A stretch of DNA of 52,077 nt from a virus. Numbering within the stretch: position 1 is the first letter of the stretch; each line of letters opens with the position of its first letter. Of this stretch, positions 1-52,077 are shown piece by piece. The notes under the pieces were generated by a model. It had not been told where the DNA came from. It was given only the letters and a program-made list of their open reading frames with translations, and did no database searches. The stretch spans positions 1 to 52,077 of the IMG/VR virus record IMGVR_UViG_3300010348_001338; one strand, 5' to 3'. Both the position numbers and the translations under genes were made by a program.

Positions 1-127
1 AAGGGAGATCATAAAAAATGGGGAAAGATACCATGGAAGATGGGGGACCCACAAATGACGAGAAGGGTGGGATGTCCCATTTGGTTTACTTGACTCTCGA
101 AGTCGAGATTCGGGAGATCTTACATTC
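1..127. repeat. Terminal direct repeat, identical to 51951..52077 (circular-assembly overlap or terminal redundancy)
   Basis: Base-by-base comparison of the first and last 127 nt shows identity (aagggagatcataaaaaatgggg...gggagatcttacattc). Confidence 0.95.
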
Positions 128-683
128 GATCTGGCAGAAGATCTCAGATATCGTGAAGAAGGTCACTCGTACAGTTCTCAAGCTTGCAAAGCTTGTAGTC
201 GAAGGAGAAAGTATGGATACACTTCATTCAATGTTTCGGGCCAATCAGTCAGCCGAGTTTTCTGTAGGAGATTCTGTTCGATTTCAATTCTTGGGTGACG
301 GACATCACGAGCCTGGCATCATCCGGGAACTCTATGTCGATGAGCTTACCCAGCTCAAGGGAGCAGTAGTACAGCTGACGACAGGCAAGATCGTTCGTGG
401 GCTCTACATGCAGCTCTCGAAAAGGAGTACTCCTCTGCCCGAGATGGAGTATGATGGTGCTCAGCCTGCAGAAGCTGAGCCAACCGATCAGTCAGGTTTT
501 GAGCCTGGTGAAGAGGTGAGGGTTCAAGGAAGCACGTGGGTTGGCTATCACCCAATCTTTGAACGATCATTCGTGGATGAGAAGACTGGAGTCTGGATCG
601 AAGTCAGTTTGAAGAACAAGAAGGGTGAGAAGAAGCTCTACAAAGTTCGACCTGACAAGGTCGAGAAGGTCGACTCGATGTAG
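18..683 (+). CDS. Hypothetical early protein with two SH3/KOW-like beta-barrel repeats (VRVQGSTWVGY variant of the GKxWEGW paralogue motif)
   Basis: 221-aa ORF with GGGAG 10 nt upstream of the ATG. The C-terminal segment aligns by eye with the C-termini of the ORFs at 772, 34862 and 51318. Confidence 0.6.
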   Translation: MGKDTMEDGGPTNDEKGGMSHLVYLTLEVEIREILHSIWQKISDIVKKVTRTVLKLAKLVVEGESMDTLHSMFRANQSAEFSVGDSVRFQFLGDGHHEPGIIRELYVDELTQLKGAVVQLTTGKIVRGLYMQLSKRSTPLPEMEYDGAQPAEAEPTDQSGFEPGEEVRVQGSTWVGYHPIFERSFVDEKTGVWIEVSLKNKKGEKKLYKVRPDKVEKVDSM

Positions 684-701
684 CCTTCTGCAAATTGGGG
701 G

Positions 702-730
702 TTGATTTTCTCTCTGGAATATCGTATAAT
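702..730 (+). promoter_or_regulatory. Sigma70-type promoter, class A conserved block
   Basis: TTGATT (702-707), 17 nt spacer, TATAAT (725-730). Flanked by AATTGGGGG upstream and ATAGGTAAGAAACCATAAGA downstream, both shared with other copies. Confidence 0.8.
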
Positions 731-771
731 ATAGGTAAGAAACCATAAGATTGAGATTGAAGGAGAGACAA

Positions 772-1233
772 ATGAACACCCTAGAAGCAGCAGAAGCCAG
801 AGTTTTCAACCTCCAGATCACCCACGATCTGCTTGTAGCCGGGAAGCTCAACGCTTTCAACCACCCAGAAGCCTACTTTTGCAAGCAGTGCTACCGACAG
901 CTCGAAATCGAGAGTAGCATAGTCCCGAGCAAGTGCCCAAGTTGCAGTGAACCCAACTCGATAGTCATCGGCCACGATTTCGGATTCTTGGTTGACAAAG
1001 AGCTCAAGAAAGTGACTCCGGAACTGCTAGAAGCGAAGATGGAAGTTCTCAAGCTTCAGGCAGTGAACATCGGGGATGAAGTCACAGTCGAAGGCAAGAG
1101 TTGGGAGGGCTGGATTGCTACCGTAGTCGAGATGAATGAACTCCAGGTCAGGGTCAAAGCCCGCAAGCGCACCCAAACATACGAAGGCACAGTGAGGTTG
1201 AGTCGCTGCCGGAAGATCTATCCCGAAGCTTAG
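772..1233 (+). CDS. Zinc-ribbon protein with C-terminal GKSWEGW beta-barrel domain
   Basis: AGGAGAG RBS 4-5 nt before ATG 772; the TTG at 751 lies in the leader. Contains CKQC...CPSC and the C-terminal sequence VTVEGKSWEGWIATV. Confidence 0.7.
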   Translation: MNTLEAAEARVFNLQITHDLLVAGKLNAFNHPEAYFCKQCYRQLEIESSIVPSKCPSCSEPNSIVIGHDFGFLVDKELKKVTPELLEAKMEVLKLQAVNIGDEVTVEGKSWEGWIATVVEMNELQVRVKARKRTQTYEGTVRLSRCRKIYPEA

Positions 1234-1257
1234 TTACACCCACACCACACCAGATTC

Positions 1258-1289
1258 GAGAGCAGAGATAGTCCTGCTCTCGTTTTTTG
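1258..1289 (+). terminator. Rho-independent terminator
   Basis: GAGAGCAG (1258-1265) pairs with CTGCTCTC (1274-1281), followed by G and TTTTTT. Confidence 0.8.
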
Positions 1290-1313
1290 TTTCAGATTGA
1301 TCGAATTGGGGTA

Positions 1314-1342
1314 TTGATTTTCTCTCTGAAATATCTTATAAT
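1314..1342 (+). promoter_or_regulatory. Sigma70-type promoter, class A conserved block
   Basis: TTGATT (1314-1319), 17 nt spacer, TATAAT (1337-1342), with the same flanking block as at 702. Confidence 0.8.
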
Positions 1343-1379
1343 ATAGGTAAGAAACCATAGAGAAGAGAAGGAGAGAAAC

Positions 1380-1646
1380 ATGACGAAGCACAACCCCGAC
1401 GACGTAGCGATCATCATGGATGTAGTCGGAACTTGCAGTCACTGCAAACACCACACATCCGCTAGGCTGGTAGCCTACTATTCTGGGGAGATTCTGATTC
1501 GGTGCAGTAACTGCAAGATTGCCAACGAATTTGAACCCGACGATCGAACTTACATGGACCCGAAGAAATTTGCTCCCTTCCACAGTGATGATGACGATGA
1601 GGGCCCTACTCAAGGATCCGGTCGATACACCAGAGGCCGACGATAG
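1380..1646 (+). CDS. Small zinc-ribbon protein
   Basis: 88-aa ORF with a GGAGAGA RBS and the CSHC...CSNC motif. Confidence 0.65.
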   Translation: MTKHNPDDVAIIMDVVGTCSHCKHHTSARLVAYYSGEILIRCSNCKIANEFEPDDRTYMDPKKFAPFHSDDDDEGPTQGSGRYTRGRR

Positions 1647-1664
1647 ACGAAGATTCAAGTTAGT

Positions 1665-1691
1665 CAGGAGAGGGCTAACAACCCTCTCCTG
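1665..1691 (+). terminator. GC-rich hairpin without U-tract (possible weak terminator or RNA stabiliser)
   Basis: CAGGAGAGGG (1665-1674) pairs with CCCTCTCCTG (1682-1691) around a 7-nt loop. It is followed by AAAGGAGAG, not a T-run. Confidence 0.3.
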
Positions 1692-1705
1692 AAAGGAGAG
1701 ACAAG

Positions 1706-1855
1706 ATGCCTGAATATCTCATTCGAGCTCTCGAGAACGCTCGAGCAGCTCTAGCAAAAGAAAACCCATCAGAAGAAGATCTCCGGCTTGTCCGGGAGAT
1801 CCTCGAATTCGTTCTCCGGGAGGTGAAGAGTGGAAGCTACCAACTTATCAACTAG
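1706..1855 (+). CDS. Small hypothetical protein (49 aa, below the ORF-track cutoff)
   Basis: AAAGGAGAG RBS 5 nt before ATG 1706. Hand translation gives MPEYLIRALENARAALAKENPSEEDLRLVREILEFVLREVKSGSYQLIN*, with TAG at 1853-1855. Confidence 0.5.
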   Translation: MPEYLIRALENARAALAKENPSEEDLRLVREILEFVLREVKSGSYQLIN

Positions 1856-2300
1856 AGTGGCTCGCTTGCTGCTGGTCCTGATTATCATGATCGCTGCTAT
1901 GCTGCTGGCCTACAACGCAGCGACTCCTGCTAAGGTGCAGTTGGGCATTCATGCCCCTGTAAAGCACGGACCAGAAGCCGCTGCAGCCGTAAGTGCAATG
2001 TTTGCTGCTGATGGCTCCTGCAACAAAGGTCCCTCGATCGAGATGCAGAATCGGTACGGGAATTGGATGAATTTGTGTTTTCACGATGATGGAGTGTCGG
2101 CGTGGATCACAACAGGTCGAATCAGCGACACCTCCAGTCGTGAGATCACAGCAATCCCCAGAGATCAGATGTCAAAGCCCGTGCAGTATCTCAGATCAGT
2201 CATCACACGGGATGGCTACGTGATCAAGAGTGAACATGGATCAGTGCCAGGTTGGTTTCAGAGCTTGATCAACGATCTCATCGAGTCAGGGCTGTACTGA
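1830..2300 (+). CDS. Membrane-anchored hypothetical protein
   Basis: GTG start with GGGAGG 6 nt upstream. The N-terminus has a hydrophobic helix, LLLVLIIMIAAMLLAY. Confidence 0.55.
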   Translation: MEATNLSTRVARLLLVLIIMIAAMLLAYNAATPAKVQLGIHAPVKHGPEAAAAVSAMFAADGSCNKGPSIEMQNRYGNWMNLCFHDDGVSAWITTGRISDTSSREITAIPRDQMSKPVQYLRSVITRDGYVIKSEHGSVPGWFQSLINDLIESGLY

Positions 2301-2650
2301 TGACATCGAAACGATACATCAAAGCACTCCGTGACTCTGTCTTCTTGGGCATCGGGATTCATATTCTCGAAGAGACAGAAACGTTTCGTCGAGCACGGGC
2401 TGTCAACGTTCAGATGGAGACTCTCTCGGATGACGAGCTTCGACAGCCTATCAAGCCTATCATGATTCTAAGTGAGGAGAGTGCACAGATACTGATGGAT
2501 GATCTTTGGAGAGCTGGGCTTCGCCCTACCGTAGGTACTTCTCCATCTGGGCAGATCAACGCCCTGGAGAATCATGTCGACAGTCTACAGTCGATTGTCA
2601 GTAATCTATTCAAGCTCGCTACAATATTAGCAGAGCAACAATCCCAGTGA
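2300..2650 (+). CDS. Hypothetical protein
   Basis: ATG 2300 overlaps the upstream TGA stop (TGATGA coupling) and is in frame with track ORF 2252..2650. Confidence 0.5.
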   Translation: MTSKRYIKALRDSVFLGIGIHILEETETFRRARAVNVQMETLSDDELRQPIKPIMILSEESAQILMDDLWRAGLRPTVGTSPSGQINALENHVDSLQSIVSNLFKLATILAEQQSQ

Positions 2651-2668
2651 TTAGAGAGGAAATCAACA

Positions 2669-3028
2669 ATGGAGTTTTCAGTTCAAGCGACGTCAAGGAA
2701 GATGGGAGCTGTTCGTCTTACAACGGAAGTCTGCTGTGGATCATTCTGCTGCAAGCTGTTCATTCAAAACAATCGGGTCTCCTGGCATCACGACTACGAC
2801 GGCTATCACGCCTGGTCCCAAGCTGATGGAGTAGATTCACACAAGGCTGCGTTGATCGAATTCAACACCTACAGAGCCCTCGTGAAGTCGACTCTCAGAG
2901 ACGCTACCCACGATCAGCTGATCACCCGGGCTACCAAGAGGAATCTCGAGTCCGCCTGGTTGAAGGAAGCGATGATTCGCCTCAGCAATCGTGGCGTTGA
3001 AATTCCCGAGCTGGAGGCGCTAGTATGA
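2669..3028 (+). CDS. Hypothetical protein
   Basis: 119-aa ORF with a GAGAGGAAA RBS. Its stop overlaps the next start (ATGA). Confidence 0.55.
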   Translation: MEFSVQATSRKMGAVRLTTEVCCGSFCCKLFIQNNRVSWHHDYDGYHAWSQADGVDSHKAALIEFNTYRALVKSTLRDATHDQLITRATKRNLESAWLKEAMIRLSNRGVEIPELEALV

Positions 3029-3660
3029 ACGCACCTACTTTCGCCTCACTTCAGAACAAGTATCGTCGTATCACCTTTGGGTGGGTCTTCTTCCTGCTCT
3101 TCGTTGGCACGGTCTTCCTGGCGAATTGGCTGGTGTCGAACGTAGGCGTGCAGCTGGAAGAGGGAGGGCCACACCTCTTGCCAATCTTTTCTCTCATGGT
3201 CCCAAGTGGTGTGCTGGCAGTTGGTCTGGGATTCACCTTACGTGATCTCGTTCAGCGCAACTTGGGGACAAGATACAGCGCGATTGCAGTGCTTATCGGT
3301 GCGGGACTTTCGGCCTTACTCTCGCCAGCTCTTGCACTTGCAAGTGGAGCTTCTTTCCTGATTTCAGAACTTCTGGATCTTGGGGTCTACACTCCGCTGC
3401 GGAAGAAGAACCTCATGGTGGCAGTCATTGCTTCGAATCTCGTGGGGTTGGTTGTTGACTCAATTCTCTTCTTGACTTTGGCCTTCGGGATGTCGTCGTT
3501 GACTTTCTTGCCAGGACAGATCATCGGCAAGCTTCTGATGACGATCCTCGTCTTGCCAATCGTGTGGGTGATTGATCGCCAAGATCGAGCAAGAGCTGTT
3601 GCCTGGGCACAGTTGAATCGTGTAATCGACGAGGAACTGGACCGGCGTTACAAAGCCTAG
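3025..3660 (+). CDS. yhhQ: YhhQ/DUF165-family queuosine-precursor (preQ0/preQ1) transporter-like membrane protein
   Basis: 211-aa polytopic membrane protein. The segments GFTLRDLVQRNLG, SELLDLGVYTPLRKK and SNLVGLVVDSILF resemble the conserved YhhQ/VUT-family helices. This is recognition from memory, not a search. Confidence 0.6.
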   Translation: MNAPTFASLQNKYRRITFGWVFFLLFVGTVFLANWLVSNVGVQLEEGGPHLLPIFSLMVPSGVLAVGLGFTLRDLVQRNLGTRYSAIAVLIGAGLSALLSPALALASGASFLISELLDLGVYTPLRKKNLMVAVIASNLVGLVVDSILFLTLAFGMSSLTFLPGQIIGKLLMTILVLPIVWVIDRQDRARAVAWAQLNRVIDEELDRRYKA

Positions 3661-3663
3661 CAT

Positions 3664-3720
3664 CTTGGTTAGGAATTGGTTTGGTAGTAGGAGCTTGGTT
3701 AGGAAGTGGTTTGGTAGAAG
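3664..3720. repeat. Tandem direct repeat, two 27-bp units at 30-bp period
   Basis: CTTGGTTAGGAATTGGTTTGGTAGTAG (3664-3690) and CTTGGTTAGGAAGTGGTTTGGTAGAAG (3694-3720). Confidence 0.9.
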
Positions 3721-3760
3721 AGGAGAGGGAGAATTTCCCCCTCCTCTTCTAGTTTCTCTT
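3716..3760 (+). terminator. Probable intrinsic terminator after the yhhQ-like gene
   Basis: 13 of 14 bp pair between AGAAGAGGAGAGGG and CCCCCTCCTCTTCT around a 7-nt loop, followed by the T-rich AGTTTCTCTT. Confidence 0.6.
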
Positions 3761-3823
3761 CAAAAATTCAAGTGAATGTGTAATCAAAAGCAAAATTGGG
3801 TAAAACTGAGTAAAATTGGGGGG

Positions 3824-3852
3824 TTGATTTCTTATCTAAAATATCATATAAT
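3824..3852 (+). promoter_or_regulatory. Sigma70-type promoter, class A
   Basis: TTGATT (3824-3829), 17 nt spacer, TATAAT (3847-3852), then ATAGGTAAGAAACCAAAAGA. AAAATTGGG occurs twice upstream. Confidence 0.8.
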
Positions 3853-3890
3853 ATAGGTAAGAAACCAAAAGATGACAAAAGGAGAGAAAG

Positions 3891-4517
3891 ATGAACAAGG
3901 CAACCGGCGACTTAGAGTATATGGACCACGTAACGTTCAACAACGAAGTTTTCGGGGTCCTCATCCGTGAGCAAGGCAATTATTTCGAAGCTCTGCTCGA
4001 AGACGGCACCAAGATCTGGATCACCCGGAAGGGACGGGAATACAAAGGCTCACGGAAATTCCAGTATTGCCCGGACGTCCAAGCAGCCAAGCAAGAACAT
4101 GCCGAAGCCGAAGCCCGGCAGAAAGCCATTCTTGCAGAAAGAATAGAACGACGAGAGTTGGCCCGCATTGAAGCCGAAAACAGATATCAGGCTCGAGTTG
4201 AAGCCTTCCGGAAAGCAAACCCGGAGTTGAAGTACGAAGCAATCTTCACCCCGACCGACAATCCGGCGGACACGTTCTACAAAGCAGAATTCATCAACGC
4301 GAATGGACACAAGGGCTTCATTTTCTTCCAGATCGTAGAAGGCGAAGATTGGGCTTGGGGGCAGATGGGCAAGGTGAAGGGATTCAAGCTCGAGCAGACG
4401 GTAGGGGTTGACTTCGAGTACGATCGCTTCCACCGCTCGATGCCCGGAGGCTCCCGTGTTTTCAACACTGTCGAAGAAGCGATCGAAAATCTGATCATCG
4501 ATCACTATTGGGACTAG
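3891..4517 (+). CDS. Hypothetical protein with central charged coiled-coil
   Basis: 208-aa ORF with an AAAGGAGAGAAAG RBS. Confidence 0.6.
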   Translation: MNKATGDLEYMDHVTFNNEVFGVLIREQGNYFEALLEDGTKIWITRKGREYKGSRKFQYCPDVQAAKQEHAEAEARQKAILAERIERRELARIEAENRYQARVEAFRKANPELKYEAIFTPTDNPADTFYKAEFINANGHKGFIFFQIVEGEDWAWGQMGKVKGFKLEQTVGVDFEYDRFHRSMPGGSRVFNTVEEAIENLIIDHYWD

Positions 4518-4533
4518 TCCCGAAACCAGCCAC

Positions 4534-4570
4534 GAAGAGCTCCCGAATTTCTCGGGAGCTCTTCAATTTG
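4534..4570 (+). terminator. Hairpin terminator (13-bp stem)
   Basis: GAAGAGCTCCCGA (4534-4546) pairs with TCGGGAGCTCTTC (4552-4564), followed by AATTTG. Confidence 0.55.
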
Positions 4571-4581
4571 AGGAGAAGAGT

Positions 4582-5208
4582 ATGAGAATGATTGTGTTTG
4601 ATGTTGAGACTGGAGGGCTTGATCCTCAGACGTGTGCCCTGCTGAGTATCGGAGCTGTTGACTTGATGACGAAAGAAACTTTCTACATCGAGATCCAGGC
4701 TGAAGGGAAGCTGGCCGTGCATCCACAAGCCTTGAAGATCAACGGCTTCACGATGACGGGAGTTCGATCCCCTCTCTTGCCTAACGAGGACACGGCTATC
4801 TGGAAGTTGAATGAGTGGCTGTCTCCGAGAGTCCCTTTCATGCCAGCAGGTCAGAATATCTCGTTCGATCTTGCATTCTTGAACGCTGCAATCGCGAGAC
4901 ACAAGGCTACTTCCTTCTTCGGCCATCGAAGCTTCGATTTGCAGACTCTTGCTCTATCTTGCCATCTGGTGAATCTGATTCACCTGCCTGAGCTGCCTGG
5001 GCATCTACCCAGCTCAAGCCTAGATTCGATCCTGGGATCTATAGGTCTGTCCCGTACGGACGAAGTCCATTCAGCTCGTGAAGATGCATTGCTGACAGCT
5101 GAAGCTATCGAGATCTTGCTTGGCAGGATGTCAAGAAAACATCGCGAAGGGAAGTCCCGGGGGAGATCAGTCCCACAAGTAGAGATAGGAATGAGGATAG
5201 TTAGTTAG
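4582..5208 (+). CDS. DnaQ-like DEDDh 3'-5' exonuclease
   Basis: Exo I motif IVFDVETGG, Exo II motif NISFDLAFL and Exo III motif HSAREDALLTAE. AGGAG lies 6 nt upstream. Confidence 0.8.
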   Translation: MRMIVFDVETGGLDPQTCALLSIGAVDLMTKETFYIEIQAEGKLAVHPQALKINGFTMTGVRSPLLPNEDTAIWKLNEWLSPRVPFMPAGQNISFDLAFLNAAIARHKATSFFGHRSFDLQTLALSCHLVNLIHLPELPGHLPSSSLDSILGSIGLSRTDEVHSAREDALLTAEAIEILLGRMSRKHREGKSRGRSVPQVEIGMRIVS

Positions 5209-5316
5209 GTTTTCCTATCTAAGATTTGGTTAGGAAAGTGACCGAGGGGATAGGATAGTTAGGATAGTTAGGATATATATATAAATATATATATCCTAAC
5301 TATCCTAGCATCCCTC
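5183..5316. repeat. Intergenic iteron/palindrome element, copy 1
   Basis: 28-nt box GAGGATAGTTAGTTAGGTTTTCCTATCT (5193-5220). Perfect 21-bp inverted repeat GGATAGTTAGGATATATATAT (5262-5282) with ATATATATATCCTAACTATCC (5285-5305). An extra GGATAGTTA copy lies at 5253-5261. Confidence 0.9.
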
Positions 5317-5354
5317 TTTCCCCTCGATTCACGCAAAACTGACCTAATTGGGGC

Positions 5355-5383
5355 TTGATTTCTGGCAAAGAGTCATATATAAT
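5355..5383 (+). promoter_or_regulatory. Sigma70-type promoter, class B
   Basis: TTGATT (5355-5360), 17 nt spacer, TATAAT (5378-5383), preceded by AATTGGGGC. Confidence 0.75.
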
Positions 5384-5389
5384 TTAGGT

Positions 5390-5546
5390 AAGGATGAAAT
5401 AACCATTCTGACATTGGGGCTACAATGTCTGAGCGTAGACTCTAGAAGCTATCCCACTCGTGGGATGGAGTAGCCACAGAAAACAAGATAGTTACTCACT
5501 ATCACAAGAGATGACTGCTGTGACGAGTCATCTCTTTTGTGTGTTT
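5390..5546 (+). ncRNA. Candidate ~155-nt structured leader or short terminated transcript (promoter to intrinsic terminator)
   Basis: Starts about 7 nt after the -10 at 5378-5383. Has hairpins at 5410-5429 (GACATTG/CAATGTC) and 5449-5468 (ATCCCA/TGGGAT) and ends at the terminator 5506-5546. No SD-preceded ORF lies inside. Confidence 0.35.
5506..5546 (+). terminator. Rho-independent terminator between the promoter and the packaging genes
   Basis: Perfect 11-bp stem, AAGAGATGACT (5506-5516) with AGTCATCTCTT (5526-5536), 9-nt loop, then TTGTGTGTTT. Confidence 0.8.
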
Positions 5547-5576
5547 GAGGAGACAATTCAGAGGAGGAAGAAGAGG

Positions 5577-5834
5577 ATGGAACCTACTAAGGGAAAACGT
5601 AAGAACACTTTGATGGCGTGCGTGACTGATGAGGAGTTTGCGAAAATCTCCTCAGAGGCTTTGGAGCGTGGATTCTCCCGCTCAAGCCTGGTCTACCTGC
5701 TGATCGTGAAGGCAACTGACGGCTTCACGGATTTCGACATTTCATCCCTGCAAGAGGCTGGGATTCCAGCATCCGTGGGAGCTCGGGCTGTCTACAAGGA
5801 ACGTCGAAAGAAACGTGAAGGAGTCCCTGCCTAA
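5577..5834 (+). CDS. Ribbon-helix-helix (MobC/CopG-like) DNA-binding protein
   Basis: GAGGAGGAAGAAGAGG RBS before ATG 5577. The sequence KRKNTLMACVTDEEFAKISSEALERGFSRSSLVYLLI fits a beta-strand plus helix RHH pattern. The track start at 5460 would span the terminator. Confidence 0.5.
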   Translation: MEPTKGKRKNTLMACVTDEEFAKISSEALERGFSRSSLVYLLIVKATDGFTDFDISSLQEAGIPASVGARAVYKERRKKREGVPA

Positions 5835-6496
5835 TGCCTCGTCCCGGGACTCGACTCTGTGACTATATTTACCCAGATGGTCATCAGTGTGGGAACTCGG
5901 CCAAAGCTGGGCTGAATCGATGTCGCTTCCATGGAGGCAATGTTCGAAGGGGAGTCTCACATCCGAACTTCAGGAATGGCAAGTATTCAAAGTACATGCC
6001 TGATCACTTGATGGAGAGATATGAGCAAGCCCGGGAAGACAAAGAGCTCCTGAGTTTGAGGGAGGACATTGCGGTCGTAGAAGCCCGTCTGACAGAGTTG
6101 ATGCAACGTACCAGCACGGGGGAGACGGATCGGCTCTGGGAACGAGCTTCTACGATCGCGGGTCAGATACATGAAGCTCAAATTGCAGGTTCAGTCCCTG
6201 ACGTTTTGCAGGGCTTATCTACTCTCATGGAGATCATCAAGTCTGGCGTGCAGGTCAGCCAGGCTTGGAATGAAGTGCTGATCTTGATTGATCAGAAACG
6301 TCGACTGGTTGAGAGTGAACGGAAACGATTGGTTGAAATGCAGCAGATGATCAGCTCCGAGGAAGCTGTGAGTTTGATGGCCCTTCTAGTCACTACAGTG
6401 AGGAATCATGTCTCAGATCCTACCGTACTCCAGGCCATCGGGGATGAGTTCTTACGACTCACTCAGATGGGTGGTCGAATCGGGTCTAACGACTAG
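5834..6496 (+). CDS. Putative terminase small subunit / DNA-recognition protein
   Basis: Lies immediately upstream of TerL and overlaps it. The N-terminus has the Cys/His motif C..C(x11)CRFHGGN...G..N.RNGKYS. The call rests on position only. Confidence 0.4.
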   Translation: MPRPGTRLCDYIYPDGHQCGNSAKAGLNRCRFHGGNVRRGVSHPNFRNGKYSKYMPDHLMERYEQAREDKELLSLREDIAVVEARLTELMQRTSTGETDRLWERASTIAGQIHEAQIAGSVPDVLQGLSTLMEIIKSGVQVSQAWNEVLILIDQKRRLVESERKRLVEMQQMISSEEAVSLMALLVTTVRNHVSDPTVLQAIGDEFLRLTQMGGRIGSND

Positions 6497-7904
6497 CACT
6501 TCATCGTCTTATCGACGATTCGGTGAGAAGTACTTCAACGATCCTGTCGGTTTTTCCCAAGAGTGTATTCTATGGCGAAACGATGACAGACTAGCAGGGT
6601 ATCAACAGAGAACGCTGAGCAAACTCATCTCTGAAAGGCGAGAATCTCTGGTTGGGCCTCATGGTCTAGGGAAGACGACAACGTTCAGCCAAGCGATCCT
6701 TTGGTTTGCGCTGACGAGAGATGCCTTGGAGATTGATTGGAAGATCCCAACTACAGCTTCTGTCTGGCGACAGCTTGAGAAGTTTCTGTGGCCAGAAGTT
6801 CACAAGTGGGCTCGACGCTTGAAGTGGGATCAAATTGGCAGGAAAGCTTTCGATGATCACGAGCTGCTAAGCTTAGCTTTGAAGCTGGACTTCGGGGAGG
6901 CTTTCGCGATTGCGTCTGACAACCCCGAGACGTTGGAAGGTGCCCACGCTTCAGAGATCCTCTATATCTTTGATGAAGCGAAGATCATCCCTGACCCAAC
7001 GTGGGATTCAGTTGAAGGTGCTTTCAGTACTGGTAATGCTTATTGGCTTGCAGGGTCGACTCCCGGCACTCCTAATGGTCGCTTCTATGATATCTGTTCT
7101 CGCAAGGCAGGGTATCAAGATTGGTACGTGAATAGAGTAACTCTCGATGAGGCAATCGAATCAGGGCGTATCAATAAGGAGTGGGCTGAAGCAAGACGAC
7201 GTCAGTGGGGTGAGAATTCGTCGGTGTTCAAGAATCGTGTGTTGGGTGAGTTCGCTGCTCAAGAGACGGACTCCGCAATTCCTCTTGCTTGGGTTGAACA
7301 GGCAAATGAACGTTGGCAGAAGCTGATGGATGCAGGATGGAGAGCCAACGATCACACCATGACATCATTGGGAGCTGATATCGCGAGGTACGGTGAAGAC
7401 AAGACGTGCTTGGCTCTAAGGTACTCGAATGTGATCTCCCACATCGAGCGGTTCGATCAGCAGGATACGATGACAACGACTGGCAAGATTGTTGCTCGAC
7501 TGAGGGATCATGCGGAAGCCAACGTGGATGTGATTGGGCTGGGAGCAGGTGTTGTAGATCGTCTTCGTGAGCTTGGGATCCCTGTCAATGCTTTCAACTC
7601 AGCTGAAGCAACTGATGGGACAGATATATCGGGGGAGCGAATATTCCTCAACAAGAGGGCTGAAGCGTGGTGGCATCTTAGAGAGCTTCTCGACCCGGAT
7701 CGTGGAGAAGAGATTGCTCTGCCACCCGATGATCTGTTGATAGGTGATCTCACAGCTCCACGATGGAAAGAGACTTCCAACGGGAGAATTCAAATTGAGA
7801 GCAAGGATGACATCCGCAAGAGGCTGGGCAGATCAACAGATTCTGCGGATGCAGTCATCATGGCTTTCTATAACAACTTTGAGCGGACGGGCATTTTCGT
7901 CTAG
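6408..7904 (+). CDS. terL: Terminase large subunit
   Basis: Walker A GPHGLGKTT, Walker B ILYIFDEA and a C-terminal nuclease-like half. GAGGA lies 5 nt before ATG 6408. The gene overlaps the upstream gene by 89 nt; an alternative ATG is at 6444. Confidence 0.85.
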   Translation: MSQILPYSRPSGMSSYDSLRWVVESGLTTSTSSSYRRFGEKYFNDPVGFSQECILWRNDDRLAGYQQRTLSKLISERRESLVGPHGLGKTTTFSQAILWFALTRDALEIDWKIPTTASVWRQLEKFLWPEVHKWARRLKWDQIGRKAFDDHELLSLALKLDFGEAFAIASDNPETLEGAHASEILYIFDEAKIIPDPTWDSVEGAFSTGNAYWLAGSTPGTPNGRFYDICSRKAGYQDWYVNRVTLDEAIESGRINKEWAEARRRQWGENSSVFKNRVLGEFAAQETDSAIPLAWVEQANERWQKLMDAGWRANDHTMTSLGADIARYGEDKTCLALRYSNVISHIERFDQQDTMTTTGKIVARLRDHAEANVDVIGLGAGVVDRLRELGIPVNAFNSAEATDGTDISGERIFLNKRAEAWWHLRELLDPDRGEEIALPPDDLLIGDLTAPRWKETSNGRIQIESKDDIRKRLGRSTDSADAVIMAFYNNFERTGIFV

Positions 7905-7912
7905 GAGGGACT

Positions 7913-9328
7913 ATGGGAGCATTCCAGGCTATCAAGAGCTTCTTCTCCTCGAAGGTCACGGTAGCTTCGTTGATACCTACCTGGCAATCAGGACAAGCTG
8001 AATTCTCGGAGACGAAGCTCGAGAATATGATCAAGCATGGGTGGCGTAGGAACGAGCTCATCTATTCGTGCATATCGAAGAAGGGCAAGACGGCCTCTCA
8101 GGTAGAGCTGAAGGTCTATGACAAAGCTTCCGGGGTTGAGATCCCGAACCACCCACTGAAGAGATTGATTCAGAAACCAAACCCAGAGATGTCAGAGTAC
8201 GATTTCTGGTACTCTATTCTCGTGTATCAGCAACTTTCAGGCAAAGCTCTCTTCGAGAAGGAACGAAGTGAACGAGGCAAGCTCATCGGCCTTTGGCCTC
8301 TACGACCCGATTGGGTGAAAGTGAAGATGCGCAATCGAGTTGAGATCGAGAAGTACATCTACGAGCCACCGGGTATCACGAATCCCCCAGAGCTAGGTCC
8401 CAAAGATGTCGTGGCGTTCCGTGTGTGGGACCCAGAAGGTCTCTTCTCTACCTGGCCACCTGTTGCTGTTGCTTCACGATCCGGGGATACAGACAACGAC
8501 ATGACAGAGCTCCTGAAAGTCTTCTTTCAAGAAGGCGGGACTCCCATGGGCATCATCACCTCGAAGTTACGCCTTCGTCAAGATGCAGTCGATGATATTC
8601 GGGCTAGATGGCGACAGCGATACGGTGGCTGGCGTAATTGGATGGACCCTGCAGTGCTCGATTCTGACGCCACCTATCAACGCATTGGTCTGACGTTCCG
8701 GGAAATGGGCTTTGAAGTTCTTGATGCACGGTCGGAAGCTCGCATCTGTATGGTCTTGGATGTCCCTCCGATCCTCGTTGGTGCGAAGATTGGCCTGGAT
8801 AGAGCTACGTACTCGAACTACGCTGAAGCGCGAAAGTCGTGGTGGGAAGATTCTCTCGTGCCTATCTACACAGATCTGCTCGATGTGGTCATCAATCAGA
8901 TCCTACCCGAGTTTGATGACAGTGATCGAATCACAGTCAAGTGGGACTTCTCGAGAGTCCCAGCTTTACAGGAGAGCCAAAACATCATCTGGAGCCGGGC
9001 TCGAGAGGGCTTCACAGCAGGTGCTATCACGGTCAATGAGTTTCGTGAGATGGTAGGCCTGAAGTCGTATGGCCCAGCTGGTGATGTCTTCTTGCGATCT
9101 CCACAGCAGCTTGCTATCCCGATCACACAGTCAACGAATCTCTCTGAGCCAATCGAGGGGGCAGCTCAGTTAGGCCACTTTGAAACGAAGGCTCTCTTAT
9201 CCTCTCCTTCAGATGAACGACGTAGGGAATTCGAGGAGAAGATGACTGAGAGGCTCGTTGAATTCTTCATTGCTCAGAAGACGCGTGTACTTCAGAAGGT
9301 GAAAGATGAACACCCCAACTCAGACTGA
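7913..9328 (+). CDS. Portal protein (HK97-family-like)
   Basis: 471 aa, directly after TerL with an AGGAGGGA RBS. Overall resemblance to HK97-type portals. Confidence 0.8.
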   Translation: MGAFQAIKSFFSSKVTVASLIPTWQSGQAEFSETKLENMIKHGWRRNELIYSCISKKGKTASQVELKVYDKASGVEIPNHPLKRLIQKPNPEMSEYDFWYSILVYQQLSGKALFEKERSERGKLIGLWPLRPDWVKVKMRNRVEIEKYIYEPPGITNPPELGPKDVVAFRVWDPEGLFSTWPPVAVASRSGDTDNDMTELLKVFFQEGGTPMGIITSKLRLRQDAVDDIRARWRQRYGGWRNWMDPAVLDSDATYQRIGLTFREMGFEVLDARSEARICMVLDVPPILVGAKIGLDRATYSNYAEARKSWWEDSLVPIYTDLLDVVINQILPEFDDSDRITVKWDFSRVPALQESQNIIWSRAREGFTAGAITVNEFREMVGLKSYGPAGDVFLRSPQQLAIPITQSTNLSEPIEGAAQLGHFETKALLSSPSDERRREFEEKMTERLVEFFIAQKTRVLQKVKDEHPNSD

Positions 9329-9455
9329 GATTGAAGTTGAAGTTGTACCCCCGAAAGCAAAACCGTCTCTCGTGCCGAATCGACATGATCGACGTCGTCA
9401 AGCTACTCTTCAAAAGAAGAGGATCAAAACCCTGCAAAAGCAGAAGAAAAGTTAG
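9306..9455 (+). CDS. Small basic protein (49 aa, below the ORF-track cutoff)
   Basis: Hand translation gives MNTPTQTEIEVEVVPPKAKPSLVPNRHDRRRQATLQKKRIKTLQKQKKS*. AGGTGAAAG precedes the ATG, and the ORF overlaps the portal 3' end. Confidence 0.4.
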   Translation: MNTPTQTEIEVEVVPPKAKPSLVPNRHDRRRQATLQKKRIKTLQKQKKS

Positions 9456-9467
9456 GGATCTGTGAAT

Positions 9468-9607
9468 CGAGGATCAAATTGGGCGATGTGAGGATAGTTA
9501 GGATATATATATTTATATATATATCCTAACTATCCTAACTATCCCCCAAGATCCTCGGTTTGATCCTATCCTTCAAAAGAGATAGGAAAACCTAACTAAC
9601 TATCCTC
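9468..9607. repeat. Intergenic iteron/palindrome element, copy 2 (inverted relative to copy 1)
   Basis: The same 21-bp arms lie at 9492-9512 and 9515-9535, with TT at the centre instead of AA. An extra TAACTATCC lies at 9536-9544. The reverse complement of the 28-nt box lies at 9580-9607. An outer stem pairs CGAGGATC (9468-9475) with GATCCTCG (9550-9557). Confidence 0.9.
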
Positions 9608-9635
9608 AAAACTATTCATCGTGGGAGATTGGTCC

Positions 9636-9664
9636 TTGATTTCAGGGATCGAATTTCGTATAAT
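9636..9664 (+). promoter_or_regulatory. Sigma70-type promoter
   Basis: TTGATT (9636-9641), 17 nt spacer, TATAAT (9659-9664). Confidence 0.7.
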
Positions 9665-9693
9665 GAGATAAAGATCTAGAAAAGGAGTTTCAG

Positions 9694-10143
9694 ATGCTGT
9701 GGACGAATCGTGGTAAGTTTCTGGTCTTGAGCTACGCCTTTCGTGGGGCAACTCGACCAACGAATTTCTATGTTGCGCTAGTCACTTCAGCTGTTGCACC
9801 GAACGCTGACATCAATACGCTTTCCCAGCTGACTGAGATTGCAGCCGGCAATGGCTACACTTCCGGGGGTTATCAATTGACACCTGGAGCGACTGATTTC
9901 GACAGCTTGGTTGAAAACGACACAGATGATAGATCTGAATTGCAGATCAAAGATATCGTGTGGACTGCTTCGGGAGGCAATCTACCAGCATCCGGAGGTG
10001 GTGCTCGATATGCTGTGCTCCTCACGGATGAAGCTGTAGTGGGCAATCGGCAAGTCATCTGTGCCTGGGATCTGGTGAGTGATCGAACAGTTTCAAGCGG
10101 GCAGCCTCTGACCCTGCAAAACTGCGAAATCAGAATCTCGTAA
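9694..10143 (+). CDS. Putative virion-associated beta-rich protein
   Basis: 149-aa ORF with an AAAGGAG RBS. It is the first gene of the promoter-bounded cassette between portal and MuF-like genes. Confidence 0.45.
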   Translation: MLWTNRGKFLVLSYAFRGATRPTNFYVALVTSAVAPNADINTLSQLTEIAAGNGYTSGGYQLTPGATDFDSLVENDTDDRSELQIKDIVWTASGGNLPASGGGARYAVLLTDEAVVGNRQVICAWDLVSDRTVSSGQPLTLQNCEIRIS

Positions 10144-10156
10144 ACAGGAGGCCTAT

Positions 10157-10639
10157 GTGGCAACCCGTTTTGTTTTCACGCCAGAATCAGCTCACTTCCC
10201 ATCATCCAACCCAGCTGCCCTCACTTTGATCAATCGACGTCCAGTCCTAGCTTTCGATGCAGCGACCGATGAATCAGCTTATTGGACTGGGATTGCTCCT
10301 CAAGGGCTGACCGGCACAATTACCGCAATTGTGCATTACATCATGGCGTCTGCAACTAGCGGTGTGGTCTACTTCCAAGCGGCCTTGGAGGCCATCACAC
10401 CTGGGGATGCTGTTGATCTGGATGCCGGTGATTCTTTTGACACGGCCAACAGTGGGAATGGCACAGTACCTGCTACAGCCGGGTATGAACAGAGTATCAG
10501 TATCACAATGACTAACGCGGATTCGATTGCTGCAGGTGATTACTTCCGCTTGCGACTGAACAGAGATGCTGATAATGCTAGCGATACAGCGTCTGGGGAC
10601 GTTTATGTTCTCGGCGTTGAACTGCGTGATGGTGCATAA
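10157..10639 (+). CDS. Putative virion-associated beta-rich protein
   Basis: GTG start with ACAGGAGG 5 nt upstream. 160 aa. Confidence 0.45.
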   Translation: MATRFVFTPESAHFPSSNPAALTLINRRPVLAFDAATDESAYWTGIAPQGLTGTITAIVHYIMASATSGVVYFQAALEAITPGDAVDLDAGDSFDTANSGNGTVPATAGYEQSISITMTNADSIAAGDYFRLRLNRDADNASDTASGDVYVLGVELRDGA

Positions 10640-12105
10640 TGGCTGTTCGTAACGGCACGGCAGAGTGGACGGATTACCTGGCTCGTTCCAGCAACGTGCC
10701 CAGCTATGACGCCAATTACACGCTGCTGTGCTGGTTCCGGCTGGTCACTGCACCGGGCAGCTATTCCTGGGCTGATCTCATTTCACTCCGGTCGGAGCCA
10801 GCCGGAGTATTTTTCTTCGATGAGCTCGGAATCATGAATGTTGCAGGGACTTATAACCTGTACATCCAGGCCAGAAACGATGCAACTCGCGTAGATGCTT
10901 TAGGCTCGACTGCACTATCCACAAATACCTGGTATTGCGCTGCGTTGGTGCGATCCGCGGATACGAGCCGCATTGCATATCTAGGCAGCCTAGCAGCTCC
11001 ATTTTCACAAGATGCTAATCTGACATCGGGAGTGGGCAGTAGGACGAGCAACCCGGCTGCTCACCTGGGAGTTGCGGAAGCGAGTTCCGGGGTGGTATGC
11101 ATCGGTAACACGAAGATCTGGACTGCAGCGTTGACACTTGCAGAGTTGCAAGCCGAGCAGTTCAAGATGCTGCCTGTTCGTTGGGATAGCCTAGCTGCCT
11201 GGTTCCCATTTTTGGACATCGGAGCCAATCGTGGTCGGGATTATTCAGGTGGTGGTGACCTGACGACTCACGGCACAATGACAGATGAGGACAACCCACC
11301 GGTTTTGTATGGCGTCGGCCCAATTCTGTTACCCATTGCTGCTGTAGCAAGTGGAGTCACAGTAACACCTACTCCCACCACTGAGACCGCCGGAGGAGTC
11401 GACCCGATAGTTGTTCTAGGTGCTGTAGCTTTTGCACCCTCATCTGCAGGGGCAGTTGGCAGTGGGATCGATCCTGCAATCTCCCTAGGTGCAATCACAG
11501 TCACTCCCAACCCTGCAGATTCAACAGAATCAGGGGTTGATCCTACAGTTGTCCAGGGAAGCATAGTCGTTGTCCCCCAAGCTGTAGATTCGATATCTTC
11601 GGGGGTTGACCCGACTGTCATTCTATCGGGGGTAATCTTCACACCTGATGTAGCCTTGAGCACATCATCAGGAGTCAACCCAGGAGTCATTCTCGGGCCA
11701 ATCTCGATTACACCTAATCCCACAGAAGAAGCAAGCAGTGGAGTAGACCCTACAGTTGTCGTTGGCTTCGCGGTTACTGTTACACCCAGCCCTACTGTTG
11801 CTCAATCCAGTAGTGTTGATCCAACGATCACCTTAGGCCCGATCACTCTGACTCCAGCAGTCGCTTTTGTTGTAGGGTCCGGTGTAGATTCTACGATCAT
11901 TCTGGGGCCAATCACAACAACCCCTTCACCTGCAGCCGTGATTGGGGGCACAGTCAGTCCAGCAGTTATCATCTCCGCTATCTACATCTACGTTGATCTC
12001 GAGGGTGAAATCACATCGATTGTAGATTTAGCTGGAGATGTGCAGACAGAGATTGATCTTGAAGGAGAGATTTCGACAGTGATCCTTCTGGAAGGAGGAG
12101 TATGA
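10639..12105 (+). CDS. LamG/concanavalin-like N-terminal domain protein with nine ~20-aa tandem repeats and C-terminal decapeptide repeats (candidate fibre or decoration protein)
   Basis: 488 aa. Repeat units resemble ITVTPNPADSTESGVDPTVVQGS. The tail reads VDLEGEITSI/VDLAGDVQTE/IDLEGEISTV. The ATG overlaps the upstream TAA (TAATG). Confidence 0.6.
   Translation: MAVRNGTAEWTDYLARSSNVPSYDANYTLLCWFRLVTAPGSYSWADLISLRSEPAGVFFFDELGIMNVAGTYNLYIQARNDATRVDALGSTALSTNTWYCAALVRSADTSRIAYLGSLAAPFSQDANLTSGVGSRTSNPAAHLGVAEASSGVVCIGNTKIWTAALTLAELQAEQFKMLPVRWDSLAAWFPFLDIGANRGRDYSGGGDLTTHGTMTDEDNPPVLYGVGPILLPIAAVASGVTVTPTPTTETAGGVDPIVVLGAVAFAPSSAGAVGSGIDPAISLGAITVTPNPADSTESGVDPTVVQGSIVVVPQAVDSISSGVDPTVILSGVIFTPDVALSTSSGVNPGVILGPISITPNPTEEASSGVDPTVVVGFAVTVTPSPTVAQSSSVDPTITLGPITLTPAVAFVVGSGVDSTIILGPITTTPSPAAVIGGTVSPAVIISAIYIYVDLEGEITSIVDLAGDVQTEIDLEGEISTVILLEGGV
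11356..11974 (+). repeat. In-frame tandem coding repeats (about 60-63 nt period, 9 units)
   Basis: The motif SGVDPTV(I/V)LG(P)I(T)xTP recurs in the translated product of 10639..12105. Coordinates were converted from aa ~240-445. Confidence 0.8.
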
Positions 12106-12404
12106 GCGCCAAGGTCATTCAATTAGGTGATGTCGGGACCACCCTTCGATTCACAGTGAAAGAGAACGGTGTAGCCAAAGACATCAGTGGAGCAACGGTA
12201 AAGCAACTGATCTTCCGTCGGGGTCTTACGTCTATTACCCGAACAGCTGACTTCACGACGACAGGCTCCGATGGTAGTCTCTCTTACACACTCACGGGTG
12301 AGGATCTCGTGTTAGTGGGGGCCTGGGAAGTGAGAGCCCACATCGAGTCAATCGCGGGAAAGTGGACGAGCAGACCGGATCAGATTGAAGTTGAATCAAC
12401 TTAG
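12102..12404 (+). CDS. Ig-like / BppU-N-like small beta protein
   Basis: 100 aa, start coupled to the upstream stop (ATGA). Alternating beta-strand pattern VGTTLRFTVKENG...DISGATV. Confidence 0.45.
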   Translation: MSAKVIQLGDVGTTLRFTVKENGVAKDISGATVKQLIFRRGLTSITRTADFTTTGSDGSLSYTLTGEDLVLVGAWEVRAHIESIAGKWTSRPDQIEVEST

Positions 12405-12415
12405 TGTATTGGGTA

Positions 12416-12444
12416 TTGATTTTCTTCAAGAAAGTCGGTATAAT
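12416..12444 (+). promoter_or_regulatory. Sigma70-type promoter (head and tail operon)
   Basis: TTGATT (12416-12421), 17 nt spacer, TATAAT (12439-12444), preceded by TATTGGGTA. Confidence 0.75.
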
Positions 12445-12470
12445 ATAGGTGTGAAACTCGGAGGTAATCG

Positions 12471-13682
12471 ATGCCCGTTGATGATGCATTCTGGCAACAG
12501 GAGTCAGAGGAGCTGATGAAGGTGATGCAGCCTTGGATTGAAGAGGCTGCTCTTCGCAGTATCCCTGATGGTCTTGATGCTCTAGGGAATGCAATCGTGG
12601 GTGTTTCAGTTGATTGGAATCTGATCAACCAGCAAGCTCGTGCCTGGGCTGTCGTTCACACAGCAGAATCGGTAGCCCAGATCACTAGGACATCGATGGA
12701 AGCTTTCACTGCAGCTTTTCCCGAGTGGGTAGCTTCTGGACAGCATCTCGATGCCCTCTCCGATGCTCTAGCAAAGAGCTACGAGCCTTGGCGAGCTCGT
12801 CTGATTGCCGTTACTGAAACTACCCGGGCTTACGCTGAAGGCAACTACATCATGTGGCGAGCTTCGGGGGTAGTCGATGGTACCCGATGGTTCACGGCCG
12901 AAGATGAGCTTGTTTGTCCAATCTGTGGGGGACTCGCAGGAGAAACTGTTGCTCTCGATCAGACTTACTCTACAGGCACTCGACGTCCCCCTGCTCATGC
13001 AGGTTGTCGTTGTACTGAGCATCCTGTAGTTGGTGGGATTGAACCAGAGAGAGTTGACCTCTCGAGATCAGCTTTTACAGATGGACGAGACCTTTCAAGC
13101 TATCAGTTGATGGCAGATACTGCAAGTCGGCTTGCTCAAGCTTGGAAGCCGAGCGAAATCGGACTTTCCGATCTTATGAAAGAGCAAGGCTTTACCGGCA
13201 GTCCAGAAGCGTTCATCGAGAGTATGTTACGACACTGGGCTGGGAGTAGTGGGTCCGTTCCCTCTCGTATTATGATCGAGGCTGCAGCTGAGAAAGCTGG
13301 AGTTGCTATCCCACAAGATTTCATCAGTGCTGGTGTTCGAAGATGGTTTGAGGCACACCCAGAGGCCTTGCAAGATCTTCGAGCTCTGGGCAACCTGATG
13401 TTTGACTCCACTCAGAAGTGGTTCCGGGAACGTAATCTAGAGATGGTTCATCTAGTTCGTTCAGAAGTGATCGGGACCTCAAGGAATCGAGCCTTCACTT
13501 CTTGGACGACATCACGTGGGTTCTTCATTTCGTCAGATATAAATCGGGAATATGTCGATGCTTTTATTCCTGTCAATCGAATCTTCTCGATCCCATCTAC
13601 TGGGTTTGGCAACCTCGATGAACTTGAAGCAGTCGTTCTGGGAGACTATTCCGAGTTTATTATAGTGGGAGGGACAGTTTGA
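12471..13682 (+). CDS. Minor head / head-morphogenesis protein (SPP1 gp7 / Mu F-like)
   Basis: AVTETTRAYAEGN...WFTAEDELVCPICGGLAG...PPAHAGCRCT is characteristic of the MuF/gp7 domain. Confidence 0.8.
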   Translation: MPVDDAFWQQESEELMKVMQPWIEEAALRSIPDGLDALGNAIVGVSVDWNLINQQARAWAVVHTAESVAQITRTSMEAFTAAFPEWVASGQHLDALSDALAKSYEPWRARLIAVTETTRAYAEGNYIMWRASGVVDGTRWFTAEDELVCPICGGLAGETVALDQTYSTGTRRPPAHAGCRCTEHPVVGGIEPERVDLSRSAFTDGRDLSSYQLMADTASRLAQAWKPSEIGLSDLMKEQGFTGSPEAFIESMLRHWAGSSGSVPSRIMIEAAAEKAGVAIPQDFISAGVRRWFEAHPEALQDLRALGNLMFDSTQKWFRERNLEMVHLVRSEVIGTSRNRAFTSWTTSRGFFISSDINREYVDAFIPVNRIFSIPSTGFGNLDELEAVVLGDYSEFIIVGGTV

Positions 13683-14092
13683 AGATTCGTATCGAAGGTC
13701 TCGATGAGCTCAGGCGAAAGTGGGGAGGCAGTGAGGCTAGCTTCAAGTCTGCCTTTCGCACTGCAATGGATCGTTCAGTCAAGTACGTCCATGAAGAGAT
13801 CCCACCCTACCCTGCTCCGCCTGCTGGATCAACGTACACCCGTACGATGCAGCTCGATCGATCAATTGGGACGGAAGTGAGGTCAGTAGGGTCCGATTTC
13901 ATAGGCACGATCGGGACGAATCTCATTTATGCACCGTACGTTATCAGCACTGAGAAGGTAGATGCTCGTGGTCCACAAGCGAAGGTTCATCGGGGTCGAT
14001 GGTGGACGTTGCAAGGAGTTCTTGAGAAGGCCAAAGGTCAAGTTCAAAGAATCTTCACCCAGACTTTCGAACAGTGGGTAAAGAAGCTTTAG
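13679..14092 (+). CDS. HK97 gp10-like virion protein
   Basis: TTG start after GGGAGGG, overlapping the upstream TGA. The NLIYAPYVIS segment resembles the gp10-family YA.YVE motif. Confidence 0.4.
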   Translation: MKIRIEGLDELRRKWGGSEASFKSAFRTAMDRSVKYVHEEIPPYPAPPAGSTYTRTMQLDRSIGTEVRSVGSDFIGTIGTNLIYAPYVISTEKVDARGPQAKVHRGRWWTLQGVLEKAKGQVQRIFTQTFEQWVKKL

Positions 14093-14101
14093 GAGAAGAA
14101 G

Positions 14102-15199
14102 ATGGAGTACAAATCTGTTGCATCGGTCGTGAAGAGTATCGAAGATCGCACTGTTACCGGGTTGACAGCCGTGATGGGCAACATCGATGACGGTGGTGAT
14201 CGAATCTTCCCAGGTGCTTTCCGCAAAACCCTTCAGGAGCATCTTTCCCGGGTGAAGCATCTCTGGCAACATGATGCTACACAACCTCCGACAGCAGTTA
14301 TCAAAGACATACGGGAAGTTGGCGTTGCGGATGTGCCTATGGAAGTGTTGAACATGTACCCGAATGCTACGGGTGCTTTGCAGGTGACTCGGGAATATCT
14401 CCCAACGCCTCGGGGCGAAGAGATCCTTCGCGGGATCATCAGTGGAGCCATCTCTGAGATGTCATTCGGGTACGATCCTATCAAGTTCGATTTCGAGGAG
14501 GTTCCAGGCAAAGGAGTCATCCGCAATCTTCGAGAGTGTCGTTTGTGGGATACTTCCGATGTCAACTGGGGCATGAACCCAGCTACAGTAGCTTCAAAAG
14601 CTGCTATTCCCTTCAAGGATACAGGCAAAGCTGATGAGAGTGAACCCTGGTCAGCTCCTGGACTCGAAGCTTTCTCAGATGAGTCATTTGGAGACCTCCC
14701 GGAGTCTCAGAGGCGCCGCATTGCAGGACACTTTGCGTGGAGTGCAAGCACACCTCCCGAGACGTTCGGTGATCTCAAGCTCCCCCATCATGAAGCTTCT
14801 AAGTCAGGGATTGGGCCTGCAGTCTGGAGGGGGGTCAGCGCAGCAATGGGAGCATTGATGGGAGCTCGTGGGGGTGTAGACATCCCTGACTCTGATCGTC
14901 AGGCTGTCTACACTCATCTATCACGCCATTACGAGCAGTTTGGGAAAGAAGCTCCTGATTTCAAGTTCGTCGAGCTTGCTTATCGGGCAGTGACGTTTCA
15001 AGTTGATGAGTTCAAGTCTGGACGCGTTCTCAGTGCATCGAATGTTGATCGACTGAAACGTGCTCTAGCGGAACTGCAAGATATTCTTGCCGCAGCCGAG
15101 CCGTTGGAAGACCCTCAAAAGGTGGCCGCACTCACTGCACAGTTGCTTCGGAAGATCAAGCTCGCGGAGCATGATCCGATTCTACTTTCTGTGAGGTAA
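14102..15199 (+). CDS. Prohead protease (HK97 family) with C-terminal extension
   Basis: The N-terminus VTGLTAVMGNIDDGGDRIFPGAF is typical of HK97-type proteases. The gene lies directly upstream of the major capsid gene. Confidence 0.75.
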   Translation: MEYKSVASVVKSIEDRTVTGLTAVMGNIDDGGDRIFPGAFRKTLQEHLSRVKHLWQHDATQPPTAVIKDIREVGVADVPMEVLNMYPNATGALQVTREYLPTPRGEEILRGIISGAISEMSFGYDPIKFDFEEVPGKGVIRNLRECRLWDTSDVNWGMNPATVASKAAIPFKDTGKADESEPWSAPGLEAFSDESFGDLPESQRRRIAGHFAWSASTPPETFGDLKLPHHEASKSGIGPAVWRGVSAAMGALMGARGGVDIPDSDRQAVYTHLSRHYEQFGKEAPDFKFVELAYRAVTFQVDEFKSGRVLSASNVDRLKRALAELQDILAAAEPLEDPQKVAALTAQLLRKIKLAEHDPILLSVR

Positions 15200-15201
15200 C
15201 C

Positions 15202-16578
15202 ATGGACAAGTCTCAATTAGATGATCAGCGTAACCAATACAAGACGCTGATCGAACAGGCCCGGGCAAAGGCCAAAGAGTTCGAGGGCAAAGACATGCCA
15301 CCGGAAGTCGCGACCCAGATTGATGGTCTTCTGGGTAAGGCTGACGAAGTCAAAGCCCGTATCCAGGTGGGTGAACGTATCCTGGCTGGTGATCAGTTCC
15401 TGGATCAGTCGAAAGGTTTACAGGCTGCTCAGGTGGGTTGGCGTGATGCTGGCCCCTCTGAGGGTTTAGCCCACGTTGATCCCAAGTCCTGGCGGGAACT
15501 GGAAGTCAAATCAATCACGATCGACCCCATCTACAAGATCCCGATCTCCTCCGTCAAGACTATCCGATATCTGATTCCGGAAGCTGTTCAGGCGAAGGGC
15601 TACCAGCCTGCTTTCGAGGCCTATTGTCGTAAGGGTCTTGCCAATCTTGGCCCGAATGATTCAAAGACCCTTTCCGCTGGCGCTGATGATGCTGGTGGCT
15701 TCCTGGTCCCGGAGGACTATCACATCGAGCTTATCAAGAAGATCGCCGCATCTGCTACCATCCGTCCCAATGCCCGTGTGGTCTCAACTGGTCGTGAAAT
15801 CGCCAAGTGGCCGAAAGTACACTACACGGCCGACGACAAGTACACCTCGGGTGTTCGCTTCACCTGGACAGGTGAGGCTCCGGCGACGTCAACCAGTCAT
15901 CGCGTGACTGACCCGGTGTTTGGTCTGTATGCGATCCCGGTCCACACGGCGATGGCTTCAATGCCACTTTCGAATGATCTCCTGGAAGACAGTGCATTCG
16001 ATGTGGTCGGTGTTTCCTCGGACATGCTCGCAGAAGCCTTTGCTCTGGGTGAAAACGATGTTTTCATCAATGGCAACGGTATCGGTCGTCCGATGGGGAT
16101 CCTGGCTCAGATTGGCACTGATGGTCCTGCTTACGTAGCCTCTGGTACAGCAGGTGCGCTGACCGCCGATGGTCTGATTGACCTGGCTTACGCTCTCCCG
16201 GCCCAGTACGAACGTAACGCCAAGTGGTACATGAGCAAGGCCACTGAGAAAGCGGTCCGCAAGATGAAATCTGGCGACAACGAGTATTTGTGGCCGGTGA
16301 CTTCGAATGTCGGCAACTTCGGCGTGAATCCTCGGGATCTGCTCGGCTTCCCGACCGTTCGTGAAGAGTTTGTCCCTGCCATCGCCGCCAACTCCTATCC
16401 GATCATCTTCGGTGATCTGACTGGGTACTTGATCCTGGATCGTGTGGGCTTCTCGATCCAGCGTCTCTCGGAGCTGTACGCCGAGACCAACATCACCCTG
16501 CTGCTTGCTCGTAAGCGCGTAGGTGGTCAGACGATTGAGCCTTGGCGTATGAAGGTTCAGAAAGTCGCGACCTCTTAG
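15202..16578 (+). CDS. Major capsid protein (HK97 fold) with N-terminal delta-like coiled-coil
   Basis: 458 aa with the AGGFLVPEDY motif. Position after the protease supports the call. Confidence 0.85.
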   Translation: MDKSQLDDQRNQYKTLIEQARAKAKEFEGKDMPPEVATQIDGLLGKADEVKARIQVGERILAGDQFLDQSKGLQAAQVGWRDAGPSEGLAHVDPKSWRELEVKSITIDPIYKIPISSVKTIRYLIPEAVQAKGYQPAFEAYCRKGLANLGPNDSKTLSAGADDAGGFLVPEDYHIELIKKIAASATIRPNARVVSTGREIAKWPKVHYTADDKYTSGVRFTWTGEAPATSTSHRVTDPVFGLYAIPVHTAMASMPLSNDLLEDSAFDVVGVSSDMLAEAFALGENDVFINGNGIGRPMGILAQIGTDGPAYVASGTAGALTADGLIDLAYALPAQYERNAKWYMSKATEKAVRKMKSGDNEYLWPVTSNVGNFGVNPRDLLGFPTVREEFVPAIAANSYPIIFGDLTGYLILDRVGFSIQRLSELYAETNITLLLARKRVGGQTIEPWRMKVQKVATS

Positions 16579-16611
16579 TCGTTCGGAATCTCTCCTTGGG
16601 AGGTAAGACGT

Positions 16612-16977
16612 ATGATTCAGGATCTTGAAACCAAATTCTTGATCACCCCTCGCAAGGTGACCGCTGGTGGCGTCACAGGTGCCACTTGGGTTGACCTGCA
16701 AGGTCTAGATACCGAGCATGGTATCAAAGCCCTCTTTTCCGCCGGTGCTGGCATAACCGCTGGCACTTGTGGGGGCTACATCCAGGCCAGCGACAGTTCC
16801 ACTGGAGCTGACCCAACCACAGTTCTCACGTTTGGCACCCTGCCTGCTACGGGTGGAAGTCAAGAGACTCACTTCGTGATGCAGAAACGGTACGTCAGAT
16901 TTGTGGGAACTTGCCAAACTGGCAGTGACATGATCGTAGCTGTGCAGCTGCTTGCACGTGCTCGGTATCGCCCGTAA
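16612..16977 (+). CDS. Hypothetical head-associated protein
   Basis: 121 aa with a GGGAGGTAAG RBS. Gly/Thr/Ser-rich. Confidence 0.45.
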   Translation: MIQDLETKFLITPRKVTAGGVTGATWVDLQGLDTEHGIKALFSAGAGITAGTCGGYIQASDSSTGADPTTVLTFGTLPATGGSQETHFVMQKRYVRFVGTCQTGSDMIVAVQLLARARYRP

Positions 16978-17006
16978 GACCTTTGAACGTTCTTGAGTGA
17001 ACCTCT

Positions 17007-17036
17007 GAGCTGGGTGGTCACCCGATCACCCAGCTC
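17007..17036 (+). terminator. Strong hairpin after the capsid genes, no U-tract (partial terminator or stabiliser)
   Basis: GAGCTGGGTG (17007-17016) pairs with CACCCAGCTC (17027-17036). Confidence 0.4.
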
Positions 17037-17056
17037 AACACCACCGGAGGGACGCG

Positions 17057-17791
17057 ATGAATCAAGCTGAAGTTGAAAGCGTTTTGAAGACGTGGCCTGT
17101 ACGGGCCTGGAAGTGGCCCAGAATTGTGGCCAGTGTTTTACAGGAACGAGCAATGGCTCATGCGGATGATGTGTTTCCGAATTTCTGGGGCATTGCTGCC
17201 AACGGAGTTGCACTCTTACATCAGGACTATGGACGTACCGATGTCGTCCGGAATCAGTTGGTCAGAAGTTTTCTTCAGAGTAACTTTACTCATCTGTTGA
17301 TGCTCGATGTTGATCATATCCACCCGACGAACATTGTGCAGAGATTAGCTCGTTGGGTGATGCTGTATCCCGAAGTGAAAGTTGTAGGAGGGTTGAACTT
17401 TCGTCGGGGAGAGCCCTATGAGCCGTGCTGTTTCATCAAAGGGGACGATGGCAAGTTTTACGCTCCGGCTGAGTGGGAGCCAGGCTTGATCGAGGTCGAT
17501 GCCATTGGCACAGGGTCGATCCTCATTGCTCGGGAAGTTTTCGAGCAAATGGAGCCACCTTGGTTCTGGGTTGACTACTCTGGAGTTTGGGAAGATGTTT
17601 GGCCAGGGGAAGATATGGGTTTCTCGGCCAACTGTCGCAGGCTGGGAATCAAGATGTTCGTAGATACGACGACAACAAGCCCCCACATGATTGATGCTGT
17701 TGTAGATGAATCATCTTTTCGTAACTATCAGAAGGATCATCACTCAGTCGTCGCTGATTTCGAGACTATCAAGTCAGGGAGAAAGTCGTGA
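17057..17791 (+). CDS. Glycosyltransferase (GT-A fold, GT2-like)
   Basis: LLMLDVDHI (DxD-type motif) and GTGSILIAREVFEQMEPPWF. GGAGGG RBS. Confidence 0.6.
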   Translation: MNQAEVESVLKTWPVRAWKWPRIVASVLQERAMAHADDVFPNFWGIAANGVALLHQDYGRTDVVRNQLVRSFLQSNFTHLLMLDVDHIHPTNIVQRLARWVMLYPEVKVVGGLNFRRGEPYEPCCFIKGDDGKFYAPAEWEPGLIEVDAIGTGSILIAREVFEQMEPPWFWVDYSGVWEDVWPGEDMGFSANCRRLGIKMFVDTTTTSPHMIDAVVDESSFRNYQKDHHSVVADFETIKSGRKS

Positions 17792-18450
17792 TTACCCGTT
17801 GGTCTGACCTAAAGCTTCGACACGAGGGACAGACAGGGCTCGTCATCGGGAATGGGCCTAGCCTTTCGAGTATCCCCCTCAGCTTCCTTGGGAGATACCC
17901 GTCGATTGGCACCAATCGGATCTACCTGCTCGAAGGCTTCACTCCCACATACTACGTAGCCATCAACCCTCTCGTGATCGAGCAATCAGTTGAAGAAATC
18001 TCGGCGATTGAATGTGAAGCCAAGTTTATTCGTGCAGGCTTGCACACTCTGATTCCAGATACACTGCCAGTTCGATCGACCACTTTGCCAATTTTCAGTC
18101 GGGATCCTTCAAAGTGGGTCTATGAAGGCTTTACAGTCACGTACGTTGCCCTTCAGTTGGCCTTCTGGTTGGGATTCAGGACTGTCCTTCTTGTTGGAGT
18201 TGATCACAACTACAAATTCGAAGGGCAACCTAACGAAGAACACATCTTGAGTGGGCCAGATCCTAATCACTTTTCACCCAAGTACTTCCAAGGATCTCGA
18301 TGGCACAACCCTGACCTCGTCCAGTCCGAGATTTCGTATCAAATGGCCCAGACAGTCTTCACAACTGAAGGTCGTAGAATCATCAACATCACCCCTGGTT
18401 CAAAGCTTGATGTCTTCCCTAAAGAAGATTGGAGGGACTTCGATGACTGA
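17788..18450 (+). CDS. DUF115/MptE-like, GT42 (Cst-II)-like glycosyltransferase, possible nonulosonic-acid transferase
   Basis: VIGNGPSLSSIP...GTNRIYLL...YYVAINP and TYVALQLAFWLGFRTVLLVGVDHNY parallel the IAGNGPSL...CNQFYF and VAIALGYKEIYLSGIDFY blocks of Cst-II and Maf-type enzymes. This comparison is from memory. Confidence 0.5.
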   Translation: MITRWSDLKLRHEGQTGLVIGNGPSLSSIPLSFLGRYPSIGTNRIYLLEGFTPTYYVAINPLVIEQSVEEISAIECEAKFIRAGLHTLIPDTLPVRSTTLPIFSRDPSKWVYEGFTVTYVALQLAFWLGFRTVLLVGVDHNYKFEGQPNEEHILSGPDPNHFSPKYFQGSRWHNPDLVQSEISYQMAQTVFTTEGRRIINITPGSKLDVFPKEDWRDFDD

Positions 18451-19138
18451 TCCCAAAGTCTCCGCCATCGTATCAGCCTACTATGCTGCAGATTTTCTGC
18501 AAGCTCGCATTGAGAACTTGCTACAGCAGTCTCAGATCCCCGAGATTATCGTTGTCTGTCAAACAGGCAGTGCTGAGGCTAGGATAGCCCAGAAGTTCCT
18601 TGAAGATAACGTCTCTGAAGTAGCAGTCCTACTCACTCCTGACATCCCGACGATTTATGATGCGTGGAACAAAGCTATCCCGTATGCTCTGGGAGAGTAT
18701 CTCACGAGTGCTAACTCTGATGATCGTCTCAAACCGAGGGCTCTCGAAGAGATGACTGCAGCTTTAGATCGTCGCCCAAGCTACGCTGTAGTTTATGGAG
18801 ATCAGGAAATCGTTTCTGAGATTGATGGAGGGGTTGTTGGGAAGTTTGCTTGGCTCACAGGGGGCTTCAAGGAGCTGTTGAGAGGTTGCTTCGTAGGCCC
18901 GATGCCAATCTGGCGTAAGTCCCTTCACGAGAAGTATGGACTCTTCGATCCTACGTATCGCATTGCTGGGGATTACGAGTTCTGGCTTCGAATAGCCTCG
19001 AAAGGTGAGAAGTTCCTCCACTTCTCTGCCGTTGTCGGCTCTTATCTTCAGAGGAATGATAGCCTCGAACATCGTGAACCCCTCAGAACTGTTTGGGAGA
19101 CAGCCCGTGCTCGAAGTCTGTATCGAAAGGAGTCGTGA
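18443..19138 (+). CDS. Glycosyltransferase family 2
   Basis: ATG 18443 follows GGAGGG. VSAIVSAYYAADFLQ...IIVV...YDAWNKAI...SANSDDRL is the classic GT2 N-terminal pattern. The longer track ORF from 18251 overlaps the upstream gene. Confidence 0.7.
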   Translation: MTDPKVSAIVSAYYAADFLQARIENLLQQSQIPEIIVVCQTGSAEARIAQKFLEDNVSEVAVLLTPDIPTIYDAWNKAIPYALGEYLTSANSDDRLKPRALEEMTAALDRRPSYAVVYGDQEIVSEIDGGVVGKFAWLTGGFKELLRGCFVGPMPIWRKSLHEKYGLFDPTYRIAGDYEFWLRIASKGEKFLHFSAVVGSYLQRNDSLEHREPLRTVWETARARSLYRKES

Positions 19139-19413
19139 TGAAAGTTCGAATGTTGAAAGAACTTACTCTGGCTTATGGACCACAAAGAGTTACTGTCGGT
19201 CAGGTGATTGATCTCCCTGATGGTGTAGCCGAGTCCTTAGTTGGAGCTCTTCTGGCAGAACAGATTCCAGCTTTGGAAGTTATCAAGATTGCTCCCACCC
19301 CTGAAAAACGATCTTCGAAGAAGAAAGAGGAAACTGCAGCAGTGCCTCCTCTCGTTCCTCCCGAAGATGTAGCTCCAGGAGCTGATCTTGTAGATGAGCA
19401 GAAGGTGGAGTAA
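19138..19413 (+). CDS. Hypothetical protein with Pro/Lys-rich tail
   Basis: ATG 19138 is coupled to the upstream TGA (GTGATG) with an AAAGGAG RBS. Confidence 0.5.
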   Translation: MKVRMLKELTLAYGPQRVTVGQVIDLPDGVAESLVGALLAEQIPALEVIKIAPTPEKRSSKKKEETAAVPPLVPPEDVAPGADLVDEQKVE

Positions 19414-19416
19414 TCG

Positions 19417-20025
19417 ATGTCACCAAGTAGCTACTGTGCGGTCGATGAAATCAAGGCCTTGATGCCAGATGCCCAGTTTGGCACAGCCTACGATGCTGTC
19501 CTACTTGATCTTTCTCTTCGTGCAAGTCGTTTGATTGACCGCATCACGAAGAGGGATCCTGGGTCATATGCAGCCGATTCGACATCAGTACGCTACTTCG
19601 ATGGGTCAGGCTCAGATACTTTGTTGATTGATGAACTTGCAGGAGCTCCAACACTCGTCGAAGTAGACGAAGCTGGTGATGGAGTCTACGTAGCTTGGGC
19701 TGCGACAGATTATCGGGTTTGGCCTTACAATCGCCCTCCCTACACTCGTCTCATCATCCCTATCCTGACCAGCTCAAAAGCCCTCTGGTATCGATATCCA
19801 GCCTCTGTCAAGATTACAGGGCCTTGGGGGTTCTCGGTGACTGTCCCAGAAGAGATCAAGCAAGCAGTCTCCATTCAAACGATTCGTTGGTTCAAGAGGG
19901 GGCAGCAAGGCTTCCAGGATGTAGGAGCTGTCGCTGAGCTGGGACGACTCCAGTACGTAAAAGACATCGACCCTGATATTCAAGGCATCTTGGTCGATGG
20001 TGGTTACATGGAGCTGACAATATGA
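19417..20025 (+). CDS. Head-tail connector (gp6-like adaptor)
   Basis: The N-terminus AVDEIKALMPD...LLDLSLRASRLIDRIT is typical of gp6-like connectors. Position supports the call. Confidence 0.55.
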   Translation: MSPSSYCAVDEIKALMPDAQFGTAYDAVLLDLSLRASRLIDRITKRDPGSYAADSTSVRYFDGSGSDTLLIDELAGAPTLVEVDEAGDGVYVAWAATDYRVWPYNRPPYTRLIIPILTSSKALWYRYPASVKITGPWGFSVTVPEEIKQAVSIQTIRWFKRGQQGFQDVGAVAELGRLQYVKDIDPDIQGILVDGGYMELTI

Positions 20026-20429
20026 GTGTAGATACTGCACTTGCTAATCTGACTTCGAAGCTGGCTGCTCTGCCTGGTATGAAGTCTGCTCCAACTCTGA
20101 TTCCCGAGGATCCTGGGGTTTTCCCCTTTGGGATCGCGTACGAAAGATCTGGGGTTCTAGTTGCTCGAGCTGCTGGAGAAGCAAATGATCTAGCTACTCT
20201 CTTCGTTGAGATTCACGTAGCTCGATCCCTGCTCGGCCAGGCTATCCAGCTTGCATCGACGTTTCGGGATCCATTTCTGTTGGCCCTGATTGCTGATCCT
20301 ACTCTGGGAGGGTCAGTCAGTACTATGAATGATGTTCGTAGAACTTTCGGAGTGCTCGAATGGGCAGGGGTCCAGACAATCGGGTATCGATTCGAGATTG
20401 ACGTCAAGATTCCAATGTACGTTGTGTGA
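20022..20429 (+). CDS. Putative head-closure / tail-completion protein
   Basis: Position only. Start is coupled to the upstream stop (ATGA). Confidence 0.35.
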   Translation: MSVDTALANLTSKLAALPGMKSAPTLIPEDPGVFPFGIAYERSGVLVARAAGEANDLATLFVEIHVARSLLGQAIQLASTFRDPFLLALIADPTLGGSVSTMNDVRRTFGVLEWAGVQTIGYRFEIDVKIPMYVV

Positions 20430-20437
20430 GGTGAGAT

Positions 20438-20632
20438 ATGTTGATCTATATAGGCGCAGGCAAGTTCCTCCCGGGAGTCCCAGCTCGGGATCTAACTGAA
20501 GCTGAGGTGAGTCTGTTTGGCGGGAAGGAAGCTCTGCTGAAATCCGGCCTTTATCGTCTCCCTCGCAAATCTGACATTCTGGGAGGTCAGGAAAACAAAG
20601 TTGTAGGTCCTCAGGAGGTCAAACATGATTGA
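20438..20632 (+). CDS. Small hypothetical structural-module protein
   Basis: 64 aa with a GTGAGGTGAG RBS. Confidence 0.45.
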   Translation: MLIYIGAGKFLPGVPARDLTEAEVSLFGGKEALLKSGLYRLPRKSDILGGQENKVVGPQEVKHD

Positions 20633-21635
20633 CGGTATCAAGAAGCTTCGACGGGTGCAGATCGGAGCCGAAACAACAGCTGGAACAGCTGTAGCAGCCA
20701 CGACGATTATGCGTATCGCTGGAGCTGCACTCCAGGATGATCGTGATGTCCAATTCCCAGAGGAGGATGTTGGCCTGCTGGTGTCTACGGATCGTAACTA
20801 CGTAGCAAGTCTGCAGGGCTCATTCCCTTCGGGGGATAATCCAGCCACCTTCGAACAGATTGGCTACTACTTCGAGGCTGGCATCAAGAAAGTTGGTACT
20901 GGCGTAGCCGACGGTCCGGGCAGTGGGCGCATCTACACCTACACTTTCCCGACCACAACTCCCAACGTTATCCAGACATACACGATTGAAAGTGGAGATA
21001 ACGTCGACGTCGAGAGACTCGAATACGCGTTCGTGCAGAAGATCAACATATCTGGCAAGCCGAAGGAGGTGATCCAAGTCTCTGCTGATTGGGTTGGCCG
21101 TCAGGTAACCCCTATCACAAGCTTTACTGCAGGCCTTTCGATTCCGCCAGTTGAAGAAATTGTGTTCCAGAAGTCGAGGCTCTACATTGACGATGCATCC
21201 GGAACCATCGGGACTACCCTGGTTTCGGGCACGTTGCTGGGCTTCGAAGCTGAGCTAGAAACAGGTCTCGTCCCTGTGTTCAGTGGAGATGGAGAGCTCT
21301 TCTTCAATCGTCTGAAGCAAGTGGGACCTACAGGCTCGCTCAAGATCACCTTCGAGCATAATGGTTCTGCCGTTGCAGAAAAGCTCAATTGGCGCAACAA
21401 AGTCTCTCGGGCTGTCCGATTGAAGATTGAAGGATCTTCGTTCACGACTGCTGGCACCACTTATCCAGCAAAGACGTTGCAGATTGATCTCTGTGGTCGC
21501 TGGGCTACCTTCGATAAGCTTGATGAATCTGATGGTAATGACGTTGTAACAGGCACTCTCCAAATCGGTTACAATGCTACGCAGGCCTTGTGGGGCCGCA
21601 TCACTGTTGTGAATGCACTGCCATCCCTGCCTTAG
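20625..21635 (+). CDS. Putative major tail (tube) protein
   Basis: 336 aa, immediately upstream of the frameshifted chaperone pair and the tape measure. CAGGAGG RBS. Confidence 0.6.
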   Translation: MIDGIKKLRRVQIGAETTAGTAVAATTIMRIAGAALQDDRDVQFPEEDVGLLVSTDRNYVASLQGSFPSGDNPATFEQIGYYFEAGIKKVGTGVADGPGSGRIYTYTFPTTTPNVIQTYTIESGDNVDVERLEYAFVQKINISGKPKEVIQVSADWVGRQVTPITSFTAGLSIPPVEEIVFQKSRLYIDDASGTIGTTLVSGTLLGFEAELETGLVPVFSGDGELFFNRLKQVGPTGSLKITFEHNGSAVAEKLNWRNKVSRAVRLKIEGSSFTTAGTTYPAKTLQIDLCGRWATFDKLDESDGNDVVTGTLQIGYNATQALWGRITVVNALPSLP

Positions 21636-21646
21636 AGGAGGATACT

Positions 21647-21919
21647 ATGAAACTGAAGTTGAAGATCGATACAGATCGTTTGACGGTCGACGATCTCATC
21701 GAAATTGAGGAGGGAAGTTCCCGGCGTGTTCGCCAGGGACGTGATCTTTTGGCTCGCTTCGTCACTGATGATGAAGGCAACTTCTTAACGTTTGAAGAGG
21801 CGAAGAAGGTGATTGGCAAACTGACGATCACTGAGATGAACGTAGCTGTGCAACAGCTTGTGGATGGAATCAAACGTCTTCAGGAGTCGTCGATCCCCCC
21901 AGACAACGCCTCCAGCTAA
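21647..21919 (+). CDS. Tail assembly chaperone (gpG analogue, short form)
   Basis: AGAGGAGG RBS before ATG 21647. Acidic 90-aa protein located before the tape measure gene. Confidence 0.7.
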   Translation: MKLKLKIDTDRLTVDDLIEIEEGSSRRVRQGRDLLARFVTDDEGNFLTFEEAKKVIGKLTITEMNVAVQQLVDGIKRLQESSIPPDNASS

Positions 21920-22089
21920 TCACGGCTCTGGAACATGGGGGTGCTCCCCCGACTTGGGCTGCAGTGCTACTTGCTGCAGAGCAGTGGGGGACACCTCCAT
22001 GGGAGATAGCTGGCGGCAGTAAGCTCAAGTGGTTCTTGAGATGGCAACTCCTATCATCTCTTCGTCAGAGATCACGCGAACGCCTCTAA
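21647..22089 (+). CDS. Tail assembly chaperone, -1 frameshift long form (gpGT analogue)
   Basis: Hand translation of the -1 frame from 21901 is open to TAA at 22087-22089 and gives ...RQRLQLITALEHGGAPPTWAAVLLAAEQWGTPPWEIAGGSKLKWFLRWQLLSSLRQRSRERL*. This fills the otherwise empty 197-nt gap. Confidence 0.6.
21895..21901 (+). promoter_or_regulatory. -1 programmed frameshift slippery heptamer C CCC CCA
   Basis: In the zero frame the codons are ATC CCC CCA. A -1 slip re-pairs on CCC CCC and continues with AGA at 21901. Confidence 0.55.
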
Positions 22090-22115
22090 TATCGTAATTC
22101 GAGGGCACACTGATT

Positions 22116-24287
22116 ATGGGAACGAAAGAAGACCTCGAAGTTCAAATTACAGCTACAGATAAGGCGTCAGGCACGCTCAAAGGCCTGAACTCTACGCTCG
22201 GTGGTCTCGCGAAGACGACTGGAGTAGCTTTAGGAGCAGCTCTTGGTTCAGCTGTAGTAGGGTTAGGTGCCTTGGGGGCATCCGCTCTATCTACGAACGC
22301 TGAGCTCGAGACAGCTACCCTCCAGTTTGAGACTCTGCTAGGATCTACGGATGCTGCAAAAGAGCACATTGCTACTCTGTATGAGTTTGCAGCCAAAACC
22401 CCCTTTGAGACAGGCCCAATCCTTCAAGCCTCTCGCTTGCTTGAAACCTTCGGTGGGTCTGCCCTTGATTCAAAGGAGAATCTGACTCTCTTCGGCAATG
22501 CTGCAGCTGTTGCTAACGTCGGCATTGAGGAAGTTTCGTTTTGGGCTGGGCGAGCATATTCTGCTATTCAAGCAGGTAGACCATTCGGTGAGGCTGCTGC
22601 TCGCTTGCAAGAAATGGGTCTACTCTCAGCTACAGGTCGTGCAGAGTTAGAGGAGCTCTCAGCCTCAGGAGCCGATTCGACAGAAGTCTGGGGCAAGTTT
22701 ACAGAGCAATTCCAGAGGTTCGATGGTGCTATGGAGAAACAGGCAGCTTCATGGCAGGGCCTCGTATCTACAATCAAGGACAATGTAACACTAGTTATCG
22801 GTACAGCCTTCAAGCCGTTCTTTGACTCTATCAAAGAAGCTGGCACGATGGTAGCTGATTTCGTGCAAACAGACGCTTTTGCTGCTGGAGCAGAGGATAT
22901 CGCTGCATCGTTAGCTCCTTTAGCAACGAAGTTCGGCGATATAGCAACGACACTCATTGGAGAAGTCGGGCCAGCACTCTTTGATGGGGTCATCTTACCA
23001 TTCATTCAGCTCAGTGCTACAGTAGGTCCCCCTATACTTTCTCTGCTAGGAGTTCTGCTAGGTGCATTCTCAGACCTAACCGGGGCACTCATCGGCCCCC
23101 TCATGGAGACCCTCATGTCTCTGATTGGCACAATTCTCCCTCCACTGGGAGAGCTGTTGCCTTCAATTGCTGCGGTACTAGGAGAATTGGGTGGAGCTTT
23201 TCTCTCCATCCTCAGCCCAGTGTTGAGTCTCCTGGGCCCACTCCTTGAAATTGCAGCCTCCATTCTCCCACAACTCCTCCCTGTGATTCAGCAGATTACA
23301 GGGCCCCTTGTAACGTTAGCACAGACAATCCTTCCTCCTCTTGGGCAGCTCATAGGCTTACTCGCTGCAGGGTTCTTGCAACTCGTGATGATCATATTGC
23401 CTCCACTGGCCGGGCTGTTCTCAACGTTGATCACTTCTTTGATGCCGCTGCTCCAGATGGTGCTTCCAGCTTTGGTGCCACTCATCAATCAGCTGATCAC
23501 ACCGATGACTGCCCTCATTACAACATTGCTGCCCCCAATGGCAGTTCTCTTCTCGAGTGTTATCCAATCGATCATGCCACTGATTACAGAGGTTCTGCTG
23601 AACTTGATTGGGCTTATAATCCAGACAATCTCGGCCACTACGCCGCTGATCATCTCGATTCTACCCCCACTCGTCTCCTTGTTTGGCACTCTGATCACGG
23701 CTATCATGCCACTCGTGACTGCTGTTCTGCCATTGCTAGCTCCTTTACTGCAAGTGATCATCGATCTCTTCACGCCACTCATCCAAGTGCTGATCCCGAT
23801 CTTGAATATCCTGATCGGGGCTATGCAGAAAGCTATCGAGGCTTTGACCCCGGTTCTCCAGGCCTTCTCGAGTTGGATCTCGGACAAAGTCATACCGGCA
23901 ATCGATGGAATTACAAACGCCATCAAGCCTGTGATTGACTGGATCGGGAGAATGGCTGATAAGCTCTCGACCATCAAACTCCCTGATTGGCTGACTCCTG
24001 GATCCCCAACACCATTTGAGCTAGGCCTTCGTGGGATCACGAAAGCAATGTCAGACCTAAACAGCGGTGCCCTCCCAGAGTTCAGTTCTCAGCTCGATAT
24101 TCGAGGAGGATCCCCAATTGGTGCCGGAGGAGCAATTGCCGGACTAGCTGGAGGAGCTGGGGGTGTTATCCTTCAACTCAACTATCAGCCTATGCTCTCT
24201 TTCGCGGATGCGAGTGAAGTGAAGGAACGAATCCAACCTGTGGTCGAGGAGATTATCCGTAAATACGTACGAGGATCTCAACGATGA
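22116..24287 (+). CDS. Tape measure protein
   Basis: 723 aa with an Ala/Gly-rich N-terminus and long Leu/Pro/Ile-rich helical repeats. Position after the chaperone pair supports the call. Confidence 0.85.
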   Translation: MGTKEDLEVQITATDKASGTLKGLNSTLGGLAKTTGVALGAALGSAVVGLGALGASALSTNAELETATLQFETLLGSTDAAKEHIATLYEFAAKTPFETGPILQASRLLETFGGSALDSKENLTLFGNAAAVANVGIEEVSFWAGRAYSAIQAGRPFGEAAARLQEMGLLSATGRAELEELSASGADSTEVWGKFTEQFQRFDGAMEKQAASWQGLVSTIKDNVTLVIGTAFKPFFDSIKEAGTMVADFVQTDAFAAGAEDIAASLAPLATKFGDIATTLIGEVGPALFDGVILPFIQLSATVGPPILSLLGVLLGAFSDLTGALIGPLMETLMSLIGTILPPLGELLPSIAAVLGELGGAFLSILSPVLSLLGPLLEIAASILPQLLPVIQQITGPLVTLAQTILPPLGQLIGLLAAGFLQLVMIILPPLAGLFSTLITSLMPLLQMVLPALVPLINQLITPMTALITTLLPPMAVLFSSVIQSIMPLITEVLLNLIGLIIQTISATTPLIISILPPLVSLFGTLITAIMPLVTAVLPLLAPLLQVIIDLFTPLIQVLIPILNILIGAMQKAIEALTPVLQAFSSWISDKVIPAIDGITNAIKPVIDWIGRMADKLSTIKLPDWLTPGSPTPFELGLRGITKAMSDLNSGALPEFSSQLDIRGGSPIGAGGAIAGLAGGAGGVILQLNYQPMLSFADASEVKERIQPVVEEIIRKYVRGSQR

Positions 24288-25819
24288 GCAAGTATAGTGA
24301 AGTCACTTATGGTTCTACTCTATATGGGCTACCAGCAAGCCCGAGCCCAAATCTTCTCTGGAGTCTCGAGATTGATTGGGATGGTGATCGCCAATTCACC
24401 GGGGAGAATGAAGCTGAGTATCTCATTGGACTCTCAGTTCGTCGGGGCCGTGAGAATCTGATTGATTCATCGAATGTACGTTTGAATCGAGTACAGGTTG
24501 GCTCAGCAAGTTTGACGTTAGATAACTCATCAGGAAGATACGATAGCTGGAATGCAGCTAGTCCACTCTACCCGAATGTCTTGCCTGGCAAGCTAGCGAA
24601 AATTTCAGTTCGGCTGGGAGAAGCTGGCACGAAGTACCCAGTCTTCGCTGGGCGCATCTCCGATATTCAGCCCTTCTCAGGACGTGATCCGAAAGTCAAG
24701 ATTACGATCGACGATGGAATTCGTGACTTGCTGGATTCGAGTGTAGATATCCCAGTTCAGTTCTCACTGACAGTCGATGAATGCATCCAGAAAGTTCTCG
24801 ATGCTCTCGATTGGCCCTGGGGAGTTTCTCTCGATCGATCCCCCGAAATCATACCTTTCTGGTCAGTTTCTTCGGACATATCTGCTTGGGATGCCATCGC
24901 GAATCTAGCAGAGATAGGTTTTGGGAAGGTCTTCGTTGCTGCAGATGGTTCTCTGACGTTTCTTTCGGGTACCCGGAGTTTCACTAGTAGAACTCCTGTG
25001 GAAATTGATGATACAATCGTCTTGAAAGAAGTCAACATCCCTCAGCCTTGGGAGACGATCCGGAACGATGTGACGATCTCAGCTATACCCACAGCCAAAC
25101 TAGCTGATTCGGAAGTTCTCTGGAGCTCATCCAATCAAGTGGTCGTAGTACCAGCTATGAGTTCTTTAGAAATTTGGGTTGATTATTCTGTTGATGGATC
25201 TCCTTGTCGTGCAGCAGATTTGATTCAGCTGAAACCCTACCTTGACTTCGTCGCTTATTCAGAGCAGGAGAGCACTGGGACAGATTTGACAGCTTACATT
25301 TCGTCAACCTTAGTTGATTATGGAAGTCGTGCTCAGTTGACTCTCAGTAATTCAGGCCCTACAGATGCTTTTCTGCTGAGACTGCAGCTGCGTGGCTCCC
25401 CGATTGTAGATGGCAGTACAGTTTCATATCGTGCCCAGAATTCATCGAGTATTGAGAAGTACGGGACTAAGAAGCTGATTCTCGACTACCAAGAACAGAG
25501 GAATCCCTTCTCAGCACAGGATCTGCTAGAAGCTGTAAAGAACTTCTTCGTTGCTGGACAGCTGTACCCGAAGATACAGATTGACTCACGATTCGACTAT
25601 CAGTTTTTGCTCGATATTGCTTATCCTGTCAAGTATACTTTCGGGAACATTCCTCGATCTACCCTTCGGTCCTCAGTTGGGTATCTAGAACATTCATGGA
25701 CTGCCGAGACAGGGCAGGCTGTTTTGACAACTCTTTCCCTCGAGCCCTATAAGAGTAGGGCTTTGAGCGTACGATCTTGGGAGTTCCCGATTTCTCTGGG
25801 GACGGCTACTTTTGTATAG
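24284..25819 (+). CDS. Minor tail protein (distal tail / baseplate hub candidate)
   Basis: 511 aa, start coupled to the tape measure stop (ATGA). Confidence 0.5.
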   Translation: MSKYSEVTYGSTLYGLPASPSPNLLWSLEIDWDGDRQFTGENEAEYLIGLSVRRGRENLIDSSNVRLNRVQVGSASLTLDNSSGRYDSWNAASPLYPNVLPGKLAKISVRLGEAGTKYPVFAGRISDIQPFSGRDPKVKITIDDGIRDLLDSSVDIPVQFSLTVDECIQKVLDALDWPWGVSLDRSPEIIPFWSVSSDISAWDAIANLAEIGFGKVFVAADGSLTFLSGTRSFTSRTPVEIDDTIVLKEVNIPQPWETIRNDVTISAIPTAKLADSEVLWSSSNQVVVVPAMSSLEIWVDYSVDGSPCRAADLIQLKPYLDFVAYSEQESTGTDLTAYISSTLVDYGSRAQLTLSNSGPTDAFLLRLQLRGSPIVDGSTVSYRAQNSSSIEKYGTKKLILDYQEQRNPFSAQDLLEAVKNFFVAGQLYPKIQIDSRFDYQFLLDIAYPVKYTFGNIPRSTLRSSVGYLEHSWTAETGQAVLTTLSLEPYKSRALSVRSWEFPISLGTATFV

Positions 25820-25828
25820 AGGATCTCG

Positions 25829-26467
25829 ATGTCATACACTACTCCCCCTTATCTTGCTGATGGTAGTTCCTGGAGTGCAGATCAGTTCAATCTGTACGTC
25901 AGGGATAACATAGCTGCTCTCGCAGAGCTTTCGAAATCAGTGTCAGCCAAGAGAATTCAGTCGACGCGACTTGCAGTAGATGCTGCTTCTGTTGCTTTTT
26001 CTAGCATCCCCCAAGTTTACTCATCCCTTCAGCTGCTTATCAATGCTCGAGGGTCTGCTGCTGTGGCTTCCGTTGAAGTCAGGGCTGTCTTCAATTCAGA
26101 TGCGGGAGCTAACTACGACTATTCACGAGCTTCCTGGACGAAGGCGGCCTCCGCTACACTCCACGCTGAAGGTCAGACTTCGGCACTACTAGGTTTGATC
26201 CCAGGAGCATCTGCTACTGCAGGTCTCAGTGGAAGCATTTCGACATATTTCCCAGCCTATCGAATCCCTGCAGATCTTCATCGACTCTGTCTTTCGGAAG
26301 GCTATCTTCAGACAGGCATAACTACTGGGCTCCTGATCCCGAGCTTATCAATGATTCACTGGCGGTCAACAACTCCGATCGACTCAATCACCCTGTCACT
26401 CTCTTCGGGCAACTTCGTTGCCGGTTCAATCTTCTATCTGTATGGCCTACAAGGAGAGACATTATGA
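25829..26467 (+). CDS. Tail-tip paralogue 1 of 3
   Basis: 212 aa. Shares W.A...N, FNSDAGANYD and a C-terminal I.S(I/L)(T/L)...G..F..GS.F.LYG pattern with the next two ORFs. Confidence 0.55.
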   Translation: MSYTTPPYLADGSSWSADQFNLYVRDNIAALAELSKSVSAKRIQSTRLAVDAASVAFSSIPQVYSSLQLLINARGSAAVASVEVRAVFNSDAGANYDYSRASWTKAASATLHAEGQTSALLGLIPGASATAGLSGSISTYFPAYRIPADLHRLCLSEGYLQTGITTGLLIPSLSMIHWRSTTPIDSITLSLSSGNFVAGSIFYLYGLQGETL

Positions 26468-27096
26468 AAGAGAAAGAGATCCTTCGAGTCCCTACTGTTC
26501 GAACAGGAGATCTGTGGACTGCTGCTAATCAGAATCTATTCGTTGCTGATAGTCTCAATCAGATCTATGCTCGATCGAAGAACTTGACTTATCGTCGACT
26601 ATTCCACAGAGTTATAGAGACTCCAACAGCCAGTGTCAATATTCTCAATGTATCGATGTCAAGCTACTCATTCTTGAGACTGTACACGGTTGGTCGTGTT
26701 GATGTAGCCGGAGGCACTGGCATTCGTGCACAGCTGAATGGAGATACGGGAAACAACTATGATTTCTTCTCGGTATCCTACAACAATACGACTGAAACTC
26801 TCTCTGAAGCCCTGGGTGCTAACTATCTACAGATCAGCGCATGCCCAGGGGGAGATGCATCTCCTGGGCTGGCAGGGTTTTCTGAGACGATGTTCTTCAA
26901 TGTAGATGGGACGGCCTTTCAGAAGACGTACTTTGGGCAGACCACATTGTACTCAGGCCTCAACCTCGGGCAAATATTCTCAATCATGTTCGGAGGTACT
27001 TGGAAGAACACAGCAGCGATTACAAGTATCCTCCTCTTCCCGGGTGCTAACAATTTCATGCCCGGTTTTCAGATCGATCTTTACGGGATATCCTAA
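26464..27096 (+). CDS. Tail-tip paralogue 2 of 3
   Basis: 210 aa with LNGDTGNNYD. Start overlaps the upstream stop (ATGA). Confidence 0.55.
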   Translation: MKEKEILRVPTVRTGDLWTAANQNLFVADSLNQIYARSKNLTYRRLFHRVIETPTASVNILNVSMSSYSFLRLYTVGRVDVAGGTGIRAQLNGDTGNNYDFFSVSYNNTTETLSEALGANYLQISACPGGDASPGLAGFSETMFFNVDGTAFQKTYFGQTTLYSGLNLGQIFSIMFGGTWKNTAAITSILLFPGANNFMPGFQIDLYGIS

Positions 27097-27725
27097 TGCC
27101 ATACACTCAAGTTCCCTACATCAAGCCTGGTTCCGTCTGGGATGCAGCTCGACATAATTCCCTCATCCGGGACAATATGGAGTATCTGAATTCAGTGCTG
27201 GGTCAGACAGCTCGATTCATCGAAACACGAACCCTCGAGTTTGAGCAGTCTTCTGTACTCATATCAGATATTCCTCAGACAGCTTCCCATCTCATCTTAG
27301 ACATGAGGGCTACCCTGAGGATCCCCGGGCAGACGGGTGGCATCCCAGTCCTTCAGTTCAACGGGGATACGGGAGCCAACTACAGTACTCAGTACATCAT
27401 CGTAAATCCATCCACTCCCATAGTCGGTGTCGAATCTGTGTCGAAAATTGGAGTCTATTTGCCTGCCTTCCCTAGCATCGAGTCTGCCCAATATCGCACA
27501 GGGGCCTTGTTTGCTAAGATTATCGGATATTCACAGACTTACTTCTTCAAGAACATTCGATCACTGATAGGGTTTGATGAGACATCCGAAGTTGGTGGCA
27601 TTCGAGAATCCTTTGGAGTCTGGCGCAGTATGGCACCTATCACAAGTTTAACATTCTCAATCGCTGGATTCCCTTCAGCTTCCTTTATCAAGGGAAGCTC
27701 CTTCACGTTGATCGGAATTGATTAG
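27096..27725 (+). CDS. Tail-tip paralogue 3 of 3
   Basis: 209 aa with FNGDTGANYS. Start overlaps the upstream stop (TAATG). Confidence 0.55.
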   Translation: MPYTQVPYIKPGSVWDAARHNSLIRDNMEYLNSVLGQTARFIETRTLEFEQSSVLISDIPQTASHLILDMRATLRIPGQTGGIPVLQFNGDTGANYSTQYIIVNPSTPIVGVESVSKIGVYLPAFPSIESAQYRTGALFAKIIGYSQTYFFKNIRSLIGFDETSEVGGIRESFGVWRSMAPITSLTFSIAGFPSASFIKGSSFTLIGID

Positions 27726-27733
27726 GAGGTCAA

Positions 27734-28507
27734 ATGACAGCATCATATCCAGGCAGTATCAAAACCTTCACGGTAAAGGTCGACGGTGTAGATACAATCT
27801 ATGCCGCGGATATCAACTCACTGCAGGAAGAGATTGTCGCTATTGAGACTGACTTGATATCAGAACTCAAGGCAGGATGGATCCCACTTCAGGTGACTTG
27901 CACTTACGCGCTTGCTACTGCATTTACTGTGCCTGGCAATTTGACGACGATGTTCACTACAGGCATGAAGCTTCGTCTTGTACAGTCGGGAGTAACGAAG
28001 TACTTCTACGTCGTGGGTTCATCATATTCATCTGTGACAGAGCTGACAACAGTCACGATCACCGGGGGAAGTGACTACTCTCTTACTAACACAGCTATCT
28101 CTAGCCCCAAGATCAGTCACGCAACTACACCACAGGGATTCCCGGGATGGTTCAACTGGGCGCCGACATTGACGGGATATAGTTCCGTACCCACAAATGC
28201 TGTATATCGTTTTTCTATTGATGGTAGAAAAGTTCACATTTCTGTTCGTGAAGTTACAAGTGGGATAAGCAATGCCACATCAATCACCATTTCTTTACCT
28301 GTTACAGCGGCCACAATCACAAATCAGATTTGGATGTATCCAGCGTCATATGAAAACAACGGCGTGGCCTCTACAACATGGGGAAGAGGAGTTATAAGTT
28401 CTGGAGATAACAAGATTGTATTTGGTATCAGTCCGGCGCAACAGGATGGGTTTACTGCGAGTGGGAATAAACGTATTAGCGCTTTTGATGGTTGGTACGA
28501 GTTCTAA
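27734..28507 (+). CDS. Tail fibre / receptor-binding candidate
   Basis: The N-terminus YPGSIKTF...DGVDTIYAADINSLQEEIVAIETDL is a common tail-fibre N-terminal pattern. TTAGGAGG RBS. Confidence 0.5.
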   Translation: MTASYPGSIKTFTVKVDGVDTIYAADINSLQEEIVAIETDLISELKAGWIPLQVTCTYALATAFTVPGNLTTMFTTGMKLRLVQSGVTKYFYVVGSSYSSVTELTTVTITGGSDYSLTNTAISSPKISHATTPQGFPGWFNWAPTLTGYSSVPTNAVYRFSIDGRKVHISVREVTSGISNATSITISLPVTAATITNQIWMYPASYENNGVASTTWGRGVISSGDNKIVFGISPAQQDGFTASGNKRISAFDGWYEF

Positions 28508-28602
28508 TAGGGAGTAAGTAATGATTAGTGGGCATAAACGACATCAGGTGGAAAACGAGCCCGACTACAGGGCTTTTATCAGATTCCCTAACAGGAGGGT
28601 CT

Positions 28603-29370
28603 ATGAATCTTGCAGCAGATCTATCGTACTATCAGTGGTTCTTCCCTTATGATGAAGCTTCAGAGTTTCTCAGTCGGCTTATCCCACGCATCTCATTTGC
28701 CGGAGCTGAGGATAAGCGGTTTCGATTTCACGCAGGAGCCTGGCAGAAGACACTCGAAGGGTTCACTTGGTATGACCCATACGTCGACGTCAAGAAGCAA
28801 ATCGAAACTGTCCGGACAGCAATCCATGGGACACGAATTTCGAGGATCTGGGTAGATGTCGAGCAACACGGTGTGTCGTACAAGAATCTCCCACCGTATG
28901 TTGCTCCTGCAAAACTCTCAACGGGGATCCTCAGTTACGTGACAGGGCTGGAAACGATGGGAATCCCTGTTGGGACATACACGCGATCTACCTGGGTCTG
29001 GGCCCACTGTCGTCCAATGCTTGACTGGATGTACAGCCGTCCAGTCTGGCTTGCATCGTACCCCTACGCCTCGGGACTCGTGAACGTGACATGGCAGTCC
29101 TTGATTGATGATTGGGCCCCGAAGAAATTCTCACCCTACTTCGTGCCTGATTGGCCAGAGGATCTTCGTCGAGCGGATATCTGGCAGTTCAGTGGAGATA
29201 AGTTTGTTCTGCCAGGCGTGCAAGGCTCTAATAGCAAACCGATAGCTCTCGATATTGACTGGGTGTTCGAAGAAGAAGGAGCCGGCCCAGCTCCAGAACC
29301 TGAACTCTCAGATAGTCAGAAGCTAGAGATTCTGTGGCAGGCCTATCTCAGAAACAGCAATCAATCGTGA
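28603..29370 (+). CDS. Endolysin, GH25-like muramidase
   Basis: ATG 28603 follows AGGAGGG. Contains DLSYYQ near the N-terminus, RIWVDVEQ (D-x-E) and DIWQFSGD near the C-terminus, as in GH25 lysozymes. Holin-like genes follow. Confidence 0.55.
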   Translation: MNLAADLSYYQWFFPYDEASEFLSRLIPRISFAGAEDKRFRFHAGAWQKTLEGFTWYDPYVDVKKQIETVRTAIHGTRISRIWVDVEQHGVSYKNLPPYVAPAKLSTGILSYVTGLETMGIPVGTYTRSTWVWAHCRPMLDWMYSRPVWLASYPYASGLVNVTWQSLIDDWAPKKFSPYFVPDWPEDLRRADIWQFSGDKFVLPGVQGSNSKPIALDIDWVFEEEGAGPAPEPELSDSQKLEILWQAYLRNSNQS

Positions 29371-29381
29371 GGGGGGGGGGG
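29371..29381. repeat. G11 homopolymer between the endolysin stop and the next start
   Basis: cgtga GGGGGGGGGGG agatATG. The run sits where the SD of ORF 29386 should be. Confidence 0.9.
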
Positions 29382-29385
29382 AGAT

Positions 29386-29688
29386 ATGGATACAACCCTC
29401 AAAACCATCTACGATGCTCTGCTCTACGTTGAGCTAGTTCTAGCTGTGATTACAGGGATTCTCTACATCTCTGCTGCACGATTTGCTCCAGGTCCCTATC
29501 GATTCCTCAAGTTGATGTTGGGATTCGATCTCGTGTATGCAGCTGTAATCTTGATACAGCTTAGCGTTGAGGGAGTTTCCGAGTTCGAGAACTTCCAAGT
29601 CAGAGTAGGGTATACACTGCTCTTACTGATCCTCTTCGCGAATGCTCTAGTCGGCCGGAGGCGATATGGATCCGGATCAGGTGAGTAG
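29386..29688 (+). CDS. Holin-like membrane protein (3 predicted TM helices)
   Basis: 100 aa with three hydrophobic stretches and a basic C-terminus, RRRYGSGSGE. Confidence 0.5.
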   Translation: MDTTLKTIYDALLYVELVLAVITGILYISAARFAPGPYRFLKLMLGFDLVYAAVILIQLSVEGVSEFENFQVRVGYTLLLLILFANALVGRRRYGSGSGE

Positions 29689-30121
29689 TCTAATCAACAC
29701 CATCGTTACGGGGGTTATGCTCGTCTCCGGAGTCGTAGGCACAATCTGGGCTGGTATCAAAGCACTGATGTCAGCTAAGACAGAAGAGGAACTTCGAAAG
29801 GAGCAACGAAGGAATGAGCTAGAGCAGCAAGAGGAGAAACTGCAGAGAAAGCTCGATGATCTTCGACGTGACTTCCAAGCAGAGATGGAACGTAAGAATA
29901 AAGAGCTCGTAGAAGCTCTTGCGGAAGCTCGACGGGAAGAGACAATCCTTCGTGAATCAGGGGTCAAGCTGATAGAAGCTATTGAAGCCGGCATTCGAGC
30001 TCGAGAGGAAGCTCCTTACCGACGAACTGCCTGTCTAGCTTGCCTCGTTCAAGATCAGGCTCTGATGGCAAAACTACGTGAAGTTGAAAGTTTCTTCAGG
30101 AAAGGAGATTCAAATGGATGA
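29666..30121 (+). CDS. N-terminally anchored coiled-coil protein (lysis-associated, spanin-like or regulator)
   Basis: 151 aa with one N-terminal TM helix followed by a highly charged helix, EELRKEQRRNELEQQEEKLQRKLDDLRRD. Confidence 0.4.
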   Translation: MDPDQVSSLINTIVTGVMLVSGVVGTIWAGIKALMSAKTEEELRKEQRRNELEQQEEKLQRKLDDLRRDFQAEMERKNKELVEALAEARREETILRESGVKLIEAIEAGIRAREEAPYRRTACLACLVQDQALMAKLREVESFFRKGDSNG

Positions 30122-30440
30122 ACAGATTCTCGTTATCGCTGTTGCACTTGCATCAGCTATTGGTGCCCCGCTAATCCAAGGGGTGAAAGCCTTCTACCAG
30201 CAGATCACGGGCAAGCCGCTCCATGACACAGCAGCCCTCTGGACTGCAGTCGTGGTCAGTGTGATTCTTGCAGCTGCGGCTATGGGTATCGCAGGGGTCT
30301 TCTCCCCACCCTATCCCACAACTTGGCAAGAATGGGCTTCCCTGATTGGTGGTAGTATTTCTTCAATCTTCGCAGTAGCTACCGTCGTATTCAAAACTTT
30401 GATCAAGCCTGCAGTCGAACGGCAGCTCAAGCAACCCTAG
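30114..30440 (+). CDS. Holin-like membrane protein (2-3 TM helices)
   Basis: AAAGGAGA RBS before ATG 30114, in frame with track ORF 30078. Confidence 0.45.
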   Translation: MDEQILVIAVALASAIGAPLIQGVKAFYQQITGKPLHDTAALWTAVVVSVILAAAAMGIAGVFSPPYPTTWQEWASLIGGSISSIFAVATVVFKTLIKPAVERQLKQP

Positions 30441-30449
30441 TGTAGGTTC

Positions 30450-30480
30450 GCGGGACCGGTCGGTGGTGCGGTCATCCCGC
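30450..30480. terminator. Stem-loop between convergent genes
   Basis: GCGGGACCG...CGGTCATCCCGC forms an imperfect stem between the end of the + operon and the end of the minus-strand rnhA. Confidence 0.35.
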
Positions 30481-30494
30481 TAACTGAAGGCTCG

Positions 30495-30917
30495 TCAGTG
30501 CCCTTCTCCTCTAGGGATCCTCTCACTGGCGAGCCTTACTCTCTTGGCTTCTTGATCGACGATATCATGAAGCTGATTTTTAGAGTGCCCTCGCACCCAG
30601 AAAAGGCTCGGGTGAACACGATGTACTAGAACCCTGCCTGATTCGACAAGATCAAGGTTTGTCGAAGCTCGAAACTGTCGGGTCAAGACTCCAATTGCAT
30701 ACTGTGAGTCACTGATGATCACAGGCTTCTTCAGCCCAATTTCAAGACAGTACTCTAGAGCTGAAATTATAGCCTTCAGCTCCATTCGATTGTTGGTTGT
30801 CTCCTGATCATTCCCAGAGAAGAGCAGACCCTCACTTTCATCATCATTTACGACCAAGAAAGCCCAGCCCCCAGAACCCACCTTGCCAGTCGATGAACCA
30901 TCTGTGTAGATTTTCAT
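30495..30917 (-). CDS. rnhA: Ribonuclease HI
   Basis: MKIYTDGSS...GGWAFLV...TNNRMELKAI...IISDSQY...HSKNQLHDIVDQEA carries the D-E-D-D catalytic pattern of RNase H1. Confidence 0.85.
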   Translation of the reverse strand: MKIYTDGSSTGKVGSGGWAFLVVNDDESEGLLFSGNDQETTNNRMELKAIISALEYCLEIGLKKPVIISDSQYAIGVLTRQFRASTNLDLVESGRVLVHRVHPSLFWVRGHSKNQLHDIVDQEAKRVRLASERIPRGEGH

Positions 30918-30938
30918 ATCCCTCCAAATACTTATCTA

Positions 30939-30967
30939 ATTATACCGAATTACGTCCGAAAAATCAA
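30939..30967 (-). promoter_or_regulatory. Sigma70-type promoter for rnhA (minus strand)
   Basis: The reverse complement reads TTGATT (30967-30962), 17 nt spacer, TATAAT (30944-30939), then TAGATAAGTATTTGGAGGGATATG. Confidence 0.75.
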
Positions 30968-31008
30968 CCTTTCTATCAAATTGGGGTGCTTTTCATACGA
31001 TTGGGGTA

Positions 31009-31037
31009 TTGATTTTCTCTCTGAAATATCATATAAT
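31009..31037 (+). promoter_or_regulatory. Sigma70-type promoter, class A (divergent from the rnhA promoter)
   Basis: TTGATT (31009-31014), 17 nt spacer, TATAAT (31032-31037), then ATAGGTAAGAAACCATAAGA. Confidence 0.8.
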
Positions 31038-31076
31038 ATAGGTAAGAAACCATAAGATTGAAAAAGGAGAGATTCG

Positions 31077-31292
31077 ATGACAACCACACTTTCGACCCCG
31101 ATTTACGATATACTCCCAGACGTAGATTCCTACATCAACGACCTTGCAATCGATTTCGACAGCCTCGGCCAGCTCCAGCAGGCGAAGGTTCTGACAGACG
31201 TACTGCTCGACTTCGGTACGTTCAGTCCCGATTGCGATGCTGAAGCAGTTGCTTACGCAGCCGCCTTACGGCACGTTGGGCTTACTCACTAG
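31077..31292 (+). CDS. Small highly acidic early protein
   Basis: 71 aa. By my count there are 10 Asp and 1 Glu against 1 Lys and 1 Arg. AAAGGAGAG RBS. Confidence 0.6.
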   Translation: MTTTLSTPIYDILPDVDSYINDLAIDFDSLGQLQQAKVLTDVLLDFGTFSPDCDAEAVAYAAALRHVGLTH

Positions 31293-31310
31293 ATTCTGGG
31301 AGACGCAGAC

Positions 31311-32039
31311 ATGACTGAAGAAGAGAAGATTATTCAGAAGATTCAACAGCTTCTTGCTTTGACTGAAAGCTCAAACGAGCACGAGTCTGCTTTAGCAGCT
31401 GCCAAAGCTGTTGAACTCATGCAGAAGTACAACATCAGTGAAGAACAGACACGTACCCAAGGTCCACGAGACATCATCGAAGAAACTACGACCTTGGGCT
31501 ATAAGACGCCCCAGCCGTGGGCACTTCAGCTTGCAGGAGCTATCGCACAAGCTTACTTCTGCAGAATCCTCATGCACGGTGGTGAGTTTATCTTCATCGG
31601 TCGACCCGAGAATGTAAAAGCAGCTACTTTCAGCTACATGAATCTCAGTTGGAAGCTCATCAATCTCGCTCAGATTCGCACCCGGGAGTATACCGAGAAT
31701 TTCAAAGCTCAGAGAGGCTACAGCCCACGGGGAGCCGACCGATATCATCAACCCAACTTCTGGCGCAATAGTTGGATCCTCGGAGCTGCCGAGAGTGTCA
31801 AGCAGAAGATCGAGGAACAGCGTATCAAGTTCGAGTCTACTCAAGCTGGGCAGTCGATCGTAGTCGTACGATCAGCCGAAGTTGATAGCTTCGTAGTGGA
31901 GAAGTACCCTCATCTGGGCAAGTACCAATCACACACTCGGGATATTCGAGAAGATGCCTACTTGAGAGGCCAGTCGGACGGATCTCAAATCAGTCTCGAC
32001 GATGCACTTCCAGGTCAAACCCAGAATCAACTGAAATAG
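31311..32039 (+). CDS. DUF2786-like protein
   Basis: The N-terminus KIIQKIQQLLALTESSNEHESALAAAKAVELMQKYNI matches the DUF2786 helix-pair pattern. Confidence 0.6.
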   Translation: MTEEEKIIQKIQQLLALTESSNEHESALAAAKAVELMQKYNISEEQTRTQGPRDIIEETTTLGYKTPQPWALQLAGAIAQAYFCRILMHGGEFIFIGRPENVKAATFSYMNLSWKLINLAQIRTREYTENFKAQRGYSPRGADRYHQPNFWRNSWILGAAESVKQKIEEQRIKFESTQAGQSIVVVRSAEVDSFVVEKYPHLGKYQSHTRDIREDAYLRGQSDGSQISLDDALPGQTQNQLK

Positions 32040-32072
32040 CAAATTACTTCATCAAGACTTGAAAGGAGGGAT

Positions 32073-32414
32073 ATGTCGAATCTAATGCCTACAGATATCT
32101 ACAAGTGTGAAGCGTGTGAGGCACTCGTGTCCCAAGATAACCCAGACATCGAGTCCTTGTACGAATGCCCGAACTGTGGGGAGCTGTTCACACGATCCAA
32201 CAGCTACACCGGAGACGGTCATCAATGCCCCTCATGTCACAAGTTCTCCAGCAAGGTAACTGATCTGGGATGCCCAGAATGTCAAGCAGGACAGCTCGAG
32301 ATGATCAACGGTTACGCATGCTCAGACTGCGATGAGCTTTTCGAAGAGGAGCAAAACTTGATCGATCACATCAAGGAAGAGCACGAAGAGGGATCAGATG
32401 ACACGAACGAGTGA
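32073..32414 (+). CDS. Multi-zinc-ribbon acidic protein
   Basis: Five CxxC pairs (CEAC, CPNC, CPSC, CPEC, CSDC) and an acidic tail. Confidence 0.6.
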   Translation: MSNLMPTDIYKCEACEALVSQDNPDIESLYECPNCGELFTRSNSYTGDGHQCPSCHKFSSKVTDLGCPECQAGQLEMINGYACSDCDELFEEEQNLIDHIKEEHEEGSDDTNE

Positions 32415-32661
32415 GCCTGACTTTGAGTTCGGGACACTGAATCCCTATCTCGTTCGGGACAACGAGATTCGGGATGGTGATCACTACGGCTACAAAGTCG
32501 TGGCAGTCGTACACATGGATGGACGTGCCTGGACTGCTTATCGAGGGCCTACTGCGTGGACAGATCTCGAAGTTGCTAGGCAGGGAGATGTGATCCCTCA
32601 CGATGCAGCGAAGGCCCTCTTCCCAACTCTCGATGCTTCAATTGGAACACCCGCCCGCTAG
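32398..32661 (+). CDS. Hypothetical protein
   Basis: 87-aa ORF that overlaps the upstream gene by 17 nt. Confidence 0.45.
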   Translation: MTRTSEPDFEFGTLNPYLVRDNEIRDGDHYGYKVVAVVHMDGRAWTAYRGPTAWTDLEVARQGDVIPHDAAKALFPTLDASIGTPAR

Positions 32662-32762
32662 AGGACGCCGCCGATGACGCGCCGCTGCCGGTGGAGCTGG
32701 TGGAAGCCCGCGCGGATTACGCGCAGGCCGATGACCTGTACATCACCGGGATGGGGGGGTAG
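32661..32762 (+). pseudogene. Orphan C-terminal coding fragment at the left edge of the GC-rich block
   Basis: The frame reads EDAADDAPLPVELVEARADYAQADDLYITGMGG*. That frame opens at 32580 and I found no SD-preceded start in it. Confidence 0.4.
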
Positions 32763-32764
32763 AC

Positions 32765-32956
32765 ATGAACGGCATACTGAAAGCATTCGGCTTATCGCTC
32801 GCCGCCATCCTGTTCGCGGTTGTGTTTGTCACCGGCGCGTTAGGCAAGGCAATCGCAGTCGTGACGCTCTGGTGTGCCGATCAGCCCGCGTGGATGTGGG
32901 TCGCTGTGCTGGCGGTTATCACGGTGGGATTGTATTTCAAGGATCGCAGCAAGTAG
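32765..32956 (+). CDS. Small two-TM membrane protein
   Basis: 63 aa with the hydrophobic stretches LSLAAILFAVVFVTGALG and WMWVAVLAVITVGLYF. Confidence 0.5.
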   Translation: MNGILKAFGLSLAAILFAVVFVTGALGKAIAVVTLWCADQPAWMWVAVLAVITVGLYFKDRSK

Positions 32957-33023
32957 CACATTTACAACTTGGGCGGGCGGCGTGGTGGGGACACGCGCGT
33001 TTTGAGGTGAAAGACCCTCGCAA

Positions 33024-33048
33024 TCAGGTTCGAATCCTGACCCGCCAA
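33024..33048 (+). other. tRNA 3'-end-like fragment (T-arm plus acceptor 3' strand)
   Basis: TCAGG TTCGAAT CCTGA CCCGCCA A. Upstream sequence does not fold into D and anticodon arms. Confidence 0.5.
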
Positions 33049-33090
33049 TATGTAGTAAATCGGAAGATATGATTGAAACAAGGAGGCAAC

Positions 33091-33336
33091 ATGGAAGTTT
33101 ATGCGCACGGAGTTGGGTCGTCCTGTCATGGGGATCAGTACCACCATGAGGTTTACCATTTGGTTGTTGGTGGTGTCACACTCTGTGGCGTTCAAGTGAA
33201 GGGTCGTGATTGGTGGAAGGAACACGGAGTATATCCCCATAGCTTTCGTCGTGAGGAAGGCTCGCGGCGTCCGCGTTTCGGAGATTGTATGATTTGCCAG
33301 CGATGCGCTAAAAGGCGCTGGAGCTTGAATGAATGA
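33091..33336 (+). CDS. Hypothetical Cys/His-rich small protein
   Basis: AGGAGG RBS before ATG 33091. 81 aa. Confidence 0.45.
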   Translation: MEVYAHGVGSSCHGDQYHHEVYHLVVGGVTLCGVQVKGRDWWKEHGVYPHSFRREEGSRRPRFGDCMICQRCAKRRWSLNE

Positions 33337-33369
33337 TTGTAGCAATTGCCACGTATATTTACAAGGGCG

Positions 33370-33552
33370 ATGCCCAACGCCCGCGCCGAGGCTGCGGAGG
33401 CGCGTGCGGAACGGTTGCAAGTGGCACTGCGAGGATTGATGCAATTCCACCCGGAAGATGAACTCGGCCCAACGACGGAAGAATTCTGGACGCCTGAATA
33501 TAAGGCGGCCATAGATGCGGCGCGTGACGCGCTGAAAGGCGGTGAGGAATGA
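33370..33552 (+). CDS. Small helical protein ending in KGGEE
   Basis: ATG 33370 lies in frame with track ORF 33346. It ends in the conserved junction AAAGGCGGTGAGGAATGAGC. Confidence 0.45.
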   Translation: MPNARAEAAEARAERLQVALRGLMQFHPEDELGPTTEEFWTPEYKAAIDAARDALKGGEE

Positions 33553-33764
33553 GCGATCACGACACTCTAATGGCGAGAGCTTTGCGACTCGCCGTAATTA
33601 AGAACCTGGTTGGCAGCGGAAATCTTGACAGACATGATGCTTTGGAATTGCTCAATGCGCCGCTATCTCCAGACGATCCAACGGCGCAAATCTATGATGA
33701 TCGGGAAAAACTTGATTGGACAACCGAACAGTTTGAGGCGTGGATGAAAGGCGGTGAGGGATGA
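33549..33764 (+). CDS. Small protein ending in KGGEG
   Basis: 71 aa. Both start and stop lie inside copies of the conserved 20-nt junction. Confidence 0.5.
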   Translation: MSDHDTLMARALRLAVIKNLVGSGNLDRHDALELLNAPLSPDDPTAQIYDDREKLDWTTEQFEAWMKGGEG

Positions 33765-34015
33765 GCAAGTTGCTGCTTGACGATTATGACAAATTGCAAG
33801 TCCGCAGGGACGGCGACGCCTACTTTGTTTGCGGGCCTGATTTTGTCGATTTGCAGACATCCCCCGTGGTTTGGTACTGTGTAGATACGGAGGATGGCCT
33901 TACGCTGCATCAGTGGTTTGGGGTAGTTTCAAACCCGATTATCCACCTGCCGTTGACGGAGATTTGCCGGATCATCGAAAAGTTAAATCGCGGCACGAAA
34001 GGCGGTGAGGAATGA
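33761..34015 (+). CDS. Small protein ending in KGGEE
   Basis: 84 aa. Both start and stop lie inside copies of the conserved 20-nt junction. Confidence 0.5.
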   Translation: MSKLLLDDYDKLQVRRDGDAYFVCGPDFVDLQTSPVVWYCVDTEDGLTLHQWFGVVSNPIIHLPLTEICRIIEKLNRGTKGGEE

Positions 34016-34164
34016 GCGTTTTGAAAGCGTGTCCGTTTTGTGGCGCAACTGAACCGCCAACAATTGACATGAGTATTCTTAACCAGGAACAAGGTGGGTG
34101 TTACCACTGCGAGGTGCTTATTGACACTGACGCTCGAGCTCTACTACTTGTAGGAGATTCATGA
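34012..34164 (+). CDS. Lar-like restriction-alleviation zinc-ribbon protein (50 aa, below the ORF-track cutoff)
   Basis: Hand translation gives MSVLKACPFCGATEPPTIDMSILNQEQGGCYHCEVLIDTDARALLLVGDS*. The LK.CPFCG...C..C pattern is the Lar-family signature. Confidence 0.45.
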   Translation: MSVLKACPFCGATEPPTIDMSILNQEQGGCYHCEVLIDTDARALLLVGDS

Positions 34165-34598
34165 TGACAGAGACAATCCAATTTCTCATCTCGGCAACTC
34201 TTGAGGAGCCGATTCAGGCCTTGATGTTGAAGAGTCTCGAAGATGCACTTCTTCAGACTGGACAGAACCTTGGGTTCACTTCCCTGACAGTTCAGAGACA
34301 GATCCTCGAGCCTTCTGCTGACAATCAACTCATCTCATCACTCTATCTACACAGAATGGAAGTCAGGGATATCGAGGAGGCTACGAAGATTATTCTGATC
34401 AGCATGAGCCAGAATCTTCGATTTCTCGATCTCGAATCTTTCCTGTCCATGCTTGATCTCGCGAGGAAGGTTGGGCCCGAAGTTCTGTCATCAGAGGACT
34501 TCCCCAAAGCTGAGATCATGTTATCACGGCTGGAAAGAATCACGAAAGCTTTTCTCAAGTGCCAACGGGAGCTCTTCCCCGTAGGAGTTCGTCAATGA
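34161..34598 (+). CDS. Hypothetical protein
   Basis: 145 aa, start coupled to the upstream stop (ATGA). Confidence 0.5.
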   Translation: MMTETIQFLISATLEEPIQALMLKSLEDALLQTGQNLGFTSLTVQRQILEPSADNQLISSLYLHRMEVRDIEEATKIILISMSQNLRFLDLESFLSMLDLARKVGPEVLSSEDFPKAEIMLSRLERITKAFLKCQRELFPVGVRQ

Positions 34599-34756
34599 AG
34601 AAAACTTGTGCTGTAGGGAAGAAGCTACGTAGAGCATTCGAAGCAAACCCCTCGGACAGCAATCTTGCAGCGTGGCGTGAACATAGACTGTCTTGTGAAG
34701 TCTGTCTTTGTCTCAAACCCACTGTGAGAACTCCCCGTAGAATCTCCAGAAACTGA
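34595..34756 (+). CDS. Small basic Cys-containing protein
   Basis: ATG 34595 is coupled to the upstream TGA, with GTAGGAG upstream. 53 aa. Confidence 0.4.
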   Translation: MKKTCAVGKKLRRAFEANPSDSNLAAWREHRLSCEVCLCLKPTVRTPRRISRN

Positions 34757-34800
34757 ATCATCCCGTCAAATATTGGTTGACTTCTTACCAGACTGAGGGG

Positions 34801-34829
34801 TTGATTTCTTATCTAAAATATCATATAAT
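34801..34829 (+). promoter_or_regulatory. Sigma70-type promoter, class A
   Basis: TTGATT (34801-34806), 17 nt spacer, TATAAT (34824-34829), then ATAGATAAGAAACC. Confidence 0.8.
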
Positions 34830-34861
34830 ATAGATAAGAAACCCCAAAAGGAGAGAACAAG

Positions 34862-35506
34862 ATGGAAACCGAAGAACGAATGCGACAGATGGACGGAACT
34901 GAAGGACACGAGGATTTCATGCTCATCGGTCAGGAGCTGATGACGAAAGATCAACTTGACGATCTGATAGAGCAGGTGAAAGTTCAGTACAAACGTTGGC
35001 CGACTTGGTGTCCACGAGAGTGGAAAGCTACTCATCGACGTTCCTGGACGTGGGAGTTCGGTTATACGAGACAAGGTCTCCCGACTTGCTATCAGGTCGA
35101 TGTCAAGATTCAAGAAATCGCAGACCTCTCTCAGATTTGCAGACACGAGAGCACGCACCTTACCGGACGAACGGTCGACGTAGCTGAATCAGCAGTTTGC
35201 AATCAGTGCTTAAGCACGATCTGGTGGATCCCGCTCGGGACCGAAACTTTAGCTTCTCTGCAGTCGAAGATCCAGGTTGGCCAGACAGTCCTGGTCTCAG
35301 GGAAGACTTGGGAAGGTTGGTTCCCCACTCTCAAAGGTTGGGATGGACGCTTCATCATCCTCGAAGCTTTGATGCCTTCGGGACGTAAAGATTTCAGAGT
35401 TGATTGGCACAAGATCAAGAAGATTATCTGTAATGATCTCGAAGCTAACAGGATTGAGCACCTGCACGCAACTGGGAAACTCTCCTGGGAACAAGTAATG
35501 AACTAG
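34862..35506 (+). CDS. Early protein with C-terminal GKTWEGW beta-barrel domain
   Basis: 214 aa with an AAAAGGAGAG RBS. The C-terminus reads VLVSGKTWEGWFPTLKGWDGRFIILEA. Confidence 0.65.
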   Translation: METEERMRQMDGTEGHEDFMLIGQELMTKDQLDDLIEQVKVQYKRWPTWCPREWKATHRRSWTWEFGYTRQGLPTCYQVDVKIQEIADLSQICRHESTHLTGRTVDVAESAVCNQCLSTIWWIPLGTETLASLQSKIQVGQTVLVSGKTWEGWFPTLKGWDGRFIILEALMPSGRKDFRVDWHKIKKIICNDLEANRIEHLHATGKLSWEQVMN

Positions 35507-35524
35507 AAAGGAAATGCAGAATCA

Positions 35525-35655
35525 AGGATCAAATTTGATGCGACGGATAGTTAGGATAGGAATAATATATAATATTATTCCTATCCTAACTATCCTAACT
35601 ATCAAAGATCCTTGGTTTTCAACTAACTTTCAATATAGTTAGGAATTGAATAGTT
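35525..35655. repeat. Intergenic iteron/palindrome element, copy 3 (diverged, same orientation as copy 2)
   Basis: 24-bp perfect arms GGATAGTTAGGATAGGAATAATAT (35545-35568) and ATATTATTCCTATCCTAACTATCC (35572-35595). An extra TAACTATC lies at 35596-35603. Flanks AGGATCAAATT and AAGATCCTTGGTTT are shared with copy 2. Confidence 0.9.
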
Positions 35656-35702
35656 TGGAGGTCAAAAACTATTACGTACTTACTCTGAGTAAGATTGGGG
35701 TC

Positions 35703-35731
35703 TTGATTTTCTTTCAATAACAGGTTATAAT
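35703..35731 (+). promoter_or_regulatory. Sigma70-type promoter, class B
   Basis: TTGATT (35703-35708), 17 nt spacer, TATAAT (35726-35731), preceded by AGATTGGGGTC. Confidence 0.75.
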
Positions 35732-35769
35732 TAGATATAAGAAACCAATCAATTCAAAAGGAGAGGAAG

Positions 35770-36048
35770 ATGACACCGAAGTTCAAGCCCAAACATCACT
35801 ATCAAGTTCGATTCGATTGCTTCTACTCAGACCTGTCAGTCGAACAGCAGAAGAAGCTCGCGAAGTTGGCATTTCGAAAGCAGATCGAAATCTCCACGAT
35901 TGAGATCTACACTACGAAACGAGTATATCTTCTTGAACCGATTCGAGGGATGGAAGGCCCAGAGTATTGGAGAGCAGTCCTCACAGTTCGAGGAGAACGA
36001 TTGCGCTACTTCTGGAATCTGACGGAGAAACGCTGGCAAAAGTCTTAG
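35770..36048 (+). CDS. Hypothetical protein
   Basis: 92 aa with an AAAAGGAGAGG RBS. Confidence 0.55.
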   Translation: MTPKFKPKHHYQVRFDCFYSDLSVEQQKKLAKLAFRKQIEISTIEIYTTKRVYLLEPIRGMEGPEYWRAVLTVRGERLRYFWNLTEKRWQKS

Positions 36049-36068
36049 CATCCGAGGAGATGAAGTCG

Positions 36069-36602
36069 ATGGCAAAGCTTTCCAAAAAGCTGCCATCGAC
36101 TTCTCCCTTTCAAGGTGAAATCTCGCTCGATCGAGAGAGATTTCCCTACACCTTGAAAATCGGGGAGAAGCCGATTGCAGCTATCTACACTTCGAGATTG
36201 AATGATGTGTTCCTGAATCTCTTTCAGTACACTGAAGAGACGAATCGACTCAAGCGTCGAGTGAATTCTCTCATTACGCTGGCTGAAACGCAAGGAATCA
36301 AGCTACCCCCAGATGATGCTTGGAGAGAGGACGAAATAGACTTCTCAGTTCAGGAAGATGCCGAGGATCTCTTCAAGCTCTTCGGTCTTCGAATCGGGCA
36401 GATCTACAAATCGAAGAAATCTGATTATTGGTACGAGCTTGAATCGATTGACAGTGTAGCAGGCTCAGTAGTCTTGCATTGGCTGGGAGAGCCTGAGTAC
36501 ACACGTGAAGTTGCTATCAAAGCAATCTCGAGGAGTTACGTTCTCTGGGAGGACGATCTCGATGAGAGTATTCTGAACTTCTGTAGGGTGAAAGATGATT
36601 GA
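36069..36602 (+). CDS. Hypothetical protein with C-terminal SH3-like segment
   Basis: ATG 36069 lies 9 nt after GAGGAG; an alternative ATG at 36060 abuts the SD. The C-terminus IGQIYKSKKSDYWYELESID...VVLHW is loosely like the GKxWEGW paralogues. Confidence 0.5.
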   Translation: MAKLSKKLPSTSPFQGEISLDRERFPYTLKIGEKPIAAIYTSRLNDVFLNLFQYTEETNRLKRRVNSLITLAETQGIKLPPDDAWREDEIDFSVQEDAEDLFKLFGLRIGQIYKSKKSDYWYELESIDSVAGSVVLHWLGEPEYTREVAIKAISRSYVLWEDDLDESILNFCRVKDD

Positions 36603-37839
36603 TGTAAAGATGGTCGAACGGGCTTTGGATCGGGAGTTTCACTCCCTGATCCCACAACTTCTCTCGGGAATCTCGAAGGAGGATCTCGAGGCGAAGATAG
36701 CCGAGATCAAAGGCTTCACAGCTACGGATCCACGCTTAGAGATCACCCGGATGAACCTCATCGGAGGTTTGCGATCTTGGGGCTTCGAAATCTCCGGAGG
36801 TCGAAAAGGCAGGAGTCTCCCTTATCAGATCTTAGATTGGCATGAGAAGGAGACAAAACCCACGGTTGATACCTGGACCGGCGAGAGCAAGGAGGTCGTA
36901 GATTGGGTGCATAGCCTCCTGCCTCTGAGAGACTACTTCGAGATCGTGAAACTGTACCAGAGCTTTCGAGGAGATTACGAGGAGGAGTTCCATGAGAACT
37001 GCTTCCTGTACCCCTATGCGTACGAGGCAGCTCAAGATCAAGCCTGGATCTACTTCGAAGGCTCCGAAGCTGCACTCATCTTTCAACGCTTCAAGAACCT
37101 CCCGAGATTTCGTATCTTCGATCTCTGCGCTTCTCCTGAGACCCTTCTGAGTCTGGCTTTCACGATTTCCCACGGGAGTACCCGGCCAGTGCCTATCATC
37201 AACTGTCAGACGAAGAATCACGGGGCTTTCAAGTCTCTCCATCCCGCTGGTAGCTGGGGGCAACGACATCAAGCTATCTACGATGTCGTCGACATCGCTG
37301 AGCATCCCGACAAGTATCTCAACAAACGTGCTCTCGAAACTCTTCGATCAAGGGAGCGTGATACTGCTTTCTACGAGAACCCGAGCCAAGAGGAGCAGCT
37401 CTACGTGATTGACACTTGGAAGCGACTCAATGAGGGTCGTCACCGTCAGTTGGCAATCGAGAGGGATCGTGTTGCAGTTCGCGCAGACTACCCTGACAAG
37501 ATTGTCTTCGGGGGTTCACGAGAGGGACATCCAGTTCTTCATCATCTGTTTGACCCTCTATCCAACAAGCCGGACACAGTAGCGCTGATCAATGAGAAGA
37601 GTCTCAACTACGGGAAGTTTCCCGATGGGGAGCCAGTGCCTGGGGGCAAGTATGGGCTCTCCGATCTCAACCAAATTCTGGCCTGTCGTGCTCTTGCACA
37701 GAAAGGTTTCCGATACATTCAAAGTGGTGGTCTAGATGGAGGCGGTTTCGGTCTCGAAGACAAGAAGATGAAGTATGCTTGTCGAACCGTAGCCTCACAG
37801 ACCTTCTATACAGATTACCCACTGTCCGATTTCGCATGA
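36595..37839 (+). CDS. Hypothetical 414-aa protein, possible GNAT/FemAB-like C-terminal region (weak)
   Basis: The only hint is the C-terminal LNQILACRALAQKGFRYIQSGGLDGGGFGLEDKKMKY, which resembles the ...A...G....D.GG......YK tail of Acetyltransf_6/FemAB proteins. Confidence 0.25.
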   Translation: MIDVKMVERALDREFHSLIPQLLSGISKEDLEAKIAEIKGFTATDPRLEITRMNLIGGLRSWGFEISGGRKGRSLPYQILDWHEKETKPTVDTWTGESKEVVDWVHSLLPLRDYFEIVKLYQSFRGDYEEEFHENCFLYPYAYEAAQDQAWIYFEGSEAALIFQRFKNLPRFRIFDLCASPETLLSLAFTISHGSTRPVPIINCQTKNHGAFKSLHPAGSWGQRHQAIYDVVDIAEHPDKYLNKRALETLRSRERDTAFYENPSQEEQLYVIDTWKRLNEGRHRQLAIERDRVAVRADYPDKIVFGGSREGHPVLHHLFDPLSNKPDTVALINEKSLNYGKFPDGEPVPGGKYGLSDLNQILACRALAQKGFRYIQSGGLDGGGFGLEDKKMKYACRTVASQTFYTDYPLSDFA

Positions 37840-37849
37840 GGAGAGAAGC

Positions 37850-38668
37850 ATGAATGAGCTTATTCAAGAGGATCTGATCAGCTTTGCATACGACCTTCAG
37901 AAGGTAGCGATCTATCATCGTGCTCCACTGACGGTCGAGGTTCGGGGTCTCGAGCCTATCACTGTAGGTGAGGGCTTGGGTGGGTTCTCCTGGACGATCT
38001 TTCAGCGCGGTGAAGATTGTACAGCTTGTGGACTCTGTTGCCACCTTTGCAGACGTCGCACTTGGTGGTGGCATGAAAGTGATCCACGGCCTGACGGAGT
38101 TGGCGTGCCTATTGATGTGAAGATCAATGGCTTGCAGACAACCTTCTTCTATCACATGACTTCATCTGGCAAGAGATTCGAGAAGTGTGATTTCTTGATC
38201 CCTGCGTACACAGTCGAAGGCTCGAATCGCGGGCAAGGTCAGCTTGGGTCTGATCTTCATCTGGACAATGATCCCAATCGATTGGTCGACATCCACGGCA
38301 ACCCGATGTGGTTCTGCTCGATTCAATTCAAGGGAAAGCCTCTGCACTGTAAGTCAGATCCTTTCCTCTCAGTTCACAAAGTGCGAACTGCTCGAGGGGT
38401 TGTAAATCTCCTTTCACGTCGTCTACCTTCACGAAACTGGCGTTGGCCCAAGTGCCCGATTGATGTTGCGAACGAGCCCTTCACTCCCGAGATTGCTCAG
38501 CTCGATCTTGAGAATTTTCAACAGCTGTACAACAGCTTCGGTAACTTGCCTGGCTCCCAGATGATCGAGGGTTTGCAGATCTGGGAAGCAGAAGCAAGCA
38601 AGGCCCTTGAAGGACACGCCCCGTCAGAGAACATCTTCTTCGCAGATGTCTTCTCTCGAGTCGAGTAA
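37850..38668 (+). CDS. YkgJ-family CxxCxxCC cysteine-cluster protein
   Basis: CTACGLCC, then KCDFL and CSIQFKGKPLHCKSDPF, follow the two-block layout of the CxxCxxCC (UPF0153) family. GAGGAGAG RBS. Confidence 0.55.
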   Translation: MNELIQEDLISFAYDLQKVAIYHRAPLTVEVRGLEPITVGEGLGGFSWTIFQRGEDCTACGLCCHLCRRRTWWWHESDPRPDGVGVPIDVKINGLQTTFFYHMTSSGKRFEKCDFLIPAYTVEGSNRGQGQLGSDLHLDNDPNRLVDIHGNPMWFCSIQFKGKPLHCKSDPFLSVHKVRTARGVVNLLSRRLPSRNWRWPKCPIDVANEPFTPEIAQLDLENFQQLYNSFGNLPGSQMIEGLQIWEAEASKALEGHAPSENIFFADVFSRVE

Positions 38669-38678
38669 AATTGGCCCC

Positions 38679-38706
38679 TTGATTTCTGGCTAAAACCCCT
38701 TATAAT
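38679..38706 (+). promoter_or_regulatory. Sigma70-type promoter driving the tRNA
   Basis: TTGATT (38679-38684), 16 nt spacer, TATAAT (38701-38706). The tRNA 5' end lies 20 nt downstream. Confidence 0.7.
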
Positions 38707-38725
38707 AAGAACATAAGGTTCTATC

Positions 38726-38796
38726 GCGGAGATCGCCAAGTGGTAAGGCAGCTAGTTCCAACTAGCCTATCGATGGTTCGATTCCATCTCTCCGCT
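38726..38796 (+). tRNA. tRNA-Trp(CCA)-like, 71 nt, with a non-canonical 6-nt anticodon loop
   Basis: Hand fold: GCGGAGA TC GCCA AGTGGTA AGGC A GCTAG TTCCAA CTAGC CTATC GATGG TTCGATT CCATC TCTCCGC T. The acceptor stem (7 bp) and T-arm are canonical. No encoded CCA. Confidence 0.75.
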
Positions 38797-38860
38797 CTGC
38801 TCTACTATTCGATGATCTTTCTGATAAGCTAGCCCTCTTTGAGGGAGTGAGAAGGTCAAG

Positions 38861-38965
38861 ATGAGTACTCTGGGAATCATTGCTGGTGCTCTCCTAGTAG
38901 TCGCCCTCGCTGTAGTTGCATTCATCCTGATTTGGGATCATGAGGATCGCTCCTGGCGACCATAA
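38861..38965 (+). CDS. Small single-TM peptide (34 aa, below the ORF-track cutoff)
   Basis: Hand translation gives MSTLGIIAGALLVVALAVVAFILIWDHEDRSWRP*. GAAGG lies 5-6 nt upstream. Confidence 0.4.
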   Translation: MSTLGIIAGALLVVALAVVAFILIWDHEDRSWRP

Positions 38966-38983
38966 ATTGATATAAATTGGGGG

Positions 38984-39012
38984 TTGACCTTTCTCTCGAA
39001 AGTAGGTATAAT
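38984..39012 (+). promoter_or_regulatory. Sigma70-type promoter, class A
   Basis: TTGACC (38984-38989), 17 nt spacer, TATAAT (39007-39012), then ATAGGTAAGAAACCC, preceded by AAATTGGGGG. Confidence 0.8.
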
Positions 39013-39061
39013 ATAGGTAAGAAACCCTAATCCTACTTTCTGTCCAGTAAAGGAGAAGATC

Positions 39062-40069
39062 ATGGACAACATTGCGTTCGGAACAGCTTTTTATTCGCTT
39101 CGCCAGCCCGCCTGGCATGCACTTGGCGTCGTCAGCGAGACTGAACAGGGTGCAGTTGAAGCATCCTCCCACACCATCACGTTTGATATCGAGGTTCAGA
39201 AACTCCAAGTTTCGGGAAACGATTCAATCGAAGTCCCGTTACGCGGTATCTTCCGCACCCCAATCCCCGAGGATCCAGAGTACGTCTTCTTCGGTGCAGT
39301 TGGGCTGGAGTACGAGGCTATAAGCCCCCTCAAGCTCTTCGAGATCTATGATCGTACAATCAATGCCCCCGTTGAAACAATGGGTGCTCTCGGTCGTGGC
39401 GAAACGATCTTTCTTACGACGAAGATGCCGAAGCCGAGCGTGATCGCTGGGGATGAAGTTGAGCACTACCTTCTCATTGATGCTCCGATGATGGGCAATC
39501 GAGCACTCTACGTTCGAAACGTTGATCTCAGAGTCGTCTGTCAGAACACGTTGATGATTGCTCGGAGCCACTCAGTCCAGTCATATCGTATCCGTCACAC
39601 ACAGGGCGCTGCCGAACAGTTAGAAGCCTGGATGTCGGACGTGTACGATCGGGCAGTTGAGAACTCGAAGCTGATCGATGGGTTCTTCCAGAGGATGGCT
39701 CAGAAGAGCCCAACTGAGGAACAGTTGGCTACGGTGCTCCGTCGGACGTACCCGGATCCGAAACCTCCCGTCCGGAATGCTCCCGAGGATGTGATGAAGA
39801 CTCGGGAAGCCTCATATGAGTACAATCTCGAATATCAACGTAAGAGTCGGGATCTGACACTCGATCTCTTCAATGGCCTCGGAACCGGTCTCAATACTCC
39901 GGGGGTCAGTGGGACCTTCTGGGCTCTCTACAATGCGATCGTTGAGCTAGAAGACTATCGTGGATCCGACCGAAAGAATTCGGTAGCTCGTCAACGTGAT
40001 TCACTCTTCGGTTATCGCGCAGAAGCCAAGGAGACCGCCTTCTCGGCTATTCTGCAGGAGATAGAATAA
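39062..40069 (+). CDS. DUF932-family protein (phage/plasmid-like protein)
   Basis: PAWHALG near the N-terminus and LRVVCQNTL match the conserved DUF932 blocks. Confidence 0.65.
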   Translation: MDNIAFGTAFYSLRQPAWHALGVVSETEQGAVEASSHTITFDIEVQKLQVSGNDSIEVPLRGIFRTPIPEDPEYVFFGAVGLEYEAISPLKLFEIYDRTINAPVETMGALGRGETIFLTTKMPKPSVIAGDEVEHYLLIDAPMMGNRALYVRNVDLRVVCQNTLMIARSHSVQSYRIRHTQGAAEQLEAWMSDVYDRAVENSKLIDGFFQRMAQKSPTEEQLATVLRRTYPDPKPPVRNAPEDVMKTREASYEYNLEYQRKSRDLTLDLFNGLGTGLNTPGVSGTFWALYNAIVELEDYRGSDRKNSVARQRDSLFGYRAEAKETAFSAILQEIE

Positions 40070-40197
40070 TCCAACTGGTCGGCTTCTGCTAACAGGGCCG
40101 GTTTCTCGGTAGAGCTTACGGGCCCGCCAGTACTCTCCTTTTGACGGTAGCTGGGCTCCCAAAAGATCGGGAGCTCAGCTACCTGAAAGAGCATCCA

Positions 40198-41760
40198 ATG
40201 GACGTCACTTTCTCCCACGACAGACGAACTATCCTGCTCAGACCCGAATTCGGGGAGGCTCCTAGATATCAACGGGATCTTCAGGACCTGGGAGCACGAT
40301 GGTTGAAGTCTTCCCGATGTTGGTCTATAGCTAACATAAAAGCTAATCGTCTTCATCTTGAAAAGCTCTTCCCTGAAATAGCAGAACTTGAAGCAGCTTC
40401 TCCAAGACCCGTACGAGAAGATATCATTCGAAATCTGAATCCCTTCTTGACTGATTATCAAGTTCGAGGAATTGATCGTTTGATCTCCTCTGAACTCCCA
40501 GGCATGCTCCTCAACTTCTCTCCTGGGCTCGGGAAGACAGTCACAGCCCTGGTTGCGGCACAGATGCTTGAAGCTCAGAGAGTACTTATCATCACTCCCA
40601 GAACTCTTACAAGCACTTGGATTGATCAAGCCCAGAAGTGGCTTGGTATCAAGCTCTGGGATCTGTATGCTAAGTCTGCTCGATCAGGCTGGTCAGTCAC
40701 GACGTACGAAACTCTTTGGAACACGACTCAGCGTAGAACATACGAAGACATCCCTTGGGATATCATTATCTGCGATGAGTCGTCACGATTGATTCGTGCT
40801 GGTACGAAGACAAGCAAGTCTGTCGAGAAGCTCACCCAATCTACCAAACGTCTTTGGTTGCTCTCGGGAACTCCAATCCGTAAGTACGTAGATGATCTCT
40901 GGAATCAATTCAGACTCATCTTCCCTCAAGCTTTCAAAAGCTACTGGAGATTCGCTGAGCAGTACTGCTATATAGACTCTTCCCTCTGGGGCCCAGTAGT
41001 GGTAGGGTCCCGAGATCTGGACTTCAGGGAAACCTTTTCGGATATCATGATCGTCGAGAATTCATCGGAGGTGCTTGATCTCCCAGAGGCAAGGATCGAA
41101 GTACTGAAAATCCCGTTAGGTAGGGAGCAATCCGAGGCCTACTCATCGATGCAGGAGCTCTTCATAGCTGAGCTCGATAGTCACAAAGTTGAGGCCAAGA
41201 ATCGTATGTCCCAGATAGTTCGACTCCTTGAAATCTCTTCGAGTCTATCTAATGTTGACCTCGGGCTAGAATCTTCAAAGCACGATGCTATCGTGGAGAT
41301 GCTCTCCGAGAAGTCAGTTCAGTTCCCCCTTCTTATCTGGGCCTACTGGCGTCAAGGGGCTGCACAGCTATCCCAGAGACTTTCTAAGCTTGGGTTTCAG
41401 AACGAGCTTGTTCTGGGAGGGCATCACGATCCAGCAGGTGCTGTTGAGAGGTTCAAAGAAGGTGACTTCCCGATTCTTATCATGAGCCCGGGTGTTGGCA
41501 AGTTTGGCTTGACAATGACGAACATAAATACGATGATCTATCTCGACAAGACTTTCGACATGGAAGCTTACGTCCAGACGATGTATCGTTTTCGAAGGTT
41601 GGGTCTCGATCACTCAGTTCGTGTGATTTCTCTCGTAGCTGAGGGGACAGTCGATGAGCTCGTAGCCGATAATCTAGCAGGCAAGTCGATTGATCTCAAT
41701 CGCATCTCGAATGAAGACTTGTCAATTCTATTGACGAGTCTGGGAAGGAGTCAGTCGTGA
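40198..41760 (+). CDS. SNF2-family helicase / DNA-dependent ATPase
   Basis: DYQVRGIDRL, motif I SPGLGKT, motif II IIICDESSRL, and a helicase-C region. ATG 40198 is preferred over the TTG at 40141, but the RBS is weak. Confidence 0.8.
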   Translation: MDVTFSHDRRTILLRPEFGEAPRYQRDLQDLGARWLKSSRCWSIANIKANRLHLEKLFPEIAELEAASPRPVREDIIRNLNPFLTDYQVRGIDRLISSELPGMLLNFSPGLGKTVTALVAAQMLEAQRVLIITPRTLTSTWIDQAQKWLGIKLWDLYAKSARSGWSVTTYETLWNTTQRRTYEDIPWDIIICDESSRLIRAGTKTSKSVEKLTQSTKRLWLLSGTPIRKYVDDLWNQFRLIFPQAFKSYWRFAEQYCYIDSSLWGPVVVGSRDLDFRETFSDIMIVENSSEVLDLPEARIEVLKIPLGREQSEAYSSMQELFIAELDSHKVEAKNRMSQIVRLLEISSSLSNVDLGLESSKHDAIVEMLSEKSVQFPLLIWAYWRQGAAQLSQRLSKLGFQNELVLGGHHDPAGAVERFKEGDFPILIMSPGVGKFGLTMTNINTMIYLDKTFDMEAYVQTMYRFRRLGLDHSVRVISLVAEGTVDELVADNLAGKSIDLNRISNEDLSILLTSLGRSQS

Positions 41761-42152
41761 TCACAGTAGTTGCATTCGATCCCGGTATTTCAACTGGAAT
41801 GGCAATCTATGATGGGACAACTGAACTCACTTTCACTCTATCGGTTGCAGAGGTGACGACCCAAGAATATTTGAAGATTCTATCAGAGTCGACTCCCCAC
41901 TACTCTACAGCCATCGAGTTCGTCCCTATCCCTACTCCCAGCAAGATGAATCAGACCTTGCTCACAGTTGTTTCACGGCTGTGGGTTGATTTTCCCAAGG
42001 CTGAGATCTTCCTGCCAGGTACCTGGAAGACGTCGTCGATAGCTCGACTAGAATCTTCTGTGCCTAAGAATCAACACGAGAAGGATGCATTGCACATCGC
42101 GATGTTCTATTATGATCGTCTAAGGAGAGAAAGAAATGAAGAGATCAGTTAG
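41757..42152 (+). CDS. RuvC-like Holliday-junction resolvase
   Basis: The N-terminus VVAFDPGISTGMAIYD fits the RuvC-fold D.G..tG pattern. GTG start follows GGGAAGGAG and overlaps the upstream TGA. Confidence 0.55.
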   Translation: MITVVAFDPGISTGMAIYDGTTELTFTLSVAEVTTQEYLKILSESTPHYSTAIEFVPIPTPSKMNQTLLTVVSRLWVDFPKAEIFLPGTWKTSSIARLESSVPKNQHEKDALHIAMFYYDRLRRERNEEIS

Positions 42153-43146
42153 AATTTCAGTATCGGATCTCCAGAGTTTTCATGCTTGTCCGAGATCTTG
42201 GTACTGGTACAGGAAGTATGGGGGTCCGAAGCTTCCAGAGATTCCACTTTTCCTAGGCTCGGGTGTCCATGCTGGACTCGAAGGCTACTACAGAAACAAT
42301 CGTTCTGCTGAGAAGGGTCTTGAAGCTTTCGAGGTTTGGCAGACAAGATCTGTCAGATCAATCGCAGAGCATTTGGGATCCTATTGGACGATCTCCCGTG
42401 ATCCATTCGAGAATGCAGTCAATCTAGCTCGGAAGATGCTAGCTAACTTCTTCGAGTATGATGAAGTAGAAAAGCCAGAGCTTCTCCAAGGCGAGATTGT
42501 CTCTGTTGAAACGAAGCTTGAGCACGAAATTCTGCCTGGTGTGACGATTGTGATGAAGTCTGACCTCGTTCTTCGTGATGGTCGTGGTCATCTATGGCTG
42601 GTCGATCACAAGACCTATTCTCGGGAGCCTGATGCACAAGCTCTAGATATCGATGATCAGCTGACAGCCTACGCGTATCTTCAGACAGTGTTGACTGATG
42701 AGATGCCGTATGGTATCCTTCACAATGTGCTCTTCAAGGCAGTGCCAGAGCCACCAGCAATGCTTACTCGAGGGGGCTTTTCAAAAGCGAAGTCTCAAGC
42801 GACGACTTATGCGATGTATATGAAAGCTCTCGAGGAGTCTGGGCTTGATCAAGAGCCTTATCAAGATATTCTAATGACCTTGAAGGCTTCTGGCTGGTCG
42901 ACTTACTTCCAGCAATTTTCGACGATGAGAAACTTTGAAGAGCTTCTCTCGTTTGAGACACGCTTGATGGCGAAAGTGTTCGATATTCTGAGGGCACTCC
43001 AAGCTCCCGATGTCTGGGCATTCCCAAATCCCAACCCTTTCCAGTGCAAGAGCTGTCCATTCAGAACAGCTTGCAAGTCTGCTAATGATGGAGGTGACTT
43101 TGAAGCTATTCTGAAGCAGAACTTTACAACGAAAAGTCTGTATTGA
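42136..43146 (+). CDS. PD-(D/E)XK exonuclease, Cas4/RecB-like with Cys cluster
   Basis: N-terminal Cys (FHACPRSWYW), core LWLVDHKTY, and C-terminal CKSCPFRTAC form the C...CxxCx5C arrangement. Confidence 0.7.
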   Translation: MKRSVRISVSDLQSFHACPRSWYWYRKYGGPKLPEIPLFLGSGVHAGLEGYYRNNRSAEKGLEAFEVWQTRSVRSIAEHLGSYWTISRDPFENAVNLARKMLANFFEYDEVEKPELLQGEIVSVETKLEHEILPGVTIVMKSDLVLRDGRGHLWLVDHKTYSREPDAQALDIDDQLTAYAYLQTVLTDEMPYGILHNVLFKAVPEPPAMLTRGGFSKAKSQATTYAMYMKALEESGLDQEPYQDILMTLKASGWSTYFQQFSTMRNFEELLSFETRLMAKVFDILRALQAPDVWAFPNPNPFQCKSCPFRTACKSANDGGDFEAILKQNFTTKSLY

Positions 43147-43150
43147 CCCC

Positions 43151-43179
43151 TTGATTTCTATCGAGAATTCATATATAAT
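43151..43179 (+). promoter_or_regulatory. Sigma70-type promoter, class B
   Basis: TTGATT (43151-43156), 17 nt spacer, TATAAT (43174-43179), then TAGATAAGAAAGGAG. Confidence 0.75.
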
Positions 43180-43201
43180 TAGATAAGAAAGGAGTAAACT
43201 T

Positions 43202-43933
43202 ATGCCACTGAGTAGAACCAAAACCCACAGACCATCGTTCCATAGGTATCTCAAGTCCCTGTTCTTCGGGTTTCCCGGAGCTGGGAAAACGACTTTCATC
43301 GGCACTGCTGCTGATGATCCCAGAACATCTCCACTTCTGATCCTGAACTTCGAAGGAGGTGAATCCAGCCTGGCCGGTCGAGATGTCGAAATAGCTGATA
43401 TCACGGACTGGAAGACGTATCACTCTGTGCTTGAGGAGTTGAAAGGCACTGGGCATGGCTTCAAAGCTGTTGCTATCGATAGCATCACTGAGACTCATAT
43501 CTTCAGCCTATTCGAAATCCTTGAGCAGGAAGAAGCGAATCGTAAGAATCCCGATCTCGTCGAGATTGGCGACTACGGCATTGCTTCCATCCAGCTTCGA
43601 CGTCTCATCCGCAACTTCCGTGATCTTGAGCTGCACGTCTTACTTACGGCCTTGGCCAAACAAGATGTAGAGCCGGGAGTGGGATCTGTTATCAAGCCTG
43701 CTCTTTCAGGCAAGCTTGCAGATGAACTTCCAGGCATCGTAGATGTTGTTGGCTACATTGCTGAAGTCGAGCTTGAAGACAAAAGTTCAGCTCGGGCACT
43801 GATCCTGAAAAACTACCCCAAGATCCGGGCGAAGATTCGTGTGCCCAAAGAGATGCTCAAGGATGTGCCTGATGAAATCATTGACCCGACGGTTACGTTA
43901 CTGATGGATGCTCTCAACTATCAGGAAGAGTAG
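43202..43933 (+). CDS. Sak4-like AAA_24 ATPase (RecA-like recombination protein)
   Basis: Walker A FGFPGAGKTT. Size and the following DUF669-like gene are typical of Sak4 modules. Confidence 0.7.
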   Translation: MPLSRTKTHRPSFHRYLKSLFFGFPGAGKTTFIGTAADDPRTSPLLILNFEGGESSLAGRDVEIADITDWKTYHSVLEELKGTGHGFKAVAIDSITETHIFSLFEILEQEEANRKNPDLVEIGDYGIASIQLRRLIRNFRDLELHVLLTALAKQDVEPGVGSVIKPALSGKLADELPGIVDVVGYIAEVELEDKSSARALILKNYPKIRAKIRVPKEMLKDVPDEIIDPTVTLLMDALNYQEE

Positions 43934-43962
43934 CCTCAGGATTTAGTACGAAAGGACCCCGA

Positions 43963-44538
43963 ATGAAGTACTCGTTCAACACCGCTGATGTGGAATCTGG
44001 GGGGTTGATCCCCGAAGGGAATTATCCCTTCATCATCAACTCTGTCCTGGCAAAACAGGCAGAAGATAAAGAGTATCCTTACCTCGAGTGGGAGCTCGAA
44101 ATTTCTGAAGGTGAGTTCGCTGGACGCAAGCGCCTCTTTCGCACGAGCTTGAGCCCGAAGAGCCTCTGGGTTCTCGTCCCTGCCCTTCAAGCCGTCGGTG
44201 CAATCGATCCAGATGGGGATCAGACAGTCGATCTCGAGATCGATGATGAGACTGGCACTCTGCTGGAGCCGAACCTGGTTGGGCTTTCTGGCATCATGGT
44301 CATCCGCCATGAAATGTATCGTGGACGTCCAGTGGCCCGTGTTGATGAAATCTTGAGCATGGATGATGAGATTGAGGAAGCTCCTCGCCAGCCAGTCAAT
44401 CGTGCAGTGCCTGCTCCACGCCCAACTCTGCATACTTCCAATTCTCAAGCTGCAATGCCTGCTCCGACTGCTCGCCCTGCGCAGCCAACTCAACCCCAGA
44501 CCCAGCAGTTCCAGCCGAAGAAGCTCAAGCTTCGCTAG
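43963..44538 (+). CDS. DUF669-like protein (SSB-like partner of Sak4)
   Basis: The N-terminus has the pattern G.IPEG.Y.....S...K. The tail is Pro/Gln-rich. Position after Sak4 supports the call. Confidence 0.55.
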   Translation: MKYSFNTADVESGGLIPEGNYPFIINSVLAKQAEDKEYPYLEWELEISEGEFAGRKRLFRTSLSPKSLWVLVPALQAVGAIDPDGDQTVDLEIDDETGTLLEPNLVGLSGIMVIRHEMYRGRPVARVDEILSMDDEIEEAPRQPVNRAVPAPRPTLHTSNSQAAMPAPTARPAQPTQPQTQQFQPKKLKLR

Positions 44539-44557
44539 GGCTGTAATCACCCCCTTA

Positions 44558-44583
44558 GAGAGTCGGGAGAAATCCCGACTCTC
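44558..44583 (+). terminator. 11-bp hairpin with GAAA loop, no U-tract
   Basis: GAGAGTCGGGA (44558-44568) pairs with TCCCGACTCTC (44573-44583). Confidence 0.35.
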
Positions 44584-44609
44584 ACCTTATACTTCAAGGA
44601 GTCACTGAA

Positions 44610-45038
44610 ATGCCAGGTCAACCTCCCGAATTCAAACAGCTTGGCCAGAAAGGTACGGAGTTCAAAGGCTTCGATACTTTCGACGCCCCGAAACTCACAA
44701 CTGAAGTCACCTTCAAGACGAACGAATTTACTTCCCTATGCCCTGTGACTGGGCAGCCGGATTATCAAACTATCACGATCTCTTATCTGCCAGGTGAGAA
44801 GTGTCTCGAATCTAAGAGCTTGAAGCTCTACTTGATGACCTTCCGTAATCGAGGAGCATTCTGTGAAGCTCTTGCAGCTGAAATCTGTGATGCTCTCTTC
44901 TCAGCGTTGAACCCGAAATATCTCTCAGTCAAGATCAATCAGAACCCCCGGGGAGGGATTGGTATCACGGCTGAAGCAGAGAAATCGAGGGAAGATGAGC
45001 AGTGGGGTCGTTTATCATTTAGTGGCGAGGTAGAATGA
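44610..45038 (+). CDS. queF: NADPH-dependent 7-cyano-7-deazaguanine (preQ0) reductase QueF, unimodular type
   Basis: Catalytic-Cys context FTSLCPVTGQPD, intact QueF motif ESKSLKLY, and PRGGI near the C-terminus. Confidence 0.85.
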   Translation: MPGQPPEFKQLGQKGTEFKGFDTFDAPKLTTEVTFKTNEFTSLCPVTGQPDYQTITISYLPGEKCLESKSLKLYLMTFRNRGAFCEALAAEICDALFSALNPKYLSVKINQNPRGGIGITAEAEKSREDEQWGRLSFSGEVE

Positions 45039-45736
45039 AAGCTGTAACTCTCTTATCTGGTGGTCTTGATAGCACGACTGTCACTGCAATGGCAGTTCGT
45101 CGTCACGGCGCTTCGAATGTTCTCGCTCTTTCAGTGGATTATGGACAACGTCATCAACGAGAGCTCTCATCTGCCAAACAGATTGCAGAGCGTCTGAAGA
45201 TCCATCATCGTATCCTTCACCTGCCGTCTCATCTCTTTCGTGGGGCTGACTCTACGTTGATCAATCCCACTCTTGAGACTCCTCACAAGACGTACAGACA
45301 GCTGGAGCTTGATCTTGGGGTCTCTCCGACGTACGTGCCCTTTCGAAACGCCATTCTGATCTCAATGGCTTCTGCGATTGCACTGATCGAGGAGGCTGAA
45401 GAAGTCTGGATAGGCACTCACGCTGAGGATGCACGGAATTGGGCCTACCCAGATTGCACACCGGAATTCAATGGTGCAATGTCGAATGCGATCTACGTCG
45501 GGACGTACATGAAGGTTCGACTCGTTACTCCCCTTCAGTGGATGATGAAGAAGGATGTCGTACGTCAAGCCTACAAAGTCGATACCCCCGTCGAGCTTAC
45601 CTGGAGTTGCTACGAAGGTGGCACCGTTGCTTGTGGGAAGTGCCCAACTTGCTGTGAACGTCTAGCAGCTTTCAATGCAGTTGGGTACGTCGATCCGATC
45701 CCGTACATTGACCGGGAGTTCTGGAAGCAAGCTTGA
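45035..45736 (+). CDS. queC: 7-cyano-7-deazaguanine synthase QueC
   Basis: PP-loop LLSGGLDST and C-terminal zinc site C...CGKCPTCCERL. Start is coupled to the queF stop (ATGA). Confidence 0.85.
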   Translation: MKAVTLLSGGLDSTTVTAMAVRRHGASNVLALSVDYGQRHQRELSSAKQIAERLKIHHRILHLPSHLFRGADSTLINPTLETPHKTYRQLELDLGVSPTYVPFRNAILISMASAIALIEEAEEVWIGTHAEDARNWAYPDCTPEFNGAMSNAIYVGTYMKVRLVTPLQWMMKKDVVRQAYKVDTPVELTWSCYEGGTVACGKCPTCCERLAAFNAVGYVDPIPYIDREFWKQA

Positions 45737-45742
45737 TCCTAG

Positions 45743-45787
45743 ATCTAGGGAGGCAAGCAGTTTCCTTGCCTCCCTAGATTTCTCTCT
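45743..45787 (+). terminator. Intrinsic terminator after queC (15-bp stem)
   Basis: ATCTAGGGAGGCAAG (45743-45757) pairs with CTTGCCTCCCTAGAT (45765-45779), followed by TTCTCTCT. Confidence 0.65.
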
Positions 45788-45802
45788 GAAAGCTATTATA
45801 AT
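45775..45802 (+). promoter_or_regulatory. Degenerate copy of the phage promoter overlapping the terminator's 3' arm
   Basis: TAGATT (45775-45780), 16 nt spacer (TCTCTCTGAAAGCTAT), TATAAT (45797-45802). The spacer matches the class A spacer minus one T. Confidence 0.55.
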
Positions 45803-45820
45803 AGCATGAAAGGAGACATC

Positions 45821-46687
45821 ATGAAGACGGCGTTAATCCTGCCAATCCCTAATCTGACACTAGCCGCTGGAAGATCATACCACTTGATCTTGAATCATCT
45901 GCTCGACTCCTTGACATATCGTTTGTTCTACACAGTTGAAGCTCTGAATGGTGGGTATGTAATCCTAGACAACTCTGCTCACGAGCACGGTAGTGGGGGA
46001 TCGATCTCCACTATCCTGCAGAACGGTCAGAAGCTGAAGGCGAAGGAGATCGTACTCCCTGATACACTCTTTGATGCCGATGTTACCATAGATCGAATCT
46101 CCGAGGCCATGGATTTCATACTGACAGAAGGCTCTGAGGTGTACAGTGAATATCAGCCACGTCTCTCCCTGGTAGCTCAGGGTAGCACCTACCCAGAGTG
46201 GGTCCGGTGCTTCAATGCTCTTCTACGAGCATATCTCTATCGCAAAGATCGATTTGACAGTCTAGGCTGCCCGGGTATCACGTTCAGTGTTTCGAAGGAC
46301 TACGATACGATGGGTGAATTCCCGGGAGGCTTGAAACGAATGCTCGAAGAGCATGTCCTGCCAGCGTCGACAGAGTTCGGGTTCCCGATTCATCTCCTAG
46401 GCTGGGGGAGAGCTCTTCACAACTATCAACCTATAGCTCGTGAATACGGGCATCTAATTCGGTCGATTGATTCGGCGAAGCCGATTGTGTATGGTTTGAA
46501 TGGCATCTTGCTTGATGAAACTCAGCTACATAAGACTCCCGAGTATCCCAAAAGATCACCCTCCTTCTTCTTTGACGCCATCCCCCTCGAGAGAATGTCA
46601 GCTGTAATTCATAACATCGATGTCTTCGATACCTTGGCCGGATCAGAGGGGAGTCTTTATGTTCGACCATTTGACGAAGTGCTATGA
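45821..46687 (+). CDS. Candidate DpdA-like DNA-guanine transglycosylase (context-based; family not verified)
   Basis: AAGGAG lies 5 nt before ATG 45821; the ATG at 45806 lies at or before the predicted transcription start. 288 aa, sitting between queFC and the DNA polymerase. The only motif hint is YVILDNSAHEHG. Confidence 0.35.
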   Translation: MKTALILPIPNLTLAAGRSYHLILNHLLDSLTYRLFYTVEALNGGYVILDNSAHEHGSGGSISTILQNGQKLKAKEIVLPDTLFDADVTIDRISEAMDFILTEGSEVYSEYQPRLSLVAQGSTYPEWVRCFNALLRAYLYRKDRFDSLGCPGITFSVSKDYDTMGEFPGGLKRMLEEHVLPASTEFGFPIHLLGWGRALHNYQPIAREYGHLIRSIDSAKPIVYGLNGILLDETQLHKTPEYPKRSPSFFFDAIPLERMSAVIHNIDVFDTLAGSEGSLYVRPFDEVL

Positions 46688-49403
46688 ATGTCCACTAGCT
46701 GAGCATAACTGCCCTAAAGTTTCTGCTGTAGGTCCTGAGAATGCCGAAATCCTGATCATCGGAGAAGCACCTGGGTCCAACGAGGTTATGCAGAGAACTC
46801 CCTTCGTAGGGGAGTCTGGGAAGCTTCTTCGATCAGTTCTTGAAATGGCAGGGGTTGATCCCAAGAAATGCTTCATCACGAACGCTGTGATCTGTCGCCC
46901 ACCCAACAACGATACTCCACGGCCTGAGGCTTGGCTAGCCTGCAGGGAACGTCTGATTGAGGAAATCAAGCATGTTCGCCCTAAGAAAATCCTGACTGTA
47001 GGCGGAGTTGCCTACTCAGCTTTGATGGGCTCTCCTGTCAGTCTCAGCATTACGAAGAATCGTGGGATTGGGCAGATGTTCAAGCTCGATTGGAACGTGC
47101 TTGATGAAGTTGTGGATGTTGACGATCATCTAGAGTCGTTTCTAGTTCCGACACTGCACCCAGCTGCTGTTTTGAGGAACCCGGATCAGTTTCGGGAGAT
47201 CGCAGAAGATATCCAGAAGCTAGCATCCCAGTCAGCACCACTACCCTTCCCAGACATCCAGACCTTCGTTTCACGATCGATCGAGGAAGCTCTAGGGTTC
47301 TTTGATGTCATCAGTGATGCTTCGATGGTTTCGATAGATTTGGAGACGACTGGACGGGATCCAATAACTGATGAAATCGTTACTCTGGGTCTCGGTGTCA
47401 AGAGCTCTGAGAAGGAGAATACAGGGTATTCATTCATCATTCGACGACGTCATCTCGACAGCATTGAAGTTCAGACTCGGTTACTTGAGTTCTTCTTCAA
47501 CTCTAACGCTCGCAAAGCTTTTCATAACCTGAAGTTCGATCTCCAATTTCTCGAAGTCTACTTTCATCAGAGATTGAGGATCAAGAACGTTACAGATACG
47601 ATGTTGATGCACTACGCTCTCGATGAACGTACGGGCAACTCCGTCCCTGGACATGGTCTGAAGAGCCTTGCTCGACGATACGATATCCCGGACTACCACT
47701 TTGCTTTCGACAACTTCTGGAATAATGTGAAAGCTATCGTCGAGGAGAGAGGCTGGAAAGGCCCGATTTGGGATATCGATGATGATCGCATCGAATGGGG
47801 CAAGTATTACGAGTATCACGGTCTAGATTGCTACATCACAGTCAGTCTCTGCGAAGATCTGTCAACTGAACTCGTTGAAGAGTCCCCCGAGCTTCTGAAT
47901 CTAGTCGACGATATCCTAGTCCCAGGCACTGTAGCCCTGGCCGAGATTGAGTTGAGGGGAACGAAGATAGATCCCGAGTATCTGAGGCAGCAGAAGGTAA
48001 TCCTTGAAAAAGAGATTGCAGAGCTTCGATCAATCTTTCTTGAAGCTGCTCGTGAGTTAGGCCTGCACGAAGATCCGATAGACTTTGATGTGGGCAGTGT
48101 CGCTGATATTGATAGATTAGCTAGTGTTTCAGAATCCCCGGAGACAGTTTGGGAGCTGTTTGGAAGTTATCGTCGAGCTATCAATCTCAATAAGCCCAGA
48201 CGAATTTCACGGGAGAAGACAGCGTTGCTCAAGCTTGCTGAAGATGCAGGTTTGTACAGCCCAGGACGAAAGTTCAATCCCTCTTCTACGGCAGATCAGA
48301 AGAAGTTCCTAGGACTGCTCGGTGTGCAAGCTGATATGACAGACAAGGACTCCCTACAGCTCATCCTTGAGGATCCTAGGCTGACAGACAAAACGAAATT
48401 CTTGATTGAGAAGATTTCGGAGTATCGACAGAAGACGAAATTTCTATCAACGTACATCATCGGTCTACTCGAGAAAGCTGATTCCCAAGGTTTCGTTCAC
48501 CCAGACTACCTGATCTTCGGCACGGCTACAGGACGTCTCTCCTGTCAAGAGCCTAATCTCCAGAACATCCCTACGTTGGCTGGGCCTATCGTGAAGAATG
48601 GGTTCATCCCCTCGGAGCCTGGGTGGGCGATCCTGAACGTTGACTACTCGCAGCTAGAACTTCGTGTTGCTGCTCTTCTAAGTCAGGATGCAAATCTAAT
48701 CTCGGCCTATCAGAATGAAGAAGATATCCATATCAAAGTAGCCGCTGCGATGTTCAAGAAGCCTCCCGAACAGATCACGAAGTTTGAGCGTTATCTTGCC
48801 AAGTACGTTGACTTTGGAGTAATCTATGGTCGAAGTGCTGAAAGTCTCGTTGATGGCTGGGAGATGGAGTACTACGTTAAGCAAGGTGGCAAACGTTGGA
48901 CACTCCCTGAAGCAGAAGTCTTCCTCAACTCATTCTTGAATGAGTTTGGAGGTCTCAAAGAGTTTATTAGCAAGCAGCATGATCTCGTGATTCAACAGCA
49001 CTACATTGAAACCTTGATGGGACGACGTAGACGATTTCCCTATATCTCCTGGAGCAACAAGAATTCAGTTCAGAGACAGGCTGTCAATAGCCCGATTCAA
49101 TCCTTAGCATCTGATTTGACGTTCACAGCCCTGACAAGACTCCACGAATCCCTAGATCCCGAGAAGTGTCGAATCCTATTCACTGTACACGACTCTATCG
49201 TATTTGAAGTTCGTCTGGATGCATTGTCTGAGAGTCTCACAAAGATCAAGTATGAGATGACTCAGAATATCCCAGTTTCATCGAACGTGCCTTTTCGAGC
49301 TGATGCTGAAGTTGGCTTGAGATGGGGAGAAGTTGAGAAAGTTACTCAGGAGATGTTAGAATGTCCAGAACGTATCCTCTCGACTGGTGGCTCGAAAGAT
49401 TAG
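46659..49403 (+). CDS. Family A DNA polymerase with N-terminal family-4 uracil-DNA-glycosylase-like domain and 3'-5' exonuclease
   Basis: UDG4 motifs IIGEAPG, FVGESGKLL and LHPAAVLRNP. Exo motif VSIDLETTG. Pol motifs DYSQLELRVAA, RRRFP...VNSPIQ and FTVHDSIVFE. ATG 46659 follows AGAGGGGAG. Confidence 0.85.
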   Translation: MFDHLTKCYECPLAEHNCPKVSAVGPENAEILIIGEAPGSNEVMQRTPFVGESGKLLRSVLEMAGVDPKKCFITNAVICRPPNNDTPRPEAWLACRERLIEEIKHVRPKKILTVGGVAYSALMGSPVSLSITKNRGIGQMFKLDWNVLDEVVDVDDHLESFLVPTLHPAAVLRNPDQFREIAEDIQKLASQSAPLPFPDIQTFVSRSIEEALGFFDVISDASMVSIDLETTGRDPITDEIVTLGLGVKSSEKENTGYSFIIRRRHLDSIEVQTRLLEFFFNSNARKAFHNLKFDLQFLEVYFHQRLRIKNVTDTMLMHYALDERTGNSVPGHGLKSLARRYDIPDYHFAFDNFWNNVKAIVEERGWKGPIWDIDDDRIEWGKYYEYHGLDCYITVSLCEDLSTELVEESPELLNLVDDILVPGTVALAEIELRGTKIDPEYLRQQKVILEKEIAELRSIFLEAARELGLHEDPIDFDVGSVADIDRLASVSESPETVWELFGSYRRAINLNKPRRISREKTALLKLAEDAGLYSPGRKFNPSSTADQKKFLGLLGVQADMTDKDSLQLILEDPRLTDKTKFLIEKISEYRQKTKFLSTYIIGLLEKADSQGFVHPDYLIFGTATGRLSCQEPNLQNIPTLAGPIVKNGFIPSEPGWAILNVDYSQLELRVAALLSQDANLISAYQNEEDIHIKVAAAMFKKPPEQITKFERYLAKYVDFGVIYGRSAESLVDGWEMEYYVKQGGKRWTLPEAEVFLNSFLNEFGGLKEFISKQHDLVIQQHYIETLMGRRRRFPYISWSNKNSVQRQAVNSPIQSLASDLTFTALTRLHESLDPEKCRILFTVHDSIVFEVRLDALSESLTKIKYEMTQNIPVSSNVPFRADAEVGLRWGEVEKVTQEMLECPERILSTGGSKD

Positions 49404-51262
49404 AAGGTGTTCGTCCTGTAGGTGATGGGTACACAGCCTTATGTCCAGCTCACGATGATCACAAGAATTCCCTATCCCTGCGAGAACTCCCCGATGGAAG
49501 TGTCGTACTCAATTGTTTTGCAGGTTGCAACTATGTAGATATCCTGGAGCAGCTCGAGGGTACAGGCCCAAGGATCCACATCAACAATGTACCTGAGAAG
49601 GTTACTACGCAATCTCCTCGGGAGTGGTGGGAGCAGTACACTCAGATTCCCTCCCACTTCTGGGAGACACTCGGAGTCAAGTATGATCTAGGATCCGTTG
49701 TCTTCACTTGGCGGGAAGTTGATTCAAAGAAGAAGAGACGTTCAGGCACGAAGGAGTTCTCTTGGGAATCTTCAGGGAGCACAACTCCTCCCTTCTGGCC
49801 TTCAATGCCAGAGACTCTGCCTGAGAGAATTTGGATTTCTGAGGGGGAGTCAGATTGTGGTATTCTGAGATATCTCGGTCTTGAGGCATACGCACTGACG
49901 AAGGGTGCACAATCTGCTCCTGAGATTCTTACGAGGTCGGCTTCCTATCTTCACCATCTAGGCGTCAAAGAGATTGTCTACGTCCCAGACATCGATGAAG
50001 CTGGGCAAAAGAGCCTCCAAGCTGTCTCACAGGCTCTCACAGGCTCATCTATTGAGCTCAAGAGTGTTGATCTATCAAAGCTTATCAACCCACTCCTTGG
50101 GGAGAAGGATCTTCGGGATCTTTGGCGACGAGTCAGGGATGTAACTGGGCTGAAGTCAACGTTGATCAGTCTGGTTCGTGTGATCAGGGAGTCATCATCT
50201 CCAGACTGGATCTCAGCTTCAGATCTCTTACAGACGAGATTACAAGAGCACCCTTGGCTTGTTGAACGAACAGTTTTCACGAACACAGTCGGAATGATTG
50301 TGGGGAGTCCCAAGATGCGGAAGAGTTGGCTTGCTCTCGATTTGGGGCTGAGCATTGCAACGAATACTCCTTTTCTCGGTCAGTTTGATGTTATCCAGCC
50401 AGGCCCTGTAGTCTACATTTCGAAGGAAGACCCTGATTATGCATTGCAAGATCGTATAGCTAAGATTCTCGTCTCGAAGGGCTTCGGGGGTTCAATCAGG
50501 AAACTACCCAATGGACACACGACCGTCAGACTCCCTTCACGTGAGGAAGTGCCTCTTCTGACAGATCTGTCGAGAACCTTCTTCTTCTCACCACAGCAGA
50601 TTGACATTCTGCTCGCTCGGTTGACGAAGTTCAAGGAGCAATACGGGTACATCTCGTTGATCATCTTTGACCCAATTCTCAGGATGCTCTCTGACATCGA
50701 TGAATTCAAGGCTTCAGACATCAACCGAGTTCTCTTCGATCCAGTATCCCAGATCATTCGGGAAATCGGCTCTTCAGCCATTCTTGTACACCATAGATCT
50801 AAAGGAGGGGGAGACTCGAAGAACAGCTACGGGTCGGTAGCCTTTCATGCTTTCTCAGACTCAACACTTTACGTACAGGGCAATGAAGTACCCGACGATG
50901 GGTGGGTTCACGTCAAGAATGAATTCAAATCATCGAGTGAGTTCAGCTGGAGATACAACTTCAGGGATCTCGATACATCCTACTCCGTCGAGGTAGATTT
51001 CTCGAATCAACGAACGAACCCGGCTATCCCTGAGATTGTAGAATTCCTGAGGAAGTCTCCTGGCAGATCTGCTGCTGAAATTCAAGCGAAGTTCTCAGAT
51101 ATGATGATCTCACAGGTCCGGGAGATCTTGAGATCACTAGAAGCTTCGGGTCAGATATATCGTGAGAAGGAGAAGACAAAGGAAGGACGATCAGGCCCCA
51201 GGAGGGATCTCTGGTTTGCAGCTCCAGAGGACGCAGAAAATCTCTCCGAAATTGATGGTTGA
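49361..51262 (+). CDS. Bifunctional primase-helicase (zinc finger, TOPRIM, RepA/DnaB-like P-loop)
   Basis: CPAHDDHKNSLSL zinc-finger motif, TOPRIM WISEGESDCG...VPDIDEAG, and Walker A GSPKMRKSW with Walker B LIIFDP. Confidence 0.8.
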   Translation: MSRTYPLDWWLERLEGVRPVGDGYTALCPAHDDHKNSLSLRELPDGSVVLNCFAGCNYVDILEQLEGTGPRIHINNVPEKVTTQSPREWWEQYTQIPSHFWETLGVKYDLGSVVFTWREVDSKKKRRSGTKEFSWESSGSTTPPFWPSMPETLPERIWISEGESDCGILRYLGLEAYALTKGAQSAPEILTRSASYLHHLGVKEIVYVPDIDEAGQKSLQAVSQALTGSSIELKSVDLSKLINPLLGEKDLRDLWRRVRDVTGLKSTLISLVRVIRESSSPDWISASDLLQTRLQEHPWLVERTVFTNTVGMIVGSPKMRKSWLALDLGLSIATNTPFLGQFDVIQPGPVVYISKEDPDYALQDRIAKILVSKGFGGSIRKLPNGHTTVRLPSREEVPLLTDLSRTFFFSPQQIDILLARLTKFKEQYGYISLIIFDPILRMLSDIDEFKASDINRVLFDPVSQIIREIGSSAILVHHRSKGGGDSKNSYGSVAFHAFSDSTLYVQGNEVPDDGWVHVKNEFKSSSEFSWRYNFRDLDTSYSVEVDFSNQRTNPAIPEIVEFLRKSPGRSAAEIQAKFSDMMISQVREILRSLEASGQIYREKEKTKEGRSGPRRDLWFAAPEDAENLSEIDG

Positions 51263-51287
51263 TTTCTATCTGAAAACTCTATATAAT
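51259..51287 (+). promoter_or_regulatory. Sigma70-type promoter, class B
   Basis: TTGATT (51259-51264, overlapping the primase stop), 17 nt spacer, TATAAT (51282-51287). Confidence 0.75.
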
Positions 51288-51317
51288 TAGATATAACTTG
51301 AAAGTGAAGGAGAAGAC

Positions 51318-51854
51318 ATGGCTACTTTAGATCTCAGTCGTCGACGTGCAATTGCCCTGGCTATGCATTTCCAGGGAGTCTCATACTCAGGGGCCCACAG
51401 TCTTGAACAGGCAGAGGATCTCTGGGTCAAAACGCTTCTGGATCAAGGTCTCACGAAGGACCAAGTGGAACGTGTGATCAAGGTAGATACCGACTCGTTC
51501 GAGAAAGAGATTCTGAAAGGTGAATTCTCGGATGAAGTCAGCTCTATTGCTGATCCGGCCCTCCTGGCAATGAAAGCAGCAACCCCTGAAGAGATCGAAG
51601 CTTCCCGAACGAAACGATCCCGGGCAAGCAAACCTCAAGGGGAAGCTCCCAGCCAGAGTCCAAAAGCGGAAGCTGTCACAGAAAGCCTGCCTGTAGGTAC
51701 GAGGATTACGGTGCAAGGCAAATCCTGGGAAGGCTTCATCGCGACCATCGAGGGTGAGGAAGGATCCCACTATCTGGTTGCTACACCCACGAAGAAAGGC
51801 TCGATCTGGCGTGGCAAGATTCGCAAATCCGCGGTGATGGGAGTGATAAGCTAG
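51318..51854 (+). CDS. Early protein with C-terminal GKSWEGF beta-barrel domain
   Basis: 178 aa with a GAAGGAGAAG RBS. The C-terminus reads ITVQGKSWEGFIATIEGEEGSHYLV. Confidence 0.65.
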   Translation: MATLDLSRRRAIALAMHFQGVSYSGAHSLEQAEDLWVKTLLDQGLTKDQVERVIKVDTDSFEKEILKGEFSDEVSSIADPALLAMKAATPEEIEASRTKRSRASKPQGEAPSQSPKAEAVTESLPVGTRITVQGKSWEGFIATIEGEEGSHYLVATPTKKGSIWRGKIRKSAVMGVIS

Positions 51855-51950
51855 CGTGGGTTGGAGTTTCAAGCCTGCAAGAATTGCAGGATTCCCAGGT
51901 GGTCATATAGCAGGAGACCTATTGTTTTTCCAAAGAGGCATTGATTTGGC

Positions 51951-52077
51951 AAGGGAGATCATAAAAAATGGGGAAAGATACCATGGAAGATGGGGGACCC
52001 ACAAATGACGAGAAGGGTGGGATGTCCCATTTGGTTTACTTGACTCTCGAAGTCGAGATTCGGGAGATCTTACATTC
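51951..52077. repeat. Terminal direct repeat, identical to 1..127
   Basis: See the feature at 1..127. It contains the RBS and the first 110 nt of ORF 18..683. Confidence 0.95.

What the first reader, a model, noticed from the sequence alone, without database searches (positions are those of the whole stretch)
17057..19138. Three glycosyltransferase genes embedded in the head module right after the major capsid gene
Seen: three translationally coupled ORFs follow the capsid genes and the hairpin at 17007-17036. They are a GT-A/GT2-like enzyme with LLMLDVDHI, a DUF115/GT42 (Cst-II/Maf)-like enzyme with VIGNGPSL and LVGVDHNY, and a classic GT2 with SANSDDRL. They lie inside the late structural operon, not in an accessory arm. 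Established: GNGPSL-type DUF115/GT42 enzymes transfer nonulosonic acids (sialic, pseudaminic, legionaminic acid), including O-glycosylation of flagellin Ser/Thr. Virion glycosylation by phage-encoded GTs placed next to structural genes has so far been reported for only a few mycobacteriophages. Inference: this phage probably glycosylates one of its own virion proteins. Natural acceptors are the Ser/Thr/Pro-rich repeat protein at 10639..12105 and the Gly/Thr/Ser-rich protein at 16612..16977. A three-enzyme set implies a multi-sugar glycan, possibly capped with a nonulosonate.
Basis: partly seen in the sequence, partly recalled or inferred. Interest (0 to 1): 0.78.

Follow-up and report, generated by a model that had tools for sequence, protein, structure and literature searches.

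The report
Sugar-adding enzyme cassette among phage head genes
An uncultured phage carries three back-to-back sugar-transferring enzymes wedged between its capsid and head-tail connector genes, most likely to coat its own particle with sugars, something so far proven only for a few mycobacteriophages that use unrelated enzymes.

Summary
Three translationally coupled genes sit at 17057-17791, 17788-18450 and 18443-19138. They lie between the major capsid gene with its small follower protein and the head-tail adaptor.

- ORF1 is a GT-A-fold glycosyltransferase with no Pfam family. Its AF2 model (pLDDT 91) matches STIV A197, Mimivirus R699 and human collagen galactosyltransferase.
- ORF2 is a bare DUF115/MptE-like domain. 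Its link to GT42 sialyltransferases is weak and sequence-only.
- ORF3 is a classic SpsA-like GT2.

The trio recurs in many uncultured siphovirus contigs, always inside the head-tail operon but at two different insertion points. It is often enlarged with methyltransferases, a nucleotidyltransferase, extra GT2s and a pyruvyl transferase. ORF1-ORF2 fusion genes exist. The closest capsid relatives lack the cassette, so it is accessory.

Its layout mirrors mycobacteriophage Corndog (methyltransferase plus three GTs next to the capsid gene). A later genome report, citing Freeman 2023, says the homologous genes of cluster O phages modify capsid and tail tube. No sequence similarity to the Corndog enzymes was detected.

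Self-glycosylation of the virion is the best reading (about 0.6) but remains inferred. The two proposed acceptors are not supported as general targets. The nonulosonate cap is speculative.

Verdict: a new variant of a known kind, of moderate-to-good interest.

The parts
15202..16578 (+). Major capsid protein (HK97 fold). Upstream anchor of the cassette and a candidate glycan acceptor.
   Evidence: PF05065 at 1.2e-54 and phrog_10 major head protein at 7e-59.
16612..16977 (+). 121-aa Gly/Ser/Thr-rich small protein that follows the MCP in type A relatives. Possibly a capsid decoration or accessory protein; function unknown.
   Evidence: phrog_5707, unknown function, 6e-8. Homologues follow the MCP in L001, L002, L013, L027, and in GT-less L092.
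17006..17037 (+). Strong stem-loop between the abundant head genes and the enzyme genes, with no U-tract. Inferred to be an mRNA stability or attenuation element.
   Evidence: 14-bp stem, centroid -26.8 kcal/mol, z = -4.1. Not called as a terminator. Hairpins with different sequences sit at the same position in L001, L002 and L027.
17057..17791 (+). ORF1: GT-A-fold glycosyltransferase of an unnamed family (A197/R699/ColGalT1-like). Carries a DxDH metal motif, a GED motif and a C-terminal SPH motif.
   Evidence: No Pfam hit. AF2 pLDDT 91. Foldseek PDB: R699 3e-9, STIV A197 3e-9 with TMt 0.71, ColGalT1 and LH3. Profile versus PDB finds A197 only, E = 0.015. Invariant residues. Fused to GT2, GT4 and methyltransferase domains elsewhere.
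17788..18450 (+). ORF2: stand-alone DUF115/MptE-like domain (GNGPSL ... GVDH ... NHF). A probable nucleotide-sugar transferase whose donor is unknown.
   Evidence: PF01973 at 36.7 bits against cutoff 34.6. phrog_4603 at 2e-4. Profile versus PDB hits only GT42 sialyltransferases, best 8.8e-4. AF2 pLDDT 96. No significant PDB fold match. BFVD matches to DUF115/MptE-like viral proteins, TMq up to 0.79. Fused to ORF1-like domains in L030, L031, L044, L047 and L050.
18443..19138 (+). ORF3: SpsA-like family 2 glycosyltransferase (NSDD motif).
   Evidence: PF00535 at 6e-10. PDB SpsA 1h7l at 3.5e-7 and WrtF-type GT 9omh at 4e-6. NCBIfam TuaG and EpsE far below cutoff.
19138..19413 (+). 91-aa protein whose start overlaps the ORF3 stop by 1 nt. 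It ties the cassette to the downstream connector genes.
   Evidence: Junction read. phrog_2616, unknown function.
19417..20025 (+). Head-tail adaptor. Downstream anchor of the cassette.
   Evidence: phrog_442 head-tail adaptor at 2.5e-9.
20625..21635 (+). Putative major tail (tube) protein. In type B relatives the cassette lies immediately upstream of p64 and this gene. Candidate acceptor by analogy with mycobacteriophages.
   Evidence: The homologue in L001 has a faint PF18906 Phage_tube_2 hit. Synteny.

Best explanation
This is a phage-encoded virion glycosylation cassette.

Proposed mechanism:
- The three soluble enzymes are transcribed late, as part of the head-tail operon.
- A strong stem-loop separates them from the highly expressed capsid genes and probably keeps enzyme levels below structural-protein levels.
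- In the cytoplasm they build a short hetero-oligosaccharide directly on one or more virion proteins, using host nucleotide sugars. Among the roughly 48 of its 76 ORFs that were scanned, the phage encodes no sugar-activation gene.
- ORF1 is the best candidate for the step that touches protein. It is a GT-A enzyme with a DxDH metal site, and its nearest structural neighbours include protein-O-glycosyltransferases and the STIV A197 enzyme.
- ORF3, an SpsA-like inverting GT2, extends the glycan.
- ORF2, a DUF115 enzyme, adds a further residue, possibly from a CMP- or CDP-activated donor.
- The glycan coat is accessory rather than needed for assembly. By analogy it would shield or alter the particle surface.

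Shown: gene identities, coupling, conserved placement and gene fusions.
Inferred: the protein acceptor, the order of steps, the donors and the biological role.
For: Enzyme identities.

Translational coupling: the cassette is coupled into the downstream connector gene, and the promoter and terminator scan found no more sites around it than chance gives.

Conserved placement in the structural operon:
- Type A order is MCP-p121-GT1-(MT)-DUF115-(MT)-GT2-adaptor.
- Type B order is MCP-adaptor-p135-GT1-...-DUF115-GT2-p64-tube.
- Of 26 IMG/VR loci with enough flank, 19 have structural neighbours and 14 carry all three enzyme types.

Functional coupling: natural ORF1-ORF2 and ORF3-ORF1 fusions exist. 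ORF1-family domains are also fused to GT2, GT4 and methyltransferase domains.

Related cassettes add typical glycan-tailoring genes: FkbM and TylF-type methyltransferases, a MobA-like nucleotidyltransferase, a pyruvyl transferase, an acyltransferase-GT2 fusion and an RmlD-like reductase.

Precedent:
- Corndog has a methyltransferase plus three tandem GTs directly upstream of its MCP.
- A later genome report on cluster O phages with the same gene set, citing Freeman 2023, says these enzymes modify capsid and tail tube (PMC11600133).
- ORF1's best small structural match is A197 of STIV. That STIV's major capsid protein is glycosylated is my recollection, not something checked here.

Other points:
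- None of the three proteins has a transmembrane segment.
- No integrase turned up among the roughly 48 window ORFs scanned.
Against: - No direct evidence exists that any virion protein carries sugar.
- No acceptor signature could be found. The C-termini of MCP and tube look the same in relatives with and without the cassette.
- The cassette is absent from the closest capsid relatives (L092, L091, L098-100, L116-117). It therefore behaves like a moron, and morons often act on the host.
- ORF2's family also contains a pterin pyrophosphokinase, so its glycosyltransferase activity is assumed.
- No sequence similarity was detected to the proven mycobacteriophage enzymes, so the argument is by analogy only.
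- Soluble GT2 enzymes commonly act on undecaprenyl-linked envelope precursors.
Confidence: 0.6

Rival explanations
1. Host-envelope remodelling. The enzymes modify a host surface polysaccharide or its lipid-linked precursor during infection. This would mask receptors and block superinfection, or stop progeny from re-adsorbing to lysed cells. The position in the late operon would then be incidental.
For: - The cassette is accessory and variable, like a moron.
- ORF3's nearest named families are cell-wall and exopolysaccharide GT2s such as TuaG, EpsE and WcaA, though far below their cutoffs.
- Related cassettes carry capsule-type genes: a pyruvyl transferase and an NKWYS capsular synthesis protein.
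- This is the interpretation usually offered for phage GTs in metagenomic studies (PMC7029224).
Against: - There are no membrane-spanning or Gtr-type proteins.
- No integrase or repressor was found among the ORFs scanned, so lysogenic conversion is unlikely.
- The genes are translationally coupled to structural genes rather than carrying their own promoter and terminator.
- In 19 of 26 well-flanked loci the cassette lies inside the head-tail operon, at one of two sites flanked by MCP or tube genes.
Confidence: 0.2
2. DNA hypermodification. The transferases decorate a modified base in the phage genome with sugars to evade restriction, as in T4 or the 5hmC-glycan systems.
For: - Multi-GT DNA glycosylation is documented in phages (bioRxiv 10.1101/2023.12.21.572611, listed).
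- This phage clearly invests in DNA modification. It has QueC and a QueF-like or GTP cyclohydrolase I-fold gene.
Against: - The DNA-modification genes present belong to the 7-deazaguanine pathway. They sit about 26 kb away in the replication module, not with the GTs.
- No hydroxymethylase, TET/JBP or cytosine methyltransferase was found among the ORFs scanned.
- The cassette is consistently linked to capsid or tail genes.
- Accessory partners in relatives are sugar-tailoring enzymes of polysaccharide type.
Confidence: 0.07
3. ORF2 is not a glycosyltransferase. It would be an MptE-like pyrophosphokinase or another nucleotide-dependent enzyme, for example one activating or phosphorylating a sugar or pterin. 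Only ORF1 and ORF3 would then transfer sugars. This rival concerns ORF2 only and is compatible with any of the readings above.
For: - PF01973 is named after a pterin diphosphokinase.
- Foldseek found no significant solved-structure match and no GT42 or Maf hit.
- The sequence similarity to Cst-I is confined mainly to the N-terminal nucleotide-binding motif.
- The phage has pterin-derived 7-deazaguanine genes.
Against: - ORF2 is fused in frame to the ORF1-type GT-A domain in five independent contigs.
- It is flanked by GTs and sugar methyltransferases in many loci.
- The only solved proteins its profile finds are sialyltransferases.
- The best-superposing PDB hit (TMq 0.42) is a GT29 sialyltransferase.
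Confidence: 0.25

Closest known systems
Mycobacteriophage virion glycosylation genes (Corndog gp35-gp38; also Che8 and Myrna; Freeman et al. 2023, Cell Host Microbe, known here only through citing papers)
   Same: - Tandem phage-encoded glycosyltransferases embedded in the head module next to the major capsid gene.
- Corndog has a methyltransferase plus three GTs directly upstream of its MCP. The window's relatives likewise add a methyltransferase.
- In both systems the genes are accessory rather than universal within the phage group.
   Different: - No sequence similarity was detected between ORF1-3 and Corndog gp35-38, even at E <= 10 against that small set.
- The enzyme set here includes a DUF115 enzyme and an A197-like GT-A.
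- The host is not an actinobacterium. MAG bins that hold related contigs are mostly Anaerolineales and Dehalococcoidia.
- Glycosylation is not demonstrated here.
STIV A197 (PDB 2c0n), a GT-A glycosyltransferase of an archaeal virus
   Same: It is the only solved protein found by the ORF1 sequence profile (E = 0.015). It is also among the best fold matches (E = 3e-9, TMt 0.71). Both are small, soluble, virus-encoded GT-A enzymes with a DxD motif.
   Different: - About 17% identity.
- A different virus realm and host domain.
- A197's own substrate is not established.
Collagen hydroxylysine galactosyltransferase ColGalT1 (GT25), the LH3 GT domain, and Mimivirus R699
   Same: Top Foldseek matches to ORF1 (E = 3e-9 to 2e-7). 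At least ColGalT1 and LH3 glycosylate protein side chains directly.
   Different: - 10-14% identity, and the matches cover only one domain of much larger proteins.
- The acceptor there is hydroxylysine in collagen repeats, and none is evident in this phage.
- The resemblance is one of fold class, not of membership.
GT42 sialyltransferases (Cst-I, Cst-II) and Maf flagellin nonulosonate transferases (DUF115-containing)
   Same: - A GNGPSL nucleotide-binding motif and a 'T-x-T ... G-x-D' second motif in the same order.
- Cst-I, Cst-II and Lic3A-type enzymes are the only solved proteins hit by the ORF2 profile.
- Maf proteins share the PF01973 domain and glycosylate a structural protein on Ser/Thr (from my own knowledge).
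   Different: - The similarity is marginal: 8.8e-4 over 75 residues.
- No GT42 or Maf structure appears among the Foldseek PDB matches listed.
- ORF2 is a bare 220-aa domain without Maf's flanking helical domains.
- No nonulosonate pathway genes were seen in the window ORFs scanned or in the relatives sampled.
Bacillus subtilis SpsA-type GT2 enzymes
   Same: ORF3 aligns from residue 4 to 122 with SpsA, including the DxD region (3.5e-7), and passes the PF00535 cutoff.
   Different: Low identity. ORF3 is phage-encoded, and its acceptor is unknown.

Membership tests
GT-A fold glycosyltransferases (ORF1) | Single Rossmann-like alpha/beta/alpha GT-A fold | tested here: met
   AF2 model with pLDDT 91 and pTM 0.89. 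172 PDB matches at E <= 1e-3; all 50 listed are glycosyltransferases or GT-A-fold proteins.
GT-A fold glycosyltransferases (ORF1) | DxD-type metal and nucleotide-sugar binding motif | tested here: met
   D84-x-D86-H87 is invariant in 33 homologues, as are G184-E185-D186 and H210.
GT-A fold glycosyltransferases (ORF1) | Assignment to a curated sequence family (Pfam or NCBIfam) | tested here: not met
   No Pfam family at E <= 0.1 apart from a spurious PhzA/B hit. No NCBIfam hit. Only weak PHROG 'glycosyltransferase' hits, 1e-4.
DUF115 / PF01973 MptE-like (ORF2) | Score above the Pfam gathering threshold | tested here: met
   36.7 bits against a cutoff of 34.6, covering residues 11-143. Homologues carry a precomputed PF01973 annotation.
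DUF115 / PF01973 MptE-like (ORF2) | Fold shared with other DUF115 proteins | tested here: met
   BFVD matches annotated DUF115 or MptE-like, E down to 1e-14, TMq 0.66-0.79.
CAZy GT42 sialyltransferases (ORF2) | Significant full-length sequence similarity to Cst-I or Cst-II | tested here: inconclusive
   The profile hits only GT42 proteins, but weakly (8.8e-4 to 0.1) and mostly over the N-terminal motif. Single-sequence phmmer found nothing.
CAZy GT42 sialyltransferases (ORF2) | Structural match to solved GT42 enzymes | tested here: not met
   Foldseek against the PDB gave no match at E <= 1e-3, and no GT42 entry is among the top 50. The best superposition is GT29 ST6GALNAC2, TMq 0.42.
CAZy GT42 sialyltransferases (ORF2) | CMP-nonulosonate donor available or encoded | tested here: inconclusive
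   No NeuA/NeuB-type gene was found among about 48 window ORFs scanned, nor among the accessory genes of related cassettes. About 28 small ORFs were not scanned, and host metabolism is unknown.
Maf flagellin glycosyltransferases (ORF2) | DUF115 core flanked by helical substrate-binding domains | tested here: not met
   ORF2 is 220 aa, and the AF2 model is a single compact domain. The profile did not hit any Maf chain at E <= 10.
GT2 / PF00535 (ORF3) | Score above the Pfam cutoff, and a DxD motif | tested here: met
   39.7 bits against a cutoff of 23.3. The N-S-D-D motif aligns with SpsA's DxD region.
Phage virion-glycosylation systems (mycobacteriophage type) | Phage-encoded GTs in tandem next to capsid genes in the late operon | tested here: met
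   Window gene order, compared with Corndog gp35-38 upstream of gp41.
Phage virion-glycosylation systems (mycobacteriophage type) | Homology to the characterised enzymes | tested here: not met
   phmmer, and the A1 and A2 profiles, against Corndog gp35-39 gave no hit at E <= 10. tblastn of ORF2 against 50,697 phage records gave no match. ORF1 gave only two uncultured Caudoviricetes records at 31% identity.
Phage virion-glycosylation systems (mycobacteriophage type) | Glycans covalently attached to capsid or tail-tube subunits | not testable with these tools
   Needs mass spectrometry or glycan staining of particles.
Seroconversion Gtr-type systems | Membrane-embedded GtrA/B/C proteins near the integration module | tested here: not met
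   The highest 19-residue hydropathy peak is a buried Rossmann helix-strand in ORF2, so there is no transmembrane segment. No integrase was found among the ORFs scanned.
DNA base glycosylation systems (T4 alpha/beta-GT, 5hmC-glycan) | A partner enzyme that makes a hydroxymethylated base, located in the DNA-metabolism module | tested here: not met
   No hydroxymethylase, TET or cytosine methyltransferase was found among the ORFs scanned. The cassette lies in the structural module in the window and in 19 of 26 well-flanked relatives.

The most novel reading that the evidence does not exclude
A large clade of environmental siphoviruses with no member in the isolated-phage collection searched, probably infecting Chloroflexota, carries a hypervariable 'virion glycan island' inside the head-tail operon.

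- The island has a conserved three-enzyme core: an A197-like GT-A, a DUF115 enzyme and a GT2.
- It has swappable tailoring genes: methyl-, pyruvyl- and acyl-transferases, a nucleotidyltransferase and a radical-SAM enzyme.
- It would coat capsid and/or tail with strain-specific decorated glycans, a phage counterpart of bacterial O-antigen loci.
- It would have evolved independently of the mycobacteriophage system.
- The DUF115 enzyme would act as a Maf-like protein glycosyltransferase.

If true, particle glycosylation is widespread in nature rather than an actinophage curiosity.
Probability: 0.4. Interest if true: 0.78.

Novelty: new variant of a known kind. Interest (0 to 1): 0.6.

Why it matters
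As far as the literature I could reach shows, phage particle glycosylation has been demonstrated only for a few mycobacteriophages. As I recall it, the founding paper states there is little evidence for it in the wider phage population.

This cassette has the same genomic logic but enzymes with no detectable sequence similarity to those. It recurs in many uncultured phage contigs from digesters, sediments and waters, and ORF2 alone has 3806 homologous protein clusters.

If the enzymes do decorate the particle:
- Glycan coats would be a common and independently evolved phage trait.
- That would bear on adsorption, particle stability, escape from host or predator recognition, and the immunogenicity of therapeutic phages.
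- It would give a first functional context for two large unannotated viral enzyme families: the ORF1 family, which has no Pfam model, and the stand-alone DUF115 proteins.

The three genes are small and soluble, so the claim can be tested directly by co-expression with the capsid and tail genes.

Tried and rejected
1. DNA search of 15000-20000 against 50,697 phage records found no match. No cultured relative is available for comparison.

2. Single-sequence PDB searches gave nothing for ORF2 and only noise for ORF1, plus A197 at E = 0.87. Profiles and structure prediction were needed.

3. Foldseek of the ORF2 model against the PDB returned only weak generic Rossmann matches. I do not use it as support for GT42.

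4. I tested whether the 319-393 aa coiled-coil protein that occupies the same slot in about 15 relatives (e.g. L103 9819-10778, L059 2433-3542) is a distant DUF115 homologue. hhalign gave probability 0.5% and there was no Pfam hit. The motif resemblance is unconfirmed and I dropped it.

5. I looked for an acceptor signature by comparing the C-termini of MCP and tube in relatives with and without the cassette. Terminal Ser/Thr residues occur in both groups, so there is no signal.

6. The p488 protein as general acceptor is rejected. Its four-gene block is missing from the portal-MuF junction in L001, and no locus gave a phmmer hit to p488.

7. The p121 protein as general acceptor is rejected. 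It is present in GT-less L092, and no homologue was detected in type B cassette carriers. A homology search for p121 returned only 4 clusters and no name.

8. A tail-tube single-sequence scan of IMG/VR found nothing.

9. Tandem Repeats Finder did not report the degenerate peptide repeats of p488 at the DNA level.

10. Freeman et al. 2023 (PMC10527164) is not in the held library. Its content is cited only through other papers and my own recollection.

11. The scan for intrinsic terminators and promoters around the cassette found no more than chance.


Full report
**What the window is.** The 52,077-base window begins and ends with the same 127 bases. It is therefore a complete, circularly assembled phage genome of about 51.95 kb. 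Nearly all genes are on the + strand. The gene order is:
- terminase large subunit, 6408-7904;
- portal, 7913-9328;
- a four-gene insertion, 9694-12404;
- Mu-F-like protein, 12471-13682;
- a protease/scaffold-like gene whose relatives carry Peptidase_S78;
- HK97-type major capsid protein, 15202-16578 (PF05065, 1.2e-54);
- a 121-aa protein, 16612-16977;
- the three ORFs of the finding;
- a 91-aa protein;
- head-tail adaptor, 19417-20025 (phrog_442);
- putative tube protein, 20625-21635;
- tape measure, 22116-24287;
- tail genes, then a replication module.

**The observation.** The three ORFs are real and tightly coupled.
- ORF1 starts at ATG 17057 behind GGAGGGA.
- ORF2 starts at GTG 17788 inside GTGA, a 4-nt overlap.
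- ORF3 starts at ATG 18443, 8 nt before the ORF2 stop. The longer GTG 18251 ORF in the mechanical list is not supported by the homologues' N-termini.
- The next gene starts at ATG 19138 and shares its A with the ORF3 TGA.

It has a 14-bp stem, a centroid energy of -26.8 kcal/mol and z = -4.1 against shuffles. No U-tract follows, and the terminator scan does not call it. Hairpins of different sequence but similar strength sit at the same junction in L001, L002 and L027, though not in L013 or L094. I infer that this is an mRNA stability or attenuation element separating abundant head proteins from low-abundance enzymes.

**ORF1.**
- It matches no Pfam or NCBIfam family.
- It has 397 close metagenomic clusters.
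- An exhaustive profile search finds 229 50%-identity clusters at E <= 1e-30 and 2767 at E <= 1e-10.
- The alignment shows an invariant D84-x-D86-H87, G184-E185-D186 and S208-P209-H210.
- The profile finds one solved protein, STIV A197, at E = 0.015.
- The AF2 model (pLDDT 91) is a GT-A fold. Its best PDB matches are Mimivirus R699, A197 (TMt 0.71), human collagen galactosyltransferase ColGalT1 and the LH3 GT domain, at E = 3e-9 to 2e-7. Many GT2-type enzymes follow.
- Elsewhere the ORF1 domain is fused to GT2, GT4 and methyltransferase domains.

ORF1 is therefore a glycosyltransferase of an unnamed family. That several top neighbours glycosylate protein side chains is suggestive, not conclusive.

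**ORF2.**
- It passes the PF01973 (DUF115/MptE-like) gathering score narrowly, 36.7 against 34.6 bits.
- It has 3806 homologous clusters, nearly all annotated PF01973.
- Invariant residues include G21-N-G-P-S-L26, N43, T116/T118, G137-x-D139-H140 and N160-H161-F162.
- Its profile hits only GT42 sialyltransferases among solved proteins, and weakly: Cst-I at 8.8e-4, mostly over the first 75 residues, with a second short match over the T-x-T...G-x-D segment.
- The AF2 model is very confident (pLDDT 96).
- Foldseek finds no solved structure at E <= 1e-3. The best superposition is the GT29 sialyltransferase ST6GALNAC2 at TMq 0.42.
- Against predicted viral structures it matches DUF115/MptE-like proteins of a giant virus and many uncultured Caudovirales, with TMq up to 0.79.

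So DUF115 membership is established, GT42 or Maf membership is not, and the nature of the donor is open.

**ORF3.** It is an ordinary SpsA-like GT2. It matches PF00535 at 6e-10, and SpsA at 3.5e-7 and a WrtF-type fucosyltransferase at 4e-6.

**Comparative context.** The neighbourhoods of homologues are strikingly consistent.
- In L001 and L002/L003 the order is protease-MCP-123-aa protein-ORF1-like-(methyltransferase)-DUF115-(methyltransferase)-GT2-adaptor-tube.
- A scan of IMG/VR with the ORF2 profile confirmed 105 relatives, of which 80 loci were kept.
- Annotating these with the window's proteins shows two arrangements. Type A is as in the window. Type B has the cassette moved downstream: MCP-adaptor-p135-ORF1-like-...-DUF115-(methyltransferase)-GT2-p64-tube.
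- Of 26 loci with at least 4.5 kb on both sides, 19 have recognisable structural neighbours and 14 carry all three enzyme types.
- Type B cassettes are enlarged with an extra GT2 (25 and 12 loci for two families), a MobA/IspD-like nucleotidyltransferase (27 loci), FkbM methyltransferases (11 loci), a polysaccharide pyruvyl transferase, a hexapeptide acyltransferase-GT2 fusion, B12-radical-SAM enzymes and an RmlD-like reductase.
- Five contigs from different samples encode a single polypeptide with an ORF1-like N-terminal half and an ORF2-like C-terminal half. GT2-ORF1 fusions also exist.

The three enzymes therefore belong to one glycan-building pathway. In relatives, that glycan is methylated, pyruvylated or acylated.

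**The cassette is accessory.** I scanned IMG/VR with an MCP profile and annotated the hits.
- The closest capsid relatives L092 (65% identity), L091, L098-100 and L116-117 go straight from MCP, with or without the p121-like protein, to the adaptor. They have no GT.
- Others carry an ORF1-like gene with different partners, such as a GT2, a radical-SAM enzyme or a polytopic membrane protein.

So the cassette is gained, lost and remodelled on a conserved structural backbone. It is not needed for assembly.

**Comparison with the known system.** Papers citing Freeman et al. 2023 state two things. Glycans are attached to the C-termini of capsid and tail-tube subunits of several mycobacteriophages (PMC12619734). 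In cluster O phages, an O-methyltransferase followed by three tandem glycosyltransferases performs this (PMC11600133).

In the Corndog record these are gp35 (methyltransferase) and gp36-38 (three GTs). They lie in the head module directly upstream of gp39, gp40 and the major head protein gp41. The layout is therefore the same as here.

The proteins show no detectable similarity. phmmer and profile searches of ORF1-3 against Corndog gp35-39 give nothing at E <= 10. tblastn of ORF2 against all 50,697 phage records finds nothing. ORF1 finds only two uncultured Caudoviricetes records at 31% identity. GTs next to capsid or tail genes have also been noted, without experiments, in archaeal tailed viruses (PMC11706807).

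**Host.** Related contigs have been binned into MAGs named as follows:
- Anaerolineales, three times;
- Dehalococcoidia, once;
- Lentisphaerae, once, on a short contig;
- Pseudomonadota, once, on a short contig;
- Chlorobiaceae, once, a weak 25%-identity match on a 154-kb contig.

This hints weakly at Chloroflexota hosts. Binning of phage contigs is not reliable evidence.

**Which target?** Arguments for virion proteins:
- strict residence in the head-tail operon at two alternative sites, flanked by capsid or tube genes;
- translational coupling into structural genes;
- soluble enzymes without membrane segments;
- no integrase among the ORFs scanned;
- the Corndog precedent;
- ORF1's structural kinship with A197 and with protein-O-glycosyltransferases.

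Arguments against certainty:
- there is no direct evidence;
- the cassette shows moron-like presence and absence;
- ORF3's nearest named families are cell-wall and exopolysaccharide enzymes, though far below their cutoffs;
- relatives carry capsule-type tailoring genes.

DNA glycosylation is unlikely. The phage's DNA-modification genes are QueC at 45035-45736 and a QueF-like or GTP-cyclohydrolase-fold gene at 44610-45038, plus a Vut_1/YhhQ-like transporter at 3025-3660. They belong to the 7-deazaguanine pathway and lie far from the cassette. No hydroxymethylating enzyme was seen.

**The proposed acceptors.** The protein at 10639-12105 has a weak ConA-like/LamG N-terminal domain and degenerate Ser/Thr/Pro-rich repeats. 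It belongs to a four-gene block. In L001, portal is followed directly by Mu-F, so the block is missing from that position, and no locus gave a phmmer hit to it.

The 121-aa protein family follows the MCP in type A genomes whether or not GTs are present, as in L092, and no homologue was detected in type B loci. Neither protein can be the general acceptor of this enzyme family, though either could be used in this phage.

MCP and the tube protein are found in cassette-bearing loci of both arrangements, and they are the acceptors in mycobacteriophages. However, their C-termini do not differ between relatives with and without the cassette. The acceptor remains unknown.

**The nonulosonate idea.** It rests only on the DUF115/GT42 resemblance.
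- No NeuA/NeuB-type gene was found among the window ORFs scanned or in the sampled cassettes.
- The frequent nucleotidyltransferase partner is MobA/IspD-like. That fits a phage-supplied activated donor, possibly cytidylylated, but does not identify it.

I rate 'ORF2 transfers a CMP-activated acidic sugar' as possible but unsupported.

**Verdict.** The best explanation is a virion glycosylation cassette that is analogous to the mycobacteriophage system but shows no detectable sequence similarity to it, with confidence about 0.6. It is the minimal three-gene form of a widespread and highly variable glycan island in uncultured siphoviruses. That makes it a new variant of a known kind. It matters mainly because it suggests particle glycosylation is far more common than current experimental evidence shows, and because it can be tested directly.

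Noticed in passing
window 1-127 and 51951-52077: The first and last 127 bases are identical. The window is therefore a complete, circularly closed assembly of a phage genome of about 51.95 kb, and the overlap length suggests a k = 127 assembler.
   Followed up: partly
window 44610-45038, 45035-45736 and 3025-3660: There is a QueF-like or GTP-cyclohydrolase-I-fold gene (3e-25), QueC (4e-57) and a Vut_1/YhhQ-like transporter (1.6e-13). This looks like a 7-deazaguanine (preQ0/preQ1) DNA-modification pathway. No DpdA/TGT-like transglycosylase was identified among the ORFs scanned.
   Followed up: partly
window 9694-12404: A four-gene block (149, 160, 488 and 100 aa) is inserted between portal and the Mu-F-like gene. 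In relative L001 portal is followed directly by Mu-F. The 488-aa protein has a weak ConA-like/LamG domain, then about nine degenerate ~24-aa 'SGVDPTVxLGxIxVTPxP' repeats and a 'DLEGEI' repeat tail. Homologues of the 160-aa protein lie in the tail-fibre region of L040, L041 and L102. These may be head or neck fibre genes.
   Followed up: partly
window 46620-49403: The family A DNA polymerase carries an N-terminal uracil-DNA-glycosylase-superfamily domain (8e-29) fused ahead of the 3'-5' exonuclease and polymerase domains.
   Followed up: no
L030 3-1343, L031 9233-10702, L044 9317-10684, L047 9269-10693, L050 824-2242: Single ORFs of 446-489 aa fuse an ORF1-like GT-A domain to an ORF2-like DUF115 domain. 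They come from five contigs of different samples.
   Followed up: yes
L059 2433-3542, L069 8829-9995, L007 8817-9998, L102 9833-10948, L103 9819-10778: A 319-393 aa protein with a Rossmann-like N-terminal half and a long coiled-coil tail occupies the cassette slot in about 15 relatives. In L102 and L103 it is the only cassette-slot gene found between the p121-like gene and the adaptor. Its motif order recalls DUF115, but hhalign gave 0.5% probability and no Pfam family matched.
   Followed up: partly
L112 7845-10056: The MCP gene of this 150-kb contig appears split into two ORFs (7845-8444 and 9037-10056) with about 600 bp between them. This may be an intron, an intein or an assembly problem. 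The same locus has two ORF1-like genes, a predicted polytopic membrane protein and a papain-like 225-aa ORF.
   Followed up: no
L001 7953-7985, L002 7950-7978, L027 1892-1921: Strong hairpins of unrelated sequence (12-14 bp stems, z about -3.6 to -4.4) sit at the same p121-to-ORF1 junction as the window hairpin. The L002 hairpin is followed by a U-rich stretch.
   Followed up: partly
window 30495-30917 (- strand): An RNase H gene (1e-19) lies on the minus strand at the boundary between the tail/lysis region and the early region. It is one of very few minus-strand genes.
   Followed up: no

Follow-up and report, generated by a model that had tools for sequence, protein, structure and literature searches.

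A queF-queC pair beside the DNA polymerase gene

The window, by which we mean the whole stretch of 52,077 nt analyzed here, carries an exact 127-bp terminal repeat and is thus a circularly closed assembly: a genome of ~51.95 kb. The region has no megablast match among GenBank phages, and no close cultured relative of the phage is apparent. A search for the host among 185,579 species genomes matched two MAG contigs only, both phage-like themselves. The features discussed below are collected in Table 1.

Table 1. Positions of genes and sequence elements in the window.
Feature	Position	Strand	Remarks
Vut_1/YhhQ-family membrane protein	3025..3660	+	divergent; PF02592 51.7 bits (cut-off 27.2)
Cys-rich (CxxCxxCC) DpdM/YkgJ-like paralogue	37850..38668	+	divergent; module membership uncertain
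Hairpin 5' of queF	44558..44583	+	11-bp GC-rich stem, GAAA loop
queF	44610..45038	+	142 aa; unimodular NADPH-dependent preQ0 reductase (preQ0 to preQ1)
queC	45035..45736	+	233 aa; 7-cyano-7-deazaguanine synthase (CDG to preQ0)
Terminator-like hairpin and U-rich tract	45741..45790	+	between queC and dpdA3
Palindrome GCTATTATAATAGC with TATAAT hexamer (45797-45802)	45792..45805	+	possible -10 element
dpdA3-like gene (ORF3)	45821..46687	+	288 aa; predicted zinc-less TIM barrel, TGT/DpdA superfamily
UDG-like/3'-5' exonuclease/family A DNA polymerase (PolA)	46620 (or 46659)..49403	+	PF03167, PF01612, PF00476

The queF product scores 117.6 bits against TIGR03139 (cut-off 86.9) and matches PF14489 at 3.1e-25. 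Its catalytic Cys context, FTSLCPVTGQPD (CPVTGQPD), and its NADPH motif, ESKSLKLY, are both intact, the latter satisfying the pattern E(S/L)K(S/A)hK(L/Y)(Y/F/W); identity is 47% to the QueF of Dp-1 and 43% to that of phiSM. The queC product scores 176.6 bits against TIGR00364 (cut-off 150.3), covers positions 1-209 of the 210 of PF06508 (4.4e-57), and possesses both the SGGLDS PP-loop and the C-terminal Cys cluster CGKCPTCC. An AAGGAG lies ahead of queF (44596-44601), and the two genes share an ATGA overlap (gaATGAaa, 45035-45038), by which queC is judged to be translationally coupled to queF. Motifs and coupling are as the original prediction had described them and, with the curated cut-offs passed, the pair reads as a bona fide QueC and a unimodular QueF.

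Two strong hairpins bracket the pair. The first ends the preceding DUF669 gene and marks the 5' side (folding dG -23.8 kcal/mol, z -4.75, none of 200 shuffles as stable). The second, a 17-bp hairpin at 45741-45781, is followed directly on its 3' side by UUUCUCUCU; its dG is -28.5 kcal/mol (z -4.77, again 0/200 shuffles), and other, independent assemblies of this phage keep it, L006 with a single mismatch. A composite of terminator and promoter had been proposed for this gap. The hairpin and U-rich tract are terminator-like, as proposed. The promoter half is not supported: a consensus scan of the + strand between queC and ORF3 found no sigma-70-like promoter, and no -35 element is evident. A search for preQ1 riboswitches near queF and yhhQ returned none at E<=1.

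The early steps of the pathway are missing from the genome, as originally predicted. Pfam scans of all window ORFs of at least 60 aa detected no FolE, QueD or QueE, and a search with the corresponding HMMs, with HMMER filters off and including all six frames and the junction, gave nothing below E = 0.3. What the genome does encode is the predicted YhhQ-like protein. It passes the Vut_1 cut-off, but against TIGR00697 ("queuosine precursor transporter") it reaches 41.6 bits, which is below the equivalog cut-off of 50.95, with an alignment limited to residues 99-167; the YhhQ proteins of relatives score ~108 bits. We consider it a candidate importer of a 7-deazaguanine precursor.

The 288-aa ORF is a DpdA3 homologue

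The start of ORF3 at 45821 is preceded by AAGGAG (45810-45815) and agrees with public gene calls (P0001); an alternative ATG at 45806 would give 293 aa and is without a Shine-Dalgarno sequence. At its 3' end the ORF overlaps the PolA gene by 29-68 nt, depending on the polymerase start, and is in this way translationally linked to it.

The ORF had been described as being of unrecognized family. With respect to Pfam and NCBIfam this is fair, there being no match even at E<=10, but the ORF does belong to a published family, DpdA3, described in 2023 by Hutinet (PMC10516641). Its family profile matches the DpdA3 of Cellulophaga phage phiST, CGPG_00065, with an hhalign probability of 99.6% (E 3.4e-24, 243 columns). 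Tblastn recovers the same protein (E 1e-7, 91% of the query, 23% identity) and also finds Bacillus BSP7-type phages. The family is large, comprising ~4,950 representative clusters.

The original prediction had placed the ORF in the DpdA position and had left open whether it is TGT-like; structure prediction gives a fold of the TGT/DpdA type. The AF2 model (pLDDT 94.4) is a TIM barrel of eight alternating strands and helices. Its best Foldseek match in the PDB is the DNA preQ0 insertase DpdA, 7ui4 (E 7.7e-7), followed by more than 40 bacterial and archaeal TGT/arcTGT entries (TMq 0.5-0.56), although some unrelated TIM barrels score like TGTs (E about 3e-5). Among viral structures in BFVD the best match is the phiST protein (E 1.4e-15, TM 0.69/0.76). 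The PADLOC DpdA model, moreover, matches 13 of 118 family members, the best at E 3e-5.

Three aspartates, D50, D81 and D217, are invariant in the 118 family sequences. They lie at the C-terminal ends of the predicted strands beta3 (46-50), beta4 (76-78) and beta8 (213-218), as do D95, D130 and D256 of bacterial DpdA (bDpdA), an equivalence that rests on topology and motif order rather than on a significant alignment or superposition. The CxCx2Cx22H zinc site is not conserved in the family alignment: ORF3 has two cysteines only (C130 and C150) and ~70 residues after beta8, and it is without the large beta8/alpha8 insertion of TGT/DpdA.

Sequence comparison at greater distance is less informative. 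Phmmer with ORF3 and hmmsearch with the family profile returned only noise from PDB sequences, and the family had no significant hhalign match to a single E. coli TGT, a single phiSM DpdA1 or a 119-sequence DpdA1 profile; these hhalign comparisons are low in power, a DpdA1-versus-TGT control being weak as well. The link to TGT is made because of the fold, the PADLOC DpdA matches and an HHpred result already in print for the phiST protein. From profile and model together we conclude that the 288-aa ORF is a homologue of DpdA3-family transglycosylases, and we predict that it is a DNA guanine transglycosylase inserting a 7-deazaguanine base. An inserting enzyme of a new type, which the original prediction had held open, is excluded by membership of DpdA3.

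Gene content of related loci

Gene content was compared in 42 related loci, non-redundant and each having 5 kb or more of sequence upstream; the order of DpdA3 and PolA was counted in 49 non-redundant groups. Deazaguanine genes adjoin the ORF3 homologue in 42 of the 42 informative loci. The homologue is almost always directly upstream of PolA: of 49 groups, 31 have the genes overlapping or abutting and 43 have them within 600 nt of each other, and the cultured Bacillus phage BSP7 has the same order.

This association bears on a quite different explanation, namely that queF-queC and YhhQ are auxiliary metabolic genes boosting host tRNA queuosine, with the 288-aa ORF playing an unrelated role in replication. 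Phages that carry que genes and no recognized DpdA were formerly read as boosters of this kind (PMC6884629), and the two hairpins do bracket the pair in the manner of an insulated cassette. Against this stand the homology of ORF3 to DpdA3, by both profile and fold, and the 42/42 association. Further, neither tgt, queA nor queG was found in the window genome, and a search for a queuosine-accepting (GUN) tRNA in the phage genome found none: the one solid phage tRNA, whose anticodon loop (UUCCAA) is odd in having 6 nt, does not belong to the GUN type. We therefore regard the explanation as extremely improbable. A second tRNA called by ARAGORN was rejected, Rfam giving it no support.

The loci fall into a series of gene contents, running from the full pathway (28 of 42 groups) through QueF, QueC and YhhQ, the layout of the window (4/42), to QueF and YhhQ (3/42: L004, L016 and L056). 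The content of these last three is QueF, YhhQ, DpdM and DpdA3. It had been suggested that the window is an unusually minimal, late-steps-only configuration; it is uncommon, but neither unique nor the most minimal. The distribution of YhhQ is uneven. It is present in 7 of the 7 groups that are without QueD, QueE and FolE and in 1 of the 35 that have them (Fisher p = 3e-7, kinship ignored); both this correlation and the class counts derive in part from truncated contigs, and since four groups have their early genes downstream of PolA, not seeing such genes on a partial contig is no proof of their absence. The split strengthens the earlier idea that the phage salvages its precursor.

A probable precursor-salvaging modification system

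Taken together, the window probably encodes a reduced, precursor-salvaging phage system for 7-deazaguanine modification of DNA, built on a DpdA3-family transglycosylase. The phage would take CDG from the queuosine pathway of the host, import preQ0 or preQ1 by way of the YhhQ-like transporter, or do both; that QueC has been kept would be explained by the use of host CDG. QueC and QueF would convert the salvaged intermediate to the free base preQ1, which DpdA3 would exchange for guanine in phage DNA by a double displacement of the TGT/DpdA type. In this reaction D217 would attack as nucleophile, D50 would serve as general acid/base and D81 would recognize the base. The outcome would be DNA containing dPreQ1 and resisting G-dependent restriction. 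As the phage does not encode the early steps, how much guanine is replaced would depend on the supply of precursor from host or environment. N-methylation of dPreQ1 by the DpdM-like product of ORF 37850 is a possible extra step.

Parts of this scheme have precedent. The DNA of Dp-1 carries dPreQ1, and phiSM QueF complements an E. coli delta-queF strain (PMC6884629, PMC10516641). DpdA3 itself has not been reconstituted, attempts by the authors in E. coli having failed (PMC10516641).

DpdM-like genes and the end product

The line from preQ1 to DNA, as originally predicted, is supported by these data; that dPreQ1 is the final product is less certain, given that the clade has homologues of DpdM, a preQ1 N-methyltransferase of DUF3109/YkgJ-like type. 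The DpdM family of the relatives matches phiSM DpdM with an hhalign probability of 99.3% (E 5e-20). A member lies beside DpdA3 in many relatives, including every other one of reduced class; the number of non-redundant groups in which it immediately precedes DpdA3 is 17 among those with QueF and 0 among the 7 without. Relatives that carry no more than QueF, YhhQ, DpdM and DpdA3 imply that free preQ0 enters and that the DpdA3 of this clade handles preQ1. That YhhQ tracks the loss of early genes while DpdM tracks QueF likewise argues that the DpdA3 enzymes of the clade take the free preQ1 base.

It is therefore worth considering that the system is the one outlined above and its product another: dPreQ1 might be further modified, for example to mdPreQ1 by the product of ORF 37850-38668, or DpdA3 might insert preQ0 or some other derivative. 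In addition to the distribution of DpdM, the sole characterized phage with both DpdA3 and QueF bears fdPreQ1 (PMC10516641); indeed, the products of characterized DpdA3 phages are dDG, dADG or fdPreQ1 and never plain dPreQ1 (PMC10516641). The window, on the other hand, has no DpdM at the canonical position, where there is only the hairpin 3' of queC, and neither a DpdN-like formyltransferase nor an acetyltransferase was found in its genome.

The distal paralogue is ambiguous. Its family (A4) matches the DpdM family of the relatives (A3) with an hhalign probability of 97.7% (E 2.1e-12), eight of eight cysteines being conserved, and a homologue, P0124, bears PF03692; it is through profile-profile comparison alone that the ORF is tied to DpdM. 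But its motif is CxxCxxCC, as opposed to the CxxxCxxCC of DpdM, and the TLDYxPxE block, invariant in DpdM, is not kept. Searches with the ORF itself gave no match in Pfam, NCBIfam or tblastn; BLASTP against phiSM DpdM (CEPG_00054) was likewise empty, a direct comparison reached 14.6% only, and the AF2 model, built from four sequences, is unusable (pLDDT 53). The protein may act on preQ1 in DNA. On balance a product other than plain dPreQ1 seems unlikely, and we predict dPreQ1, possibly further modified.

Exchange before or after replication

The proximity of dpdA3 and the polymerase gene raises the question of where exchange takes place. DpdA3 could exchange the base of a free (deoxy)nucleoside or nucleotide, with the co-translated PolA incorporating the modified dNTP. 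Consistent with this, the DpdA3 gene is joined in register to the polymerase gene across the family, with overlap or abutment in most groups and in BSP7 and proximity in phiST, and the protein lacks both the beta8/alpha8 insertion and the zinc site of TGT/DpdA. In characterized DpdA3 phages replacement reaches 100%, an unusual extent for exchange after replication; cells infected with CP220 were seen to contain ADG nucleoside in their cytoplasm; and both phiST and one related locus (L005) have MazG-like genes alongside DpdA3. The window, however, has no gene for MazG, a dGTPase, a nucleotide kinase or any other enzyme remodelling the pool, every family member studied biochemically works on polynucleotides, post-replicative insertion is what the DpdA3 study argues for (PMC10516641), and the adjacency may reflect mere co-expression with the replication module. 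We judge this route to be very improbable. Framed more broadly, as base exchange by DpdA3 either on the nucleoside/nucleotide pool or, bound to PolA, at the replication fork itself, the idea would account for the 100% replacement in DpdA3 phages, and it is slightly less improbable in that form. The naturally minimal modules, with QueF, YhhQ and DpdA3 and in some cases QueC or DpdM as well, are the simplest settings in which this idea and the substrate specificity of DpdA3 could be studied.

Relationship to known systems

Every enzyme family here has been described and no new mechanism is required; what is unusual is the late-steps-only layout. Among the closest known systems is the DpdA3, QueC and QueF phage of PMC10516641, which shares with the window preQ1-branch DNA modification and the same enzyme trio. 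That phage has the whole de novo pathway plus DpdN, whereas the window is without FolE, QueD, QueE and DpdN and has the YhhQ-like transporter in addition. All three characterized DpdA3 phages, in fact, encode the early steps (PMC10516641). In phiST, where a polymerase gene likewise adjoins the DpdA3 gene, the set comprises FolE, QueD, QueE, DpdL and a MazG-like gene, and dDG replaces all G. The early steps are all that phiST has of the pathway: it is without QueC and QueF, and its product is 7-deazaguanine itself. The window, with late steps and a transporter only, is its mirror image.

Among cultured phages, Streptococcus phage Dp-1 and Cellulophaga phage phiSM have the closest QueF and QueC. 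Their product, dPreQ1 or mdPreQ1 (0.1-2% of G), is of the type predicted for the window, and the phiSM gene order QueF-DpdM-DpdA recurs in the window's relatives. These phages, however, employ DpdA1 together with QueF and a complete preQ0 pathway, to which DpdM may or may not be added, and achieve low modification, whereas the window has DpdA3. Reliance on host-made or imported precursors is shared with the DpdA-only phages, such as Salmonella phage 7-11 and Mycobacterium phage Orion, which have DpdA1 and no biosynthetic gene (PMC6884629), whereas the window keeps QueC and QueF. YhhQ homologues are known from some phages, where they correlate with no group (Hutinet et al. 2019, PMC6884629); in the clade of the window, by contrast, YhhQ tracks the loss of early genes. 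Bacterial Dpd (DpdA/DpdB/DpdC; 7ui4) resembles ORF3 in its TIM barrel and, by topology and motif order, in three invariant Asp at beta3, beta4 and beta8 (PMC10164549). bDpdA, at 413 aa, is the larger protein and carries a CxCx2Cx22H zinc site in addition to four insertions; it depends on the DpdB ATPase and alters <0.1% of G (PMC10164549), whereas ORF3 is shorter, zinc-less and without a DpdB partner.

The series from full pathway to QueF and YhhQ suggests that phages have repeatedly outsourced precursor synthesis to host or environment. The minimal natural modules, together with cultured relatives such as BSP7, offer practical starting points for the reconstitution of DpdA3 and for work on its substrate. 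Given the number of clusters in the family, isolate collections may understate how common phage DNA with modified guanine is in environmental viromes, which would affect sequencing and restriction-based methods.

One further observation concerns the composition of the genome. Palindromes containing G are not avoided in the window, and the most depleted tetramer is TTAA, a sequence that cannot be protected by modification of G. The pattern is a circumstantial point in favor of G modification.

The 288-aa ORF beside the DNA polymerase is a DpdA3 homologue

The 288-aa ORF (ORF3) starts at an ATG with AAGGAG 5 nt upstream, a start on which public gene calls agree, and it ends within the gene for the UDG / 3'-5' exonuclease / PolA protein, giving the overlap with the polymerase gene that had been described. 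The ORF had been called a member of an unrecognised family; although it has no match in Pfam, NCBIfam or PDB sequences, it belongs to the known DpdA3 subfamily. A tblastn search of GenBank phages gave matches in hypothetical proteins from Cellulophaga phages phiST, phi13:1 and phi19:2, from the BSP7/BSTP group of Bacillus phages and from Weizmannia phage Youna2. In phiST the matching protein is CGPG_00065, whose family is viewed by Hutinet et al. as the 7-deazaguanine inserter in phiST, Campylobacter phages and Flavobacterium phage immuto_2-6A, where 100% of G is replaced (PMC10516641). An alignment of 118 ORF3 family sequences matched CGPG_00065 over 243 columns with a probability of 99.6% (E 3.4e-24).

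The AlphaFold2 model made from this alignment (pLDDT 94.4, pTM 0.91) consists of eight alternating strands and helices. Its top match in the PDB is 7ui4, "DNA preQ0 insertase DpdA" (E 7.7e-7), followed by dozens of Zymomonas TGT entries and archaeosine TGTs, with a few unrelated TIM barrels at similar E-values; a search of a viral structure library ranks the phiST protein first (E 1.4e-15, TM 0.69/0.76). With PADLOC, the DpdA model alone matches more than one member of the family: 13 of 118, with a best E of 3e-5. ORF3 is therefore TGT-like: the eight-stranded barrel supports the transglycosylase proposed for the DpdA position, and homology to DpdA3 by both profile and fold excludes a new type of inserting enzyme, which the original prediction had held in reserve.

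Among the invariant residues of the family are D50, D81 and D217, which the model puts at the C-terminal ends of strands beta3, beta4 and beta8. Bacterial DpdA has D95 (general acid/base), D130 (base-recognising) and D256 (nucleophile) at the same topological positions (PMC10164549). We consider equivalence of the two triads likely rather than proven, because no comparison of the ORF3 family with TGT or DpdA1 by sequence alone reached significance. Unlike TGT and DpdA, ORF3 has neither the CxCx2Cx22H zinc site (the protein contains two cysteines only) nor the large beta8/alpha8 insertion, making DpdA3 a stripped-down barrel.

A queF-queC pair in a complete genome without early genes

Both genes of the pair exceed the curated cut-offs of their families, queF with 117.6 bits against TIGR03139 (cut-off 86.9) and queC with 176.6 bits against TIGR00364 (cut-off 150.3), and the Pfam assignments are concordant. 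The coordinates and motifs first assigned to them were right, and the ATGA overlap by which they were said to be coupled is present. Stem-loops bracket the pair, each with z ~-4.8 and more stable than any of 200 shuffles. Just 3' of the second, a TATAAT hexamer lies within a short palindrome; a consensus scan found no complete sigma-70 promoter on the plus strand near this hexamer. Of the terminator/promoter composite proposed for this stretch, the terminator is supported, with its hairpin and U-rich tract, and the promoter is not. In an independent assembly of the same phage (L006) the queC stop codon has lost one base (TGA to T-A), so that QueC reads on through the hairpin region and grows from 233 to 257 aa; the change reflects either variation between strains or a fault in the assembly.

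Features of the window, and of related loci (L numbers) that encode ORF3 homologues
Sequence	Feature	Position	Strand	Properties
Window	Direct repeat	1-127 and 51951-52077		127 bp, exact
Window	YhhQ-like gene	3025-3660
Window	GT2-family glycosyltransferase and neighbouring glycosyltransferase-like ORF	17057-17791 and 18251-19138	+	PF00535, 5.8e-9 (GT2-family protein)
Window	tRNA-Thr (GGT) call, probably a false positive	32970-33049	+	ARAGORN
Window	Cys-rich DpdM-like ORF	37850-38668	+
Window	tRNA	38726-38797	+	6-nt anticodon loop UUCCAA
Window	Hairpin 5' of queF	44558-44583		11 bp; dG -23.8 kcal/mol
Window	queF	44610-45038		142 aa; FTSLCPVTGQPD, ESKSLKLY
Window	queC	45035-45736		233 aa; SGGLDS, CGKCPTCC
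Window	Hairpin 3' of queC	45741-45781		17 bp, then U-rich tract; dG -28.5 kcal/mol
Window	ORF3 (DpdA3)	45821-46687	+	288 aa
Window	ORFs with common C-terminal motif	18-683, 751-1233, 34862-35506, 51318-51854	+	V.V.GK(S/T)WEG(W/F)..T
L006	queC	9216-9989		Stop codon deletion
L002, L005, L016	DpdM-family gene	9311-9997, 9266-10000, 9315-10004
L002, L003, L005	Small ORF adjoining DpdA3	9039-9314, 8553-8855, 8871-9269
L005	MazG-like gene	6878-7393		E 5e-4
L002	GNAT acetyltransferase	4812-5471
BSP7 (L079, MH707430.1)	DpdA3 homologue BSP7_057	8932-9720

The ends of the window are identical, which implies a circularly closed assembly and hence a complete genome of ~51.95 kb; the same phage was assembled independently in other samples at 52,046 and 52,091 bp. 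A Pfam scan of all window ORFs of at least 60 aa found no PTPS/QueD or radical-SAM/QueE, and for GTP cyclohydrolase I just a weak T-fold cross-match of QueF itself. HMMs for QueD, QueE and FolE, made from relatives' proteins and run with HMMER filters off on six frames including the circular junction, gave no score below E = 0.3. The reported absence of these three early genes is thus upheld for the whole genome. The YhhQ-like gene is a member of the Vut_1/YhhQ family (51.7 bits, cut-off 27.2), as proposed, but a divergent one: its 41.6 bits on the NCBIfam "queuosine precursor transporter" model fall under the equivalog cut-off of 50.95, where the relatives' YhhQ proteins score ~108 bits.

Graded reduction of the pathway among relatives

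Homologues of ORF3 were located at 66 viral-contig loci and on several metagenome contigs, which were classified with locally built HMMs and collapsed at 95% DpdA3 identity into 49 groups; gene content was counted in those 42 groups for which 5 kb or more could be seen upstream. At E<=1e-3 the wider family runs to 4,951 representative clusters, and it is virtually absent from cellular genomes (two MAG contigs only, in a scan of 185,579 species).

Deazaguanine genes beside the DpdA3 homologue in 42 groups
Gene content	Groups	Members
QueF, QueC, QueD, QueE, FolE (full pathway)	28
Full pathway minus QueF	6
QueF, QueC, YhhQ	4	window, L012/13, L018, L020
QueF, YhhQ only	3	L004, L016/52, L017/56
QueD, QueE, FolE only	1

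Every one of the seven groups without early genes has YhhQ, as against one of the 35 that possess them (Fisher p = 3e-7, with no correction for phylogeny). These classes are to be read in the knowledge that early genes lie 3' of PolA in four groups, so that absence is unprovable for truncated contigs, the whole genome being in view for the window only. Neighbour-joining trees of DpdA3 and PolA group the reduced loci in a single subclade, in which genomes with the full pathway are interspersed. L003, the closest neighbour of the window, encodes the complete pathway, as does L002 (sister to L016/L056), with YhhQ in addition. Loss of the early genes has thus happened more than once in the clade.

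DpdA3, QueC, QueF, YhhQ and DpdM have all been published, as have the reliance of DpdA-only phages on host or imported precursors and the fact that some phages carry YhhQ (PMC6884629, PMC10516641); a 2019 survey saw no correlation of YhhQ with early-gene loss (PMC6884629). What is new is a late-steps-only DpdA3 module within a complete genome, a graded reduction series in one phage clade in which YhhQ tracks early-gene loss, and the tight linkage of DpdA3 to PolA and of DpdM to DpdA3. The module will hardly surprise the specialist; its use lies in settling the substrate specificity of DpdA3.

The DpdA3 homologue overlaps or abuts PolA in 31 of the 49 groups and lies no more than 600 nt away in 43; the order recurs in the cultured Bacillus phage BSP7. 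A DpdA3 that acts before replication or coupled to the polymerase would fit this near-universal fusion to PolA, as well as the lack of the nucleic-acid-binding insertion, the 100% replacement that known DpdA3 phages show, and the MazG-like neighbours in phiST and L005. The window encodes no pool-remodelling enzyme, and we regard such a role as improbable compared with exchange of guanine in DNA.

The window lacks several genes that belong to the modules of relatives. One of them, adjoining DpdA3 in 18 loci, is a small ORF with consistent sub-threshold matches to DUF1599, "nucleotide modification associated domain 1" (E 0.03-0.06). The L005 module contains the MazG-like gene, and in L002 a GNAT acetyltransferase beside QueF could produce an acylated preQ1 derivative. 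In BSP7, a B. subtilis phage, the DpdA3 homologue is annotated "hypothetical protein"; it overlaps the start of DNA polymerase I, 3' of QueC-QueD-QueE-FolE. BSTP relatives carry it too, and sister records wrongly give the gene as integrase, NadR or polynucleotide kinase. In the BSTP phages and in Weizmannia phage Youna2, as in BSP7, the homologue is the gene immediately 5' of PolA.

Precursor supply and the end product

With early genes absent, a host-made intermediate would feed the pathway, probably CDG, whose use would account for the retention of QueC; preQ0 or preQ1 imported via the YhhQ-like protein may add to the supply. QueC and QueF would then yield the free base preQ1, and phage QueFs of the window type do reduce free preQ0, as judged by complementation (PMC10516641). 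DpdA3 would swap guanine in phage DNA for preQ1, rendering the DNA resistant to G-dependent restriction. Previous attempts to make a DpdA3 work in E. coli failed (PMC10516641). Relatives that retain only QueF, YhhQ, DpdM and DpdA3 argue strongly, on gene content, for preQ1 as the substrate handled by DpdA3 in this clade.

The predicted dPreQ1 remains the simplest end product for the window phage. The relatives provide grounds for an alternative. A protein of 228-295 aa is encoded directly 5' of DpdA3 in 28 loci representing 17 non-redundant groups, all QueF-positive, and in none of the seven QueF-negative groups. It has eight invariant cysteines, including CxxxCxxCC, and its profile matches phiSM CEPG_00054 (hhalign 99.3%, E 5e-20), which is DpdM, a dPreQ1 N-methyltransferase with experimental support; phiSM shares the QueF-DpdM-DpdA order of these relatives. 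Every other reduced relative has the DpdM gene, whereas the window has none directly 5' of DpdA3. The window does encode a Cys-rich ORF 7 kb upstream, at a syntenic position kept in the related contig L078. Its small family matches the DpdM profile (97.7%, E 2e-12) and keeps all eight cysteines; the TLDYxPxE block, invariant in DpdM, is replaced, a direct comparison with phiSM DpdM gave no match, and the structure model is unreliable (pLDDT 53). An end product other than dPreQ1, be it mdPreQ1 or another derivative, is thus a live alternative, though we think it unlikely.

Directly after this ORF lies a tRNA gene (Rfam 53.9 bits) whose anticodon loop, at 6 nt, is unusual, and for which ARAGORN gives a 2-base "anticodon cc"; most simply it is CCA/Trp-like and not a queuosine-accepting GUN tRNA. 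The tRNA-Thr call elsewhere in the window reaches just 18.6 bits in Rfam, on the tRNA-Sec model (E 0.22).

A queF-queC pair auxiliary to tRNA queuosine, with ORF3 unrelated, is contradicted by the homology of ORF3 to DpdA3 and by the universal co-occurrence of DpdA3 with deazaguanine genes, and it gains nothing from a phage tRNA that is not GUN; we give this reading very little credence.

Palindrome usage and other features

TTAA is the most depleted of the 256 tetramers in the window, with eight sites (Markov O/E 0.18, next lowest 0.73; ~0.04 relative to base composition), and G-containing palindromes are not avoided (GATC, n=491). Guanine modification cannot protect TTAA. The pattern of spared G palindromes and depleted TTAA is circumstantial support for G modification, and suggests host restriction at a site beyond its protection. 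TTAA depletion is lineage-specific among relatives (L003, L005, L018, L066), with no TTAA at all in the last three. Most relatives are enriched in GATC, 2-3.6-fold relative to base composition; L061 (IMGVR_UViG_3300033141_005088), which has QueC, QueD, QueE, FolE and DpdA3 without QueF, contains zero GATC in 20.7 kb.

Four otherwise unrelated ORFs of the window end in a common motif (for example EVTVEGKSWEGWIATV and ITVQGKSWEGFIATI) suggestive of a small domain repeated at their C-termini. The two glycosyltransferase ORFs lie between capsid and tail genes, an unusual place.
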